DNA from: Candidatus Altimarinota bacterium
Lineage (GTDB): Bacteria; Patescibacteriota; Gracilibacteria; UBA1369
NCBI GenBank assembly: GCA_963677745.1
Contig: OY782391.1
Location: 476,482-540,481 of the forward strand
Reading direction: 5' to 3'
Length of the DNA stretch: 64,000 nucleotides
The stretch's first letter is position 1, and each line of letters opens with the position of its first letter. Below the pieces are notes generated by a model that worked only from the letters and a program-made list of their open reading frames with translations, made no database searches and was not told where the DNA came from. Shown in pieces: positions 1 through 64,000 of the stretch. Made by a program: the position numbers and the translations under genes.

Positions 1-17
1 AATTAAATTACCCAACT

Positions 18-386
18 ATGATACAGTTAAGATCAATGGTCAATGTGGCCGACAACTCCGGCGCCAAACTGGCCCAATGCATAAAAGTCCTGGGCGGACA
101 TCACAGAAAATATGCCGGTATCGGTGACATAGTAGTAGTAAGCATCAAGAGCGCCGCGCCAAAAGGTGCCGTCAAGACACATGCCGTGGAAAAAGGCGTA
201 GTAATCCGCTGCCGCAAAGAAACCCGTCGCAAAGACGGCAGCTACATCCGTTTCGACGAAAACGCCATTGTGATCATCAACAAAGACAACGAGCCGAAGG
301 GAACCCGTGTTTTTGGTCCGGTCGCCAGAGAATTGCGTGAGAAAGGTTTCCAGAAAATTATCTCCCTGGCACCCGAAGTATTATAA
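18..386 (+). CDS. rplN: 50S ribosomal protein L14 (uL14)
   Basis: 122 aa. N-terminus [22 protein letters not shown] is typical of uL14. It is the first gene of the conserved L14-L24-L5 order. Confidence 0.95.
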
Positions 387-416
387 CTCATTTCAGACGT
401 CCTAAATTTTACAATT

Positions 417-770
417 ATGAAATTAAAGGTTAACGATCAGGTAATGGTGATTGCCGGCAAAGACAAAGGAAAGAGCGGCAAAATCATCAAAATCAGCCAC
501 AAGAACAACAAGGTTACAGTGGAAAAACTGAACCTGCGCAAAAAACACATCAAGAAACGCCAGAATCAGCCGGGAGAAAAAATCACTTATGAAGCACCAC
601 TCTCCGCCTCCAACGTGATGGTTATTGATCCCAAAACCGGCAAACCGACCAGAATCAAATATAAGAAACTGGCCAGCGGAAAAAAGGAAAGACTGTCCGC
701 CAAAGGTGAAGTTTCCCTGGATAATCTCTCCGGAACCGTTGCCGCCAAGACCACCCGCAAAAAATCCTAA
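417..770 (+). CDS. rplX: 50S ribosomal protein L24 (uL24)
   Basis: 117 aa. KOW-like N-terminus KVNDQVMVIAGKDKGKSGKI. Sits between L14 and L5. Confidence 0.9.
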   Translation: MKLKVNDQVMVIAGKDKGKSGKIIKISHKNNKVTVEKLNLRKKHIKKRQNQPGEKITYEAPLSASNVMVIDPKTGKPTRIKYKKLASGKKERLSAKGEVSLDNLSGTVAAKTTRKKS

Positions 771-807
771 TACCCGCCCACCAAGTTAACAGACTAATTT
801 GACCCAA

Positions 808-1377
808 ATGACCAAAGCACTCAGCCTTAAAGAAAAATTCGTTACGGAAATCGCTCCCGAATTGAAGAAAAAAATGAACGTAAAGAACATCAACGCGGTT
901 CCCAAGCTTTCCAAAATCGTAATCAATGTCGGTATCGGCAAGTTGATGGCCGGAGGCAAGGACTACTCCGACGTGGAAAAAAACATTACTCTGATCGCCG
1001 GACAAAAACCGGTAGTCGCCAAAGCCCGCAAAGCCATTTCCAATTTCAAACTGAAACAGGGCATGCCGGTGGGAGTACACGTGACTCTGCGCGGCAGCAA
1101 AATGTATGATTTCGTCTCCAAATTTGTAAACATAGTATTACCCCGGACCCGTGACTTCCGCGGAATCTCTCCCAAGAGTTTCGACGGGCAGGGCAACTAC
1201 TCCTACGCCATCAAGGAACACACCGTTTTCCCGGAAATCAACCCCGATGACATTATCAAACATCACGGTCTGCAACTGACTTTCGTGACCACAGCCAAAA
1301 ACAACGAGAACGCCTACCTGTTGTTGAAAGCACTCGGATTCCCCTTCCAGGAAAAAAAGGCAAAAACCATCAAATAA
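808..1377 (+). CDS. rplE: 50S ribosomal protein L5 (uL5)
   Basis: uL5-like sequence (VPKLSKIVINVGIG, PRTRDFRGIS) in the conserved position. The ORF track starts at a TTG at 799; I prefer the ATG at 808. Confidence 0.92.
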   Translation: MTKALSLKEKFVTEIAPELKKKMNVKNINAVPKLSKIVINVGIGKLMAGGKDYSDVEKNITLIAGQKPVVAKARKAISNFKLKQGMPVGVHVTLRGSKMYDFVSKFVNIVLPRTRDFRGISPKSFDGQGNYSYAIKEHTVFPEINPDDIIKHHGLQLTFVTTAKNNENAYLLLKALGFPFQEKKAKTIK

Positions 1378-1404
1378 TTATTCTAATTCAATAATCGCTG
1401 CACA

Positions 1405-1629
1405 ATGGCCAGACTCTCTCTAAAGGTAAACACCGAAAAACTCAAAAAGGCATTACTCTCGGCAATCGCCCGGGGTAAAAAACCCCTGTTCCCCACACGC
1501 GTCTACAACCGCTGCAAAATTTGCGGTCGTAAAGGCGGCTATCTGAGAAAATTTGAAATGTGCAGAATCTGCTTCAGAGAAAATGCCAGATCCGGTAAGA
1601 TCATGGGCGTTCGTAAATCATCCTGGTAA
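1405..1629 (+). CDS. rpsN: 30S ribosomal protein S14, zinc-ribbon (type Z-like) form
   Basis: 74 aa. C-terminal [23 protein letters not shown] gives a CxxC-x12-CxxC motif. Sits between L5 and S8. Confidence 0.88.
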
Positions 1630-1658
1630 AAATATCATCTCCCTCTAATCCTAAAACT

Positions 1659-2048
1659 ATGTACACAGATCCCATCGCAGACTTGCTCACCCGCATCAAA
1701 AATGCTTCCAGAGCCAGAAAAGAACAGGTCTCCGCACCATATTCCAAAATCAAGGAACAAATCCTGATGAACCTGAAGAAAAAACACTTTATCGAAGACT
1801 TTCAGGTTGAAACTGGCAAGCGGGCCCATTGGAAGTCCCTGGTCATCACTCTCAGCCCAGCCCATATGGACATTGAAACCAAGAGAATCAGTAAACCGGG
1901 CCAGAGAATCTACCAGACAGCTGCCGAGATTAAAAAAGTCAACGGCGGACTGGGCACCTCCATCATCTCCACGCCCAAAGGAATCATTACCGATGACGAA
2001 GCCAGAAAGATGAAAGTGGGAGGAGAAGTCATCTGCCAAGTATACTAA
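1659..2048 (+). CDS. rpsH: 30S ribosomal protein S8 (uS8)
   Basis: 129 aa. MYTDPIADLLTRIKNA is the classic uS8 N-terminus. Confidence 0.94.
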   Translation: MYTDPIADLLTRIKNASRARKEQVSAPYSKIKEQILMNLKKKHFIEDFQVETGKRAHWKSLVITLSPAHMDIETKRISKPGQRIYQTAAEIKKVNGGLGTSIISTPKGIITDDEARKMKVGGEVICQVY

Positions 2049-2077
2049 TCAATTAAACTGCTAAGCACCCAACAACC

Positions 2078-2629
2078 ATGTCAAGAATTGGAAAAAATCC
2101 GATAGCGGTTCCCGCCGGAGTCACAGTGACCATCAACGGGAATACCATATCAGTCAAAGGCCCGAAAGGAGAATTGACCCAGAATTTTCATCCCAACATG
2201 AAAGTTACTCTGGCCGACAATCAAATTACCGTTGCCCGTCCCAATGAGATGAAACTGAACCGCTCACTGCACGGACTGACACGCACCCTGCTCGCCAATA
2301 TGGTGGAAGGGGTAACCAAAGGTTACGAAAAACAGCTGGAAATCCTCGGCGTCGGTTACAGAGCCAGCGTCAGCGGAGCCAAACTTAACCTCAGCCTGGG
2401 TCTGTCTCATCCGATCGACTTTGAAATCCCCAAAGGCATTACCATCGAACAGGACAAAGAGAAAAAGAACATTCTGATCATCAAGGGATTTGACAAACAA
2501 TTGCTGGGCGAAGTTGCAGCCAAAATCAGATCTTTCAAGAAACCAGAACCATACAAAGGTAAAGGTATCCGCTATGTCGGTGAATATGTGGCTCAGAAAG
2601 CCGGTAAAGCTGCTGGTAAAGATAAATAA
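2078..2629 (+). CDS. rplF: 50S ribosomal protein L6 (uL6)
   Basis: 183 aa. MSRIGKNPIAVPAGVTV..GPKGEL is typical of uL6. Confidence 0.93.
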   Translation: MSRIGKNPIAVPAGVTVTINGNTISVKGPKGELTQNFHPNMKVTLADNQITVARPNEMKLNRSLHGLTRTLLANMVEGVTKGYEKQLEILGVGYRASVSGAKLNLSLGLSHPIDFEIPKGITIEQDKEKKNILIIKGFDKQLLGEVAAKIRSFKKPEPYKGKGIRYVGEYVAQKAGKAAGKDK

Positions 2630-2660
2630 GCCAATATCCGCACTAAAATAATCTAATTCC

Positions 2661-2999
2661 ATGAAAAACACTAAACTCATCCAGAGAGAAAGACGAAAAA
2701 TCAGGGTAAAGGGAAATATCAAGTCCGATAAACCCCGACTGATCGCCTTCAAAAGTCTGAACTTCAACTATCTGCAACTGTTTGATGATAAAAAGGGAGT
2801 AACCTTGGCCGGTGTATCGGACATCAAAGCTAAAAAAGGCCCCAAAGTCGACAGCGCCAGACAGGTCGGCCTGGAAATAGCCAAAAAAGCCAAAGAACTC
2901 AAAATTGACGAAGTAGTATTCGACAGAAACGGCTACAAATATCATGGACGCATCAAGGCCATGGCCGACGGGGCCCGGGAAGGCGGCCTCAAGTTTTAA
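2661..2999 (+). CDS. rplR: 50S ribosomal protein L18 (uL18)
   Basis: 112 aa. RRKIRVKG N-terminus and FDRNGYKYHGRIKA..DGAREGGLKF C-terminus are typical of uL18. Confidence 0.9.
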   Translation: MKNTKLIQRERRKIRVKGNIKSDKPRLIAFKSLNFNYLQLFDDKKGVTLAGVSDIKAKKGPKVDSARQVGLEIAKKAKELKIDEVVFDRNGYKYHGRIKAMADGAREGGLKF

Positions 3000-3025
3000 T
3001 TTTAAAATAATTAATTTTCACAGTA

Positions 3026-3718
3026 ATGATGAAAAAAGGCAGAGCACCAATCAGGGAAGTCAAAGAATTTGAAGAGGAAGTTATACAGATCGACCGTGTT
3101 ACCCGCGTGGTAAAAGGTGGCCGCAGACTTCGTTTCAGAGCAACTTTGGTTATCGGAAACAAAAAAGGCAAAGTAGGAGTGGGAATCGGAAAATCCACTG
3201 AAGTTACCGGTGCCATTTCCAAAGCCATTGCCCAGGCCAAAAAAAATATGATCACCGTACCGATGGCCGGTCAAACCATCCCGCACCGCGTACAGGTTAA
3301 GTTCAAAAGCGCCAAAGTTCTGTTGATGCCTGCCATTCCCGGTACCGGTATCAAAGCCGGCGGCAGCGTACGCAAAGTAATTGAACTGGCCGGTATCAAA
3401 GATATTATGGGAAAATGTTTCGGAGCTCCCAACCGTCTGAACAACAGTCAGGCTGCCATCGAAGCCCTCAAAAAGCTGCGGGCAATCCCCTGGCTTAAGA
3501 CCAAAGCTCCTGCCGCCGGCACAGAAGAACCAGCCGCAGCTGCAGCAGTTAAAAGACAGGATGACCGGAGAAACCAGGGAGGACCAAGAGGTCCCCGCCG
3601 TCCCCCTTTTAGAAAACCGGCTGGAGCCCCCTCGGGAAAATCCGAACATCAGCAGGCCCCGGAAGCCCCCCAGACTCCCAAAGCTCCCCCAGCTCAGGCC
3701 GGAGAAAAAACTGAATAA
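3026..3718 (+). CDS. rpsE: 30S ribosomal protein S5 (uS5) with a C-terminal tail of about 70 aa rich in Pro/Ala/Gly/Arg
   Basis: The core (IDRVTRVVKGGRRLRFRA..VGVGIGKS) is uS5. Residues from about 158 to 230 are low-complexity (PAAGTEEPAAAAAVKRQDDRRNQGGPRGPRRPP...). Confidence 0.92.
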   Translation: MMKKGRAPIREVKEFEEEVIQIDRVTRVVKGGRRLRFRATLVIGNKKGKVGVGIGKSTEVTGAISKAIAQAKKNMITVPMAGQTIPHRVQVKFKSAKVLLMPAIPGTGIKAGGSVRKVIELAGIKDIMGKCFGAPNRLNNSQAAIEALKKLRAIPWLKTKAPAAGTEEPAAAAAVKRQDDRRNQGGPRGPRRPPFRKPAGAPSGKSEHQQAPEAPQTPKAPPAQAGEKTE

Positions 3719-3746
3719 TCTAACTCACTTATAATACTATAAAGTT

Positions 3747-4226
3747 ATGGACGCACTTTTAAACCTCAAGAGAAACAAAGGAGCCACCACTACCAGTAAA
3801 AGACTGGGCCGTGGAAACGGTTCCGGCCTGGGTACCTATTCGGGACGCGGCGGCAAAGGTCAAACCGCCCGCACCGGTGGAAGCATCAAACCGGGTTTTG
3901 CCGGAGGTCAGACTCCGCTTTACCGCAAAATGCCTAAATACAAGGGGTTCACCAACGTCAACCGCCAGGAATTCCAGGTGGTCAACGTAGTCGACCTCAA
4001 CCTGTTTGATGACGGATCCGAGATCAACGCCCAGAGTCTTTATGAACAAAAACTGGTCAATTCGCCTTCCGCCCCCATCAAAATTCTGGGAGACGGCGAT
4101 CTGCAGAAAAAACTCACCGTCACGGTAGACAGAGTATCCGTCACCGCCAAAGAAAAAATTGAAAAGGCCAAGGGAACCGTTACGGAGTTAATGACCAAGG
4201 CCCCGGTCAAAAAAGAGACGGCCTGA
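3747..4226 (+). CDS. rplO: 50S ribosomal protein L15 (uL15)
   Basis: 159 aa. KRLGRGNGSGLGTYSGRGGKGQ.AR is typical of uL15. It starts 28 nt after the rpsE stop, so no L30 gene lies between them. Confidence 0.9.
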   Translation: MDALLNLKRNKGATTTSKRLGRGNGSGLGTYSGRGGKGQTARTGGSIKPGFAGGQTPLYRKMPKYKGFTNVNRQEFQVVNVVDLNLFDDGSEINAQSLYEQKLVNSPSAPIKILGDGDLQKKLTVTVDRVSVTAKEKIEKAKGTVTELMTKAPVKKETA

Positions 4227-4278
4227 CCGCAGGCAATTTTATCAACTATATTAACCGCCAAATTTATCACTTCCCAAA

Positions 4279-5577
4279 ATGTTCAAACAAATACAACAAA
4301 TTTGGAACTCCCGAGACCTTAGAAACAAAATACTTTATACACTGGGAATCGTAATAATTGTCCGTCTCCTGGCACAGATCTCCATTCCCGGAGCCGATGT
4401 TAACGTAATCAGAGGAATTTTCCAGCAAAACCAGCTGCTGGGAGCTTTTAGTCTGCTGACCGGAGGTAATGCGGAAAATTTCTCCATTATTTTGATGGGA
4501 TTATCTCCTTATATTAATGCTTCCATTATCGTCCAGTTATTGGCGGTAATTATTCCCAGCTGGGAGAATCTTTCCAAAGAAGGTGAACAGGGACGCCGGA
4601 AACTGAACCAATATACCCGCTGGCTTTCCATCCCGATTGCCTTCATCCAATCATACGGAATGATCGCCGTTCTCAATTCCCAGGCAAAATCTTCCATTAT
4701 CCCCAATATTTACTCTCCCAACGTGATCATCCCGATCATGATTACCCTGACCACCGGTACGGTCTTGATGATGTGGCTGGGCGAACTGATTACTGAAAAA
4801 GGCATCAGCAACGGCATTTCCATCCTGATCTTTGCCGGTATCATGTCCAGCATTCCCGCCGCCATCGCCCAAAACCTGACCCTGGCACAGCAGAGCAGCG
4901 AGTTCCTGTTTCCTTTTGTAATTGAATTACTGGTAACACTGATCCTGACAATTATAGTTATAATTATCGGCGAAGCGGAAAGAAGAGTCCCCATACTCTA
5001 TGCCTCCCGCAGCGTCCGGGGCGGTGGTGAAAAATCCAATCTGCCCATGAAGATCAACCAGGCCGGCATGATTCCGATCATCTTCTCGCTCTCCATGGTC
5101 AGTATGCCAGGGATTATCGCCCAGTTCATGAAAAACTCTCCCAACGAGACACTGAAAGCGATAGCCGACGTAATTTCCACCAACTTCAGCGCCAATTCAG
5201 CCGTTTATTTGATTACTTACTTTCTGTTAATCATAGCTTTTACCTATTTTTACGTCAGCATTACTTTCAATCCCGAACAGGTTGCGGAAAACGTACAGAA
5301 ACGCGGGGGCTATATCCCCGGTATCCGTCCCGGTAAACAAACCGTCAAATACCTGGCCGACATTTCCTCCCGCCTCAATTTCTGGGGAGGCTTGTTCATC
5401 GCTATAATTGCCATTTCACCGAATATCATCAAAGCTCTCACCGGCGCCTTCTCCATGGGTAGCGTAGCTACCATCATCAGTGGTGCAGGAATGATCATCA
5501 TCGTCGGGGTAGTTCTGGAAATAATCCGCCAGATCAACGCTCAACTGGTCATGCACGATTACAACAAGCTCTATTAA
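4279..5577 (+). CDS. secY: Preprotein translocase subunit SecY
   Basis: 432 aa polytopic membrane protein in the canonical position after L15. Contains SecY-like motifs (LGLSPYINASIIVQLL, RRKLNQYTR). Confidence 0.95.
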   Translation: MFKQIQQIWNSRDLRNKILYTLGIVIIVRLLAQISIPGADVNVIRGIFQQNQLLGAFSLLTGGNAENFSIILMGLSPYINASIIVQLLAVIIPSWENLSKEGEQGRRKLNQYTRWLSIPIAFIQSYGMIAVLNSQAKSSIIPNIYSPNVIIPIMITLTTGTVLMMWLGELITEKGISNGISILIFAGIMSSIPAAIAQNLTLAQQSSEFLFPFVIELLVTLILTIIVIIIGEAERRVPILYASRSVRGGGEKSNLPMKINQAGMIPIIFSLSMVSMPGIIAQFMKNSPNETLKAIADVISTNFSANSAVYLITYFLLIIAFTYFYVSITFNPEQVAENVQKRGGYIPGIRPGKQTVKYLADISSRLNFWGGLFIAIIAISPNIIKALTGAFSMGSVATIISGAGMIIIVGVVLEIIRQINAQLVMHDYNKLY

Positions 5578-5599
5578 ACAAATATAAAAACTTCAGCCA

Positions 5600-6163
5600 A
5601 TGAACTTAGTTATTTTTGGCATTCAAGGGTCCGGAAAAGGCACCCAGGCTAAAATCATGACCGATCGCTATCACTTGGCCAACTTTGAGACAGGAGCAGA
5701 GCTCCGCCGGCTGGCCAAAGAAGACAGCCCGCTTGGCAAAAAAATCAAAAAATTCACGGAAAGCGGAAAACTGGTACCGGCGGAAGTAATAATGCAGATA
5801 CTGGACAATTTTCTGAGCCATGCTCCTCACCGCCAACGCATAATTTTCGACGGCATACCTCGCAACCAGAAACAGCAAAAGGCTTTCGACCGGATTATGA
5901 GAAAATGGAAAAGAAAATTTCTGGCCATCAACATTACCATCCCCGAAGAGGAAACGGTAAAAAGATTATTGCTGCGGGCCAGGCATGACGATACGCCGGA
6001 GGTGATACGCACCCGCATCAAAATATTTCAGAAAAACACTTCTCCCGTCATCGAAAAATACAGAAAAAACAGAGAAGTCATCGATATCAACGGTAATCAG
6101 TCCATCAAAAAAGTGGCGGCGGAAATTGCCAAAAAACTCGACAAAGATTTTTTACCCCGTTAA
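5600..6163 (+). CDS. adk: Adenylate kinase (short form)
   Basis: 187 aa. P-loop GIQGSGKGTQA. Sits in the conserved secY-adk-map position. Confidence 0.85.
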   Translation: MNLVIFGIQGSGKGTQAKIMTDRYHLANFETGAELRRLAKEDSPLGKKIKKFTESGKLVPAEVIMQILDNFLSHAPHRQRIIFDGIPRNQKQQKAFDRIMRKWKRKFLAINITIPEEETVKRLLLRARHDDTPEVIRTRIKIFQKNTSPVIEKYRKNREVIDINGNQSIKKVAAEIAKKLDKDFLPR

Positions 6164-6228
6164 ACATTAAAATCTGGAAAGAGGGAAACTATAAAATTCC
6201 CCTTAAAAATTCGGAAGAACTGGCTCTG

Positions 6229-6945
6229 ATGAAAAAATCAGGACAAATTTTGGGGTTGGTTCTGTCGCAAATCGAAACATATATACGGCCCGGACTGACT
6301 ACTTTGGAAATCGATCAATTGGCCGAAAAAATTATCAGACAGGAAGGAGGTGTTCCGGCTTTTTTGGGATACCAGGGATTTCCCGCTTCCACCTGCATCA
6401 GTATTAACGAAGAAGTTGTACATGGCATTCCAGGCAGCAGAAAGATCCAAGCAGGCGATCTGGTCACCGTAGACTGCGGTGTGAATTATCATGGAATGAT
6501 CACCGACTCCGCCATTACGGCGGGAACAGGCACCGTTACCGCGGAAGCCGAAAAACTCTGCCGGACCGCCGAAAAAGCCCTGCAAAGAGCAATTGAAATC
6601 GCCAGACCCGGCATCAGAACCACCGAGATTAGCAAAACCATCGAAAAAATCGTCCGCAAAGAAGGTTTTGGTATCGTGGAAGATCTGTCCGGACATGGAG
6701 TCGGTTTCAAACTGCATGAAGATCCCTATATTTTCAATTTCTACAACGGACAGCCCGGCCCGATTATGCAACCGGGCATGACACTGGCCATCGAACCGAT
6801 CATCACACTTGGAGCAAGCAACACCAAAACTCTCCAGGACGGCTGGACAATTGTCACTAAAGATGGTTCATTGTCAGTGCAGGTAGAACACACCATTGCG
6901 ATAACCGAAAAAGGTGCTGAAATACTAACTAAACGCCCCAAATAA
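6229..6945 (+). CDS. map: Type I methionine aminopeptidase
   Basis: Contains MetAP motifs (EVVHGIP, GDLVTVD, GHGVG, EPYI-like, VQVEHT). The conserved N-terminal region appears to continue upstream of this ATG (see findings). Confidence 0.9.
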   Translation: MKKSGQILGLVLSQIETYIRPGLTTLEIDQLAEKIIRQEGGVPAFLGYQGFPASTCISINEEVVHGIPGSRKIQAGDLVTVDCGVNYHGMITDSAITAGTGTVTAEAEKLCRTAEKALQRAIEIARPGIRTTEISKTIEKIVRKEGFGIVEDLSGHGVGFKLHEDPYIFNFYNGQPGPIMQPGMTLAIEPIITLGASNTKTLQDGWTIVTKDGSLSVQVEHTIAITEKGAEILTKRPK

Positions 6946-6962
6946 AAAACAAAAAAAATAAC

Positions 6963-6991
6963 TTGCAATCTAAAATTTCGTCATGTAGAAT
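6963..6991 (+). promoter_or_regulatory. Candidate sigma70-type promoter upstream of infA
   Basis: TTGCAA (6963-6968), a 17-nt spacer, then TAGAAT (6986-6991), about 60 nt upstream of the infA ATG. Motif match only. Confidence 0.35.
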
Positions 6992-7053
6992 CCTAACGCT
7001 TTTTAGGTTGGAAAATCAGGATTTTACCCTTAAAATAACAGTAAATTCGCCTT

Positions 7054-7338
7054 ATGGCAAAAGAAGAAATTGAAGCCTCTGGAATAGTGGTGGAAGCCTA
7101 TCCGAACGCCACCTTTAAAGTCAAACTCCTCGACGAAAGCTTCTCTGGACACGAGATTTTGGCCCACGTATCAGGAAGAATGCGCATCAATTTTATCAGA
7201 ATTTTGCCGGGCGACAAAGTGACGATTGTGATGACACCCTATGACCTGACTAAAGGCCGTATTACCTTCAGACACAAGGAATATGGCAAAGGGAAGCCAA
7301 TGCCGGAAGAACCGGAAGCTCCCGCAGCAGCCAAATAA
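7054..7338 (+). CDS. infA: Translation initiation factor IF-1 with a short C-terminal tail
   Basis: The S1-like core ([46 protein letters not shown]) matches IF-1. About 18 extra C-terminal residues follow. Confidence 0.92.
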
Positions 7339-7365
7339 TATTTTTCAATAATCAAACCAACAGTC

Positions 7366-7479
7366 ATGAAAGTAAGATCATCCGTCAAACCAATTTGTTC
7401 CAAATGCAAGGTAATCAAACGAAAAAACGTCGTCAGGGTTATTTGCGTTACCAAAAAGCATAAACAAAGACAGGGTTAA
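7366..7479 (+). CDS. rpmJ: 50S ribosomal protein L36 (bL36)
   Basis: Not in the ORF track because it is only 37 aa. I translated [37 protein letters not shown]. This is the classic bL36 pattern in the canonical infA-rpmJ-rpsM position. Confidence 0.9.
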
Positions 7480-7507
7480 TTTATATTCTTAATAATCCCA
7501 AGTAATT

Positions 7508-7882
7508 ATGGCCAGAATCGCTGGAGTCAATCTTCCTAAAGAAAAAAGAATCGCTATCGGCCTGACCGCCATCTATGGCATCGGCAGAGCCCTGGCGCGC
7601 AAAATACTGCAAGACCTCAAACTGGACGAAGATACCAAAGTCCAGGATCTGACGCCTGAACAGGAAAACAAACTGCGTGACCGGATCGCCGAATGTATCA
7701 CCGAGGGTGATTTACGCCGTAAAATCCAGCTGGACATCAAATACCAGCAGGACATCGGTACTTATCGCGGACTTCGCCATAAAAAGGGTTTACCGGTACG
7801 CGGCCAGCTGACCAAAACCAATTCCAGAACCAGAAAGGGCAAGAGAAAGACCGTTGCCAACAAGAAGATTGCCACCAAATAA
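7508..7882 (+). CDS. rpsM: 30S ribosomal protein S13 (uS13)
   Basis: 124 aa. [11 protein letters not shown]....LT.IYGIG is typical of uS13. Confidence 0.95.
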
Positions 7883-7912
7883 TCATTATTCATCCTAATC
7901 ATTAATTCTACC

Positions 7913-8452
7913 ATGGCCGAACAAGAAAAAAAACCAGCCGTAAAAGCCAAGAAAGCCCCTGAGAAGGAAGTTAAAAAAACTGAGGCTGCCGGCGAAAAAA
8001 CCGCCCCGGTTGCCGCCACCCCCGCCACCGCTTCCGCCGCATCAGCCGCAGCCACTCCCGCCGAAGGCGAAGTAAAGAAGATTAAGAAAAGCAAATCCAA
8101 AAGGACTGTGACGGAAGGAAAAGCCTTCGTTCAATCAAGTTTTAACAACACCATTGTCACCATCACCGACCTTAACGGAAAAGTGATAGCCTGGAGTAGC
8201 GCCGGTTCCAACGGATTCAAGGGAGCCAAAAAAGCCACTCCGTACGCGGCCCAGATTTCGGCTGAAGCAGCCATTAATAAGGCTCTTCTTTACGGAATAG
8301 AAAAGCTGCACGTTTTCGTCAAGGGAGTCGGTGCAGGAAGAGAACAAGCTGTTAGAGGCCTTCACTCCAACGGCGTGGACATCGAATCAATCACCGATGT
8401 CACTCCTGTTCCGCACAATGGTTGTCGTTCCAGAAAATCCCGCCGAGTTTAA
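7913..8452 (+). CDS. rpsK: 30S ribosomal protein S11 (uS11) with an N-terminal extension of about 50 aa rich in Ala/Lys/Glu/Pro
   Basis: The core (SSFNNTIVTITD..G.....SAG..GFKG.KK.TPYAAQ) is uS11. The SFNNT motif sits at aa 76-80, versus about 27-31 in E. coli. Confidence 0.93.
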   Translation: MAEQEKKPAVKAKKAPEKEVKKTEAAGEKTAPVAATPATASAASAAATPAEGEVKKIKKSKSKRTVTEGKAFVQSSFNNTIVTITDLNGKVIAWSSAGSNGFKGAKKATPYAAQISAEAAINKALLYGIEKLHVFVKGVGAGREQAVRGLHSNGVDIESITDVTPVPHNGCRSRKSRRV

Positions 8453-8476
8453 TATTTGTAATTTTTCCGAAAAATA

Positions 8477-9097
8477 ATGTCTAACACTACAGGTCCCAAA
8501 TCACGTCTTTTTCGCCGCTTCGGCATAAGACTTCCCAGCAACAACGAACTGAAACAGACTCATCCCACCTTAAAAAAGGCTTATCCACCCGGCATGCACG
8601 GGCCCAAAGGAAGCTTCTCCAAAAAATCGGAATACGCCCGCCAGTTGATGGAAAAACAGAAAGCCAAGGTGATTTTCAACATCACTGAAAAGCAGATGCA
8701 GAAATATTATGATATGGCTTCCAGCCGCGAAGGCATCACTGGTGACGAATTGCTCCGCCTGCTGGAACAGAGACTGGACAACGTGATCTTCCGGTCCGGT
8801 TTGGCCACCACCCGCTATCAGGCCAGACAGATGGTTAATCATGGTTTGATCGAGCTTAACGGTAAGGTTGCTTCCATCCCATCCATCCAGGTTAAACCGG
8901 GGGACAAATTTAATCTGGTCAGCAAAAAGAAGGATTCCCCCGTCTTCAAGCAAAATTCAGAAAGAGGAACCAAAGGCCCAAAGTGGCTGAACGTTGATTT
9001 AAAAAATATGACCGGATCAGTGGACAGAACTCCCGACAAAGGAGAACTGGAACCTCTGGTTTCGGCCAGTATGATCGTTGAGTTCTACTCAAAATAA
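8477..9097 (+). CDS. rpsD: 30S ribosomal protein S4 (uS4)
   Basis: 206 aa. Contains EKQK....Y...EKQ, an S4 RNA-binding domain (RLDNVIFRSGLA.TR.QARQ.V.HG) and the C-terminal EFYSK. Confidence 0.93.
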   Translation: MSNTTGPKSRLFRRFGIRLPSNNELKQTHPTLKKAYPPGMHGPKGSFSKKSEYARQLMEKQKAKVIFNITEKQMQKYYDMASSREGITGDELLRLLEQRLDNVIFRSGLATTRYQARQMVNHGLIELNGKVASIPSIQVKPGDKFNLVSKKKDSPVFKQNSERGTKGPKWLNVDLKNMTGSVDRTPDKGELEPLVSASMIVEFYSK

Positions 9098-9120
9098 AAT
9101 AATTCATTAATCCTCTTCTA

Positions 9121-10095
9121 ATGCATCAAATTCAAGAAGAAATTGGCATTCCCAAAATCAAGGTGGAAAAAATTAGCGATTCACACGCTATTTTCACCGT
9201 CAGCCCTTTGCCACAGGGCTACGGTATCACCATTGGAAATGCTTTCAGAAGAGTACTTTTATCTTCACTTCCGGGCGCTTGTATCACCGGTGTGAAAATT
9301 GACGGGGTAACCCACGAATATTCCACCATCAAAGGAGTCAAAGACGGCATTTTGGATATTACACTGAATCTGAAATCGATTCGCCTGAGAAAGAGCTCCC
9401 CCGAAGTCAGCGTACTAACGCTTTCGGCCAACAAAGAAGGAGAGATTTATGCCAAAGACATCAAATGTTCATCCGATGTGGAAATTCTGACCCCTGACCA
9501 GTACATCACTACTCTGGAAAAAGGCGCCAAACTACACATGGAAATCAAAGCGGAAAAAGGTGTTGGCTATATCCCCGTCTCGGTTAAACAGAAAAACGAT
9601 TACGATCCGGAAATCATCCTGATCGATTCGATTTTCACTCCGGTCAAAAAAGTCCGTTATGACGTTGAGGCTGTTCGTGTCGGCCAAATGACCAACCTGG
9701 ACAAACTGATTCTGGAAATCGAAACCGACGGATCCATCACTCCCGATGACGCCCTAAAATTCAGCTCCAATATCCTGCAATCCTACTTCAACCTGTTTAA
9801 TAAGGAAAACATCATGGTTGAGGCGGAATACATGAGTGACTTCCAGAAGATTTCCCAGAAACAGGAGCTGGAAGAGAAAAACAAGCCGGTTCAGGAAGCC
9901 TATACTCCGATTGAAATTCTCGGTTTCTCACCCCGAACCCTCAACGCACTGATCAACGGGGGCATCGGCTCAATCGAACAACTTTCCAAATGCACCGAAA
10001 GCAAACTGACCAACTTGCGTGGTTTCGGCCGAAAAGCATTAACTGAGGTCAAAGACGCCCTCAAGAGCCGGGGTCTGAATCTGGCCGAAGAATAA
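9121..10095 (+). CDS. rpoA: DNA-directed RNA polymerase subunit alpha
   Basis: 324 aa. Contains an N-terminal assembly domain (PLPQGYGITIGNAFRRVLLSS.PG) and a C-terminal helix-hairpin-helix domain (SPRTLNAL...GI.SI..L). Confidence 0.93.
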   Translation: MHQIQEEIGIPKIKVEKISDSHAIFTVSPLPQGYGITIGNAFRRVLLSSLPGACITGVKIDGVTHEYSTIKGVKDGILDITLNLKSIRLRKSSPEVSVLTLSANKEGEIYAKDIKCSSDVEILTPDQYITTLEKGAKLHMEIKAEKGVGYIPVSVKQKNDYDPEIILIDSIFTPVKKVRYDVEAVRVGQMTNLDKLILEIETDGSITPDDALKFSSNILQSYFNLFNKENIMVEAEYMSDFQKISQKQELEEKNKPVQEAYTPIEILGFSPRTLNALINGGIGSIEQLSKCTESKLTNLRGFGRKALTEVKDALKSRGLNLAEE

Positions 10096-10135
10096 AACAT
10101 TGTAATCAATAAAGAACAAGTAACATCCTATTATC

Positions 10136-10489
10136 ATGAGACACCAGGTAAAAAAAACACGCCTTGCCCGTCCTATCGGTCCCCGGAAAGCGTTGATCGG
10201 CAATTTAGCCACTTCACTCGTTTTACACGGCAAAATCCAGACGACCAAAGCCAGAGCTAAAGCCATTCAGCCGATTATGGAGAAACTGATTTTGGCCGCC
10301 AAAAACAAGGACAAAAAAGCCGCCATCCGCGAGACCGGCGCCATCCTGCAAAATGAACTCAGTTCAAAAATTCTGTTTGAGGAACTGGTCAAAAAATATC
10401 AAACCCGCGCCACCGGATTCACCAAAATCACCGATATCGGTTTCCGCGCCGGTGATTCGGCTCCGTTGGTACAAATCGAATTATTATAA
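10136..10489 (+). CDS. rplQ: 50S ribosomal protein L17 (bL17)
   Basis: 117 aa. MRHQVKK..L.R....RKAL..NL..SL..HG.I.TT..RAK is typical of bL17. It follows rpoA. Confidence 0.9.
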   Translation: MRHQVKKTRLARPIGPRKALIGNLATSLVLHGKIQTTKARAKAIQPIMEKLILAAKNKDKKAAIRETGAILQNELSSKILFEELVKKYQTRATGFTKITDIGFRAGDSAPLVQIELL

Positions 10490-10507
10490 TCACTCATTAC
10501 TACCGCA

Positions 10508-10966
10508 ATGAAAACCGCAGAGAAAAAGAAAGCAATTTTTAAGACTTATTCTCCCAAAAAGACCGACATCAAGCCACAGTGGTTGTTGGTCGACATCAAG
10601 GGAAAAACACTCGGCCGCATCACCAACAAGATCGCTGATCTTCTTAGAGGGAAAGGTAAAACGACTTTTTCCCAGCACCAGGACTGCGGTGATTTTGTGG
10701 TCGTTATCAATGCCGCCGAAGTCAAACTGACCGGCAAAAAAGACCTTCAGAAAGAATATAACTGGCATACCCGCTATCCCAACGGACTCAAAACCGTAAC
10801 CGCAGAGGTACTCCGCCAGAGCAATCCCGCCAAAATCATCGAACATGCCGTAGCCGGAATGCTCCCGCACAACAAGAACAAGAAGCTGATGATGAAAAGA
10901 CTGAAAGTGTTCGCCGGTGCCGAGCATGATCATACAGCTCAGAATCCCCAACCAATAAAACTATAA
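10508..10966 (+). CDS. rplM: 50S ribosomal protein L13 (uL13)
   Basis: 152 aa. Contains WLLVD..GK.LGR....IA..LRGK and GDFVVVINA, both typical of uL13. Confidence 0.92.
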
Positions 10967-10988
10967 TTTCCATAAATCCCAAATTCAC

Positions 10989-11438
10989 ATGCCAGTAAAA
11001 GAAACAGCTCCCGCCGCCCCCAAAACAATTAAGAAAGCCTCATCCGTACAGCAGTATTATTATGGTACGGGAAAAAGGAAAACAGCCGTTGCCCGGGTCA
11101 GACTTTATAAAAACGGCAAGGGCGACCTGACCATCAACGGTGATGACGGGGCCAAACATTTCACTTTAAAAAAACTCTTTTCCGTCCTGAACGCTCCGCT
11201 CAGAATCACCTCCCTGACCAAAAAATTCGACATCAGTGTCAAAGTTGACGGCGGAGGAATGGTTTCACAGGCGGAAGCAATAAGACACGCTATTGCCCGC
11301 GCCCTGCTCGAATACGATGTGGCACTCAGACTGACCCTCAAAAAAGCCGGTTTTCTGACCCGCGATCCCAGGGTCAAAGAAAGAAAGAAACCGGGTCTCA
11401 AAAAAGCCCGCCGAGCTCCGCAGTTCAGCAAACGCTAA
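10989..11438 (+). CDS. rpsI: 30S ribosomal protein S9 (uS9)
   Basis: 149 aa. Contains GTGKRK.AVARV and the C-terminal D.R.KERKK.G.KKARR.PQFSKR, both typical of uS9. Confidence 0.92.
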
Positions 11439-11462
11439 ATCTCACCATTTATTCATCAGAAA

Positions 11463-11487
11463 ACACCCGCCCAGGCGGGTGTTTTTT
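11463..11487 (+). terminator. Rho-independent terminator after rpsI
   Basis: ACACCCGC/GCGGGTGT forms an 8-bp stem (11463-11470 with 11475-11482) with a 4-nt loop. TTTTT follows at 11483-11487. Confidence 0.7.
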
Positions 11488-11541
11488 ATTTCAACAAAAG
11501 CCTGTATTGCTGTATAACATATATGAAAAACTTCCAACCAT

Positions 11542-12228
11542 ATGAAAGCAATACGCTTTGATCTTATTACCATTTTCCCCCAGATTTTTGAATCATATTT
11601 CCGCGAAGGAATGATTCGCAAAGGTTTGGAGCAGAAAATTCTGGAAATTCATGTCCATAATCTGCGCGACTATACAAATGACAAATGGGGAAAGGTGGAT
11701 GACATCCCCTACGGCGGAGGGGCCGGCATGGTTATGACTCCCCAACCGCTTTATGACGCGGTCACGGCCCTCCGCCGTAAAAATTGCGGCCCGGTGGTGT
11801 ATCTGAGCCCGAAAGGAGATACTTTGACCCATACCCGTGCCGTTAAAATCGCCGGAGAGCTGGTTGAAATGAAACCGGGCCGTGGCAAAAAGGCGGGAAT
11901 GATACTTATTTGCGGACGCTATGAGGGCATAGACCAGCGTGTCCTGGATCTGTGCGTGGACCGGGAAATATCCATCGGTAAATATGTGCTGACCGGAGGA
12001 GAACTGCCGGCCATGGTACTGATCGACGCCGTTTCCAGATTTATCCCGGGCATCCTGGGGGACGAAAACTCCCACCTGGAAGATACATTCTCACGAAAAC
12101 TGGGCGGCAAAAAAGAATACCCGCATTATACAAAACCCCGCCTCTTCAAGGGACTGTCCGTCCCCGATATACTTCTGAGCGGCCACCACGCCAATATAGA
12201 AAAATGGCGCCGCAATCAATTAACCTAA
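11542..12228 (+). CDS. trmD: tRNA (guanine37-N1)-methyltransferase
   Basis: 228 aa. The N-terminus (F.LITIFP.IFESYF..GMI.K) and the SPOUT knot region (ICGRYEGIDQRV, LTGGELPAMVLIDAV.R..PG.LG) are typical of TrmD. Confidence 0.9.
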   Translation: MKAIRFDLITIFPQIFESYFREGMIRKGLEQKILEIHVHNLRDYTNDKWGKVDDIPYGGGAGMVMTPQPLYDAVTALRRKNCGPVVYLSPKGDTLTHTRAVKIAGELVEMKPGRGKKAGMILICGRYEGIDQRVLDLCVDREISIGKYVLTGGELPAMVLIDAVSRFIPGILGDENSHLEDTFSRKLGGKKEYPHYTKPRLFKGLSVPDILLSGHHANIEKWRRNQLT

Positions 12229-12239
12229 TCGCATAGAGC

Positions 12240-15080
12240 ATGAAAGAGCAACACCATTACGCTTATCAAAACATTTTTGAGACCTTTGACAGCAGTGAGC
12301 ACGGACTGGACTCCAACGAAGCCGATTTCCGGCAGAAAAAATACGGACCGAATCAGCTCACCGAAAAGAAAAAGAAACTCCTGATTTTGCGTTTTCTGGA
12401 AGAATACAAAGACCCCATGACCCTGCTGCTTCTTTGTGCCACGGTCGTTGCTTTTTTTTCGGGTGACAATACCGATGCCATCCTGATATTGATAGTGCTC
12501 ATACTTAACGGAGCTATCAGTTTTATTCAAAAATACAGGGCTGAAAAAGCCATCGAAGCCCTCAAGAAAATGGTTTCCCCACAAGCCAGGGTTTTTCGTA
12601 ATCGACAGCAGATACTTATTAATACGTCGGAAATCGTCCCGGGGGACGTAATTATAGTCAATGAAGGAGACAGTGTCCCGGCAGACGCCATTGTCTTTGC
12701 TTCCAATGAACTGCAGTGTTCGGAGGCAGTCCTCACCGGAGAATCTTTTCCGGTTACAAAAACTCCTTTTGATACGGTAGAAAAAGGCAATCTGACCACG
12801 GTTGAAAATATAATTTTCACCGGTACGACCATCGTTCGTGGCAACGGCAAAGCGCTGGTTATCAAAACGGGAATGGAAACCGAATTCGGGAAAATTGCCA
12901 ATTTAACACAGGAAACCGAGAAGGATGAAACCCCTCTGGAAAAAGAAATCCACAAGATTGGAATATTTGCCGCCCAGACCACCCTGATCATTATTTCTCT
13001 GATTTTCATCTTTGAACTGCTGGTTCATCAAAGAAGCATTCTCGACAATATTGTTTTTGCAACATCCATAGCCGTGGCAGCCGTACCGGAAGGGTTGCCG
13101 GCAGTCATCACTATTGCCCTGGCCTTGGGGGTACAGCGGCTATCCAGGAAAAAAGCCGTCATCAGACAGCTTTCCTCGGTGGAAACATTGGGAGCCACCA
13201 CAGTGATTTGTACGGATAAGACCGGAACGCTCACTAAAAACGAAATGACCGTAACGGAAGCTTTAATTGATGATTTTTACTTAACTTTCCAGGGTACGGG
13301 ATATGCTCCAAGCGGGAAATTCACGGTTTTCACCTCCAAGGAAGAAAAACTTGAGCTTGATCACAGCAAATTGACACCGGAATTCACCAGACAACATCTG
13401 ACCCTCACCAGTTCCCTGAAATGGTTCAGCCTCTGCGCCGAACTATGCAACAATTCCGACCTGGTTTTCAAAAATAATACCTACACAATTATTGGGGATC
13501 CAACCGAGGGCGGGTTGCTGGCTATGGCCAAAAAACTTTCCTCAAACCTGGATTCCGAGTTGAAAGAAAACCTGGAATTGCTGATGGAACTGCCTTTTGA
13601 TTCGGAAAGAAAAATGATGACCAAGATTTTTTTGGATAAAAAACACAATAAATATTTTTCTTTTACAAAAGGAGCTCCCGAACAAATCATCCAGGCGTCG
13701 GATCAGAGAATGCACGGTGGAAGAATGGCCATCCTGACCAAGAGCATCAAAGAAGAATTACTCCAGACCAACGACAAACTCAGCGATGAAGCGCTGCGTA
13801 CCATCGGATTGGCCTACAAAGAAATTTCCCCCTACGAAATAAACGACATTATCACCCAAAAATCCTTTGAGGAAAAACAACACCTGGTGGAAAGGAAGTT
13901 AACCTTCCTGGGTTTGGCCGGGCTGTCCGACCCGCCGCGCGAAGAAGTCAAAGAAGCAGTGGAAATGACCAAGATTGCCGGCATCAAAAGCTATATCATC
14001 ACCGGCGATAATGGCTTCACCACTGCGGCTATCGCCAAAAAAATCGGTATGATTTCGGAAAAACAGCATTATGAAATCATTACCGGCGAACAGCTGGACA
14101 AGCTTTCAGACCAGGAATTAAAAGAAAAATTTAAGAACAAGTCGCTCAACATTGTTTTCTCCCGAACCCGCCCCGAACATAAACTGCGGCTGGTTTCCCT
14201 GCTCAAAGAAAACGGCGAGGTAGTGGCGGTCACCGGCGACGGCGTAAATGACGCACCCGCCTTGAAAAGGGCGGATATCGGCGTGGCAATGGGGATAACC
14301 GGATCGGACGTCTCCAAACAAGCCTCCAACATGGTTCTAATGGATGACAGTTTCGGCACAATCGTCACTGCGATCAATGAAGGAAGAGTAATTTATGCCA
14401 ATCTTAAAAAGTTCATTTATTATATTTTTTCCTCCAATATCGGTGAGGTATTCACCATCTTTTTCAGTCTGATTATCGGTCTGGCAGCCCCTATTTCAGC
14501 CATCCTGATCCTGACTGTAAATCTTGTCACGGATCTCCTGCCGGCCCTGGCCCTGGGCGTGGAACCGGCGGAAAAAGACATTATGAAACAACCTCCCAGA
14601 AACCCGCATGACAAGATCATGAACCGCAGTTTCATTAAAAGAATTTTGATCACCGGATCGCTGATTGGAACAATCATTCTGGCACTTTATGCCTACCGGC
14701 TGTTTCTCGGCGGATGGACCTATGGCAGCCCGGTTCCCGATCAACTGCTGGAGGAAGCTTACAGCGTTACCTTCATTGCCATGGTAACGTTGCAGGTCAC
14801 CAATTCATTCAATGCCAAAACCAAAAACACCTCTATTTTCCGGATTAATCCGTTCAACAACTGGAAACTGATCTGGGCCAATCTTTCCTCCGTCCTGATA
14901 GCAGTGGCAATTATCGAAATACCCTTTCTACAGACCATTTTTCACACCCGTTCATTAAGTTTGAATGAATGGCTGCTCATTTTGGCCGGATGCGCGGCTC
15001 TCACGGTCATCACCGAAATTATCAAATTATTCAGCAGAAAAGATCTATCACCCCTGCAACCCGATGCTTCAAAAACTTAA
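12240..15080 (+). CDS. Cation-transporting P-type ATPase (type II, Ca2+/Mg2+-like)
   Basis: 946 aa. Contains the phosphorylation motif CTDKTGTLT, TGES, the hinge TGDGVNDAPALK.ADIGVAMG, and about 10 predicted TM segments. Confidence 0.88.
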   Translation: MKEQHHYAYQNIFETFDSSEHGLDSNEADFRQKKYGPNQLTEKKKKLLILRFLEEYKDPMTLLLLCATVVAFFSGDNTDAILILIVLILNGAISFIQKYRAEKAIEALKKMVSPQARVFRNRQQILINTSEIVPGDVIIVNEGDSVPADAIVFASNELQCSEAVLTGESFPVTKTPFDTVEKGNLTTVENIIFTGTTIVRGNGKALVIKTGMETEFGKIANLTQETEKDETPLEKEIHKIGIFAAQTTLIIISLIFIFELLVHQRSILDNIVFATSIAVAAVPEGLPAVITIALALGVQRLSRKKAVIRQLSSVETLGATTVICTDKTGTLTKNEMTVTEALIDDFYLTFQGTGYAPSGKFTVFTSKEEKLELDHSKLTPEFTRQHLTLTSSLKWFSLCAELCNNSDLVFKNNTYTIIGDPTEGGLLAMAKKLSSNLDSELKENLELLMELPFDSERKMMTKIFLDKKHNKYFSFTKGAPEQIIQASDQRMHGGRMAILTKSIKEELLQTNDKLSDEALRTIGLAYKEISPYEINDIITQKSFEEKQHLVERKLTFLGLAGLSDPPREEVKEAVEMTKIAGIKSYIITGDNGFTTAAIAKKIGMISEKQHYEIITGEQLDKLSDQELKEKFKNKSLNIVFSRTRPEHKLRLVSLLKENGEVVAVTGDGVNDAPALKRADIGVAMGITGSDVSKQASNMVLMDDSFGTIVTAINEGRVIYANLKKFIYYIFSSNIGEVFTIFFSLIIGLAAPISAILILTVNLVTDLLPALALGVEPAEKDIMKQPPRNPHDKIMNRSFIKRILITGSLIGTIILALYAYRLFLGGWTYGSPVPDQLLEEAYSVTFIAMVTLQVTNSFNAKTKNTSIFRINPFNNWKLIWANLSSVLIAVAIIEIPFLQTIFHTRSLSLNEWLLILAGCAALTVITEIIKLFSRKDLSPLQPDASKT

Positions 15081-15354
15081 AACCCTGCTGGCAACACGTG
15101 GCCGGTTCAGGCTGTCTGTCCATGTAACCCCCAAAAGCCGGCAAAATCAGCTTGGCCAGGTGGAAATCAGCTCGGATCATCAAATCAGTGTTAAAGTGAA
15201 AATTACCGGAGTGCCCGAAAAAGGACAGGTCAATGAAAATCTGCTCCGCTTTCTGTCCAAAAACCTTGATCTGCCCCAATCTTCGTTAAAGATCATTTCC
15301 GGTTTCACCAGCCGTCACAAAATCATAGAAATCTCCACCAATGCTCTACTATAA
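15064..15354 (+). CDS. DUF167 (YggU-like) small protein
   Basis: About 96 aa from the ATG at 15064, overlapping the ATPase stop by 17 nt. The pattern (VHV.PKS..N.L........ISVKV...PEKG.VNE.L..FLSK.L......L.I.SG.TSR.K.IEI) resembles the DUF167 family. Confidence 0.6.
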   Translation: MLQKLKTLLATRGRFRLSVHVTPKSRQNQLGQVEISSDHQISVKVKITGVPEKGQVNENLLRFLSKNLDLPQSSLKIISGFTSRHKIIEISTNALL

Positions 15355-16168
15355 CCTGGGAGAATTACAGGATCTGCTCCGGAAAACCGGACTTTACACC
15401 GAGAAAAAACTGGGACAGAATTTCCTGTTCAATCCGCAGGTAATACAAAAAATCATCCAAACGGCGGATCTGCAGGCGGACGATCAGGTGATAGAAATCG
15501 GACCGGGACTGGGCATCCTGACCATGGAAATACTGCCCAAAGTCAAAAAGCTCATTTCCGTGGAAAAAGATCAAAAACTGATTCCCTACCTGCAGGATTT
15601 ATTTCATAAATATCCGGATTTCCTGCTGGTCCAACAGGACGTTCTTGACTACCCGCCTCCCGCGGGACCCTACAAAATCGTCGCCAACATACCTTATTAC
15701 ATCACCTCGCCGATTATTAACCACTTTCTGCAGGTCGACCAGTCCCGCCGCCCTGACAGTCTGACTATACTCACCCAGCTGGAAGTGGCTCAGAAAATCT
15801 GTTCCAAACCCGGCGATCATTCCGTGTTAAGTCTGCAAACACAGCTCTACACCGAGCCAAAAATCATTGACCGGATCAGCCCCTACAATTTTTATCCCAC
15901 TCCCAAAGTCCAGTCAGCCATTCTGCACCTAAAGACACTGCCGCGGCCGCGCCTGCAGCGCGACCGCGAATTTCTGGAAATAATCAAAAAAGCCTTCAGT
16001 CAAAAACGGAAAAATCTTTCCAACGCCCTCCAGGGATTCCATAATCTAAGCAAAGAAGACCTAAGCCTGCTACTGCAAAAAGCCGGACTGGAGCCGGGTG
16101 CCCGTGCGCAGCAACTGGACTTCCAGGATTGGGACAGGCTGCTCGATCTGATTTTTGGCAGAGTCTGA
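15341..16168 (+). CDS. rsmA: 16S rRNA (adenine1518/1519-N6)-dimethyltransferase
   Basis: 275 aa. Contains KKLGQNFL, the SAM motif VIEIGPGLG.LT, and NIPYYITSPI. Confidence 0.88.
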   Translation: MLYYNLGELQDLLRKTGLYTEKKLGQNFLFNPQVIQKIIQTADLQADDQVIEIGPGLGILTMEILPKVKKLISVEKDQKLIPYLQDLFHKYPDFLLVQQDVLDYPPPAGPYKIVANIPYYITSPIINHFLQVDQSRRPDSLTILTQLEVAQKICSKPGDHSVLSLQTQLYTEPKIIDRISPYNFYPTPKVQSAILHLKTLPRPRLQRDREFLEIIKKAFSQKRKNLSNALQGFHNLSKEDLSLLLQKAGLEPGARAQQLDFQDWDRLLDLIFGRV

Positions 16169-16174
16169 TCCTCC

Positions 16175-19100
16175 CTAAAACTGGGATAACTGAATGGATT
16201 TTTTCAGACTGGCCAACTCCTGCAAATCTTCACTTCGCTCCGATTCGGAAAGACCGGACATCTTGTTAACAACCGACTTCAGATCCGTCCTGACCTGGTT
16301 TTTATATTTTTCCAGCTGAGCCTGTTCCCGGTCAAAAAGCTCTTTCACCTGATCAACATCCTGACAAAGGTTCCCCTGCTGTAATTTCTCGGCAAGCCCG
16401 ATTCTTCTCCACAAAGCCCCTTCCAGGGACTGCTCCAGATCAACGCCGTATAAAAACTTGCCGTGTTGCTGTTCCAATTCCTTTATTTCAGCCTCACGGA
16501 AATAATATTCATATTTGGATCTCCAGATAAAAAAGTTTTTCAACACCTCCAGGGAAGACTGCCAGGCCAAGTCACGGTCTTCAAACAAAGTACGGACAAT
16601 CTTCTTCCCTTCCATTCGCATTCCGACATATACGAATAAATTCACCTGCCCGTCCTTTTTAAACAAACTGGCACCCACCTCTTTCCGCGACAACAGATCG
16701 GGCAAATAATGCCAGATTTCTTCAAACTTGATATTGCGGACCTCTTCCTCCCGCCTTAACTTCTTTAAATTCTTGCGTAAATGCCACCTGTCCACCTCTG
16801 TCTTAATCTCTTCCAGGCTTTTCCCTTCAGCCATACTGATGGTCCCCGGCCCGGAATTTACCACAAAATACGGATCAAGTTTTTCATATGATTTCAGATT
16901 GGCAGCGACCACCTGATCGTCCAGCCCCAACAAATCTTCAACCGACAGAACCACCACCGGCCCGCTGGGAAAACGATGATCGTCATAATGATAATCCACT
17001 TTATACTTTTTACCGGCCAGATAGATTTCCTCGGGAAACAATTTCCGGATTTTTTCGCGATCCCCGGCTGAAACGACTTCTTCCCAATTGATTTTCAAAT
17101 AATCCCGCCCCCGTTCCGACAACAGATTATCCAGAGCCTCCAGGGAAGTGACCGGCCGGCCGGCTTTATTGATTTTTTCCCAATACCAATCGCCTAAAAC
17201 CTTGGTGGTAAAAACCCATTCTTCCCGCGACAGCTTGGCGGCGTATACTTTAAGTTTGGCGATTGTCCGGTCGTTTTCTTCAATCCAGCTGTATTTCCAG
17301 GCCAGCTGTTTCTTAACCAGTCCCTCCGCTATCAGATAATCCTGGGCCTGCTCCTTATTTTCCTGGGCCAGCTCAACTATACGATCTTTGACTATCCGGT
17401 TCCCCCGAAACAGCACCTCTTCCTCCTGTACCGCCTTGCCGGTTTTTCTGTCAAACCAGACCGGTCCCCTCCTGTATTTACAAAGTTGCGGGGCTATTTC
17501 TTCCAGCCAGCGCGGATCAATGACTGTATTGTTACGGGCAAACAAACGGGTTGTTTCGACAATTTCCGCCGACACGAAATAATGCGGTGAAATCGTAAAC
17601 AAAGCCGATCCCGGGTGAATAAAAACATTTTCGGTGCTGCGCATCCGATAGGTCTGTTTGCCTGTGGATTCGCAAAGATTTTGAATAAAACCGGAAGAAA
17701 TTGATTTTAGAATCCCCTCTTTATTGGAAAGATCGACCGACAAATCGGACTGTTCAGGTTTGACCAGATAGCGGGAAAATTCGTCCTTGGCAAAAATATT
17801 CAGGGTGTCCAGCAACTGCCGGTAAATCTGGGCAATTTCCTTGAATACCAGATAATTCAGATAATTGGACTGGCAAAACAATTCACGTTCCTCTTCAGTC
17901 TTGATGATTTGCAGGCGGTTCCAGATCACCAGAAAAACCATTAAATCCGAAACCATCTCCAAACCGGTAAAAGACCTGTCAATCACCCTTTTGGTAAAGA
18001 CCCTCCTCCCCCGGCGCAAACGAAGTGTCTTGTATCTGGGCCCGCCGTTTTGTGCCATCCTCTGGAAATTCCTCTTGGCCCGGTCAGCCTCATCCTCCTC
18101 GCCAATCGGCCGCAAGAAAGGATCTTTCACGGAAAGTGATGAAGCAATGATGGCAACTTCATTTACGCAATGATATCGCTCGGCTGCCAGTAACATTGCT
18201 GAAATCCTCGGTTCCAACGGGAGATGGGCCATCTTCACGCCCAGTTCGGTCAGATTCTGCCGCTCATCCAAAGCCCCCAGTTCGATCAGATTGGCAATGG
18301 CATTGCGGAAAGCTTTGGGCTCGGGAGCATCGATAAAACTGAAACCCGTCAGATCATTTATTCCAATCAACAGCATATGCAAAACCACCGAAGACAGATC
18401 CGACCTCTGTATTTCCGGCTTGGTATATTTTTCCCTGTTTTCAAAATCCCTCTTGGAATACAAACGCAGACAAGTCCCTGCCTGAACGCGGCCGGCTCTG
18501 CCGGCCCGCTGAATAGCCGAGGCTTGGGAGATCGGCACAACCTCCAGACTGCCGATGCCCGTCCGAAAATTAAAATCGGTCATCCTGGCCAGACCGCAGT
18601 CAATTACGTATTTTATTTTGGGCACCGTCAGGGATGTCTCCGCGATATTGGTGGCCACCACGATCTTCATTTTTCCGGGATACTCATTATAGATCAGTTC
18701 CTGCTCGTCCATGGAAAGCCGGGAATAAAGAGGCAGACAAATTACATTGCCTTTCCCCAGTAATTCAATTTCCCGGATAGTATGAAAAATCTCCGCTTCA
18801 CCGGGCAAAAAAGCCAGCACATCCCCGCGCTCCGGTCCCTCGGCAATTTTCCGGATCAACTGGGCAATTTTTATATATACATCATCATCAAACTTGACCG
18901 GTTCATAAATTACGTCAACCGGATAGAGACGTCCCGACACGTTGACTATGGGAATGGGCCGGGGATTGCCCATTTTATCCGAATTCAAACCGGCAAAAAA
19001 ACCGGCAAACTTGGAAGCATCAAAAGTGGCCGACGTCACCAGAATCTTCAATTCCGGCAAACCACCTGCCTTCCTCTTAATCTGAATATCGTTCAGTAAT

Positions 19101-19552
19101 CCGATCAGAAAATCTATGTTTAAATTACGCTCATGAGCCTCGTCCACCAGAATGGCATCGTATCGGGCCAGCAAACCATCACCTTTCATCTCCTGCAGCA
19201 AAATACCATCCGTACAAATTCGGATCAGGGTGCCGGCGGTCGTTTCATCATCAAAACGTATTTTATAACCAACTTCTTTTCCCAGTTCCACCTCCATTTC
19301 ATGGGCAATCCACGAAGCTATCGATACCGCCGCCAACCTCCGGGGCTGGGTGCAGGCAATTTTAAACTGTCCCAGGGTCGGATCTGTTTTTGCCACATTG
19401 GACAATGCCTCCAGTATCATTTTGGGGATCTGGGTAGACTTTCCTGAACCTGTTTCACCTACCACAATCACTACCTGATTTTCCTCGATCGCCTTTACAA
19501 TCTCCCCCCTGTGTGCCGTAATAGGCAGAATCTCCGGATAATTTAAACGCAT
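16175..19552 (-). CDS. hrpA: ATP-dependent DEAH-box RNA helicase, HrpA-like
   Basis: About 1125 aa. Contains GETGSGKSTQIPK (Walker A), DEAHER, SATFD, TNIAETS and QRAGRAGR. The track starts at a TTG at 19555; the adjacent ATG at 19552 is more likely. Confidence 0.85.
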   Translation of the reverse strand: MRLNYPEILPITAHRGEIVKAIEENQVVIVVGETGSGKSTQIPKMILEALSNVAKTDPTLGQFKIACTQPRRLAAVSIASWIAHEMEVELGKEVGYKIRFDDETTAGTLIRICTDGILLQEMKGDGLLARYDAILVDEAHERNLNIDFLIGLLNDIQIKRKAGGLPELKILVTSATFDASKFAGFFAGLNSDKMGNPRPIPIVNVSGRLYPVDVIYEPVKFDDDVYIKIAQLIRKIAEGPERGDVLAFLPGEAEIFHTIREIELLGKGNVICLPLYSRLSMDEQELIYNEYPGKMKIVVATNIAETSLTVPKIKYVIDCGLARMTDFNFRTGIGSLEVVPISQASAIQRAGRAGRVQAGTCLRLYSKRDFENREKYTKPEIQRSDLSSVVLHMLLIGINDLTGFSFIDAPEPKAFRNAIANLIELGALDERQNLTELGVKMAHLPLEPRISAMLLAAERYHCVNEVAIIASSLSVKDPFLRPIGEEDEADRAKRNFQRMAQNGGPRYKTLRLRRGRRVFTKRVIDRSFTGLEMVSDLMVFLVIWNRLQIIKTEEERELFCQSNYLNYLVFKEIAQIYRQLLDTLNIFAKDEFSRYLVKPEQSDLSVDLSNKEGILKSISSGFIQNLCESTGKQTYRMRSTENVFIHPGSALFTISPHYFVSAEIVETTRLFARNNTVIDPRWLEEIAPQLCKYRRGPVWFDRKTGKAVQEEEVLFRGNRIVKDRIVELAQENKEQAQDYLIAEGLVKKQLAWKYSWIEENDRTIAKLKVYAAKLSREEWVFTTKVLGDWYWEKINKAGRPVTSLEALDNLLSERGRDYLKINWEEVVSAGDREKIRKLFPEEIYLAGKKYKVDYHYDDHRFPSGPVVVLSVEDLLGLDDQVVAANLKSYEKLDPYFVVNSGPGTISMAEGKSLEEIKTEVDRWHLRKNLKKLRREEEVRNIKFEEIWHYLPDLLSRKEVGASLFKKDGQVNLFVYVGMRMEGKKIVRTLFEDRDLAWQSSLEVLKNFFIWRSKYEYYFREAEIKELEQQHGKFLYGVDLEQSLEGALWRRIGLAEKLQQGNLCQDVDQVKELFDREQAQLEKYKNQVRTDLKSVVNKMSGLSESERSEDLQELASLKKSIQLSQF

Positions 19553-19623
19553 CAATTTGTCTTATCAACTAAAAGTATTTTATATTAGTAGAAACAAATT
19601 CACCAGAAATAAGAAAACATCCC

Positions 19624-20871
19624 ATGAAAGAAGATCTTAAAAATTTCCTGGAAGAACAAAAGTGGTTCCTCTACAAAAATTACCGGGATTATTTACCCGA
19701 GCTCGAGAATCAGGTCAGCTCCGGTCTGGGCAAACACAATATCAATCAAATCCATTTTCCCCATCAATGGTCGGCCGGCCGCAAACCGGTTCCGCAAAAT
19801 TTTCTGGTAATGGATCTGGGCGGCATGTATCTGCGGCTCTACCTCTGCCAAATCAATGCGAAAGGCAAACTGACCGTTTCAGATCAATATAAAAAACCCT
19901 TTTACGAAGATAAGATCTATACGCCCGAAATATTCTTTGCCGATTTAAAAAGACATCTGGACCTGTTTTCACATGACCTGACTTCCCTTCCCCGGACACT
20001 GATTTTTTCATTTGGTAACGCCCTCCATCCCCATTTCCGCAAAAACGGGGTACTGGATGGCAAAATCCTCTATTGGGGGAAAAATCATCAACAAAGGGGA
20101 ATGATTGAACTGGAGTTGGGACAGGAACTGGAAAAATTTCTTGGACAACGGGGCTATCCGGGACAGACCGTTTATGTCATTAACGACAGTTCCCTGGCTC
20201 TGCTCTCCACCGCTTTCGCCGCAAAACCTTTGCCAATCATCAACCTGGTTGCCGGAAGCGGCACCAATATCAGCGTCGGTTATGACACCGTACATGGTTT
20301 TAAGCTGTTCAATCTGGAATTTGGTAACTTCGATTTCTTTCCATACTGCAGCCTCGACGACCGGCTAAATCACAAAAGCCGCATACCCAACAAATTCAGA
20401 ACCGAAAAACTCTTTGCCGGAGCCTGGCAACACCATCTCTTTCGCATAGTTCTGGAAAAAGCCGTCATCAACGGGGTTATTCCCGACCAAAAAGCTTTCG
20501 CCCAATTCGAGACCATGTCCGCCGGTCAACTGGAAGAATTTTTCCACCAGAAGAAAACCATCAGCCATTTCCCGGAGTTACGGGACCTCTGGACGGCAAT
20601 TACTGAAAGAGGGGCTTTTGTTTGCGCACAGGCCGTCTACAGCATCATCGTCAATCTTAAAAACAATCATCTGGCCAAAGAAAAGGTGATTGTCTCGGAA
20701 ATCGGAGCAATGCTTGAACATAGTGTATTTTTCCGCAAAACTTTCGAAAAAGAGCTCAAAAATCTGGTTTGCCAAACAGCCAATCTGGAAGGAGTCAGGA
20801 TAAAGACCACCCTGATTGACAAAACCATCTGTCCGGGTGCCCAAAAACTGCTTGAACTTTGCGGGAAATAA
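19624..20871 (+). CDS. Hexokinase-family sugar kinase (ASKHA fold)
   Basis: 415 aa. The motifs occur in the same order as in hexokinases: FLVMDLGGMYLRL (compare LDLGGTNFRV), IFSFGN, VINDSSLALLS (NDTVGTL), VAGSGTNISV (GTGTNACY), NLEFGNF (NTEWGAF), and D.....IPNKFRTEKLFAGAW (NPG.Q.FEKMISGMY). Confidence 0.55.
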   Translation: MKEDLKNFLEEQKWFLYKNYRDYLPELENQVSSGLGKHNINQIHFPHQWSAGRKPVPQNFLVMDLGGMYLRLYLCQINAKGKLTVSDQYKKPFYEDKIYTPEIFFADLKRHLDLFSHDLTSLPRTLIFSFGNALHPHFRKNGVLDGKILYWGKNHQQRGMIELELGQELEKFLGQRGYPGQTVYVINDSSLALLSTAFAAKPLPIINLVAGSGTNISVGYDTVHGFKLFNLEFGNFDFFPYCSLDDRLNHKSRIPNKFRTEKLFAGAWQHHLFRIVLEKAVINGVIPDQKAFAQFETMSAGQLEEFFHQKKTISHFPELRDLWTAITERGAFVCAQAVYSIIVNLKNNHLAKEKVIVSEIGAMLEHSVFFRKTFEKELKNLVCQTANLEGVRIKTTLIDKTICPGAQKLLELCGK

Positions 20872-20928
20872 ATAAGACTGTCTTCACTTCCAGAACGCCC
20901 TGCCAACATGGTAAAACGGGGGTTTTTG

Positions 20929-20937
20929 TGTTATAAT
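20929..20937 (+). promoter_or_regulatory. Candidate extended -10 promoter element
   Basis: TGtTATAAT at 20929-20937, about 43 nt upstream of the ATG at 20980. Confidence 0.35.
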
Positions 20938-20979
20938 ATGGCGATCTAAACATATCTGGAGCAGATCTCCAAAAATCAC

Positions 20980-22290
20980 ATGGGTTTCGAAGGCAGACCA
21001 ACCGGGTTTATCAGCGAAAACAAAGGCTCAGCGCCCAAAGACACAACTGCGCCCGAAGGTCGGGAAAAAAAGGAGACCGGTTCTGCTCTGGAAGAACTGA
21101 TTAAACAAGCCAACACACTGGGAAGAGAAGGCCGTGACGCGGCACTAAAAACACTCAGTGAGCAGCTGGCCGGCTGCAAAGACCAGCTTGATCCGGCCAT
21201 CCGGGAAAAAATTTTTAACCCCGACGGAAGCCCCAATCTTTCACGAGCCTGCGGGCAACTGGGTTACGGCCCAAGGTTCAACAATCATCTGACCACGGAC
21301 GGCAGGGTAAAACCAATCGAAGAAGTCCCCAAAGAAAAAGACGAGGAAGAAACTTCCGGTCAAAAAGACCTTCCCGACCGTCCCCGCAACGCACCGACCG
21401 GTACACAGCTGTTTGAATCCTGGGGCTTAAACAGGGATGTTAACAGCTTCCCCGACGAACTGGCGGACAAGATCATTGCCGAGATCGAAAAAGGTAATGT
21501 GCCCGATTCTGTACGCAACATGAGTACCATTTCCATGCGTGGAACAAATGGAGTGAAAATATCCTTCCGGACCTCCAACGGTTACCTGGCCGTGGGCTCC
21601 AATGAAGATAATATTCGAGTTCCCCTTTCCGGCCCCATGGCCAAAAGGATTGCCGATCATTTCGGATGGGCACTTCCCACCGCCGATATGGCCATGGAAA
21701 CAGACAGAAAAGCTAACCTTCAACTGGTGGTCGGTGGAGAACAGGACATCAGTCGTATGGCGGACCTGGAATGGTCGGTTAGACATAATAAAAAAGCCAA
21801 ACAGAAACTGGATAAATATCTCTCGGACTATAACGAAAAAGCCAGACAAGAAAACCGTCCCACCATCACCGCGGCCGATCTGTCCAAAATGCTGATCAGA
21901 GGAGAGAAAAAGAACATCTTTATCGGCCGCGGAGCCACTAAAAACAACGGAGGCGTGGGAATAGGCGGACTTCTGGACGGCAGGGGTAATCCCATTCAGC
22001 CATATCAATACCCTCATGCCGGGGAGATTGACATAAACAAAAGGTCTGGAGGGCATTGTGATTATTCTCAGGATATTGCCCGCATTGACCAGACGATTGA
22101 AATTGCCGAAACCGACGGCACCGTTAAAAGAATGCGTCTCTATGATGCCCTCAGAAACCCCCGTTATGCAGCCGTTTTGAATGCTTCGGATTATGACGCC
22201 AACAACAATCACACCTTTGACGCCGACCTTGCCTATACCAGCCCCGAGGAAAAAGCGAGAATCCTGGAGCAAAGAAAACGCCGGAACTGA
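20980..22290 (+). CDS. Hypothetical protein (orphan, no signal peptide seen)
   Basis: 436-aa ORF with native composition, a charged and disordered-looking N-terminal 140 aa, and a globular-looking remainder. I recognise no family. Confidence 0.5.
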   Translation: MGFEGRPTGFISENKGSAPKDTTAPEGREKKETGSALEELIKQANTLGREGRDAALKTLSEQLAGCKDQLDPAIREKIFNPDGSPNLSRACGQLGYGPRFNNHLTTDGRVKPIEEVPKEKDEEETSGQKDLPDRPRNAPTGTQLFESWGLNRDVNSFPDELADKIIAEIEKGNVPDSVRNMSTISMRGTNGVKISFRTSNGYLAVGSNEDNIRVPLSGPMAKRIADHFGWALPTADMAMETDRKANLQLVVGGEQDISRMADLEWSVRHNKKAKQKLDKYLSDYNEKARQENRPTITAADLSKMLIRGEKKNIFIGRGATKNNGGVGIGGLLDGRGNPIQPYQYPHAGEIDINKRSGGHCDYSQDIARIDQTIEIAETDGTVKRMRLYDALRNPRYAAVLNASDYDANNNHTFDADLAYTSPEEKARILEQRKRRN

Positions 22291-22389
22291 TTTTTTAAGA
22301 CAATCCAAAATCGTCCTTCCCAAGGTTAATTTGCCCCTTTGGACTATTTGATCTAAAATCTTAGCCAGTCCATTTATTAACTTTTCATT

Positions 22390-24741
22390 ATGAAAATCAC
22401 CGCTAAATTGCTGGTTGTGATTCTGTTCGGGCAACTCCTCTTCGGATTGACCGCCCAGGCTGCCACTGCACCGGCTCTTTCCGCCCCACCCAACACTTTC
22501 ATTTATCTTGAGCTGAACACAGCCAAGAAAAATCCTCTACAGGGTAAACTGGCTACCATGATCAGGGAAAATGCTGCAGATACGGACAATCAGACCGTCC
22601 TGAACACTATTGCCGACAACATTGAAAACACTAACATCGGCTTCAGCCAGTCCTTCCACCAGACCGACGGTAGTGAAATTTATTTTCTCTCGGTAGCCCT
22701 GCCGGCAGAAGACTTTGACGCAATTATTAACGGAATGACAGATGAACTGCAGAAAAAAAATCTGGGGGGAAACAGAATGCTTTACCTGACCAGTGAAGAC
22801 TTCTTTTTTGCCTATAAAAACGGAAATTTAATTGCTTCCAACAAGGAAGGCATTCTGTCCGACCTGCTGATCCAGGAAAACATCAGTTCACTTCAACAAA
22901 ATCCGGATTGGCAATTTTTGCAGGGCAAAAGCAGCCCGGAAAGTTTTTTCAAAATGTTCATCAACTTTGAACAACTTCCGACAGACCTGACCACAGAACA
23001 GAACCCGGTTCTCGGTGAAATAAACCTCCAGGATATGGTTAAATCCGAAGGATTCAGCTTATTGCAAACCACCAACGGTTTGAATGGAATCGTGACTGTT
23101 AATCCCGGCTTCAAAACCAGCCTCAATCCCGCCAATTTGGCCTTCTCTCCCGAACTGTTCAAAAAAATCGATGCCTCCAACCTGCTTTTCTTTAGTGAAT
23201 CCAATAACCTGGCAACCAATCTGCAGGAAAGCATCAATACCCTCTCTCAACTGTCAACTGACTCCTCCCTGCCTTCACCGGCCGAAATTTACGACGAACT
23301 GTCCACGGCTATCGTGGAAATGACCGGACTGGATCCCGATACCGAAATTGCCCCGCTCTTCCGGAATAGAGCTGCTTTTGCCCTTCATTCGCAGGTCGGA
23401 CAACAATATTTTCCCGGAATCACGCTCATCTCAGAGGTCAAAGGACAGGAAACTCTGGCCAAATCAACTTTGGACAAATTACGAAACAAAATTCTGGCTT
23501 CAATCGAAGGAAATTTCAAGGCCACCTATGAGATGGAAGAATCCTATCAGCAAAGTCTGCTCGATTATGACTCCACCTACCAACCCACTCCGCTCCCGCC
23601 ACTGGCCGAACTGGAAAAACAGTTTTTTACCAGTACTTCCGTTACAGTAAACGGCACAACCTATGATCAAATCAGCTTCGATCCGGACGCTTCCAGCTAT
23701 TTCTATGCCAACGGAGAATACAAAAGCGACCCCAAAATGGTCACCACCATCTCCACAGCTGTTACCGGCGACGGTTTAATGATAATCAGCACGCAGAAAG
23801 ACCTCACTAAAACAATTTCAGCAAACAACAGCCTGTCAGCCGATCCGGAATGGCAGAAAAGTTATACCGGCGGACAGATGCTTGATCTCAGTTTCGTTAA
23901 CCTCATAAATATCAGCTCCTATATTAAATCTCTGGCCCTGGAAAGCGGCGCAACGGAGGAAGACATCAAGCCGGTTATGGATTTCATGGCACCACTGAAA
24001 AGTCTCTACGCCAGCAGCACCTATGAAAACGGTTATTATATAGGCAATCTCAAATTCAATTTTGACCTTAGTCAAATGTCCCAACTGATTTCGTCAGTCG
24101 AAAGTCTGGTCACATCGATGACCGACAGTTACAGCCGCGACTTTGGTTATGAGCCGATTGATTCCCTGGAACAGGGACTGGTGAAATCCTTTGGATTCAG
24201 CGACGTGGACGAAGGCGCCTGGTACGCCCACTATGTCAACACTCTTGCCTACATCGACATAATGAAAGGCTACGGAACCGAATTCCATCCGAATCAAAAC
24301 ATTACCCGGGCCGAGTTCGTAAAAACTCTGATGTCCGCCTATGATTACGCCGGATTCTATACAATCGACCAGCAACCGGCATCCAAATTCAAGGATGTCC
24401 CCGCAGACGCCTGGTTCGCACCTTATGTCAATCGCGCCACTGTTCTCTCCGTAATCAAAGGTTATTCTGACAACACTTTCCGGCCCAACCAGCCAATCAA
24501 CAGGGCTGAAGCCATGACCATGCTGATCAACTTGAGAAGAGCTTCCAACAGCCCGGATCCCGGCCTCAAAGAATTGCCGTTCACAGATGTCCCGCCAACC
24601 GACTGGTTTTATGGGGCGGTTCAAAAAGCGTTCAGCCTCAAATACGTCACCGGTAAGACCGCCACCGTCTTTGCCCCCTCCGATTACTTAACCAGGGCAG
24701 AGACAGCCGCCATCATTACCCGGTATCTTGATAATTACTAG
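22390..24741 (+). CDS. Secreted cell-surface protein with three C-terminal SLH domains
   Basis: 783 aa. Signal peptide MKITAKLLVVILFGQLLFGLTAQA. There are three consecutive SLH-like units from about 24196: FSDVDEGAWYAHYV..GYG..F.PNQNITRAEF, FKDVPADAWFAPYV..GYSDNTFRPNQPINRAEA, and FTDVPPTDWFYGAV..G...TVFAPSDYLTRAET. Confidence 0.8.
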   Translation: MKITAKLLVVILFGQLLFGLTAQAATAPALSAPPNTFIYLELNTAKKNPLQGKLATMIRENAADTDNQTVLNTIADNIENTNIGFSQSFHQTDGSEIYFLSVALPAEDFDAIINGMTDELQKKNLGGNRMLYLTSEDFFFAYKNGNLIASNKEGILSDLLIQENISSLQQNPDWQFLQGKSSPESFFKMFINFEQLPTDLTTEQNPVLGEINLQDMVKSEGFSLLQTTNGLNGIVTVNPGFKTSLNPANLAFSPELFKKIDASNLLFFSESNNLATNLQESINTLSQLSTDSSLPSPAEIYDELSTAIVEMTGLDPDTEIAPLFRNRAAFALHSQVGQQYFPGITLISEVKGQETLAKSTLDKLRNKILASIEGNFKATYEMEESYQQSLLDYDSTYQPTPLPPLAELEKQFFTSTSVTVNGTTYDQISFDPDASSYFYANGEYKSDPKMVTTISTAVTGDGLMIISTQKDLTKTISANNSLSADPEWQKSYTGGQMLDLSFVNLINISSYIKSLALESGATEEDIKPVMDFMAPLKSLYASSTYENGYYIGNLKFNFDLSQMSQLISSVESLVTSMTDSYSRDFGYEPIDSLEQGLVKSFGFSDVDEGAWYAHYVNTLAYIDIMKGYGTEFHPNQNITRAEFVKTLMSAYDYAGFYTIDQQPASKFKDVPADAWFAPYVNRATVLSVIKGYSDNTFRPNQPINRAEAMTMLINLRRASNSPDPGLKELPFTDVPPTDWFYGAVQKAFSLKYVTGKTATVFAPSDYLTRAETAAIITRYLDNY

Positions 24742-24776
24742 AATTAATTAAACGAACACTCTACGGGACAAGTCAT

Positions 24777-24805
24777 AGAGCTGGCTCAAATGAGCCAGCT
24801 CTTTT
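24777..24805 (+). terminator. Rho-independent terminator after the SLH gene
   Basis: AGAGCTGGCTC / GAGCCAGCTCT forms a stem of about 11 bp (24777-24802), followed by TTT. Confidence 0.65.
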
Positions 24806-24949
24806 AAATTTTATTATTTTTTATTAAACACTCAACCCCCTTTCATAATACTCCCCGGTTTGCCTCCGAATTAAACCGCCGCCGGCCTTTTCCATTAGGT
24901 TTTAACTTCGTACTATGTTAGAAAATAATCAAGCAAAAGGAGAAAAACA

Positions 24950-27637
24950 ATGAATCAGACCTATATTGCCCTGGATCTGGAAACCACAGGCTTTGACCCC
25001 AGTGCCGATCAGGTTTTGGAAGTCGCAGCTATAAAGTTCCGGGGAGATAAAATTTTGGAAACTTTCGAGACACTGGTTAACCCCGGCATCGAAATACCGG
25101 CTATGGTTAGCCATATTACTGGGATCAGCACCGAAACAGTCAAAGCTGCTCCCTCTTTTTCCGATATCAGCGACAACCTGGGCCGGTTCCTGGGGAATTT
25201 TCCGATAGTAGGCCACAATATTGACTTTGATTTAACCTTTCTGGAAGCCAAAGGCGTCCCGGTTCTGAATTCCCAAATCGACACCCTCAAACTTTCCGGA
25301 ATCCTGCTCTCAGAACTCCCCTCTCTCAGCCTGGAAACAATCAGCCGGCAATTGAAAATCAAACATGAAAACAAGCACCGGGCTCTTTCCGATGCCAAAG
25401 TCTGCGTGGAGTTATTCCAGATTCTCCTGCAGAAAATCGCACAAATCCCCGTCCCCATCCTCAAACAGATACAAGCCTTGATTCCCCGCAGTGAATGGGA
25501 ACTGGCCGATCTTTTTTTAAACACAGTCCCCCAGCCCGCCCGCCCCTCCCAAACACGCCCGGCGAAATCACCACCCCAAAAAACAACCAGCCTGCCCCTC
25601 CCGGCAGCGGCACCGGAAGACTTCATCAATATTCTGGGTGAGCAAAGCTCCCTGTCAACATTCATTGATAAATACGAGTTCCGTCATGGCCAGCAGATAC
25701 TTTTAAAAAAAATCCTTCAGGCCTTTGGTGAAAACTTTAACCTGATCGCCGAGGCCGGAACGGGAACCGGTAAAACCATGGCTTATCTGCTGGCCGCCGG
25801 CCACGCCTGTCATTTCCAGAGGAAAAAAGTAATCATCTCCACCTATACCAATAATTTACAGGACCAGGTGTTGGTCAAAGACTTCCCGCTGGTACAAAAA
25901 CTGTTTCCTGAATTGAAAATCGCGGTGTTAAAAGGCCGTAAAAAATATCTGGATCAGAACCGCTTTCGTCAACTTCTGGAAAAACCTCATCTGGAAGAGC
26001 ATGAATTGACATCGATTATAAAAATACTGATCTGGTTGAACCATACCGAAACCGGTGATCTGGATGAATTGAACCTCCAGAACAAAGAAACCCAGCTCTA
26101 TGAGGAAATATGCGCCGATCCGTCCTACATGACTGCGCCGGAAGAATACTCGGCCTCCCACCTTCCCTCTCCGCGTATTGATTTCCTGGAAAATGCCCGC
26201 CGTAAAGCCGAATCGGCAGATATTATCGTGGTCAACCACGCCCTGCTGATCCAAGACCATTTGACGGACAACAAAATTCTTCCCGAAGCTCAAATTTTGA
26301 TCGCGGATGAGGCCCATCATCTCGAAAAGACGCTGACCGACGGTTTAACGATGTTTTTCAGTTATAGCAGGCTGGAAAGACAATGGGACCACCTGATCGA
26401 AAGCCTGGAAAGCCTTAAGAAAACACAGCCGTCCCTGGATCAGGAAACCCTGACAGCATCAACACAGATCAGAAAACTGTCTTCCGGATCTTTACAACTG
26501 GCGGAAAAACTTTTTGAAAAAAACCGGCTGCTGATCGAAAAATTTGCCAAAACCATGTATGGCCAGCCCTCTCAACTTGGCATTACGCAACAAATCGCCG
26601 ACAGTCCGGAATGGGCTGAATGTCTGGAACTGATTAATCAAATGACATTGAGCATAACGGATCTGAAAGAGCTGTCCGACCAGCTGCACCGGACTCTGTT
26701 AAAATGGGAAATCACCGACCATCCCCTGCAGGGCAACCTGCATGATCTGCAAAATTTTTTCCAGAACCTCAAAACACTGTACGATTCACCCAAAAATAAA
26801 ATCATCTGGGTCAACAAAGGATTTGATGAAAGCATCCATCTTTGCGTGGCTCCCCTTTCCGTTAAGGAAATTTTTGGCGAAAAGATTTTTACCGGCTATC
26901 AGTCGGTAATCCTTACTTCCGCCACACTCTCTACTTACGGCCATTTCTCTTATATCCGTTCCGAACTGGGACTGGATGAGAGCTTTGAAGAAATAAAAGT
27001 GCCGAGCCATTTCAGTTATCCGGATCAGGTAAAAATCATCATCCCCGAAAATCTCTCCGACCCCAAGACACCTGATTATCTCCCTCAGTGCACCAAGGTG
27101 ATCGGCTCAATTATCAATAAAAACGGCGGACGGACACTGGTACTCTTTACCGCCAAAAAAGATCTGGCCAGAGTATTTCATGAACTGGCTCCCTCGCTCA
27201 AAACCGAAGGCATTAACCTGCTGGCCCAGAACATCTCCGGCGGGCGCGGCAAGATAATTTCCCATTTTCAGGATGAACCGGCCAATTGTGCGATACTGGG
27301 AACCAACAGTTTCTGGGAAGGAGTCGATTTGATCGGACCGGTCCTGACCTGCGTAGTAATACAGAAACTGCCCTTTGATCCGCCTGATGATCCGATTGTC
27401 CGCGCCCGCTCCAGCCTGCTGGAAAAACCCTTCGAGCAATACTCCCTGCCCCGGGCAATTTTGCGTTTCAAACAGGGCTTTGGACGCCTGATCCGGTCGG
27501 CCCGCGACACCGGTGCCGTCGTCATTCTGGATTCCCGCCTGGTCCAAAAAAGTTATGGTCGTGAATTTATCTCCTCTCTGCCGGAAGGCATCAAAATTCA
27601 CCAATGTGATCAAAAAGAGGTGGCAGACTTCCTGTAA
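24950..27637 (+). CDS. dinG: DnaQ-like 3'-5' exonuclease fused to a DinG-family helicase
   Basis: 895 aa. Exonuclease motifs are IALDLETTG (ExoI), GHNIDFDLTFL (ExoII) and HRALSDA (ExoIII). A Pro-rich linker follows. The helicase part has AEAGTGTGKT (Walker A) and ADEAHHL (DEAH), plus C-terminal motifs (LFTA.., FWEGVD, FKQG.GRLIR). Confidence 0.85.
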   Translation: MNQTYIALDLETTGFDPSADQVLEVAAIKFRGDKILETFETLVNPGIEIPAMVSHITGISTETVKAAPSFSDISDNLGRFLGNFPIVGHNIDFDLTFLEAKGVPVLNSQIDTLKLSGILLSELPSLSLETISRQLKIKHENKHRALSDAKVCVELFQILLQKIAQIPVPILKQIQALIPRSEWELADLFLNTVPQPARPSQTRPAKSPPQKTTSLPLPAAAPEDFINILGEQSSLSTFIDKYEFRHGQQILLKKILQAFGENFNLIAEAGTGTGKTMAYLLAAGHACHFQRKKVIISTYTNNLQDQVLVKDFPLVQKLFPELKIAVLKGRKKYLDQNRFRQLLEKPHLEEHELTSIIKILIWLNHTETGDLDELNLQNKETQLYEEICADPSYMTAPEEYSASHLPSPRIDFLENARRKAESADIIVVNHALLIQDHLTDNKILPEAQILIADEAHHLEKTLTDGLTMFFSYSRLERQWDHLIESLESLKKTQPSLDQETLTASTQIRKLSSGSLQLAEKLFEKNRLLIEKFAKTMYGQPSQLGITQQIADSPEWAECLELINQMTLSITDLKELSDQLHRTLLKWEITDHPLQGNLHDLQNFFQNLKTLYDSPKNKIIWVNKGFDESIHLCVAPLSVKEIFGEKIFTGYQSVILTSATLSTYGHFSYIRSELGLDESFEEIKVPSHFSYPDQVKIIIPENLSDPKTPDYLPQCTKVIGSIINKNGGRTLVLFTAKKDLARVFHELAPSLKTEGINLLAQNISGGRGKIISHFQDEPANCAILGTNSFWEGVDLIGPVLTCVVIQKLPFDPPDDPIVRARSSLLEKPFEQYSLPRAILRFKQGFGRLIRSARDTGAVVILDSRLVQKSYGREFISSLPEGIKIHQCDQKEVADFL

Positions 27638-27681
27638 ATCCGCCGGGAAACCGCCGGAATCTTCCAAAAACGCCAAAAAAA

Positions 27682-27690
27682 TGCTACAAT
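27682..27690 (+). promoter_or_regulatory. Candidate extended -10 promoter element
   Basis: TGcTACAAT at 27682-27690. This places the likely transcription start near 27697 and favours the ATG at 27715 over the one at 27691. Confidence 0.35.
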
Positions 27691-27714
27691 ATGAGGATAA
27701 TTAGCATTTTGACC

Positions 27715-29016
27715 ATGACTAAAAAAATCTTATTGATCCTGCTCGGCATCCTGATACTGGGCGGTCTGGTAACAATCGTTGTTATAGGCGGTCCTGGGAA
27801 ATTTCTCCAGGGAGCTCTTTATAACATCAGACCAATCTACCGGGAATGTAAAATCGAAGGTAAAAATTTCAATAGCAGTGCCACCGCCGATTGCGAGGAT
27901 TTCAACAAAAAACTTCAGGACCGCTATTTCCCCAACGGCGAATACACCATCTACGCCAAATATACCGACCGCCGTCTTCCTGACAACATTATTCCGGTTA
28001 CCGTTACCGAAAACCAGCTGGAATGTAATTTCCTGGGAAATGGATACGAACCGCGAATCAGTGTCTCCGACGCCAAGAACCCTTTGGCGTCCGAAACCAT
28101 CAAAAACCGGGAAGAAGTACCGGTTGGCAGCAACGGAGTGATTGTCCAAATCAATTACCGGAAAAACGATCAGCCCTATTTCTACGACACCAATATCTGT
28201 GAATCGGCCTTCCAGGCCACAGTGATGGATGCCGACAAAAAAGAGCTGGGCACAGCCAAAATGGATTATAACGGTTTCATCAACAGCCGCGAACTGGTCA
28301 ATGAAATTCTGATCACCGATAAACCGTATTATTCGGATAAGACGGGCCAGACAATCAAGGATTTTCAGGCGGGCAATATCTTTGCCAGTCTCAACCTGGC
28401 TCCGGATTTCCTGTTTAAATTCACACTCCCCTGCTCGGGACAAAAAATTTCGGTTCAAATCCCCAACCTGCAAACCGACAAAGATATTTTGATCCCCATT
28501 AAAGGACTGAGCGCCGGATATCTTAAAAACTGTGGATCCCGGCTTTACCTTGGTTTGCAAAACACCAATCGTTACGACGATATCCAGACAATTGAAAATC
28601 TGAATCTGGTTGACCAGGGGCAATTCACCACCTACCTTTTGAAATTGAATCAGATTGGCAGACTGAGTGACGTCAACACCACCTTCCCGATCAGTTTCAA
28701 GATTAATCTTCATCTGCGGGACAGAAGCGACTCCAAGGAAGTGATTACTTTGGGAGGCGGTGTGATCACCATTACCGGCTACAACCCGGCAACCGCGTCA
28801 GCAATTACTGACAACGGTGTAAACTCCGGACTAATTACCGACCAAAATGCCACCGCTGAAATCACTGCTACCACCGGTATACCCGGGCTAACCAACCTGC
28901 CTGTCACCATTACCGACATGGTAGCAACTGCCGATCAGACCATCGGTTCGACAAATCCCGGCCCAACCATCGACAACCCGGCTGGAAAAGTACGCAGAAC
29001 CCCTCTGGTTCCCTGA
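27715..29016 (+). CDS. Hypothetical membrane-anchored extracytoplasmic protein
   Basis: The N-terminal TM/signal anchor is MTKKILLILLGILILGGLVTIVVIGG. The rest is hydrophilic with a Thr/Asn/Gly-rich C-terminal tail. I recognise no family. The track ORF starts at 27691. Confidence 0.55.
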   Translation: MTKKILLILLGILILGGLVTIVVIGGPGKFLQGALYNIRPIYRECKIEGKNFNSSATADCEDFNKKLQDRYFPNGEYTIYAKYTDRRLPDNIIPVTVTENQLECNFLGNGYEPRISVSDAKNPLASETIKNREEVPVGSNGVIVQINYRKNDQPYFYDTNICESAFQATVMDADKKELGTAKMDYNGFINSRELVNEILITDKPYYSDKTGQTIKDFQAGNIFASLNLAPDFLFKFTLPCSGQKISVQIPNLQTDKDILIPIKGLSAGYLKNCGSRLYLGLQNTNRYDDIQTIENLNLVDQGQFTTYLLKLNQIGRLSDVNTTFPISFKINLHLRDRSDSKEVITLGGGVITITGYNPATASAITDNGVNSGLITDQNATAEITATTGIPGLTNLPVTITDMVATADQTIGSTNPGPTIDNPAGKVRRTPLVP

Positions 29017-29069
29017 AATCGGGGAATTCATAACGTCAACAGCATTTCCCATCGCTATTCCGCTTCAAT

Positions 29070-29098
29070 TTGCATTGAAAGTCCAAGTACACTAAAAT
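29070..29098 (+). promoter_or_regulatory. Candidate sigma70-type promoter upstream of lemA
   Basis: TTGCAT (29070-29075), a 17-nt spacer, then TAAAAT (29093-29098), about 48 nt upstream of the ATG at 29146. Confidence 0.4.
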
Positions 29099-29145
29099 TG
29101 GCATAGTTGATTTTAACAGGGAAAATATATTTTAAATTTGCTAAC

Positions 29146-29715
29146 ATGGAACTTCTAATAGTCTTAGCCGTAGTAGTAGTCCTGGGTGGACTGGTAATCG
29201 GAGTCTATAACGGACTCATCCAGCTGAAAAACAAAGTTGATGAGGGCTGGGCCGACATCGAAACACAATTAAAACGCCGCTACGACCTGATCCCCAATAT
29301 GGTGGAAACCGTCAAAGGTTATGCCAAACATGAAAGCAAGACCCTGGAGGCGGTTACACAGGCCCGCAACATGGCAATGTCCGCCAACACCCCGGAAGAA
29401 AAGATAAAAGCTGAAAACGCCCTGACCGGAACCTTGAAAACTTTGTTCGCAGTTGCTGAAAACTATCCTGAACTCAAAGCCAACCAGAATTTCATGGATC
29501 TGCAGGCAACCCTCAAGGAAGTAGAAGAAAAATTGCAACTTTCCCGCCGCTATTACAACGCCACCGTCCGCGACTTCAATACCAAAGTGGAAATTTTTCC
29601 CAACAATCTGATTGCCGGCATCTTCAAATTCACACGCCGCCAGTTCTTTGAGATAGAAAATCCCGAAGAACGGCAGAACGTCAAAGTCTCCTTCAGCGAC
29701 GAACCGAAAAAATAA
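29146..29715 (+). CDS. lemA: LemA family membrane protein
   Basis: An N-terminal TM segment is followed by YNGLIQLKNKVDEGWADIETQLKRRYDLIPN.VETVKGYA.HE...L..V..AR, typical of LemA. The track ORF starts at a TTG at 29107. Confidence 0.85.
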   Translation: MELLIVLAVVVVLGGLVIGVYNGLIQLKNKVDEGWADIETQLKRRYDLIPNMVETVKGYAKHESKTLEAVTQARNMAMSANTPEEKIKAENALTGTLKTLFAVAENYPELKANQNFMDLQATLKEVEEKLQLSRRYYNATVRDFNTKVEIFPNNLIAGIFKFTRRQFFEIENPEERQNVKVSFSDEPKK

Positions 29716-29724
29716 TCATCATCA

Positions 29725-29754
29725 AGCGCCCCGCCGGCCGGCGGGGCGCTTTTC
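29725..29754. terminator. Perfectly palindromic GC hairpin between lemA and the DUF2207 gene
   Basis: AGCGCCCCGCC ggcc GGCGGGGCGCT forms an 11-bp stem (29725-29750), followed by TTTC. It could be an intra-operon attenuator or terminator. Confidence 0.55.
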
Positions 29755-29784
29755 AAATCAATGGCCCACTTAATCCCCGGCATT

Positions 29785-31587
29785 ATGAAAAAAAACCTCT
29801 TTTCTAAACTGCTGATTTTTTTGGCATTGTTACTCTTGCCGGTACTGGTACAAGCCCAGGACCAAACCGGCGATTTACGGAAAGTGGATTTTACCGGTTA
29901 CAACCTTTACGGATGGGGAATCAGCGACTTCCATGCTGATATTGCCATCAATGCCGACAGCACTTTCCTGGTCAAAGAAACCATCGAGGCCGATTTCACC
30001 AAAGCCGAAGGCACCAGCCGCCACGGAATCATCCGCAATATTCCCATTCATTATCAGGACCGTTATAACCAGAATCTCAACATCCGCTTCAAGCTGCTCA
30101 GCGTCACCGACGAACAGGGCAATCCCTACGAAGTGGAAACGTCATACTGGGGAAATGATGTCGATCTGAAAATCGGTTCAGCCGACGTGCTGGTCGACGG
30201 ACAAATAAAAACTTATATAATTTCCTACGAACTGGAACGGGGGCTGAATCAGTTTGAAGACTATGATGAACTGTTCTGGAATGTTACGGGAAACGGCTGG
30301 GACACGGCAATTGCCAAAGCTTCCGCTACGGTAACCCTGCCCAAAGAAGCCGATCAGAATAAAATGAAAGCCATCTGCTTCACCGGTTTTGGTTACAGCC
30401 GGGAGCAAAATTGCCAGGCACAGGTAATCGACGGCAAAACCTATCAGTTTTCTTCCAGCTCCCTGCTCCCCACCGGAGCGGGACTGACCATTGCCGTCTC
30501 CTTTCCCAAAGGTACGATTAATTTCCCCTCCCCTTTGACCGTCTTCAGCTGGTTTGTGATAGATAATTGGGGCTATCTGATTCCGGTTATCGCTTTTTTT
30601 TTCCTGTATTATCTCTGGTATAAAGACGGCCGGGATCCCCAAGCCACCCATACCGCCATCATGCCGGAATACGATGTCCCGGACAACCTGCGACCGGCGG
30701 AAGTCGGGACACTGCTCGACAACAGTGTTGATATGCGGGATATCACCAGCACCATCATTGATCTGGCCACCCGCGGTTATCTGAAAATCATTGAAAGCAA
30801 AGAGAAAAAACTGTTCGGGGAAACCACCTATTATGAACTGGAAAAAACCACCCCCTCCAAGCCTGAAAAAGAGCCGTTGCAGGATTTTGAACTGAAAATT
30901 TACGACGCGATCTTCGGGACAAAAACCAAGATCAACCTCACCGACCTCAAATATAAATTTTACCAGGACATCCCCGGCATCAAAACCTCGATTTACAACA
31001 GTCTGATCGGTAAAAAATACTACACCTCCAATCCGGAGACAGCCAAGACCTCCTATTTCGGCTGTGGCGGAGGAATGCTTTTTCTGACCTTATTCTTTCT
31101 CGGTTTCCTGGCCGACATCAATCTGCCTCTCTTTTTGGGTCTTTTGATGACAGCTCCGATCATTTTTATTTTCGGCTTTTACATGCCCAAACGTACCCAA
31201 AAAGGAGCCGACACCCAAATCCGCGTACTGGGACTGGAAGAATTTATTAAAACAGCGGAGGAAGACCGCATCAAATTCTACGAAAAAGAAAATATCTTCG
31301 AAAAAGTTTTGCCTTATGCCATTGCTTTCGGACTGGGCGACAAATGGGCCAAAGCCTGCGAAGGACTGTTCAAACAATCTCCCAACTGGTATCAAAGTTC
31401 CGATCCCAATATGCTCACTCACTTCAACACCTATTATTTTCTGCATACACTAAACAGCTTCAACTCCTCCATGTCTTCCAACATGCAGGCGGCCCCCCGC
31501 AGTTCCTCCTCCAGCGGACACAGCGGTTTTAGCGGCGGTGGATTCAGCGGCGGCGGCTTCGGCGGAGGCGGCGGCAGCAGCTGGTAA
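29785..31587 (+). CDS. DUF2207 domain-containing membrane protein
   Basis: Signal peptide MKKNLFSKLLIFLALLLLPVLVQA, a large extracytoplasmic domain, TM segments, and the typical Gly-rich C-terminus SGGGFSGGGFGGGGGSSW. It is the usual neighbour of LemA. The track ORF starts at 29761. Confidence 0.8.
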   Translation: MKKNLFSKLLIFLALLLLPVLVQAQDQTGDLRKVDFTGYNLYGWGISDFHADIAINADSTFLVKETIEADFTKAEGTSRHGIIRNIPIHYQDRYNQNLNIRFKLLSVTDEQGNPYEVETSYWGNDVDLKIGSADVLVDGQIKTYIISYELERGLNQFEDYDELFWNVTGNGWDTAIAKASATVTLPKEADQNKMKAICFTGFGYSREQNCQAQVIDGKTYQFSSSSLLPTGAGLTIAVSFPKGTINFPSPLTVFSWFVIDNWGYLIPVIAFFFLYYLWYKDGRDPQATHTAIMPEYDVPDNLRPAEVGTLLDNSVDMRDITSTIIDLATRGYLKIIESKEKKLFGETTYYELEKTTPSKPEKEPLQDFELKIYDAIFGTKTKINLTDLKYKFYQDIPGIKTSIYNSLIGKKYYTSNPETAKTSYFGCGGGMLFLTLFFLGFLADINLPLFLGLLMTAPIIFIFGFYMPKRTQKGADTQIRVLGLEEFIKTAEEDRIKFYEKENIFEKVLPYAIAFGLGDKWAKACEGLFKQSPNWYQSSDPNMLTHFNTYYFLHTLNSFNSSMSSNMQAAPRSSSSSGHSGFSGGGFSGGGFGGGGGSSW

Positions 31588-31604
31588 CCTCCCGGATCGG
31601 ATTT

Positions 31605-32852
31605 TCAGGTTATTCTGAATCTGCGACGATTCATTAATCTGAGCATCAATGCCGTATAGACTTCCTGTCTCATCCACTCCAAATAATTTTCCTCCATATC
31701 CATATATTCCTGAAAATTCACCTGGTTTTCGACCACCTGAAATGATCTCACCAGCAATTCCGCCTCATTGATCCTCCCTTCATCGGTCAAAGCTTTGATG
31801 GTCATCAGGATTTTTTCAGCAATCAGCGAGCCGGGATGATCTCCTGTTATTTCCAGATCACGATCCTCCTGCCTCTCCTGTCTAAGCACATTGGCACCAG
31901 GCACCGGTCTGTTTTTTTCATAAAAATCAGTGAGACAGTTGCTCTTTAATTCAAGTGTTTTTTCTCCGAATACTTTTGCCGAAACCAAATCATTTTTCTC
32001 CGGATCTTCATCCAGGACTCCCACCAGTTCTTTCTCACCGTCGATAATCTGACGAAAATACTGCGGATAAACTTTGCAGGAATTCAGCATATCCAACAAC
32101 ACTTTTTCGGTTGCCGGATTTTCTTCTCTGTCCAGTCGGGCAACAGCTTCTTTCAGGATGCCGCAGGCCCGAAGTAAAGACAAATAATCCGCTTCCACCA
32201 GTTGCTGATTGGCTTTGACGGGAGACCCCAGAAGATACAATGATTTCTTCAAGCCGTCCAAACGCCAGGCCAGTGCTTCCAGCAGATATCCAACCTCTGT
32301 CCAAAGCTTAAGAGAGATCATTGTCAGCAGAGAATAGTCGGACAAAAGCAGCTGTGCAGTCACCTCTTCGCCGGAAACCTCACCATGATAAACAAACAAA
32401 AGATTTTTCAATGAATTATCCAGTTCTTTCAAAATTTTTCCGGCCACCTCCACCATCTCACTTTCAGTGGCATTATTCACGTCCAGGTTGAAATGGGAGA
32501 GAAAACTTTTTTCCAAAAAATGCCTGGCTGAACTGCGCATTTTCACCTGCTCGACGTTTCTCTCCTCCCCCGGCGCAAAAACATAATCCCTTTCCCTGAT
32601 TTTTTTAATTCTCCAGACCAGCTCGGTCAGCTGATCAAAAGGCACAATCAACTGTGTTTCAAACTTCTTCCAGAGCGGCTCATTCAAAAAACCCGCCACT
32701 CCGTCAATAAACCTCTCCCGGAAACCCTGATCAATCTTTCTTTCCCCCTCCAGCAACGAGCGAAAGAGGGACAAGCTACAGCTTTCATCACCTTCAATAA
32801 TTCTCAGGCCGGAATTCATAGACAAAATAAATAAGACCGTATTAGAACACAA
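31605..32852 (-). CDS. Hypothetical protein (all-helical-looking orphan)
   Basis: The 415-aa ORF starts at a TTG at 32852; an ATG alternative lies at 32819. Composition is native. I recognise no family. Confidence 0.5.
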   Translation of the reverse strand: MCSNTVLFILSMNSGLRIIEGDESCSLSLFRSLLEGERKIDQGFRERFIDGVAGFLNEPLWKKFETQLIVPFDQLTELVWRIKKIRERDYVFAPGEERNVEQVKMRSSARHFLEKSFLSHFNLDVNNATESEMVEVAGKILKELDNSLKNLLFVYHGEVSGEEVTAQLLLSDYSLLTMISLKLWTEVGYLLEALAWRLDGLKKSLYLLGSPVKANQQLVEADYLSLLRACGILKEAVARLDREENPATEKVLLDMLNSCKVYPQYFRQIIDGEKELVGVLDEDPEKNDLVSAKVFGEKTLELKSNCLTDFYEKNRPVPGANVLRQERQEDRDLEITGDHPGSLIAEKILMTIKALTDEGRINEAELLVRSFQVVENQVNFQEYMDMEENYLEWMRQEVYTALMLRLMNRRRFRIT

Positions 32853-32877
32853 ACTAAAAAAATATGCAATATTAGGT

Positions 32878-34878
32878 CTATTTGGAAAGACTCTGATCCT
32901 TCAACATCTCTATTTCATCGCGCAATTCAGCCGCCTTTTCAAACTCAAGATTAAGGGATGCCAACTCCATCTGTTCTTCCAGTTCCCGGATAAACCTGGC
33001 CATTTCGCTTCTTGGCACCTTTTTCGGATCAATTTTGTGTTCCGGACCGGTCTCCTTGTTTCCCCCGCCCATGGCAATGTCTTTAATGGCGCGAATAATG
33101 GTTTCCGGGGTAATACCGTGTTTAACGTTGTAGGCATGTTGAATTTCCCGTCTTCGCTCCGTTTCTCCGATCGCCCCTTTCATTGAATCGGTAATTCTAT
33201 CGGCATACATCACCACCGTACCGTTTATGTTACGGGCACAACGTCCGATAGTCTGAATCAGCGCGCTCTTGGACCGCAGGAAACCTTCTTTGTCCGCATC
33301 CAGAATCCCGATAAAAGACACTTCGGGAAGATCCAGGCCCTCCCTCAGCAGATTTATTCCCACCAGTACATCAAATTTGCCCAACCTCAAATCCCTCAAT
33401 ATTTCGATTCTTTCCAGTGTCTCAATGTCGGAGTGAAGATATTTAACCCTGATACCGGCATCAGTAAGGAAGTCAGTCAGATCCTCTGCCGAACGCTTGG
33501 TCAAAGTAGTAACCAAGGTTCTCTCCTTTACCACAATTCTTTTTTGGATCTCATTGATCAGATCGTCAATTTGCCCTTTGCGCGGCCGAACTTCGACCTT
33601 CGGATCCAGCAGGCCGGTGGGACGGATAATTTGTTCGATTACTTCTTTCCCGCTGTGTTCAAACTCATATTTGGATGGTGTAGCCGATACGTAAACGGTT
33701 TGATTAACCGCCTTTTCAAATTCTTCAAATTTAAGAGGACGATTGTCATGGGAAGATGGCAACCGGAAACCATAATTGATCAAAGTCTCCTTGCGGGAAT
33801 AATTGCCGTTAAACATGCCCCCGATTTGAGGAATACTGATATGTGATTCATCCACAATCATCAAAAAATCATCCGGGAAATAATCTAATAGAGTAGCGGG
33901 CGGCTGGCCTGGTTCCCGGGCATTGAGATAACGGGTATAATTTTCAATTCCCTGACAATATCCGGTCTCCCGCAGTATTTCCATATCATATTCGGTACGG
34001 GTTTTAATTCTTTCCGCTTCCAGAAGCCTTCCCTGTTTGAGAAACTCCTCGCGGCGTATTTCCATATCCTTCAGAATCAGGGAAACAGCCCTCTCAATTT
34101 TCTCCTTGGAAGTAATGTCATGCTTGGCCGGAAAAATTTTCACCGAATCCAATTCGCGGTATTCCTCTCCGGTGAAAGAATCCGCCTCGGTGATTCGCTC
34201 GATCTCATCACCAAAAAACTCTATGCGGAAAATGGTGTCCCTGTCAGGAGGGAAAATTTCCAGAGTGTCGCCGAGCACATGAAACATCCCCTGCTTAAAC
34301 TCCATATGGCTGCGGTTGTACTGAATATCGGTGAGATGACGCAGCAGCTTATCCCGCTTTCTCTCTTCACCTTTTTTCAGCTCAAAAGCAAAAGCGTTGT
34401 AATCCTCCACTGATCCCAACCCGTATATACAGCTGACTGATGCAACTATCAACACATCCCGCCGCGTCAGTAGATGGGTAGTGGCAGCATGTCTGAACTT
34501 GGAAATTTCTTCATTGATGGAGGCATCCTTCTCAATATAGGTGTCGGTAGTGGCAATATAGGCTTCCGGCTGATAATAATCATAATAAGACACAAAATAG
34601 CTGACCGCGTTGTTGGGAAAAAATTCCTTGAATTCACTGCACAATTGGGCGGCCAGAGTTTTATTGTGGGCCAAAACCAACGTGGGCCGCTGTACCTGCT
34701 GTACCACATTGGCCATGGTAAAAGTTTTTCCCGTTCCCGTAGCACCCAGCAAAGTCTGATGTTTTACACCTTTTTTGAGGTTTTTCACCAGTTTTTCTAT
34801 GGCCTGTGGTTGATCCCCTTTTGGCTGATAGGGAAATTTAAGATCAAATCCGGCCGGACTGCCAGGGATTAATGACAT
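32878..34878 (-). CDS. uvrB: Excinuclease ABC subunit B
   Basis: 666 aa. Contains [23 protein letters not shown], the helicase C motifs, and the C-terminal UVR domain ([11 protein letters not shown]). Confidence 0.95.
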
Positions 34879-35263
34879 ATTTTGATGGAAACAGAATTAT
34901 AACAATATATAGACTATTTTCTCGGCGGCTCCAAGCCTTATTTTTGCCCGAAATAGCCTCGACCATTGACAACTTAAGAAAATATTGAAAAATCTTATTT
35001 TAGCTTTACTAATTTCAGTTTTAGTGTATAACTACTCTGGATCGGACTCCCTGGGGAGACCGACCGGATATTTGACATCTTGGCAACAAAACCAAGATAA
35101 ACAGAAGGAAAAATAGTATGTGCGGATTTGGCCAATTAGACCGGCCAGTCCGACAAGGATAAGAAGCCCTGACCAAACGAGTCAGTAAGGCGTTCCCTGT
35201 CTTAACCGACTGGGAGCAAAACCACAACCCTCAACCTTTTTCAAATCTGAGGAGGTGATGCCA

Positions 35264-35371
35264 ATGTGCAACACTGTGGTGAGCCGACGGTATCACCACG
35301 ACATCCGGAGTCTATGCGCTGGCCATCCCGGCAGCGCGGTCACGAAAATACGAGAGGAGAGATTTCCATGA
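35264..35371 (+). CDS. Candidate 35-codon upstream ORF translationally coupled to the giant gene
   Basis: GGAGG at 35251-35255 lies 8 nt before the ATG at 35264. My translation is MCNTVVSRRYHHDIRSLCAGHPGSAVTKIREERFP. Its TGA stop (35369-35371) overlaps the downstream ATG (35368-35370) as ATGA. Confidence 0.3.
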   Translation: MCNTVVSRRYHHDIRSLCAGHPGSAVTKIREERFP

Positions 35372-38300
35372 AATTGAAGAAGCGCGAATGGATGGCAGCG
35401 CTGATGATGGTAGCGCTGACAGGACTGGTCATGACCCAGGCGGGGTGTGAATCGGATCCCCCCACCAGCTGCGACCCGGACAGCCCCTGGTGCAACGACA
35501 ACACGGTGGACCCTGGGACCGGCGGATCGGCCGGCCACCAGAACACCTGCACCTACCCGGAGAAGCAGTGCGGCGGCAACTGCACCAACGTTCTGATCGA
35601 CAACCAGAACTGCGGAAGTTGCAACCTCACCTGCGGAACCGGCACCAACTGCCAGAACGGCGTCTGTGCCTATCAGTGTGTTCCGACCGGGCCCGAGACC
35701 TGCAACGGCAAGGACGACAACTGCGACGGCCACATCGACGAAGAACTCCTGAACCTGTGCGGAAGCTGCGGGGTAGCTCCTGCGGAGTCCTGCAACGGGA
35801 TCGACGACAACTGCAACGGCAGCGTCGACGAGGACTGCGAATGCCAGGGAGACGCGATCAAGCCCTGCGGCAGCAACCTCGGAACGTGCTCCACCGGCGT
35901 GCAGGAATGCATCAACGGCATCTGGAGCCTCTGCTCCGGTGTAGCTCCCGCGGTGGAGACCTGCGACGGGCTGGACAACAACTGCAACGGGCAAGTGGAT
36001 GAGAACCTGCTGAATGCCTGTGGCGGCTGTGGCATCGTCCAAGCCGAGCTCTGCGATGGCCAGGACAACAACTGCGACGGCCACATCGACGAAGGCTATC
36101 TCAATTCCTGCGGCGTGTGTGGACCCTTGCCATCAGAGAGCTGCAACGGCCTCGACGACAACTGCGACGGCATCGTCGACAACGGGCTCCTCAATGCCTG
36201 TGGAAATTGCGGTGCAACTCCGTCCGAGACCTGCAACGGGATCGACGACAACTGCAACGGGCAGGTGGACGAAGGACTCCGCAATCTCTGCGGAACCTGC
36301 GGTCCCCCTCCCGCCGAGATCTGCGACGGCGTCGACAACGACTGCAACGGAACCATCGACCAGGGATGTCCCTGCATGACGGGGCTGACCCAGCCCTGCG
36401 GTAAGGATCTGGGAGTCTGTACCTCGGGTACCCAGACCTGCGTCGGAGGAACCTGGGGAACGTGCTCCGGTACGCCCCCTGCTGTCGAAGTCTGCGACGA
36501 CGTGGACAACAACTGCGACGGGAATGTCGACGAAGGGCTGAAGAATGCCTGTGGAGGCTGTGGCCCGACTCCCGTCGAAGTCTGCAACGGCGCGGACGAC
36601 AACTGCAATGGCATCGCGGACGAAGGTCTGCTCAACCAGTGCGGCAACTGCGGGCCTCTGCCCGCCGAAGTCTGCAACGGCGCGGACGACAACTGCGACG
36701 GCATCATCGACAACGGATTGTTGAACCGCTGCGGCAACTGCGGGCCCCTGCCCGTGGAAACCTGCGACGGGAACGACAACGACTGTGACGGAATCGTGGA
36801 CAACGGCCTCCGCAACCTCTGCGGGAACTGCGGTCCCTCCGATCCTGACCTGTGCGATGGCGTCGACAATGACTGCGACGGCACTGTGGACCCGGGATGC
36901 CCCTGCATCACCGGTTTGACTGAGCCCTGCGGCAAAGATCTGGGAGTCTGTACCTCGGGTACCCAGACCTGCGTCGGAGGAACCTGGGGAACGTGCTCCG
37001 GTACGCCCCCTGCTGTCGAAGTCTGCGACGGAGTGGATAACAACTGCGACGGGAATGTCGACGAAGGGCTGAAGAATGCCTGTGGAGGCTGTGGCCCGAC
37101 CCCCGTCGAGATCTGTGATGGTGTCGACAACAACTGCAATGGCATCGCGGACGAAGGTCTGCTCAACCAGTGCGGCAACTGCGGCCCCCTGCCCGCCGAG
37201 ATCTGTGACGGGGTCGACAACAACTGCAACGGCATCATCGATGACAACCTTCGCAACCGCTGCGGCAACTGCGGGCCCCTGCCCGCCGAAGTCTGCGACG
37301 GCGTCGACAACGACTGCGATGGAACCATCGACAACGGATGTGGCTGCCAGACCGGAGCCACCATGCCCTGCGGCAAGAACCTGGGCACCTGCACCACCGG
37401 CCAGCAAGCCTGTGTGGCAGGACAGTGGACCCTTTGCTCCGGCACACCCCCCGCTGTCGAAGTCTGCGACGGCGTGGACAACAACTGCGACGGAAATGCC
37501 GACGAAGGCGTGAAGAACGCCTGCGGCGGGTGCGGCCCGACCCCCGCCGAGATCTGTGACGGGGTCGACAACAACTGCAACGGCATCATCGATGACAACC
37601 TTCGCAACCGCTGCGGCCTCTGCGGGCCCCTGCCCGCCGAAGTCTGCGACGGCGTCGACAACGACTGCGATGGAACCATCGACAACGGATGTGGCTGCCA
37701 GACCGGAGCCACCATGCCCTGCGGCAAGAACCTGGGCGCCTGCACCACCGGCCAGCAAACGTGTGTGGCAGGACAATGGTCACTCTGCAGCGGCGTCGAA
37801 GCGGTCTCCGAGACCTGCAACGGCGTCGATGACGACTGCGACGGTGACGTGGACGAAGGTCTGCGTAACCGCTGCGGCAACTGCGGAGCATTGCCGGCCG
37901 ATGTGTGCGACGGCGTCGACAACGACTGCGACGGCACCATCGACAACAACTGCCCCTGTCAGACGGGGGCATCCAAACCCTGCGGAACCGACACCGGTAT
38001 CTGCACAACCGGGACGCAGAATTGCGTTGCCGGACAATGGGGACTCTGCTCGGGCGTCGCGCCTGGAGTGGAGACCTGCGACGGACAAGACAACAATTGC
38101 AACGGGCTGAGCGACGAATACTTGCTCAATGCCTGCGGCAACTGCGGTCCGGTCCCCGCCGAAACCTGCAACGGCATCGACGACAACTGCAACGGGCAGA
38201 TCGACGAAGGCCTGCGCAACGCCTGCGGCAACTGCGGCCCCGCCCCGGCCGAGCTCTGCGACGGCGTGGACAACAACTGCGATGGAACCATCGACAACGG

Positions 38301-39279
38301 ATGTGGCTGCCAGACTGGAGCCACCAAGCCCTGCGGTACGAGCACCGGAGCCTGCACCACCGGAACACAGAACTGTGTCAGTGGACAGTGGAGCCTCTGC
38401 TCCGGCACCGAAGCGGTTCCCGAAACCTGCAACAACATCGATGACAACTGCGACGGTATCATCGACAACGGCCTGCGCAACGCCTGTGGCACCTGCGGTG
38501 CGCCACCGGTGGAGATCTGCGACGGCATCGACAACAACTGCGACGGGCATGTCGATGAGAACCTGCGCAACCGTTGCGGCAACTGCGGGCCCCTGCCTGC
38601 TGATGTCTGTGACGGCGTCGACAACGACTGCGACGGCACCATCGACAACAACTGCCCCTGCCAGGCCGGGGCGACCATGCCCTGCGGTACGGACATGGGA
38701 GCCTGCACCACAGGAACTCAGAGCTGCATCGCCGGTCATTGGGGACTTTGCAACGGCGTGGCCCCCACTCCCGAGACCTGCAACAACGTCGACGACAACT
38801 GCGACGGACACGTGGACGAGTTCCTCAGGAACGCCTGCGGTAACTGCGGAGTCATCCCCGCCGAGACCTGCAACGGCATCGACGACAACTGCAACGGGCA
38901 GATCGACGAAGGCCTGCGCAACCGCTGCGGCAACTGCGGGGCCCTCCCTGCTGATGTCTGCGACGGCGTCGACAACGACTGCGACGGCACGATCGACAAC
39001 GGCTGTTCCTGCCAGTCGGGAGCAATCCTGCCCTGCGGGAAGAACCTCGGAACGTGCTCCACCGGCAACCAGTTCTGCGTCGGTGGACAGTGGAGCCTCT
39101 GCAACGGCAACGGCCCCACGATCGAAGTCTGCGACGGCGCGGACAACAATTGCGACGGACTGGTCGACGAGTTCCTTCGCAATGACTGCGGAACCTGCGG
39201 TACCGTCCCCGCGGAGTTCTGCAGCGATGGTCTGGACAACAACTGCAACGGGCTGACCGACGAGCCCGGCTGCATCTGA
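35368..39279 (+). CDS. Giant secreted Cys/Asp-rich repeat protein (possible lipoprotein) carrying MopE-like CxGxDxxCxG-xxD putative metal/Ca-binding motifs
   Basis: About 1303 aa counted from the ATG at 35368, which is preceded by GAGAGGAGAG. The signal peptide is MKLKKREWMAALMMVALTGLVMTQAGC. By my count it holds 32 copies of C-[DN]-G-x-D-[DN]-[DN]-C-[DN]-G-x-x-D, linked by L-x-N-x-CG-x-CG-x-x-P-x-E, and 9 copies of a six-Cys module (C.C..G...PCG...G.C..G.Q.C..G.W..C.G). Confidence 0.8.
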   Translation: MKLKKREWMAALMMVALTGLVMTQAGCESDPPTSCDPDSPWCNDNTVDPGTGGSAGHQNTCTYPEKQCGGNCTNVLIDNQNCGSCNLTCGTGTNCQNGVCAYQCVPTGPETCNGKDDNCDGHIDEELLNLCGSCGVAPAESCNGIDDNCNGSVDEDCECQGDAIKPCGSNLGTCSTGVQECINGIWSLCSGVAPAVETCDGLDNNCNGQVDENLLNACGGCGIVQAELCDGQDNNCDGHIDEGYLNSCGVCGPLPSESCNGLDDNCDGIVDNGLLNACGNCGATPSETCNGIDDNCNGQVDEGLRNLCGTCGPPPAEICDGVDNDCNGTIDQGCPCMTGLTQPCGKDLGVCTSGTQTCVGGTWGTCSGTPPAVEVCDDVDNNCDGNVDEGLKNACGGCGPTPVEVCNGADDNCNGIADEGLLNQCGNCGPLPAEVCNGADDNCDGIIDNGLLNRCGNCGPLPVETCDGNDNDCDGIVDNGLRNLCGNCGPSDPDLCDGVDNDCDGTVDPGCPCITGLTEPCGKDLGVCTSGTQTCVGGTWGTCSGTPPAVEVCDGVDNNCDGNVDEGLKNACGGCGPTPVEICDGVDNNCNGIADEGLLNQCGNCGPLPAEICDGVDNNCNGIIDDNLRNRCGNCGPLPAEVCDGVDNDCDGTIDNGCGCQTGATMPCGKNLGTCTTGQQACVAGQWTLCSGTPPAVEVCDGVDNNCDGNADEGVKNACGGCGPTPAEICDGVDNNCNGIIDDNLRNRCGLCGPLPAEVCDGVDNDCDGTIDNGCGCQTGATMPCGKNLGACTTGQQTCVAGQWSLCSGVEAVSETCNGVDDDCDGDVDEGLRNRCGNCGALPADVCDGVDNDCDGTIDNNCPCQTGASKPCGTDTGICTTGTQNCVAGQWGLCSGVAPGVETCDGQDNNCNGLSDEYLLNACGNCGPVPAETCNGIDDNCNGQIDEGLRNACGNCGPAPAELCDGVDNNCDGTIDNGCGCQTGATKPCGTSTGACTTGTQNCVSGQWSLCSGTEAVPETCNNIDDNCDGIIDNGLRNACGTCGAPPVEICDGIDNNCDGHVDENLRNRCGNCGPLPADVCDGVDNDCDGTIDNNCPCQAGATMPCGTDMGACTTGTQSCIAGHWGLCNGVAPTPETCNNVDDNCDGHVDEFLRNACGNCGVIPAETCNGIDDNCNGQIDEGLRNRCGNCGALPADVCDGVDNDCDGTIDNGCSCQSGAILPCGKNLGTCSTGNQFCVGGQWSLCNGNGPTIEVCDGADNNCDGLVDEFLRNDCGTCGTVPAEFCSDGLDNNCNGLTDEPGCI
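36406..37290 (+). repeat. Near-identical direct duplication at a 531-nt offset
   Basis: About 36406-36760 versus about 36937-37290. The first roughly 95 nt (gatctgggagtctgtacctcgggtacccagacctgcgtcggaggaacctggggaacgtgctccggtacgccccctgctgtcgaagtctgcgacg) are identical. Scattered substitutions follow. Confidence 0.8.
37190..37766 (+). repeat. Near-identical direct duplication at a 351-nt offset
   Basis: About 37195-37410 versus about 37546-37761. About 215 nt are shared, with only a few substitutions visible (ggcaactgc versus ggcctctgc; ggcacctgc versus ggcgcctgc). Confidence 0.8.
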
Positions 39280-39504
39280 CCATCAACAAGAATCATCGTC
39301 GCGCGCCATTCGCCGCAGCGAATGGCATACCGGTTCCCCCACTGACGCAGCAGCAAGGGAGCCCTTCACCCCAAAACCCGCCCCGTCGCACTGAGACGTC
39401 GTCTCTCGCGACGGGGCACCGACCGTCGGCTGAAGCTTCTCCGGACTGACGAGCAGGATCTCACATCCCGCTCCTTCCGGACAGGCCACAGCCGCAAGAA
39501 CCAG

Positions 39505-39546
39505 AAAGGCCGCTCACCCGCGTCATACGCGGGTAGCGGCCTTTTT
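39505..39546 (+). terminator. Rho-independent terminator of the giant gene
   Basis: AAAGGCCGCT-c-ACCCGCG tcata CGCGGGT-AGCGGCCTTT forms about 17 bp with one bulge, followed by TT. Confidence 0.6.
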
Positions 39547-39567
39547 GCTGTCCGGATTTAATTTACA

Positions 39568-39605
39568 AAAAGCCCCCGCGATCACCTTGTGACGCGGGGG
39601 CTTTT
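39568..39605. terminator. Bidirectional hairpin terminator, best placed for the minus-strand SLH gene
   Basis: AAAA-GCCCCCGCG..CAC ctt GTG.CGCGGGGGC-TTTT. On the minus strand TTTTTG follows it, directly downstream of the stop at 39626. Confidence 0.65.
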
Positions 39606-39625
39606 CCATAAAGTATCACGCTATA

Positions 39626-40897
39626 TTAGATCTTTCCCAGATTATGCAGTTTGTATATCACTTCTGCCACTTCGCGGCGGGTAGTGAAATTGGTGGGATA
39701 CAATTTTGTCCCGCTGAACAAAGCGTTGTTTTTGGAATACTTGGCATAATCGGCATACCAGGCGTCCGCGGGCACATCGGTATAAGAAGTGCCGGTAGGC
39801 ATTATTTCTCCCAGATTGCGGAGCAGTAGAGCCAGGAACTCAGCCCTGTTCACCGATCTGGCCGGTCTGAAATACCCGGCATCGGGTCCGGACAGATAAC
39901 CGGTAACCACCGACAAAGCCTTGGCACGGCATACATACTGATAAGCCCAACTGGACTCGGTTACATCCGGAAAAGGATTGCTGCCGGCACAATAATCCGA
40001 TACCGAGTTGAAATTATCGAAAGTTTCCAAAGCAATTTTGGCAATCTGATCTCTCTGCAACAAACCTCCCGGATCAAAAGTGCCGTCGGGATTTCCGGTT
40101 ATGGCACCGATACTCTTTACATAGGAAATAGCGGCACAGTCACTGTCCACCAATGAAACGTCGGTAAAACCTGCACATTTAGTCAGGATTGGCGGAGTGT
40201 TGATGGTAAAAGAAGGAATAGTCAAAGCATCGCTCGTATTGCCGGACAGATCGGTTACCCTGACTTTACAATTACTGTAGGTGCCCGGAAGCATCGACTG
40301 GAACGTGACTGAGTTGTCCCCGCTCACCCCATTGGTAGTTGAACTGGAACAGGCTCCCTCATAAGTAATTGTCCCTGCTTCATTGGAGTTAAAAACTATG
40401 CCTGGAGTAGTATCGTCGGTCGGGCTACTCACTCCGCTCACCAGAGTCAGTGTGGGAGCGGTAATATCAATAATCATATTAACCTTGACCGTGAAGGCGG
40501 CAATATTCAAATTATCCGAAGTCAATCCGCTGACTGTGCCCTTCACGGTTAATTTGCAGTTTGTATGGGCTCCCAAGGCCAGAGAATTGAAAGTAATAGT
40601 ATTGTTTCCCGACACCGCGTTGACGGTTGCACTGGAACAGTCACCGGAATAGGTGATTGTTCCGGCCTGGGTGCTGGAAAAGGTAAAATCCGGAGTCTTG
40701 TCATAAGTTACAGCGGGAACAGGAGTAACCACGGCCAGAGTCGGAGCGACAAAAAGAGGTAACTGGGGATCAAAAGGAATTTCGGGAGTAATCGGATATG
40801 GATCGGGCAATTTTGCCATAGCCAACATCTGCATGGAAAAAACACCAATCAAAACCATCGACACCAGCGCTATCTTTTGGAAAGGGAATCTATTCAT
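39626..40897 (-). CDS. Secreted surface protein with two Ig-like repeats and three C-terminal SLH domains
   Basis: 423 aa. The signal peptide is MNRFPFQKIALVSMVLIGVFSMQMLAMA. The SLH-like units are FTDVSLVDSDCAAISYV..GAITGNPDGTFDP, FPDVTESSWAYQYV..GYLSG...YFRPARSVNRAEF, and YTDVPADAWYADYA......F.....TRREVA. Confidence 0.8.
   Translation of the reverse strand: MNRFPFQKIALVSMVLIGVFSMQMLAMAKLPDPYPITPEIPFDPQLPLFVAPTLAVVTPVPAVTYDKTPDFTFSSTQAGTITYSGDCSSATVNAVSGNNTITFNSLALGAHTNCKLTVKGTVSGLTSDNLNIAAFTVKVNMIIDITAPTLTLVSGVSSPTDDTTPGIVFNSNEAGTITYEGACSSSTTNGVSGDNSVTFQSMLPGTYSNCKVRVTDLSGNTSDALTIPSFTINTPPILTKCAGFTDVSLVDSDCAAISYVKSIGAITGNPDGTFDPGGLLQRDQIAKIALETFDNFNSVSDYCAGSNPFPDVTESSWAYQYVCRAKALSVVTGYLSGPDAGYFRPARSVNRAEFLALLLRNLGEIMPTGTSYTDVPADAWYADYAKYSKNNALFSGTKLYPTNFTTRREVAEVIYKLHNLGKI
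40193..40726 (-). repeat. Two tandem Ig-like modules of about 80-90 aa within the surface protein
   Basis: TPDFTFSSTQAGTITYSGDCSSATVNAVSGNNTITFNSLALGAHTNCKLTV aligns with TPGIVFNSNEAGTITYEGACSSSTTNGVSGDNSVTFQSMLPGTYSNCKVRV. Confidence 0.55.
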
Positions 40898-41014
40898 AAT
40901 AATTAAAATTATGTGATTACATACAATTAAACCACTATTTGGGAAAATAGTTACGATTCTCTATTTGACAAAAGACGGGAAAGACTTAAAATCCTGGCCG
41001 AATCACCATCGAAA

Positions 41015-41536
41015 ATGAAAGCACTGGCAAAACAAACCGATTTGGCTCCGGAACATTCTCAGGATCTGCAAACAGCAAATCCGGGAAAAGGAAAAACAAC
41101 ATCTCCCGAACCGTCTGATTCGCAAATCCGCGTAAACACCCATGGCATCATCGAAGAAGTAGTTGGTTGGTACGACCATAACCAGCCTTCGATTATTCTG
41201 ATCGCACCTGCCGAAATCGACCTGGAAAGAAGTCTGGCCTTCAGAAAACGTCTTTTCAATATACTTAAAAACTCCTTTCTTAAACCGGCCTTTTCCTCCG
41301 ATCCCGGATTTGCAGACCATACAAATCATTGCTTATGGCTGCGCCACGACTTTCTGAACTATTTGTCAGGAATCATCAGTAATCCCGATTATGACCAGTA
41401 TCTTCCCTCGGCCATCACCAGGAACATTTTCGATCAGGCAATGAACCTTGATTGGACTGCTCCCCGGGCAATAAAAAATCTGCTTCTGACCATCCGGCGC
41501 GATTTGATGATCCCTCCCAAAACCAAAAAAAAATAA
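41015..41536 (+). CDS. Hypothetical protein
   Basis: 173-aa ORF with native composition. I recognise no family. Its stop abuts the stop of the convergent DUF4112 gene. Confidence 0.4.
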   Translation: MKALAKQTDLAPEHSQDLQTANPGKGKTTSPEPSDSQIRVNTHGIIEEVVGWYDHNQPSIILIAPAEIDLERSLAFRKRLFNILKNSFLKPAFSSDPGFADHTNHCLWLRHDFLNYLSGIISNPDYDQYLPSAITRNIFDQAMNLDWTAPRAIKNLLLTIRRDLMIPPKTKKK

Positions 41537-42211
41537 TTATTCCCCTGTAGCCTGTGCCATCTGTGGCTCGGCCTCTTTTGATTTGGGATTGGCTTTTGCA
41601 TAAAGACCTACTGCCCGGTTGGCCAGCTGCGGCCATTTTTCCGCCTTCTCCGTTAACTGCCTGATCTTTTCTTCCGAAACTCCGGCCTCCCGCGCCTTCT
41701 TGATCATTTCCTGCGTTTGGTCCTCAAAACTTTTGGCACTCCATTTGTTGGCCTTGAAAAAATAATCGGCGGCATCCCCGGCAATCGGAATCGCTCCGAC
41801 GGCAAAATCAGCGGCTTGCAAACCAATGATTTTTAGATAAGAACCTGTACCCAAGTCAGCCTTTTTGGCTTCCATTAAAAGATAGACTCCTGAAACGATC
41901 GAACTTCCTCCATCCCCCAATTCCGGAATCAGAGAAAGCAGCGGATCCAGGCCAATATCATCAGCCACCGTCGCAAATACCTTGACCCTCTCTTCAGAGT
42001 TCTTGGCATCACGCAACTTTTTCAGAGCTTCTTGTTGTTGGGGAGTCAAATCCTCTTTTTCCACCTGCTGCTTCATTTTGTCCTGCTGCTCCTGGGACTT
42101 TTGTTTTACGGTCTGTTTGGCTCCTTCCCGGGTAATCTCCCCGCTCTCTATAGCCTGCTTGGCCCGGGGACCTCTCAGCACTTCTCCTCCCTGTTCAGTG
42201 GCATCTGCCAT
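41537..42211 (-). CDS. DUF4112 domain-containing protein
   Basis: The central region (GLDPLLSLIPELGDGGSSIVSGVYLLMEAKKADLG...GAIPIAGDAADYFFKAN) matches the DUF4112 pattern (GlDpliGLiPgiGD ... GavPvlGDlfDvvwKAN). Charged coiled-coil-like segments flank it. Confidence 0.6.
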   Translation of the reverse strand: MADATEQGGEVLRGPRAKQAIESGEITREGAKQTVKQKSQEQQDKMKQQVEKEDLTPQQQEALKKLRDAKNSEERVKVFATVADDIGLDPLLSLIPELGDGGSSIVSGVYLLMEAKKADLGTGSYLKIIGLQAADFAVGAIPIAGDAADYFFKANKWSAKSFEDQTQEMIKKAREAGVSEEKIRQLTEKAEKWPQLANRAVGLYAKANPKSKEAEPQMAQATGE

Positions 42212-42349
42212 TTTGGTAAAATTATTGAAATATTTATCTTTTAATTATATCACCAAAGCAAGCCTCAAAGCCAGATTTATTCATACCGGACTCTGCTTGC
42301 TTTTGATAAAAGCTGGCATCAAAACACTTATGATGATAAATATATTTCG

Positions 42350-42910
42350 ATGGGGGAAAAAAAACAATCAATCATAGTCACAGGTATATTGGCGGGGCTC
42401 GTTCTGGTAGCCTGCCACAGTCCGTCTGCCACCCCCCTCACCTCGAATATTCCAATAAAAACAACCAATATGAAAATTTCCAGCCCCAGTTTTGAAAATA
42501 ATTCAGCCATTCCTCCCCAATTCACCTGCCAGGGAGAAGGTTTCTCCCCTCAACTTGATTTCTCGGAAGTTCCCGGTGAAAGCAAATCTCTGGCCCTGAT
42601 TGTCGAAGATCCGGATGCTCCGAACGGCAACTGGGTACACTGGCTGGTTTGGAACATCCCGGCGGACACAACCACCATCCCGGAAAATGTCGGCCCCAAA
42701 TTTGCCGTACAGGGCAACAATTCCTCGCCCAAAGCAGCCTATGAAGGACCTTGCCCCCCTTCGGGTACCCACCGCTATTTCTTCAAACTATATGCACTGT
42801 CCCATGAGCTCACTCTGCCTGCCGGATCGCCCCGCGATCAACTGCTCAAGGAAATGGAAGACCGCATTATCGACCAGGCCCAATTGATGGGTACCTTTAA
42901 AAAACCCTAA
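42350..42910 (+). CDS. YbhB/YbcL-family PEBP (Raf kinase inhibitor-like) lipoprotein
   Basis: Lipobox LVLVAC, plus the PEBP motifs VEDPDAP.G.WVHWLVWNIP and GPCPPSGTHRYFFKLYAL. Confidence 0.8.
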   Translation: MGEKKQSIIVTGILAGLVLVACHSPSATPLTSNIPIKTTNMKISSPSFENNSAIPPQFTCQGEGFSPQLDFSEVPGESKSLALIVEDPDAPNGNWVHWLVWNIPADTTTIPENVGPKFAVQGNNSSPKAAYEGPCPPSGTHRYFFKLYALSHELTLPAGSPRDQLLKEMEDRIIDQAQLMGTFKKP

Positions 42911-42944
42911 CATAATAGCCGCTTCCGGAATTGTCTTAGTCGGC

Positions 42945-44720
42945 TTATTTGGCCAGAAGCCCCTTCACCTGGAGATTTACCAATTCCTGATAAACACCGG
43001 GAATGTTTTTCAACTCGGGATGTTTACCCACCTGAACTATTTTCCCCTTATTCATCACGACGATTTTATCAGCCTCGGTAACCGTACTGAGCCTGTGAGC
43101 AATCACAATCGATGTCCGTCCCTTCATCACACGCTCCAAAGCTTTCTGGATAATTCTCTCATTCTTGGAATCCAGAGCTGAAGTAGCCTCATCAAGAATC
43201 AGTATCGGCGGATTCTTAAGAATCACCCTGGCGATAGCCACACGCTGTTTTTCACCTCCAGAAAGTTTTAAACCGCGTTCCCCCACCATGGTCTTATAAG
43301 TTTTCGGCTTACTCATGATAAATTTATGAATATTGGCTTTTCTGGCAGCTTCATATACCTCCCAGCGGGTTGCCCCGGGCTTGGCATAGGCAATATTATT
43401 GTAAATTGTATCGTTGAATAAGGTGTTTTCCTGCATCACCAGACCAATATTCCGGCGCAGTGAAGTCTGGCTTACTTTGGTAATATCCTGACCGTCAATC
43501 AAAATCCGGCCGCTCTGCACATCATAAAATCTGTTGAGCAAAGAAGTGATAGTCGATTTACCGGCTCCGGAATGTCCCACCAAAGCTGTCATCTGGGCCG
43601 GTTCAAAATCAATAGTGGCATTGGAAAGTATATTTTTATCCTGATACTTAAAACCCACCCCTCTCATTTCCACCCGACCGGCGGTCACTTTCAACGTCTT
43701 GGCCTCGGGAATATCCTGCACCGTGGGTATCCTTTCCAGGATTTTTCTGGCCTCTTCCAGTCTTAATATTGCATATTGCAATCCCCTTAAATCGCCTCCG
43801 ATGGCATAAATCGGATCATAAAGATAGCGTGAAAAAGAAGTGAACATCACCAATTGTCCCAGCGTCAAATTCCCCTGAAGAATCAGATATATGCCAAAAG
43901 CAATAATCAAAATCCTCTGCATGGTGGACGTACTCTGTCCCCAGATGTCTATTCTTCCCCAGCGTATAGAGGCCTGCTTCTGCAAATCCACATATTTTTT
44001 AAACTTGCCCAAAAAACTTTTCTGCTCTTTCTTCTCCTGGGCAAAACTTTTTACCACCACAATATTGGAGACCGCATCATAGGCACGCCCGATTGCCGAA
44101 TCAAAAAGATCGTTGGATTCATCCTGTAAGGCGCTGGTCTTTTTAATACCCACGATAAAGATCCAAATGGCCAAAGGATAAAAAGCCATCGAAACCAGGG
44201 TCATCTGCCAATTAATAGTCAACGCCCAAATTAACACCACGACGCCCAGCAAAAACTTGGGTATCAGTTCCGGCACCATAATCATGGTAATAGTCCAAAA
44301 ACTGTCCACTCCGCGGTCAATTTTTTTCATCATCTCACCACTTTTCTTTTCCAGATGAAACGACATATCCAGCGCCAATACTTTTTGCATGGCCTCCTCA
44401 AAATAATTCCGGTCTACATTGGGCATGCTCATACTGAAAAGCATTCTGATCCCGGTCATCACGACCGCGCTGACCAGTAACACTCCCGCCCAGATGCCGA
44501 CAAACCAGATCACTTTGGTTAAATTCATACCCGCCGGCTGGCCGATTTTTACAATCTCGTCAAAAACATTCTGATAGACATAAGGTTCCACCAGCTGACT
44601 CAACAGCAGTACCAGCCAGACCGGCCAGATATACCAGATTTTTGCCATTACCGGAGCCGTATAATGCCAGTAAAAACGCAAAGCCGGCCCCCATTCCCTG
44701 ATTTTCAGTTTCTTGGACAT
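42945..44720 (-). CDS. ABC exporter, fused permease and ATPase (MsbA/type IV fold)
   Basis: 591 aa. Six N-terminal TM segments, then GHSGAGKST (Walker A), [13 protein letters not shown] (signature) and ILILDEATSALD (Walker B). Confidence 0.88.
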   Translation of the reverse strand: MSKKLKIREWGPALRFYWHYTAPVMAKIWYIWPVWLVLLLSQLVEPYVYQNVFDEIVKIGQPAGMNLTKVIWFVGIWAGVLLVSAVVMTGIRMLFSMSMPNVDRNYFEEAMQKVLALDMSFHLEKKSGEMMKKIDRGVDSFWTITMIMVPELIPKFLLGVVVLIWALTINWQMTLVSMAFYPLAIWIFIVGIKKTSALQDESNDLFDSAIGRAYDAVSNIVVVKSFAQEKKEQKSFLGKFKKYVDLQKQASIRWGRIDIWGQSTSTMQRILIIAFGIYLILQGNLTLGQLVMFTSFSRYLYDPIYAIGGDLRGLQYAILRLEEARKILERIPTVQDIPEAKTLKVTAGRVEMRGVGFKYQDKNILSNATIDFEPAQMTALVGHSGAGKSTITSLLNRFYDVQSGRILIDGQDITKVSQTSLRRNIGLVMQENTLFNDTIYNNIAYAKPGATRWEVYEAARKANIHKFIMSKPKTYKTMVGERGLKLSGGEKQRVAIARVILKNPPILILDEATSALDSKNERIIQKALERVMKGRTSIVIAHRLSTVTEADKIVVMNKGKIVQVGKHPELKNIPGVYQELVNLQVKGLLAK

Positions 44721-44777
44721 GATGAAAAGCCATAATTTGACTTACGCGAGCAATATTATAGATTAGTAATTATGTAT

Positions 44778-44805
44778 TTGCAATTAGACTTTTTTATACT
44801 ATGAT
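44778..44805 (+). promoter_or_regulatory. Candidate sigma70-type promoter for the tRNA gene
   Basis: TTGCAA (44778-44783), a 16-nt spacer, then TATGAT (44800-44805), 23 nt before the mature tRNA 5' end. Confidence 0.35.
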
Positions 44806-44828
44806 ACGCAGGCGAAAAGATAAATTGT

Positions 44829-44905
44829 GAGCCCGTAGCTCAGCTGGATAGAGCGTTGGTTTGCGGAGCCAAAGGTCGTGCGTTCGACTCGCACCGGGCT
44901 CACCA
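44829..44905 (+). tRNA. tRNA-Arg, anticodon GCG, with encoded CCA
   Basis: I folded it by hand. The acceptor is GAGCCCG/CGGGCTC, the D arm is GCTC-AGCTGGATA-GAGC, and the anticodon arm is TTGGT-TTGCGGA-GCCAA (U33, G34 C35 G36, G37). The variable loop is AGGTC, the T arm is GTGCG-TTCGACT-CGCAC, the discriminator is A, and CCA follows. A20 and C35 fit arginine identity. Confidence 0.85.
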
Positions 44906-44922
44906 TGAAAAAATCATAATAA

Positions 44923-46407
44923 ATGTATAAAAAGACTTTTCTTCCGTTGTTGGTTGCTCTGACACTGACTGCCTGCCAGCAACCTTCCATCGCCCCCGAA
45001 CAGATTCAGCCGGAGGAGGAAGGACCGCCCCTTCTTACCGCTACCGTTCCCGGCGTCATCCCTCCGGAATTATTGGATCTGGCACCCGGTAAAGACGCTG
45101 AAGCTTTGATAATCGGCAATCTTCCGGATAGTCTGGTTCAATCGGTTACCGACGAAAACATCAAAGCACAATTACAAAAACTAAAGGGAGGTGTTTTGGT
45201 GACCAAAAAAGACCCCCTCAAGCCCGGACTGCCGTATGTCTGGTTGGGAATAGTATTTCGTGACGAAGCAGCCGCTCAGGAAGCCCTGGATTTTTATCAA
45301 AAAAGCAGTTTCATCTCATCTACCACCAAGGAACAGTTGGCCCTGGAAAGACAACAGAACCTCCTGGTCAGCAAAAAAGAAAATTCCGCCAGATTCCTTG
45401 GAAAATTGTCTGAACATTCGGAACTTTCAAAAATTACCGGCCTGACTCCCCAACCAATCTTCTTCGCCTACCAGAATTCGACGCGTATTCCCGAGCTCAA
45501 TCTGACCCTGAAGTCACAGTCCCCCATCCTGATCGATCCCTTGAACAATCCCGACCTAAGCGCGGTTTTCAACGCCGCCACCTTCTCGGCCAAAGAGCTG
45601 ACCACCCTCGGAGAATGGCAGGACAACCAACTCAAACTGACGGTCAAAGATGTTTTGATTTCCGACCAGAAAATACTGGGCAACCTGATGCTTTCCACAC
45701 TTTTCCCTGCCAACAACACCCAACCCGTAACCGAAGAACAAAAAACCTTCGTCTCCAGCACCGTCCAAAGCACCCTTGATGAATACAAGGAAGTTTACAC
45801 AAACAAACTGTCCGCTGTGAAAACCTTTATTGAGCAGAAAAATTCCGAATACCCGGAACTGATTTCCCTTCTGGATTTAAAACCGGCCCAGCTTGATCTA
45901 ACCTTGCTGGTAAAACCGCCGGCACTGGAAAATTTTTACGGGCAAATGGTTGCCGGATGGAATTACAATGAAAACAAAGCAAAGAACTACAATAAACAAA
46001 CCATCCTAAGCGACATCATGACCGCCCTGGACCAGTACCGGATACAAAACAACCGCTATCCCGAAAACGACGGCTGTCTGGAAAATGTTCTGGAAATCAA
46101 AACCTTCGTCAAAAACAATGTTATTCCCAAAGATCCCCAAGGTCCCCAGAAATTCGGAGACACTCTTTGCAAAAGCGGATTTTTACTGCAAAAAATCAAC
46201 GACGATAACTATATCCTCTGGGCAAAGACGGAAGGGGAAAAACAGGGTAACACCGAGTGGCCCGAAACTGACACAAGCGCCGGTAAAGGTAATTTCTATA
46301 TAATCAAATTGGAATATCTGCCTGCTTTGGAACAACCGCTGCTCGAAGAACCTCCTCTGGAAGAAGAAGTGATTCCCAATAAGCCCAAGGTGAAAAGACC
46401 TCTCTAG
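44923..46407 (+). CDS. Lipoprotein with a C-terminal pilin/pseudopilin-like globular domain
   Basis: 494 aa. The lipobox is LTLTAC. The C-terminal region (ILSDIMTALDQYRIQNNRYPENDGC...NNVIPKDPQG......C..GFLLQKINDDNYILWAKTEGE) resembles the globular domain of type IV pilin/GspG-like proteins. The class III signal peptide is absent. Confidence 0.55.
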   Translation: MYKKTFLPLLVALTLTACQQPSIAPEQIQPEEEGPPLLTATVPGVIPPELLDLAPGKDAEALIIGNLPDSLVQSVTDENIKAQLQKLKGGVLVTKKDPLKPGLPYVWLGIVFRDEAAAQEALDFYQKSSFISSTTKEQLALERQQNLLVSKKENSARFLGKLSEHSELSKITGLTPQPIFFAYQNSTRIPELNLTLKSQSPILIDPLNNPDLSAVFNAATFSAKELTTLGEWQDNQLKLTVKDVLISDQKILGNLMLSTLFPANNTQPVTEEQKTFVSSTVQSTLDEYKEVYTNKLSAVKTFIEQKNSEYPELISLLDLKPAQLDLTLLVKPPALENFYGQMVAGWNYNENKAKNYNKQTILSDIMTALDQYRIQNNRYPENDGCLENVLEIKTFVKNNVIPKDPQGPQKFGDTLCKSGFLLQKINDDNYILWAKTEGEKQGNTEWPETDTSAGKGNFYIIKLEYLPALEQPLLEEPPLEEEVIPNKPKVKRPL

Positions 46408-46418
46408 AAAAACTTTTC

Positions 46419-47069
46419 TTATCCCCGTAAACTGGCAATCGCCCGCTTTCTGTCTGTTGCGCCGAATATATACGATCCGGCCACCAAAATATCCGCACCG
46501 GCCTGCCGGCAGATTTTGGCAGTTTCAGCATTTATGCCGCCATCCACTTCCACCAGTAACCGGGGACTCTTTTGTTTCAGCCATTTGATCTTCTCCACGG
46601 CCAGAGCGATGAATTTCTGTCCTCCAAATCCCGGATTGACACTCATCACCAGCACCATATCCAGCAAGGGCAAAATTGCCGAAAGACTTTCCACAGATGT
46701 CCCGGGATTTACCGCCACTGCGGCTTTCATCCCCAGCTCTTTGATTTTGGAAACCACACGGTGTAAATGCCTGCAGGCTTCCACATGAACTGTAACGGAA
46801 GCGACCCCGGCTGCTGCCAGATCATCCAGATACAACTCCGGATTCTCCACCATCAGATGGCAATCCATGGGCAGACGGGTCTTGATAAATTTTATTACCG
46901 GCGGACCAAAAGTCAGATTGGGTACAAAATGATAATCCATCACATCCAGATGGATCAGGTCGGCAAAAGGTTCTATCGAGGCAATCTCGGTGTTCAGTTT
47001 GCCGAAATCCGACGACAGAACGGAAGGGGCCACCAGAATTCTCCTTTTTGATTTGTTAGAAACTGCCAT
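46419..47069 (-). CDS. rpe: Ribulose-phosphate 3-epimerase
   Basis: 216 aa. Contains PS.LS.DF..L, HLDVMD..FVPN.TFG, and VNPGFGGQKF. Confidence 0.9.
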   Translation of the reverse strand: MAVSNKSKRRILVAPSVLSSDFGKLNTEIASIEPFADLIHLDVMDYHFVPNLTFGPPVIKFIKTRLPMDCHLMVENPELYLDDLAAAGVASVTVHVEACRHLHRVVSKIKELGMKAAVAVNPGTSVESLSAILPLLDMVLVMSVNPGFGGQKFIALAVEKIKWLKQKSPRLLVEVDGGINAETAKICRQAGADILVAGSYIFGATDRKRAIASLRG

Positions 47070-47084
47070 ATTTATTTAATCTGA

Positions 47085-47573
47085 CTAAGAAACCTTCCCG
47101 TTATCGGAAACACCAGTGTTCTTCATCACCTGTTCGATCTTCTCGATACGACGCAAATGTCTCTCTTCGGCGTCAAACTTGGTATCAATAAACACATCGA
47201 CAATCGCTTCGGCCAAATCGCGTCCGGTCAGTCTCTCTCCCAAACAAAGTACATTGGCATTGTTATGGGCCCTTCCCATGCGGGCTGTAATTTCGTTGTT
47301 GGCCAGTACAGCTCTGATACCGTTTTTCCGGTTGGCAGTGATGGACATACCGACCCCGCTTCCACAGATCAAAATCCCCATTGCTCCCTTATTTTCCAAA
47401 ACTTTTTCACACACTTCCCGGGCAATGTCCGGATAATCAGTGGAGTCATTGGTAAAAACACCCAGATCCAGCACGGAAGAATCATCCTTGCCCTGGAATT
47501 TCTGTTCCAGATAATCCTTAATCTCACGCTTCAGATTGATCCCGGCATGATCGGATCCCAAATAAACTTGCAT
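47085..47573 (-). CDS. rpiB: Ribose-5-phosphate isomerase B
   Basis: 162 aa. Contains GSDHAG..LK, ILICGSGVGMSI.ANR..GIRA, and ARMGR.HNNANVLCLGER. Confidence 0.9.
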   Translation of the reverse strand: MQVYLGSDHAGINLKREIKDYLEQKFQGKDDSSVLDLGVFTNDSTDYPDIAREVCEKVLENKGAMGILICGSGVGMSITANRKNGIRAVLANNEITARMGRAHNNANVLCLGERLTGRDLAEAIVDVFIDTKFDAEERHLRRIEKIEQVMKNTGVSDNGKVS

Positions 47574-47659
47574 ATATTTTGTATTAAATTATGTTTCTAT
47601 ATATTATAACACCGAAAGTGGCTTGTTTGAAAGGACAAAAGCAATTACAGTCAATAGCG

Positions 47660-48598
47660 ATGAATGAAAACATAAATCTGCCAAAAATCTTCGGTGAATA
47701 TCTGGAAAAGCTTGGAACAAAAGCCAAAAACCTGGTAGTACTTGATTCAGATTTAAGTAACAATCTCCACACTCTCTATTTTGCCAAAGCCTTCCCCGAT
47801 CGGCATTTTTCCGTGGAAATGGCGGAAAGCAGCCTGCCCGGCTTGGCAGCCGGAATGACCGTCCGGAAAAAACTGCCTTTTATCTGCGCCGAAGCCCCGG
47901 CTCTGTTGGGTAAAAGCCTGGACATGATCAGAAATTGCATTGTCTCCCCCCATCTCAACCTAAAAATAATTCTTTCCACGGTCGGCTTGAGCCGTATTGA
48001 AGATGGCCTTGCCAAAACCTGCACCGAAGACCTCGCTATTCTAGGAGCACTTCCCAATATTAAAATATTTACCCCCGCCGACCAGTTTGAGCTGAGAGCG
48101 ATGATGGATTTCATGATTAATGATTTCGGACCGACGGTTCTGCGTATTCCCAGGCACTGCAGGGAAAATCTTCACGACAGCAATTGTGTCTTTCGTCCGG
48201 GACAACCGGAAATAGTAAAAAAAGGAGAACAAATCTGTCTTATTTCATCAGGGGCAATTCTGCACGAATGTCTAAGAGCCGCTATCGACCTCGAACACAA
48301 AGGCCTCTCCACCCAAGTCATCAATCTGTCTTCATTGAGACCCCTGGACTCGGAAAAACTGGCTGAACTCTGTCGGAACTGTGAACTGATCCTGACTGTG
48401 GAGGATCATAGTCTGCACGGCGGAATCGGCAGCAGGGTCTGTGAAATTATGCAACATTACGGAATTCCCAAAAAACTATTGAAATTGGGGCTGGATGGAT
48501 TGCCTGAATGCGGCAAATATCAGGAAATTCTTGGAAAATACGGTCTGGACGCCAAAAATATTTACGAAACAGTCCGTGAAAACTGGCTGAAAAATTAA
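47660..48598 (+). CDS. Transketolase, C-terminal (pyrimidine-binding and C-terminal domain) subunit
   Basis: About 312 aa from the ATG at 47660. It has the pattern of the split transketolase B subunit (FG..L..LG........D.DL, E..... GLAAGM, IF.PAD..E, R.PR). The track ORF starts at 47591. Confidence 0.85.
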   Translation: MNENINLPKIFGEYLEKLGTKAKNLVVLDSDLSNNLHTLYFAKAFPDRHFSVEMAESSLPGLAAGMTVRKKLPFICAEAPALLGKSLDMIRNCIVSPHLNLKIILSTVGLSRIEDGLAKTCTEDLAILGALPNIKIFTPADQFELRAMMDFMINDFGPTVLRIPRHCRENLHDSNCVFRPGQPEIVKKGEQICLISSGAILHECLRAAIDLEHKGLSTQVINLSSLRPLDSEKLAELCRNCELILTVEDHSLHGGIGSRVCEIMQHYGIPKKLLKLGLDGLPECGKYQEILGKYGLDAKNIYETVRENWLKN

Positions 48599-48652
48599 AC
48601 CAAAGCGAAAAATCAACACCAAGCCGTCCCTCCGGACTACGGAAGTAAACCT

Positions 48653-49192
48653 TTATAGCCAGCTGACTTTATCACCGGTTTTAATCCCCAGTTTGTCGGT
48701 CAGACCGGCGTTAACTTCCAAAACATACCTGGCCGGCATTTCCGAGCCGTATAAAAGACAGGCCTGATCGGACTGATCAACGCAAGGCAGAGCCTTTTTG
48801 GCAACGTGTTTGATATAACCGCTCTCATCAATAAAAATCATATCCAGTGCGATCAGCGTGTTTTTCATCCAGAAATTCAGATAGCCCTGTTTCTCAAAAA
48901 TAAACAGCATCCCTTTGTTTTCGTCCAGACTTTTTCTGTTCATCAAACCGACTTTCCGCTGGGCATCAGTGGCAGCCACCTCCACTTCCAGCTGATGGTT
49001 GTTATTTCCCGAAGTGATAACCAGTTTTTTTACAGGCAAATCAACATTCATGATAATCGGGTCATTGTTAGCTTTGGTGTCGGCAGAATCGATCTTATAA
49101 TCCAGACTGTCGGTCTTTACTTCATTCCCGGGAATTATATTGCATCCTGTCAAAAAAAGCAGCAACGACATCAAAACAATTATTTTTTTCAT
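48653..49192 (-). CDS. DUF192 domain-containing lipoprotein
   Basis: Lipobox LFLTGC, plus the DUF192 pattern GLMNRKSL.ENKGMLFIF......FWMKNT.IALDMIFIDE.G.I. Confidence 0.75.
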   Translation of the reverse strand: MKKIIVLMSLLLFLTGCNIIPGNEVKTDSLDYKIDSADTKANNDPIIMNVDLPVKKLVITSGNNNHQLEVEVAATDAQRKVGLMNRKSLDENKGMLFIFEKQGYLNFWMKNTLIALDMIFIDESGYIKHVAKKALPCVDQSDQACLLYGSEMPARYVLEVNAGLTDKLGIKTGDKVSWL

Positions 49193-49259
49193 AGAATTTT
49201 ATTACTGCGCATAAATCTAAAACTATCGGCCGTTTTGTCAATATATATAGTATGGCCGT

Positions 49260-49724
49260 TTAGGGATAAATATAGCGTCCATAAATTTGATCAAGTCTGA
49301 CATAAGGATAAACAAATGTGCGCGAATCTTTGCTATGGAAACGGTTATCCCCGAAAACCAGATACTCGCCGGAAGGTACCAGGAAAAAACGTTCATCTCC
49401 GTAATTAAAATGCTGTGCCATCAAATAAGGTTCGGCCAAAACATCATAACCGCCTTCCTGATTTTTAATCATTACCTGATCAGCTTTGATTTTAATTGTT
49501 TCTCCCGGTAAGCCCACCACCCTTTTGACGTAATAATATTGATCGTCAAAGCTAAAAACGACTATATCCCCCCGCTTCAGGGGATGATTGCCCTGAATCT
49601 GACGGTCGATCAAAAAAAGTTCCCGGTCGTGGAGTGTGGGATCCATAGACTGACCTTCGACCAAGAACGGACTAATAAACATCAATCTGGCTATCAGGAC
49701 CGCACAAAACAAAAAACTGCTCAT
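49260..49724 (-). CDS. lepB: Signal peptidase I
   Basis: 154 aa. Contains GQSMDPTL (catalytic Ser box), RGDIVVF, VKRVVGLPGE (Lys box) and GDNRFHSKDSR. Confidence 0.85.
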   Translation of the reverse strand: MSSFLFCAVLIARLMFISPFLVEGQSMDPTLHDRELFLIDRQIQGNHPLKRGDIVVFSFDDQYYYVKRVVGLPGETIKIKADQVMIKNQEGGYDVLAEPYLMAQHFNYGDERFFLVPSGEYLVFGDNRFHSKDSRTFVYPYVRLDQIYGRYIYP

Positions 49725-49733
49725 TTTAATAAT

Positions 49734-50585
49734 TTATTCGATTTTTTTCTCCAGTGAAGCAAGCGCCTCAGCCAACTCTTCGCGACTCAGCGGCTGATCG
49801 TGATAAAAACTTTTATTCTCGGCAAAATCCACCCCCTTGGCTTTGACCGTCTTGGCAATTATGGCAACCGGCAGACGGGTTTCCACTACAGCTTTCTCCA
49901 GGGCTCCCAGCAGCTGATCAAAATCATGGCCGGCAAAAACATTGATGGTGCGAAACCCGAAAGCCTCCAGTTTATCGGAAAGCGGATCGGCAATGTTAAG
50001 ATTTCTGACTATCCCGTCCTGTTGTATGCCATTTCTGTCCACCATCAGCACAAAGTTGCCCAGCTTGGCGTGTCCGGCCTCCAACAAAGACTCCCAGGCA
50101 GTGCCGTTAACCATCTCGGCATCGCCGGCCAGAACAAATACTTTGTTCCGGGAACGTTCTGCTTTGAGTGCCAGTGAAAGTCCGACTGCGCTGGCAATCC
50201 CCTGCCCGGCCAGACCAGCCGCCAGCGGTACACCGGGAATTTTCGATCTGGGCATGGCGGTAAGCAGAGCCCCGGTTGCCTTGAAATAATTAAGCTCATC
50301 AGCAGGAAAATAACCAAGATCGGCCAAAATGGCATACCAGGCCGGTGCCGCACCGGATTTTGACAGAACAAAATAATCCTGTTCCCCGGAATTGGGGTTG
50401 CCTGGGTCAATATTCAGAAGCGGACCGGAAGAAGTTTGCCCATAGTAAAGCGCGGTCAGCAGTTCCACGCAGGACAAAGCGCTTCCCACAGCCCCCGACT
50501 CGGCAGCGGTAATCATTTTGAGAGTTTCTATCCTGATTTCGGTGGCCTTCCTCCGCAGAGCGGCCAGATATTCCTGAAAAGACAT
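49734..50585 (-). CDS. Transketolase, N-terminal (TPP-binding) subunit
   Basis: 283 aa. Contains GA.GSALS..E....LY, LSKSGAAPA.YA.LA..G, GQG...AVG.ALA, GD.E..NG..WE, and L.N.V..VDRNG.Q.DG. Confidence 0.88.
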   Translation of the reverse strand: MSFQEYLAALRRKATEIRIETLKMITAAESGAVGSALSCVELLTALYYGQTSSGPLLNIDPGNPNSGEQDYFVLSKSGAAPAWYAILADLGYFPADELNYFKATGALLTAMPRSKIPGVPLAAGLAGQGIASAVGLSLALKAERSRNKVFVLAGDAEMVNGTAWESLLEAGHAKLGNFVLMVDRNGIQQDGIVRNLNIADPLSDKLEAFGFRTINVFAGHDFDQLLGALEKAVVETRLPVAIIAKTVKAKGVDFAENKSFYHDQPLSREELAEALASLEKKIE

Positions 50586-50716
50586 AATATTAATTTATCC
50601 AAAAGCAGGTTATATCCTTTGCTTCTGCCAGGCAAGACCTGCTTGGCAAAAAAGATAGTCTTGATGATGCCAATTTTTTACTTTAAAAGTATATCACCAA
50701 ATAAATCTAAAAAATT

Positions 50717-51118
50717 ATGATTGACGATCAAATCCAATTATCCCTGCAAAGTCTGAAAAAACTCCGGGAAGAACTGCGGGAAATTAAAAAAGACATCAAG
50801 GAAGAGGAAAAGATAGACAGTCCGGAATACCAGGATCTGGAAAAAGCACTAAAAGATTTGAAAAAACAGGTTAAGGATTTCAAAGATAAATGGATGTTGG
50901 AAATGCAAAGTGACGAGAATTACAACAAACTCAGGGAAATCAAGATCAAGAAAGACGAGGAAATTGCCGAAGCCAACGAGAAATTATTTGAATTAATCTC
51001 CAAACTTCCCCCCAAACCGATTGAGATGAAAATGGACACCGAGGAAGGACCGGTGCGCATTCAAATCATGCCGGAAATGAAACTTTATCTGAACGGACGG
51101 GAAGAAAAACGCCGCTAA
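50717..51118 (+). CDS. Hypothetical Lys/Glu-rich coiled-coil protein
   Basis: 133-aa ORF with heptad-like KE-rich sequence. I recognise no family. Confidence 0.45.
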   Translation: MIDDQIQLSLQSLKKLREELREIKKDIKEEEKIDSPEYQDLEKALKDLKKQVKDFKDKWMLEMQSDENYNKLREIKIKKDEEIAEANEKLFELISKLPPKPIEMKMDTEEGPVRIQIMPEMKLYLNGREEKRR

Positions 51119-51126
51119 TTACACCT

Positions 51127-52422
51127 ATGGCCAAAAAGCCACCACTTATTCCGGCCGAATCTGCCCCAGACACCATCGTCATTGTCGGTGGAGGAGCAGC
51201 GGGGTTGATGGCTGCCTACTTTGCCAAACTGAAACATGCGAATTCGACGGTGATACTGGTTGAAAAAAACTCTTATCTTGGTGCTAAAATCCTCCTCTCC
51301 GGAGGCGGAAGATGCAACGTCACCACCGGCCTGCAATCGGTACCGGAAATCCTCAAAAACTACCCCCGGGGAGCTGATTTTCTGCGGACCGCCATGCAGC
51401 AATTCCCGCCCCGGGCCGTCATGGACTGGTTTGAATCACAGGGAGTCCCTCTTAAAACCGAGCCTGACCGAAGAGTGTTCCCGGTTTCCAACGATGGAAA
51501 AGATATTGTTAAAGCCTTGGAAAACGCACTTATCCAAGCCGGAGTAAAAATTCTGCGGAACCAGCAGCTGACATCGGTAGAAAATTTACCTGATCAAAAA
51601 TTCAAACTCATTTTTAATAACAGGCAGGATATATCGACAGACCGGCTGATCATTACAACCGGCGGCAATGCCTACCGGCAAACGGGATCAACAGGTGACG
51701 GTTACACCTTCGCCACTCAGCTGGGCCATCATATCACCCGTCTTTTCCCCTCCCTGGCTGCGCTAAGAACCTCCGAGGACTGGTCACATCAGTTAAGCGG
51801 AATCTCTTTCCCCTCGGCCGCACTAACCTTAAAAACATCCTCCCATGATTATCAGCGCCTGGGACCTTTTCTCTTTACCCATCAGGGTGTGACCGGCCCG
51901 GCCGTTTTTACACTCTCCAGCCTATCGGCCTTTGATACTATCGACCCCGGTAAACCCGCCCGCCTGTTCATAGATTTTTTCCCCGATCAAACGGCCGAAA
52001 AACTTTTACAAATGCTCGATCAAAAAATTGACGCCAACCCCGGCAAGAAAACCGGCAATCTGATTGCCCTGTTTCTGCCTCATTCTCTCGCCGAAAAAAT
52101 TGTGGACGTTCTTTTATCTCCGGCTTTTCCGGAAAAACAGTTGACCACAGTTAACGCCGCCAATCTGCCAAAAGCCGTACGGCGGAAAATTGTCGCCACT
52201 TTCAAAGAATTACCACTTACCGTGATCAGCCGCAGTGCCGGCGATGAGTTTGTCACGGCGGGAGGAGTTGATATAAACGAAGTAAACCCGAAGACAATGG
52301 AATCACAGCTGCGCCCCGGACTGTTCTTGGCCGGCGAATTGCTGGATATCGACGGTTTCACGGGAGGATTCAATCTGCAGGCCAGCTGGGCTACCGGTGC
52401 ACTGGCCGGCGAATCAGTTTAA
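51127..52422 (+). CDS. NAD(P)/FAD-dependent oxidoreductase, HI0933/BaiN-like flavoprotein
   Basis: 431 aa. Contains VIVGGGAAGLMAA (dinucleotide-binding motif), LSGGGRCNVT, and the C-terminal GGVD..E....TMES...PGLF.AGE.LDIDG.TGGFNLQ. Confidence 0.8.
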   Translation: MAKKPPLIPAESAPDTIVIVGGGAAGLMAAYFAKLKHANSTVILVEKNSYLGAKILLSGGGRCNVTTGLQSVPEILKNYPRGADFLRTAMQQFPPRAVMDWFESQGVPLKTEPDRRVFPVSNDGKDIVKALENALIQAGVKILRNQQLTSVENLPDQKFKLIFNNRQDISTDRLIITTGGNAYRQTGSTGDGYTFATQLGHHITRLFPSLAALRTSEDWSHQLSGISFPSAALTLKTSSHDYQRLGPFLFTHQGVTGPAVFTLSSLSAFDTIDPGKPARLFIDFFPDQTAEKLLQMLDQKIDANPGKKTGNLIALFLPHSLAEKIVDVLLSPAFPEKQLTTVNAANLPKAVRRKIVATFKELPLTVISRSAGDEFVTAGGVDINEVNPKTMESQLRPGLFLAGELLDIDGFTGGFNLQASWATGALAGESV

Positions 52423-52458
52423 ACATCTCCCGACAACAGAATGCAAAATAAACTTATC

Positions 52459-52486
52459 TTGCATTAAATTTGATAATGGGTAAAAT
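52459..52486 (+). promoter_or_regulatory. Candidate sigma70-type promoter upstream of the high-GC orphan ORF
   Basis: TTGCAT (52459-52464), a 16-nt spacer, then TAAAAT (52481-52486). It lies in AT-rich DNA and uses the same hexamers as the lemA candidate promoter. Confidence 0.3.
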
Positions 52487-52575
52487 CAGCACCTGCTCAT
52501 AATCTGGCTGCAAAGTCATGGTTATAGGGCGATCTTCGACAGGGACAGACAAACTGAGAGGAAGGGAAAATTCAC

Positions 52576-53145
52576 ATGAACTCGGTGAACGGAATTCATC
52601 ACAACGACGTGCTGTACGTTCTGCAGCTGATGGGAGACTATGTGCGGGCGGGCAAACGGCCCAAGCCCAGCCACCCGGTCTCGATCAGGCTCTGCAAGCT
52701 GATCATCAGCGCCAACGTCTTCACGCTCTATTGTGAAGAAGTCAAGATGCGACTGGATGTGCTACACAACAGGTACAGCGACCGGAACCCGGTCGGTCTG
52801 AAACACCAGCAAATGGAGGAGTTTCAGCTGGTATTGCCTCAATACGACCGGCTTCACTCCGTCGCCCACGGGCTGGACATGTGGGAAAGCATGAACCCCG
52901 AGACCTTCGGCGCCAATGCTTTGGAGCGGATCAATCAGCTCCGGCATCTGGACAGGAACGTCTTCCAGCTGCTCATCAACAAGGGACTGACCCGCGAGTT
53001 GGCAGAGGATGCTCTGATCTTTTCCGGCCGTGAGCTGATTGATCCGGAGATGACCTGCTACCGCGACGTCCCCACTGAGTCCAGCCTCTTGTCCCCCTCG
53101 AACAGCACCGGGAGCAAACGGGAAACCGACTGCTTCCGGCGCTGA
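52576..53145 (+). CDS. Hypothetical protein in a second high-GC islet
   Basis: 189-aa ORF preceded by GAGGAAGGG. Codons mostly end in G or C. Lines starting at 52621 and 52861 count 41/60 and 38/60 G+C. I recognise no family. Confidence 0.5.
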   Translation: MNSVNGIHHNDVLYVLQLMGDYVRAGKRPKPSHPVSIRLCKLIISANVFTLYCEEVKMRLDVLHNRYSDRNPVGLKHQQMEEFQLVLPQYDRLHSVAHGLDMWESMNPETFGANALERINQLRHLDRNVFQLLINKGLTRELAEDALIFSGRELIDPEMTCYRDVPTESSLLSPSNSTGSKRETDCFRR

Positions 53146-53154
53146 CCAACCAAA

Positions 53155-53191
53155 CGCCGCCCTGCCGTCATAAGTGACGGGCAGGGCGGCG
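53155..53191. terminator. GC-rich hairpin between the convergent orphan ORF and ndk
   Basis: CGCCGCCCTGCCGTCA taag TGACGG(G)CAGGGCGGCG forms about 16 bp with one bulge. A T-tract (TTTGG) follows only on the minus strand, so it fits best as the ndk terminator. Confidence 0.5.
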
Positions 53192-53221
53192 CAATCCAAT
53201 CTCTAAAATTCTATTTTATCA

Positions 53222-53713
53222 TCACTCCCCCCGCTCTTCCGTGTGATAAACATGTTCGAATTCTGTTTTGTCGTATTCCAGTATTTCGTCCTCCTTGAAA
53301 AATCTGGGAACTTCTTTCATGGCCGTCTCAACGGAATCCGAAGCATGAACAACATTGCAGGTCAAACTCATGGCAAAATCACCGCGGATTGAACCGGCCT
53401 CCGCGTCTCGCGCCTTGGTGATTCCGACAATTTTCCGGACAGCTGATACTACCTCCAGACCTTCCAGACAGATGGCAATTACCGGTGATTTTCTCATAAA
53501 GTGGCTGACACCGGGGAAAAAAGGTTTATCTGCTATATGCGCATAATGTTCACGCAACAAAGCTTCATCCAAAGTCATCATCTTGACCCCGGAAATTTTC
53601 AGGCCCTTTCTTTCAAATCTCCTGAATACCTCTCCCACCAGTCCCCGCTGAATGCCGTCCGGCTTGATTAAAATCAATGTTTTCTCGTGTATTCCAGCAA
53701 AATTCATTGGCAT
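53222..53713 (-). CDS. ndk: Nucleoside-diphosphate kinase
   Basis: The core is EKTLILIKPDGIQRGLVGEV..RFE.KGLKI.G.K, with the active-site motif NVVHASDS. I prefer the ATG at 53713 (or 53707). The track ORF extends to 53800. Confidence 0.88.
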   Translation of the reverse strand: MPMNFAGIHEKTLILIKPDGIQRGLVGEVFRRFERKGLKISGVKMMTLDEALLREHYAHIADKPFFPGVSHFMRKSPVIAICLEGLEVVSAVRKIVGITKARDAEAGSIRGDFAMSLTCNVVHASDSVETAMKEVPRFFKEDEILEYDKTEFEHVYHTEERGE

Positions 53714-53818
53714 AAAAATATCGTTTAAAAAATAAATTTCGCGCGAATTATAATAGAAAGGCGAACAATTGTCACCTTTGGAATTACCAGCTTTGAACAT
53801 TTCAGAAAACTGGAACTT

Positions 53819-54751
53819 TTAGCCGGCAGCTCCTTCCGCTTCTTGTGGATTATCAATATCAGCGCGCCCTGCTGCCTGCACAAACTTGCTATTTTTCCAG
53901 GCTTTATGAGCTCTTAAAAATTTCTGCACCTGAGTTATTTGTTCATTTTCCTTTTCACCTTCGGCTGAATATTTCTCAAAAATTGTCACCGGCATGCCCG
54001 TAAACACATCGCTGATGCGATTCCGTACCGATTCCAGATAAATACCGACCGGACGATAGATTTCCGCGTATTCCAGAAGTTTTCCGACCTGGTTGCCCGC
54101 CACGTTGCTGGCCAGCCACTGCAGAGACTCCCTCAATTCCGACTCCAGTTCGGGAGACAACCCTCTCATCACTTTTCCCGGTGGTCTGCTGCTGGCTGTC
54201 CAGGCGTTTAAACCGCTGCGCATATACCCGACTCTTTCAATGGCATTAAAAATTTTTCCCAAGCGGGAATCTCTGTCTTTTACCGTGGAATACACCTGCA
54301 TCAAGGTTTCCCGGGACAATTTTCCACCCAGCATCCGCTTCAGTAAAAATGTCATCATATGGGCTTCCTCTTCATCTTCAACTACGGTTTTCTGATCAAA
54401 TGATTTATCATCAGTAATCGATTCAGCCCAGTCATGGACTTCGGAAGCCAGTACCATGATCTGAGAATCCGTACGGTTCAAAGCTTTTTCGGGATCTTGA
54501 TGTTTCAAAAAAGATCTGGTCAGACCGGCAATCAGAGGCATATGTTTCAGATTGTTCATATCGGCTCCCAAAGGAGCTCCAATCCAGGCTTCCCTGGAAA
54601 TTGAAGCTGGTTTAAAACGAAGCCAGCGCAATTGCCCATCCAGATGCTGACCAAAATGAGACTGGGCAAACTTATCGTGTATTTCAGAAAATTTTATTTC
54701 TCCACCATCAACCGTGTCTATAGAATTTGGCACATGTATCTCTTTCCCCAT
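53819..54751 (-). CDS. Hypothetical protein (weak HD-domain-like signature)
   Basis: 310-aa ORF. A His (NLKHMPL) and an HD dipeptide (EVHDWAE) are spaced as in HD-superfamily hydrolases. I cannot confirm the fold. Confidence 0.4.
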   Translation of the reverse strand: MGKEIHVPNSIDTVDGGEIKFSEIHDKFAQSHFGQHLDGQLRWLRFKPASISREAWIGAPLGADMNNLKHMPLIAGLTRSFLKHQDPEKALNRTDSQIMVLASEVHDWAESITDDKSFDQKTVVEDEEEAHMMTFLLKRMLGGKLSRETLMQVYSTVKDRDSRLGKIFNAIERVGYMRSGLNAWTASSRPPGKVMRGLSPELESELRESLQWLASNVAGNQVGKLLEYAEIYRPVGIYLESVRNRISDVFTGMPVTIFEKYSAEGEKENEQITQVQKFLRAHKAWKNSKFVQAAGRADIDNPQEAEGAAG

Positions 54752-54856
54752 ATATGTATGTTAAATATAGGCAGAATCCAGCGCCTCAATCTTAGCACAA
54801 AGTTAGAGTTTTGCAACAATTTGTGGATATATCAAGGGCGTGGCCGAAAACTGCCT

Positions 54857-56023
54857 CTATTTGGCGTCTACAGGCTTTATGTCCGCACCTACGGCCTCCG
54901 AAATATTCTTGAATCCGTCGCGCTGTAAGAGCTCCTCCAGCCCCAGATTAATCTGGCTGATGGCGGACGGCCCGATAAAAATCATACCTGTAATCAGCTG
55001 CACCAGATTGGCACCCAGTCTGATTTTGGCATAGGCATCTTCTGCATTGAAGACACCGCCGACACCTATTATCACTTTTTTACCTCCGGTTTTCTTATAA
55101 ATATGGGTAATCAGATCATCCGACAGATGTTTGACCACTTTCCCGCTGATACCACCCTTTTCCGGCACTTCTTTGTCGACAATTTTGTGATTTCCCCTCT
55201 TCTTGGTCAAATTGGTACAGACAAAACCGTCCACTTTGTGACGTCCACAAACCTCCAGTAACTCATCAATTTCCTTTTTGCTTAAATCGGGTGAGAATTT
55301 CAAAAACACCGGTTTTCCCTGGACATGCAAATGATCCAGATCGCTTAAAAGCAGTTCCAGACTTTCCTTATCCGTGAAAGGTTCACCGCCGAAAGCATTG
55401 GGACAACTGATATTCACAGTAATATAATCAGCGGATTCACGCATCAGTTCATAGGCTTTATGATAGTCGGCAATTCCCGCTTTTCTGTCCACGGTACAAC
55501 TGGAATTGGTCTTGGCCACGCTGACTCCATAAACAAAATGTTTGCCGGTTTTGGTCCGGTGGGCCTTGGCCTTCATTTTTTTCAGATGTTTGGAAAGCAC
55601 CTCCGCCCCCTCGTTTTTTAATCCGTAATAAACCACCAGCGACTCGGATCTCTTGAGTCTCCATAAACGCGGCTTGGGATTCCCTTCACATGGTTCTCCG
55701 GTCACTGATCCGAATTCGGCAAAACCGAATCCCAGGTTGGAAAGCACCAGTGGAAGTTCAATATTCTTATCAAAACCGGCTGCCAGACCGACGGGACTGA
55801 CAAAATCCAATCCGGCCACTTTTTGCCGCAACATGGGACTGTGCGAATAAAACATCACCCGCATCAACCACCTTCCCGCTGCAGTTATCCCAAGGATTTT
55901 ACCGGTCTTGACCATCCGGTCGTGAATTTTTTCGGGATCCATCAGAAAAAACACCGGCTTCAGTACGTGTTTGTAACTAAAAGAGATAAAAGCATCACGT
56001 GCCCGACAAATAATTTTTAACAT
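54857..56023 (-). CDS. pyrD: Dihydroorotate dehydrogenase, class-2-like architecture
   Basis: 388 aa. It has an N-terminal extension (FFLMDPEKIHD, compare E. coli LFQLDPERAHE), then PVGLAAGFDKN, GFGFAEFGSVT..P..GNPKPRLWRL, and the active-site stretch YITVNISCPN. Confidence 0.85.
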   Translation of the reverse strand: MLKIICRARDAFISFSYKHVLKPVFFLMDPEKIHDRMVKTGKILGITAAGRWLMRVMFYSHSPMLRQKVAGLDFVSPVGLAAGFDKNIELPLVLSNLGFGFAEFGSVTGEPCEGNPKPRLWRLKRSESLVVYYGLKNEGAEVLSKHLKKMKAKAHRTKTGKHFVYGVSVAKTNSSCTVDRKAGIADYHKAYELMRESADYITVNISCPNAFGGEPFTDKESLELLLSDLDHLHVQGKPVFLKFSPDLSKKEIDELLEVCGRHKVDGFVCTNLTKKRGNHKIVDKEVPEKGGISGKVVKHLSDDLITHIYKKTGGKKVIIGVGGVFNAEDAYAKIRLGANLVQLITGMIFIGPSAISQINLGLEELLQRDGFKNISEAVGADIKPVDAK

Positions 56024-56047
56024 AACCGCAAATAATTATTTTATAAA

Positions 56048-57319
56048 TCAGGAATTTAAAAGTTTCTCAAAACGGCTCTGGTCGTCATAGGGACCAATCA
56101 CAGCCATTCTCAGCTTGTCACGGACCAACAGGTTTTCGGCTACGGCATTCACCTGCCCTATCTTCACCGCTTCAATTTTTGACAAAACCTCACCGGCACC
56201 CATCAGTTTATCCTGGAGCAATTCATATTTTCCAATCAGATGCGAATACTCTTCCGAATCCTCCAGTCGTAAAATGATTTTTCCTTTCAGATAGGATTTG
56301 GCTTTCTCCAGTTCGGCCGCCGTAACACCGTCTTTCCTGGCCGTTTCATACTGCTCGATAATGGAAACTATCGCCCGGTCAATTTTTTCCACGGAAACCC
56401 CCGCGTTGGTGGAAAATGTACCGGTATCATGGTACTCATCGGTAGTTGTACTGATGTAATAGGCCAAGCCCTGTGCTTCGCGAATATTCAGAAACATTCT
56501 GGAACTCATATTGCCTCCCAAAATTATCGCCAGCAATCTGGCTGCATAGTGCTCGTCCGATCCGTCGGCATATCCCGGGAACCCCATAACCAGATGGGCC
56601 TGCTCCGTCTTTTTATTCCTCAGCAAGAGCCTTTTACCGCCCTGCTGCTCGATGAACCGGTCAAATTTGAGGGATTTTTCCAGCCGATTCTTGGGAAATG
56701 CAAACAACTTCTCAATTTTCTGGGACAATGTTTTCTGATCAAAACTGCCTGCCACAGCAATCACCGTATTATCAGGCGTATAAAGATTGCCCAGATAGTC
56801 GAAAAACTGCTGCTGCGTGACCGAGTTGATCAGCTCTTTGGTTCCCACCTGATCCCAGCCCAGGGGCTGGTCTCCAAACACCAGTTTTTCAAAATCCCAG
56901 CCGATCTGATACATCGGAGTATCCTGATACATATTATATTCTTCCATGATCACTCCTCTTTCCTTATCTATTTCAACAGGATCAAACCGTGAACTGATCA
57001 GCATGTCGGCCAGCACTTCCAGGGCCGTATCAATCTTTTCGGCCGCCACCTTCACATAATACCCTGCATATTCCTTGCCGGTAAAAGCATTAAAATCTCC
57101 TCCCACCGAATCAATCGCACCGGAAACCTCCTTGGTATTGCGAAATTTCTTGGCCCCCTTGAAAAACATGTGCTCCAGAAAATGGGAAATACCGTTGGTG
57201 GCTTTCGTCTCATAACGCGAACCGGCGCCCACCAACACCAAAACCGTCACCGAACCGGTATTGGGTAAAGCCTTGGTGACCAAGCGCAAACCACTTCCAA
57301 AATTTGTCTTCTTGACCAT
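56048..57319 (-). CDS. M16-family (pitrilysin/insulinase-like) zinc peptidase
   Basis: It carries the inverted zinc motif HFLEHMFFKG and has the two-domain length of about 423 aa from the ATG at 57319. The track ORF extends to 57364. Confidence 0.85.
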   Translation of the reverse strand: MVKKTNFGSGLRLVTKALPNTGSVTVLVLVGAGSRYETKATNGISHFLEHMFFKGAKKFRNTKEVSGAIDSVGGDFNAFTGKEYAGYYVKVAAEKIDTALEVLADMLISSRFDPVEIDKERGVIMEEYNMYQDTPMYQIGWDFEKLVFGDQPLGWDQVGTKELINSVTQQQFFDYLGNLYTPDNTVIAVAGSFDQKTLSQKIEKLFAFPKNRLEKSLKFDRFIEQQGGKRLLLRNKKTEQAHLVMGFPGYADGSDEHYAARLLAIILGGNMSSRMFLNIREAQGLAYYISTTTDEYHDTGTFSTNAGVSVEKIDRAIVSIIEQYETARKDGVTAAELEKAKSYLKGKIILRLEDSEEYSHLIGKYELLQDKLMGAGEVLSKIEAVKIGQVNAVAENLLVRDKLRMAVIGPYDDQSRFEKLLNS

Positions 57320-57422
57320 AATTTTTATACTTCTATAGTACTTAAGCCGGACATTGTGTTGCAATGCCGGAAACGCTAAAATAATATCTCATAATCCACT
57401 TTACTCCAAGGTCAAACTAGCA

Positions 57423-59684
57423 ATGCCTCATCAAAATAAAAGATCGGCACTCAGTCATTTCTTCAGGAAAATCAACCCTGACCGCAACCTGGTCTTCCTG
57501 ATCATCGTGGCTTTTATAATCTTAATCATTTTGGCCAGGCTGTTTTATCTGCAGGTGATCACCCATTCCTATTATGCCGGTATCGCCGCCCGGGAACATT
57601 ATGGATACAGTGAATTGCCCGCCCACCGGGGGGAAATCTATATCAAGGACTATGCTTCCGGGGAAAACGTGCGGGTAGCCACCAATTCCACGCTGGACCT
57701 GCTGTTTGCCGACCCCTCGCTGATCAAAAACAAGAAACTGGTGGCCGACCGGATAGTTCCCCTGATCTACAATCTGGATGAAAACCGCAAAATCGACGAA
57801 GAAAGGGTCAAAACAGGAATCCTCAGAGCAAAAACAGCCGAGGAACTGGAAGCAGTCAAACCCAACAGCGACGACGAGCTTTATCAGAATTTTTACAATG
57901 ACTTTCTGGAAAAGATCAGCTCGGACGTCAGACCTGTAATAATCCTCAGCAACGAAATTTCGGCGGCTCAGGGGGAAGCCATCACCAAACTTGCCCAACC
58001 GGGCATCGAAGTTACTGCCGACTTCCAACTGAAAGCCTATCCGCCCAGTATTACCAACATCAAGGCGGTCGCCCAACAACTCGGAGAAATTCTGGAAACC
58101 GCTCCCCTGCAACTGGAAAGTTTATTGAGGGGCCGCAATCGTTACGTGGTACTCAAGAAAAAACTGGCGCCGGAAATTTCGGCAAAAATAAAGGAAATCA
58201 TCAGTCAGGACGAATCACAGAATTTTACCGGTCTGGGCCTGAAAGAAGAATACTACCGTTACTATCCCGAAGGAAATCTGGTGGCCAACGTTCTGGGATT
58301 TGTCACCCCCGAAGGCGAGGGCAGTTATGGTATTGAAACCAAATTCAACACGGAATTGAAAGGCGTAAAAGGCGTTTTTCAGACTCAAAAAGATTCAGTG
58401 GGAAGATTGATTACCGTCGGCGACACGCTGATTCAGCCCGCCGAAGACGGTAAAAACATCGTCCTCACCATCGACCGGGCGGTACAAATGGCCGTAGAAG
58501 CAAAATTAAAAAGAGCCGTGCAGGACTACCGGGCTGATTCGGGACAGGTGGTGGTAATGGATCCAAAAACCGGCAGAATTCTGGCCCTGGCTCATTATCC
58601 CAGCTTTGACCCCAACGATTACGGCACCGTTTACGACCGTGAAGAAATTAAACTGACCGAACAGCAGATTAAAGACCTGGTACCGGTCAAAGATCAGGAT
58701 AATGTTTTCTGGCTTTACCGTAATGTGGCCGCCCAGGACCGCCTGATGATTTTCAAAAAAGAACTGGCTGACGGCACCGTGGTTTACGAACACTATAAAA
58801 ACAATATCGGCCCCGAGGCCTACCAGAACAAAGTGGTCAGCGAACCTTATGAGCCGGGTTCGGTATTCAAAATCATTACCATGGCCTCCGCCATTGATGA
58901 CAACGATGTCTCACCTTCCACCACCATCAACGACAGCGGAAGCCTCAAAGTCGACGAATATGAAATCAAAAACGTCTCCGCCAAATGTACCGGACGAATC
59001 AATATGGCCAAATCGTTTGCCAACTCCTGTAACACGGGCATGGGTTGGGTAGCCCAGAAAATGGGGCGTAATCTTTTCTACAATTATATGAAACGCTTCG
59101 GGTTCGGAGAAAGAACCGAAATCGAGTTCGACAACGAAAATACCGGTAAAATACCTCACTACAGTCAGTGGGCCGATTCCGAATTGGTCACCCACGGTTT
59201 TGGACAGGGTCTGACCGCCACCCCCATCCAGATGATCTCAGCCATTTCCGCCATTGCCAACGGCGGAGTCATGATGCAGCCTTTTATCATAGACAGCATC
59301 GAAAAATCCCCCAGCCAATGGGTAACCACCGAACCGCAGATTCTGGGACAGGTAATTTCGGCAGAAACCGCCAAAACCATGACCGGCTTTATGGTGGGGG
59401 CTGTGGAAGACGGCGTCTCCAGCAATAACCGCATGGACAAATATTACGTTGCCGCCAAAACCGGAACCTCCCAAACCTATAAAAACGGTAAACCTCTCTC
59501 CGGAGCAGGTACCACCATTGCCACTGTTGGCGGTTTCGGACCGATCGACAATCCCCGCTTCGTCATTCTGGCTAAACTGGACCGACCAAGAAGCAGTGAA
59601 TGGGCCGATAACACCACCAGTAATCTCTTCAAAGGAGTGGCGGAATTTTTATTTGAATACTATTCTCTCCCCCCCGACAAATAA
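57423..59684 (+). CDS. Class B penicillin-binding protein (PBP2/FtsI-type transpeptidase)
   Basis: An N-terminal TM anchor is followed by LFYLQV. The transpeptidase motifs are SVFK (SxxK), SCN (SxN) and KTGTS (KTG). The track ORF starts at 57354. Confidence 0.88.
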   Translation: MPHQNKRSALSHFFRKINPDRNLVFLIIVAFIILIILARLFYLQVITHSYYAGIAAREHYGYSELPAHRGEIYIKDYASGENVRVATNSTLDLLFADPSLIKNKKLVADRIVPLIYNLDENRKIDEERVKTGILRAKTAEELEAVKPNSDDELYQNFYNDFLEKISSDVRPVIILSNEISAAQGEAITKLAQPGIEVTADFQLKAYPPSITNIKAVAQQLGEILETAPLQLESLLRGRNRYVVLKKKLAPEISAKIKEIISQDESQNFTGLGLKEEYYRYYPEGNLVANVLGFVTPEGEGSYGIETKFNTELKGVKGVFQTQKDSVGRLITVGDTLIQPAEDGKNIVLTIDRAVQMAVEAKLKRAVQDYRADSGQVVVMDPKTGRILALAHYPSFDPNDYGTVYDREEIKLTEQQIKDLVPVKDQDNVFWLYRNVAAQDRLMIFKKELADGTVVYEHYKNNIGPEAYQNKVVSEPYEPGSVFKIITMASAIDDNDVSPSTTINDSGSLKVDEYEIKNVSAKCTGRINMAKSFANSCNTGMGWVAQKMGRNLFYNYMKRFGFGERTEIEFDNENTGKIPHYSQWADSELVTHGFGQGLTATPIQMISAISAIANGGVMMQPFIIDSIEKSPSQWVTTEPQILGQVISAETAKTMTGFMVGAVEDGVSSNNRMDKYYVAAKTGTSQTYKNGKPLSGAGTTIATVGGFGPIDNPRFVILAKLDRPRSSEWADNTTSNLFKGVAEFLFEYYSLPPDK

Positions 59685-59687
59685 AAA

Positions 59688-60920
59688 TCATTCATAACGC
59701 AGTGCCTCGATCGGATCCAGTCGGGCCGCTTTTCTGGCCGGATAAAGACCAAAAACGATCCCTGTCACTACAGCCACGGCCACAGAAATCAGTACTGCCT
59801 CAACGTTAACGGAAAATTTCCACATACTCTGGAAGCGAATGATAATCAGCGACAACAAATAGGATGTCCCTATTCCAAAAAACACACCCAGTAAACCTCC
59901 CGCCACGGTCAGAGTGACCGACTCAATCAGAAACTGTAACATTATATCCAGACGCGTCGCACCAACCGCCTTGCGCAGACCTATTTCACGGGTGCGCTGA
60001 TTAACGGAGACATACATTATGTTCATTATGCCGATACCTCCTACAATCAATGAAATAGATGCTATTAAAACAATAAATATGGTCAGGACACTGGAGACGG
60101 TAGTAAAGATGCCAACAGCCTGTGCCTGACTCATAATCGTAAAATCATCTTTGGACAAATCATCCTCCGGATTGTCAATGTTGTGCAAACGGCGGAGAGT
60201 ATTTCTGGTTTGAATAATTGCATCATCCATATTGCCGCGGGCACCGGCCATAATTGTCTGCACATAATCAACGCCAAAAAGGTAGGTTCGCATGGTAGTA
60301 ACCGGAATAAAAACCATGTCGTCCCAGTTCTCAAAAGCATTACCGCCCTGAGGCTCCAGTATACCGATAACCCGGAAGGAAAGACCTTTTATTTTCACCT
60401 CCTGATTCAATGGATCCTGATCTCCAAACAGACGGTCGGAAATATTATATCCCAACACAATTACCCTGCTGGCCGCATCAACGTCAAAATCTTCAATAAA
60501 ACGTCCCCTCTGGGGAAAGAAATTCATCAGATTTGTGTATCCCTTGCTGGTTCCATGGACCTGCGCTTTTTCATTCTCCTGTTCGTGCACCAGCACGGCG
60601 TCATAAACCAGAAACGGAGTCACATCATTCAGAAAATCGACATCGCGCAGACCGAGATAATCACGATATTTAAGCCGGTCCATCGCAGTAATTACCCCCG
60701 TCAGCCCCTCGTCGGGAGAACCGGGCATAATATAGATCAGATCCGATCCCAGACTTGTCACAGAACCCAAGATCAGAGACTCGGCTCCCCTGCCCAGCGA
60801 AGTCATCAGTACCACGGCCCCCACGCCGATAATAATCCCCAACATGGTTAAAAAAGACCGGCCACGATTTTCCTTAATCGCCATCCAGGAAACCCCGAAA
60901 TATTTGAGCAGTCTTTTCAT
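59688..60920 (-). CDS. ABC transporter permease, MacB/LolC-E (FtsX) type, paralogue 2
   Basis: It has an N-terminal TM segment (..NRGRSFLTMLGIIIGV), a large extracytoplasmic domain, and a C-terminal FtsX-type bundle (REIGLRKAVGA.R.DI..QFLIES). The ATG at 60920 overlaps the upstream stop as TAATG; an alternative ATG lies at 60938. Confidence 0.85.
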   Translation of the reverse strand: MKRLLKYFGVSWMAIKENRGRSFLTMLGIIIGVGAVVLMTSLGRGAESLILGSVTSLGSDLIYIMPGSPDEGLTGVITAMDRLKYRDYLGLRDVDFLNDVTPFLVYDAVLVHEQENEKAQVHGTSKGYTNLMNFFPQRGRFIEDFDVDAASRVIVLGYNISDRLFGDQDPLNQEVKIKGLSFRVIGILEPQGGNAFENWDDMVFIPVTTMRTYLFGVDYVQTIMAGARGNMDDAIIQTRNTLRRLHNIDNPEDDLSKDDFTIMSQAQAVGIFTTVSSVLTIFIVLIASISLIVGGIGIMNIMYVSVNQRTREIGLRKAVGATRLDIMLQFLIESVTLTVAGGLLGVFFGIGTSYLLSLIIIRFQSMWKFSVNVEAVLISVAVAVVTGIVFGLYPARKAARLDPIEALRYE

Positions 60921-62152
60921 TATTCGGATCTTAAACATTCAATCGGATCAAGTTTGGACGCGCTTCTGGCCGGATAAATTCCAAACAATATACCCAGCAG
61001 CACGGAAACACCAAAAGCCAGCGCCACGGAATCCCAGGTAACAATAAAACGCCAGTTCTCCTGATACCGCACTAAAACAGCTGCAATCAGACGCGAAGAC
61101 ATAATCCCGCCGGCCACACCCAATGCCCCGGCTATCAAAGTTAACATGGCCGACTCAATCAGAAATTGCAGCAATATATCCGAATTGCTGGCTCCCACCG
61201 CTTTGCGCAGACCAATTTCCCTTGTTCTTTCGGACACGGCAGCCAACATAATGTTCATAATGCCTATTCCGCCAACCAGCAAAGAAATTGCGGCAATGGC
61301 AACGAGAGAAATTGTTAGCACGTCGGAAATTTGTTTGAAAGCGTCAACCGCGTCAACCTGACTGACCACGCGAAAATCATCCTGATCAGGATCATTTTCG
61401 GGATTGTAAATAGCATGGCGTTTACGAATAAAACTCCTCAAATCCGCCATGACCTCCGAGAGATCTCCCTTGGCATTGGCCATAATGGTCATCAAATAAT
61501 CCACGCCGTACAACTCGTTTTTCATGGTAGAAACAGGAATCAGACTACGCTCATCAAAATCCTGAAAAAAACGAGTCCCCTGTTCTTCCATCACACCTAT
61601 TACCTGAAAATGCTTGCCATTAATTTTGACGTTTTTGGCAATGGGATCCCTGTCTCCAAAAAGCTGATCGGCATTTTTCGAACCCAGAACTATCACGCGT
61701 GAAGAATTGGCCAGGTCTTCCACACTGATAAACCTTCCCTGCTGCACACCCGTATTGATTGACTTCAAATAACTTTCGTTCGTTCCAATCAAACGAACCT
61801 TCTTATTCTCGCTGCCAAAATTAATTACGGTAGGATACATCAAAAGCGGTGTAACATCCTCCAGATAATCCAAATTTCTCATCGCCAGATAATCCTTGTA
61901 TTTAACCTTATCTATTGCAGTAAACGATGGCGGGCCGTTCTGTGACCCTCCGCCCGGCTGGATAAAGATGCTTCTGTTGCCAAAGCTCTGAACGGAATCC
62001 AGAATCAGCGCTTCAGCCCCCTTCCCCACGGAAACCATCAGGATAACTGAACCAATGCCGATAATAATTCCCAACATCGTCAAAAAAGACCTGGATTTGT
62101 TTTCCGTTAACGATGCCAGGGCAAGCCGGATAAATTTAATTATTCTCTGCAT
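60920..62152 (-). CDS. ABC transporter permease, MacB/LolC-E (FtsX) type, paralogue 1
   Basis: 410 aa with the same architecture as its neighbour (ENKSRSFLTMLGIIIGI ... REIGLRKAVGASNSDILLQFLIES). Confidence 0.85.
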   Translation of the reverse strand: MQRIIKFIRLALASLTENKSRSFLTMLGIIIGIGSVILMVSVGKGAEALILDSVQSFGNRSIFIQPGGGSQNGPPSFTAIDKVKYKDYLAMRNLDYLEDVTPLLMYPTVINFGSENKKVRLIGTNESYLKSINTGVQQGRFISVEDLANSSRVIVLGSKNADQLFGDRDPIAKNVKINGKHFQVIGVMEEQGTRFFQDFDERSLIPVSTMKNELYGVDYLMTIMANAKGDLSEVMADLRSFIRKRHAIYNPENDPDQDDFRVVSQVDAVDAFKQISDVLTISLVAIAAISLLVGGIGIMNIMLAAVSERTREIGLRKAVGASNSDILLQFLIESAMLTLIAGALGVAGGIMSSRLIAAVLVRYQENWRFIVTWDSVALAFGVSVLLGILFGIYPARSASKLDPIECLRSE

Positions 62153-62166
62153 GAGCGGACCAGCTG

Positions 62167-62913
62167 TTATTTTTGATAATGTCCGTTTACCCCCAGACGA
62201 TTAGTCACAAACTCGTGTTTTTCAATCAAACCGTCACGTATATGTACAATCTTCTCGGCATTCTGGGCAGTCACACTTTCATGCGTCACCAGGATGATCG
62301 TGTGACCTTCTTTATTCAGTTTTTGGAAAATATCCATCACCTGCTTGCCGGAAACGGAATCCAGATTGCCGGTCGGCTCATCGGCAAAAATAACCGAAGG
62401 TGAATTAACCAGTGCGCGCGCAATGGCAGCCCGCTGTTTTTCCCCGCCGGAGAGATTTACGGGTAAATAATTCATGCGGTGTTCCAACCCCACCGACTCA
62501 ATGGCCCGCATCGCTTTTTCACGGTGATGGTCGGGACCGCGGGAATAAATCAGAGGCAGCATCACGTTTTCCAGGACAGTGGCATGCGGCAAAAGAAAAA
62601 AAGCCTGAAACACAAAACCGATTCTCTCCCGTCTGACCATCGCCAGATCGTCCTCGCTCAGACTGCTGACATCAATTTTTTCAAAAAAATACTGCCCCTC
62701 CGTTGGTTTGTCCAGAAAGCCCAGGATATGCATAAGAGTGGATTTCCCGGAACCGGAAGGCCCCATGATCGCCAAAAACTCTCCTGGATGTATTTCCAGA
62801 TCTATACCGTGTAAGACAGGAGTGGGCGACCCTTCGGAGTAATAAGTCTTCTTCAGTCCCTGCACCGCGATAATATGATGCGACGGGCCAAATTTGCCTT
62901 TATTAGCGTCCAT
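62167..62913 (-). CDS. ABC transporter ATP-binding protein (MacB/LolD-type)
   Basis: 248 aa. Contains [10 protein letters not shown] (Walker A), [15 protein letters not shown] (signature) and [11 protein letters not shown] (Walker B). Confidence 0.9.
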
Positions 62914-64000
62914 TGGATGTCCTTAAAATAATTTCCTGTCCCTCAACTAGACCCTTCTTGATCTCCACGTTCCCCTGTAAATCCCTGATACCGGTTTCCA
63001 CGTCTATATTCTTTACCTTTTCGCCCTGCAGAATCCTCACATATTTTCTGGTACCGTCCGTCTGTATTGCTTTTTCCGGGACAGTCACCACTCCCAGTGC
63101 TTTCTGCAGTACAATCTCAACATTGGCTGTCATACCGGGTTTGATTCTCTCATCCACACTTTCTATAACCACTTCCGTTTTATAGAAAACCACATCCTGA
63201 ATTATTGTTTCCACGGGATCAATCTTAACTATCGTACCGTCAAACGGGAACTCTTCCCCAACCGCATCCAGGGTTATCTTGGCCTTATCACCAACCTTCA
63301 GTTTATTGATATCGACCTCGGCAATTTCCGCATTAATCTTGAATTTCTTGGAAGAGATCATCTCAAAAGCCCCTTGTATGCCGGTAGTCATGGCATTGGA
63401 AGACAAAACATCTTCACCAACTTCAATATTTTTCCTGGACAAAGTCCCGTCCCAGGGAGCCCTCAACAAGGTTTTTTCCACAGCCTCCTCGGCCAGCGCC
63501 ACCGCAATCTGATTTGCGGTTACCTGCGCACGCAGAAAAGCCACGTCCACCGCCCGCGGTCCAACCCGCCTCTGTTGCAAACCTGCCTTGGCGGCATCTA
63601 TCTCCGCCAGCTGAATCTGATATTGTGCCTGAAGGCTGAGAATCTCTGACTGGCGTGCATTCAAGTCCACCTGATGGTCAATTCTGGTTCTCTCCAGATT
63701 CTGCAATTGTTGATCGTAATAATTTTTGGCCGAAGCCAGCTCGGATTCACGGGCATCCCCGGTCGTAATTTTCCCCAGTTTGGCATCCAGAATAACCTGA
63801 TACTTATAACTCAGGCCGGCCAGGCTTGTGGACAAATTATTGCTGTCATTCAAAACTTTGGTTTTAAGTTCGGTTATTTCCGTATCAACCAGAGACGAAG
63901 AGGCGGGCAAAACCGACAAGGCGTCCACCGTCATTTTCTGCGACTGAAGAAGTTTTGCAATAATTGTTTGCTCCTGGATCGCGAATTCTTCCAACTTGGC
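62903..64000 (-). CDS. HlyD/MacA-type periplasmic adaptor subunit (5' end beyond the window)
   Basis: A coiled-coil hairpin region is followed by beta-barrel and lipoyl-like motifs (V.E.D..K.K.G....I..DA, V..I.P). The reading frame is still open at 64000. Its stop overlaps the ATPase start by 11 nt. Confidence 0.8.
   Translation of the reverse strand, partial: AKLEEFAIQEQTIIAKLLQSQKMTVDALSVLPASSSLVDTEITELKTKVLNDSNNLSTSLAGLSYKYQVILDAKLGKITTGDARESELASAKNYYDQQLQNLERTRIDHQVDLNARQSEILSLQAQYQIQLAEIDAAKAGLQQRRVGPRAVDVAFLRAQVTANQIAVALAEEAVEKTLLRAPWDGTLSRKNIEVGEDVLSSNAMTTGIQGAFEMISSKKFKINAEIAEVDINKLKVGDKAKITLDAVGEEFPFDGTIVKIDPVETIIQDVVFYKTEVVIESVDERIKPGMTANVEIVLQKALGVVTVPEKAIQTDGTRKYVRILQGEKVKNIDVETGIRDLQGNVEIKKGLVEGQEIILRTSNGR

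Follow-up and report, generated by a model that had tools for sequence, protein, structure and literature searches.

Large extracellular cysteine-rich proteins were described by Anantharaman et al. (2016) in Ca. Peribacter riflensis (Peregrinibacteria). They are weakly similar to the Cys-rich repeat proteins of Myxococcus and variable between strains, a role in attachment has been proposed for them, and a disulfide-formation protein has been reported in Peribacteria (PMC4736985). The Pfam family PF11617 (Cu-binding_MopE) takes its name from a short motif of the methanotroph copper proteins MopE/CorA; it spans a small region of them and is not specific for them (PMC6189053). PF11617 has also been aligned to the core of the teneurin C-rich domain (PMC3278476), which is disulfide-bonded and holds three Ca2+ via the corresponding Asp/Asn residues (PMC9058538).

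We analyzed a gene for a long repeat protein in the window, by which we mean the whole 64,000-nt stretch of a Candidatus Altimarinota contig under study. As in the Peregrinibacteria proteins, which belong to the same broad small-genome CPR lineage, the product is large, Cys-rich and provided with a signal peptide; it differs, in a comparison made by description only, in its 13.4% Cys against an average of 7%, and in lying on a GC-rich island of a 47% GC genome rather than in 58% GC genomes (PMC4736985). With MopE-related PF11617 proteins, such as P0002 from a Myxococcota MAG, it shares the CxGxDNDCDGxxDE loop, the CGxCG linkers and the CxCxxG...GxWGxC modules, in tens of copies, and many of these proteins carry lipoprotein-type N-terminal signals. 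However, the best identity to them is just 40-43%, the loops studied here are more Asn-rich, the host has a 1.34-Mb CPR genome, and the protein is made of the repeat and a Stig1-like head, without the TIG, VWA, OmpA, FGE-sulfatase or MYXO-CTERM additions of its relatives.

Gene, repeat layout and family

The gene is a single intact ORF, whose ATG lies 8 nt downstream of GAGAGGAG as read from the sequence, and its product is divided as follows:

35368..39279, + strand: CDS of the repeat protein, 1303 aa (ORF, Pfam and motif counts)
35368..35448, + strand: signal peptide and Cys27, read from the translation; Cys27 is a possible lipid-attachment residue
35488..35673, + strand: Stig1-like cysteine-rich domain, aa 41-102 (Pfam PF04885)
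35701..39276, + strand: repeat body, aa 112-1303, with 32 PF11617 motifs, 22 CGxCG linkers and nine six-Cys modules

Pfam finds PF11617 in 32 stretches (E 1e-141; 461.1 bits against a cut-off of 27, above the gathering threshold), as the initial annotation had proposed for the short motif, and no other family when the whole 1303-aa protein is scanned with Pfam (E<=1) and NCBIfam. A relaxed regular expression recovers 31 motifs plus one C-terminal variant, CSDGLDNNCNGLTDE, which upholds the annotated number of 32 but not the literal pattern given with it, which finds just 24. The annotated run lengths (2, 5, 5, 4, 3, 2, 3, 3, 3 and 2) agree exactly, and the nine six-Cys modules were found again, eight strict and one variant (aa 157), starting at aa 157, 334, 511, 658, 775, 862, 979, 1096 and 1213. 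Two statements needed correction: the linker LxNxCGxCG, said to follow every motif, is present after 22 of the 32, nine of the other ten abutting a six-Cys module directly and one being terminal; and cysteines, estimated at about 190 or 15%, number 175, or 13.4%.

The DNA of the gene shows periodicities of 90 and 351 bp, and the final third of the repeat body is a 117-aa (351-bp) super-repeat. Repeats are 60-75% identical to each other in DNA, with many synonymous differences, and even the youngest pair differs by 10 synonymous and 4 non-synonymous codons. Of two independent short-read assemblies, one is identical to the window over 34879-35818 and the other over 34879-35723, both breaking within the repeats. 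An assembly artefact, once considered for this gene, is contradicted by this synonymous divergence and by the exact uvrB-to-gene junction in both assemblies; the gene is real, neither chance nor artefact. An AlphaFold2 model of aa 902-1050 (mean pLDDT 90.5) has hardly any regular secondary structure save a hairpin in the six-Cys module.

At least 3165 homologs were found at E<=1e-10, named in their sources as MopE-related or putative metal-binding motif-containing proteins, the closest being only 43% identical. This PF11617-type family is richest in Myxococcota, where gene GC equals genome GC. The six-Cys module recurs in homologs with the same linkers (713 instances in 127 proteins); in isolation it matches nothing in Pfam at E<=10 and has no Pfam model, yet 4279 protein-cluster representatives carry it. 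The host, a CPR bacterium (Patescibacteria, Peregrinibacteria/Gracilibacteria-like), has a SecY whose nearest named relatives are in Gracilibacteria, Peregrinibacteria and Patescibacteria (65-68%), and the neighbouring genes sit on a contig of 1,337,126 bp (~1.34 Mb), in keeping with the reduced genome assumed earlier. In a related CPR genome (locus L085) the same UvrB/MopE/SLH/DUF4112 synteny is found with an ortholog in place; between the two loci UvrB is 79% identical, the N-terminal domain 45% and the repeat body 33%. Two other conserved loci are occupied by such genes in further CPR lineages. With a CPR host, a signal peptide, 1303 aa and 13.4% Cys, the protein also belongs with the large Cys-rich proteins of CPR bacteria. 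The view that it would be unusual in a reduced-genome bacterium does not survive the ortholog at the UvrB/SLH locus, the further CPR loci and the 2016 Peregrinibacteria proteins; the contrary outcome, which the initial annotation had also foreseen, largely holds on the same three grounds (PMC4736985). The repeat protein is a member of a large, already named family and is ordinary for its clade.

Loops, cysteines and their candidate ligands

Positions 2 and 6 of the short loop exchange Asp and Asn. In this protein 20 loops read D,N and 11 read N,D; among 1997 instances in homologs the counts are 1242 D,N, 723 N,D, 32 D,D and 0 N,N. Such an exclusive swap, as a pattern of residues, argues for a defined site within the loop, and Ca2+ would be its most likely ligand by analogy with the teneurin C-rich domain (human Teneurin-4 residues 834-871; PMC9058538). 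That domain has as its core the acidic loop ExC-D-x-x-DND-x-DG-x-x-D aligned to PF11617 (PMC3278476); the residues of the teneurin-type loop C-x-D-x-x-D-N-D-x-D-G-x-x-D are present in the repeat protein, the alignment itself being taken from the literature (PMC3278476), and its last unit, CSDGLDNNCNGLTDE, is spaced as in teneurin. In teneurin, however, the unit occurs once, has six Cys and ends in a CxDxDCC tail, whereas the repeat protein has 32 copies, Cys within the loop and different spacers. Teneurin was not retrieved by profile or fold searches with the repeat protein and, because sequence, profile and fold searches retrieved no solved structure, the Ca2+ analogy rests on this short literature alignment. 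Each short loop would then be a Ca2+ site of the teneurin C-rich kind, uniting the coordination modes of thrombospondin type 3 and LDL-A. The likeness to thrombospondin type 3 and LDL-A loops noted at first stands in so far as it passes through the published teneurin domain (PMC3278476, PMC9058538). Like thrombospondin type 3 and LDL-receptor class A repeats, these would be short, tandem, disulfide-held, Asp/Asn-rich Ca2+ loops with little secondary structure. Their Cys spacing differs, and the LDL-receptor class A, thrombospondin type 3 and EGF models of Pfam match nothing in the whole protein at E<=1.

Loops of this protein hold 3-5 acidic residues (mode 4, against a mode of 5 in typical homologs), and the extra Asn could reduce cation binding. 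Overall, 202 Asp+Glu stand against 34 Lys+Arg, for a net charge of about -168, so that counter-ions are needed.

Copper is suggested by the Pfam family name, and an extracellular protein of this kind offers many potential ligands. In the MopE* structure (Helland et al. 2008) the copper site is reportedly formed by two His and an oxidised Trp. The repeat protein has six His in all (aa 57, 122, 239, 1061, 1124 and 1148), none of which falls on a conserved position of the repeat consensus, and one Trp per six-Cys module. Neither the protein nor the repeat profiles find a match among PDB chains, that of MopE included (E<=1-10), and the full-length protein has no Pfam or NCBIfam domain other than PF11617, which neither covers most of MopE/CorA nor is specific for it (PMC6189053). 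What is held in common with MopE/CorA is the short motif behind the family name; this is a repeat protein lacking both a match to the MopE core and the His/Trp copper site. A MopE-type copper protein was rejected for want of core homology and of a His/His/oxidised-Trp site, and for the six His. Metal scavenging in the MopE sense, put forward at first, is not upheld, and we regard binding or scavenging of copper in the manner of the methanotroph proteins as highly improbable.

The cysteines point to disulfides. The homolog P0001 has jointly exchanged two cysteines for W and Y/F, namely the first one in the loop and the first one in the CxC pair; as the unit is otherwise kept, this joint loss is the pattern of a disulfide pair rather than of a four-ligand site. 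The 175 cysteines, taken as Cys27 + 174, are consistent with full pairing, and the 174 would give about 87 disulfides stapling loops and spacers. A VKOR gene lies 1.2 kb away from one CPR homolog, and Pfam scans found no VKOR or Dsb gene within the 64-kb window. Alternatively, the cysteines might be metal-thiolate ligands, each 30-aa unit (C..C + CxxC) forming a Zn/Fe(Cys)4 knuckle, which would suit an anaerobic, non-respiring host. There are indeed four Cys per short unit, a CGxCG knuckle among them, the sole PDB profile matches were to zinc-ribbon ribosomal proteins (E 0.4, non-significant), and the window is without an oxidoreductase gene. But such ligands would not be expected to be lost in pairs as in P0001, and the Cys parity, the VKOR gene adjoining a CPR homolog, the disulfide-formation protein of Peribacteria and the disulfides of the homologous teneurin region all argue against them, which makes this alternative improbable. 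From the sequence, we infer disulfides in the repeat protein.

The GC-rich transcription unit

The gene lies within a compositional island with the following features:

35005..35032, + strand: promoter-like site, TTTACT, a 16-nt spacer and TATAAC with TG before it, read from the sequence
35040..35367, + strand: inferred long 5' UTR, between the conserved promoter block and the ATG
35352-35359, + strand: RBS GAGAGGAG, within the inferred 5' UTR
39280..39560, + strand: GC-rich, highly structured 3' UTR, with a terminator-like hairpin and T-run at about 39505-39556
35150..39530, no strand: island of 60-69% GC amid a 45-49% GC neighbourhood

When this intergenic region is compared with its counterpart at L085, only the block TTTAC..TGTGTATAACTA is well conserved. 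The inferred 5' UTR has no match in Rfam and folds at -112 kcal/mol against -90.7 in shuffles (z -4.3); for the 3' UTR the minimum free energy is -136.9 against -90.4 kcal/mol (z -9.6), and its L085 counterpart is structured too (z -6.4). The gene itself has 63.7% GC and a GC3 of 0.81, where the other genes of the window have 0.44-0.63 with one exception, and its codon set (AAG, CAG and CGC, with no AGA or TTA) resembles that of a GC-rich genome, unlike the host ribosomal-protein genes.

A foreign origin, by recent transfer from a GC-rich donor such as a Myxococcota or by a mis-binned or chimeric assembly, would account for this composition, for the codon set and for GC-rich non-coding flanks, and the family is richest in Myxococcota; if the gene were foreign, it would tell little about the biology of the host. 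However, the orthologous gene stands at the same locus of a related CPR genome whose host GC3 is 0.32, with the promoter block and the N-terminal domain conserved, and the uvrB-to-gene junction is exact in independent assemblies. Moreover, the GC excess recurs at other conserved CPR loci: the transcription unit has ~63% GC, highly structured UTRs, a GC3 of 0.73-0.81 and a codon set unlike that of the host in several CPR genomes of 38-47% GC, including the two syntenic orthologs, whose hosts have drifted to GC3 of 0.53 and 0.32. With no homolog closer than 43% identity, no donor can be identified. A foreign gene is very unlikely. Possibly, and we offer this tentatively, the structured 5' UTR, CDS and structured 3' UTR are actively kept GC-rich by a gene-specific force, in which case their composition would not be left over from a transfer. 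Such a force might be selection favouring a long mRNA that is very stable and structured, GC-biased conversion at a recombination hot spot, or recurrent replacement of alleles at a locus for a surface protein.

The N-terminus and a possible role at the cell surface

The signal peptide ending in AGC that had been read earlier is confirmed by the translation: aa 1-26 comprise MKLKKRE, 15 hydrophobic residues and TQAG. Against the lipobox pattern [LVI][ASTVI][GAS]C the protein reads T-Q-A-G-C, and because the Gln at -3 is non-canonical, a lipid on Cys27 holding the protein in the membrane is given here as no more than probable. Lipobox-like signals occur in 54 of 111 full-length homologs, and the mature start GCESDP is common to this protein and to secreted neighbour proteins at locus L086. 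The domain that follows was recognized by PF04885 with aa 26-111 as sole query (39.8 bits against a cut-off of 24.1, above the gathering threshold; E 6.3e-10), and was not reported when Pfam scanned the whole protein; the corresponding region of the syntenic ortholog P0008 shows 45% identity to it (E 2e-16).

Instead of an adhesin, the protein might be a structural component of the envelope, an S-layer-associated spacer or scaffold. Genes for SLH-domain proteins lie directly downstream and 11 kb upstream, both syntenic in L085; the protein is repetitive, presumably rod-shaped, and apart from the Stig1-like domain nothing at its ends is recognisable as ligand-binding, while its long structured UTRs would suit an mRNA that is abundant and stable. 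Yet Pfam finds in it no SLH or other wall-binding domain, the neighbour genes are convergent or divergent and form no operon, and the repeat body is 33% identical between syntenic orthologs against 79% for UvrB, a divergence that fits a variable, exposed protein. A scaffold is rather unlikely.

We consider it reasonably probable that this is an exported, acidic, modular CPR surface protein, forming a disulfide- and Ca2+-stiffened, lipid-anchored stalk for attachment. Ordered from the membrane, it would consist of the lipid on Cys27, the Stig1-like domain and the 32 CxGxDxxCxGxxD(E) loops spaced by linkers and modules, with Ca2+ loops and disulfides making a long, protease-resistant stalk, presumably rod-shaped and adhesive, which would project through the SLH/S-layer envelope and attach the bacterium to a surface or a partner cell. 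To a family already named, the analysis adds as new details the Asp/Asn swap, the Stig1-like N-terminal domain, the unmodelled six-Cys module and the GC-rich transcription unit.

Structure and authenticity of the repeat gene

The repeat gene is a single open reading frame of 1303 codons (window 35368-39279, + strand), and GAGAGGAG ends 8 nt before its ATG. Its translation parses into 32 short motifs and nine six-Cys modules (aa 157, 334, 511, 658, 775, 862, 979, 1096 and 1213), the short motifs forming runs of 2, 5, 5, 4, 3, 2, 3, 3, 3 and 2 between the modules, exactly as the initial annotation had counted them. The linker LxNxCGxCG, which was thought to follow each motif, does so in 22 of the 32; nine motifs run straight into a six-Cys module and one is terminal. 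Cysteines number 175 (13.4%), fewer than the estimated 190 or so. The basic unit is a 15-aa loop, CxGxDxxCxGxxDxG, and what comes after it is either a linker of 15 aa or a six-Cys module of 42 aa; in the DNA this arrangement shows as periodicities of 90 and 351 bp. The sole Pfam family is indeed the one proposed for the motif, PF11617 (Cu-binding_MopE, 'putative metal-binding motif'), with 32 matched stretches (E 1e-141; 461 bits versus a cut-off of 27), and an NCBIfam scan of the protein gave no match.

The repeats are genuine, and the assembly artefact that had been considered is ruled against by two observations. The copies are 60-75% identical at the DNA level with many synonymous differences, the only recent pair (aa 334/511, 93% identity) differing by 10 synonymous and 4 non-synonymous codons. 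Furthermore, two independent short-read assemblies are identical to the window across the junction between uvrB and the gene (34879-35818 and 34879-35723), each ending within the repeats. Two near-complete contigs, 1,337,126 and 1,335,835 bp long, are 1,291 bp apart in length. On look-up, the exact repeat protein was absent from the protein collection and all checked neighbours were present. Long antisense ORFs within the gene are a by-product of its GC-rich repeats. An upstream ORF of 38 aa (35255-35371, +), whose stop overlaps the start codon (ATGA), is probably due to chance and is not conserved in L085, the syntenic locus of a related CPR genome (GCA_964424075.1).

SecY of the window is 65-68% identical to proteins of Candidatus Gracilibacteria, Candidatus Peregrinibacteria and the Patescibacteria group, so that the host is a CPR bacterium; this, and the record of the neighbouring proteins on the contig of 1,337,126 bp, agrees with the small-genome host initially assumed. 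The repeat gene stands alone, with uvrB divergent upstream and an SLH-domain gene convergent downstream. Other genes of the window are as follows.

Genes accompanying the repeat gene in the window
12240-15080 (+): P-type cation ATPase with Cation_ATPase_N and _C domains
22390-24741 (+), 39626-40897 (-), 44923-46407 (+): two SLH-domain proteins and a 494-aa protein with a weak T2SS-G/pilin-like region
In window: end of the ribosomal protein operon (SecY, Adk, Map, RpoA)
In window: DinG-like helicase
In window: signal peptidase I, PBP2-like transpeptidase and MacB/HlyD-type transporter genes

The two SLH genes have syntenic counterparts in L085, and this suggests an envelope of the S-layer type. 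The ATPase is of the type to which Ca2+ pumps belong, and its gene is 20 kb away from that of the repeat protein, itself a putative Ca2+ binder. Transketolase is divided into N- and C-terminal genes on opposite strands (47591-48598, +; 49734-50585, -), adjoining the genes for ribose-5-phosphate isomerase B and ribulose-phosphate 3-epimerase. GC skew is negative over the whole 64 kb (cumulative -3.7), a strong strand asymmetry, and third positions are C-rich in plus-strand genes (0.28-0.44) and G-rich in minus-strand genes (0.22-0.35).

Family and clade distribution

At least 3165 proteins match the repeat protein at E<=1e-10, the best identity among the homologs listed being only 43%. Their sources name them 'MopE-related protein' or 'putative metal-binding motif-containing protein', and their hosts are Myxococcota and Deltaproteobacteria, and also Falkowbacteria and other Patescibacteria. 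Loops, CGxCG linkers and six-Cys modules are present in these sequences too. When 1.84 billion proteins were searched with a profile of the six-Cys module, 4279 cluster representatives were found at E<=0.001 and 1489 at E<=1e-10, with up to 49 copies per protein and lengths of up to 4808 aa. The module has no match in Pfam at thresholds as loose as E<=10, and it merits a family model of its own.

The gene order of the window is kept in L085: SLH, DinG-like, LemA, DUF2207, UvrB (-), MopE-repeat gene (+), SLH (-) and DUF4112 (-). Identity between the two loci is 79% for UvrB, 50% for DinG, 33% for the repeat body and 45% for the N-terminal domain. A second conserved CPR locus (trigger factor, L19, RNase HII, PS_pyruv_trans, one further gene, MopE) is common to homolog loci L086 and L089, and a third (MopE, radical SAM, Wzy_C, glycosyltransferases) to L083 and the Falkowbacteria contig L087. 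Directly after the MopE-repeat gene of L089 (12287-13021, +) lies a gene for a 244-aa protein with four CxDGxDNDxDGxxDCxDxxC units, the spacing of the teneurin-type version of the PF11617-type acidic loop; it may be a frameshifted continuation of the repeat gene. The GC-rich genes beside the homologs in L086 and L089 gave no informative family matches and no clear mutual similarity.

About twenty large Cys-rich extracellular proteins with signal peptides were described in Peregrinibacteria by Anantharaman et al. 2016; they show weak similarity to Myxococcus Cys-rich repeat proteins, and a role in attachment was proposed (PMC4736985). No family member with a tested function was found in the literature. 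The repeat protein is a new addition to a known family and is ordinary for family and clade. The initial annotation had judged it unusual for a reduced-genome bacterium, a view contradicted by these Peregrinibacteria proteins and by the CPR homologs at conserved loci; the opposite outcome that it had itself envisaged, a gene ordinary for its clade, largely holds.

A GC-rich transcription unit

The gene has 63.7% GC and a GC3 of 0.81 in a neighbourhood of 45-49% GC and GC3 ~0.5, and the excess spans the untranslated flanks, from ~35150 to 39530. MopE-repeat transcription units of ~63% GC and GC3 0.73-0.81 occur in CPR genomes of 38-47% GC, the syntenic locus included, and their codon set differs from that of the host. 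This excess over the host is seen at other CPR loci and not in the Myxococcota homolog L084.

Third-position GC (GC3) of MopE-repeat genes and their surroundings
Window: gene 0.81; neighbours ~0.5
L085 (syntenic ortholog): gene 0.73; host or neighbours 0.28-0.36
L086: gene 0.76; host or neighbours 0.37-0.45
L089: gene 0.75; host or neighbours 0.30-0.45
L087 (Falkowbacteria): gene 0.40; host or neighbours ~0.30
L084 (Myxococcota): gene 0.75, 62% GC; flanks 59-61% GC

The islands extend over window 35150-39530, L085:10001-16345, L086:8411-15474 and L089:6818-13021, covering also the gene just upstream in L086 and L089 and a short downstream gene in L089.

Amino-acid composition was rejected as the cause because the excess lies in third positions. 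Translational selection was rejected as well, since the ribosomal-protein genes of the window keep AAA and AGA, whereas in the repeat gene AAG and CGC are used, and AGA and TTA are absent. Nor can homogenisation of the repeats account for it, since they differ at many synonymous sites. A recent transfer of the GC-rich gene would hardly explain why its locus is syntenic, its promoter block TTTAC..TGTGTATAACTA conserved and its N-terminal domain orthologous. The untranslated regions are long and highly structured: the window 3' UTR (39280-39560) has a minimum free energy of -136.9 kcal/mol versus -90.4 kcal/mol for shuffles (z -9.6), the 5' UTR (35040-35367) has z -4.3 versus shuffles, and those of L085 are also structured (3' z -6.4, 5' z -2.4). 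Rfam returned nothing above noise for either window UTR, the matches at 39490-39610 being terminator look-alikes far below gathering scores. The excess could stem from selection favouring a long, stable mRNA, from GC-biased conversion at a recombination hot spot, or from recurrent allele replacement.

CGC makes up 83% of the Arg codons of the repeat gene. In bacteria, CGY codons are usually decoded by an ACG (inosine) tRNA; ARAGORN finds in the window a tRNA-Arg with anticodon GCG (44829-44905, +). A second compositional outlier, a 189-aa ORF at 52576-53145 (+) with 57.7% GC and GC3 0.795, has no Pfam or NCBIfam match.

A putative disulfide-stapled cation site

The N-terminus (MKLKKRE, 15 hydrophobic residues, TQAG-C27) bears out the secretion proposed at first. 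Gln at -3 falls outside the usual lipobox. Lipidation at Cys27 nevertheless appears, on balance, the likelier state, being favoured by lipobox-like signals in 54 of 111 full-length homologs, by the mature start GCESDP common to the repeat protein and secreted neighbours in L086, and by the odd cysteine total (175 = Cys27 + 174), which allows all other cysteines to pair. Scanned alone, aa 41-102 form a Stig1-like cysteine-rich domain (PF04885, 39.8 bits versus 24.1). AlphaFold2 modelled aa 902-1050 from a 30-row alignment with mean pLDDT 90.5 and pTM 0.52, almost without regular secondary structure save a hairpin in the six-Cys module, as would be expected for a flexible string of small knotted modules; modelling of a shorter, 76-aa construct was worse (pLDDT 67.7). 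Foldseek searches of the PDB with the 149-aa and 76-aa models gave noise only.

The evidence speaks against the copper protein implied by the Pfam name. In MopE/CorA, PF11617 accounts for just a small region (PMC6189053), and the repeat protein contains no more than 6 His, none of them on a repeat position. Searches of the PDB by sequence and by profile, using the full-length protein, the 32-column unit, the 18-column loop and the six-Cys module, found no significant match to any solved structure, MopE included, the best non-significant ones being zinc-ribbon S27ae (E 0.4) and the sea-anemone toxin APETx1 (E 0.068). The cysteine-rich Ca2+ domain of teneurin is a better analogy. An alignment by Tucker et al. 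places PF11617 against the cysteine-rich core of teneurin (PMC3278476), and Meijer et al. found the teneurin domain to bind three Ca2+ by means of the Asp/Asn residues so aligned, with three disulfides and a coordination like that of thrombospondin type 3 repeats and LDL-A modules (PMC9058538), in line with the Ca-type resemblance noted initially. No independent link between the repeat protein and a solved Ca2+ module emerged from fold and profile searches.

Loop positions 2 and 6 are D,N in 20 window loops and N,D in 11; among 1997 homolog loops, whose duplication-related instances are non-independent, they are D,N in 1242, N,D in 723, D,D in 32 and N,N in none. That N,N is wholly missing from the loops of many proteins and phyla points to two adjacent, interchangeable ligands of fixed charge. 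Furthermore, two cysteines are lost jointly in the homologous protein P0001, where W and Y/F stand in place of the first Cys of the loop and the first Cys of the CxC that comes next. This reads as the signature of a disulfide pair and not of a four-Cys metal cluster; co-absence statistics over 713 module instances are confounded by alignment shifts, and this reading rests on P0001. The coupled Asp/Asn pair and the paired Cys loss both fit a defined cation site stapled by disulfides, and with a net charge of about -168 the protein should require bound cations. On the CPR-like contig of L086, a gene of the VKOR family (16317-16850, -) is found 1.2 kb downstream of the MopE repeats; tblastn of its product against the window found nothing, and the window is without VKOR. 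Together, we infer that the loops would bind Ca2+, as in teneurin, that disulfides would staple loops and spacers, and that the protein may form a rod-shaped stalk with an adhesive role in attachment.

CPR bacteria have very few genes and a life attached to other cells; the retention of a 3.9-kb gene at a conserved locus consequently makes it a candidate for their hold on hosts or surfaces. The family is large, with thousands of protein clusters and members of up to ~4800 aa. That the GC-rich island with its structured UTRs persists poses a minor evolutionary puzzle, and in CPR genomes such an island could lead binning and screens for horizontal transfer astray. The main value of these results lies in this GC-rich transcription unit and in the handles they provide for testing the family: a coupled Asp/Asn pair that would pinpoint the probable cation site, a paired Cys loss that would yield one disulfide, and a 149-aa super-repeat that is modelled with confidence and expressible.
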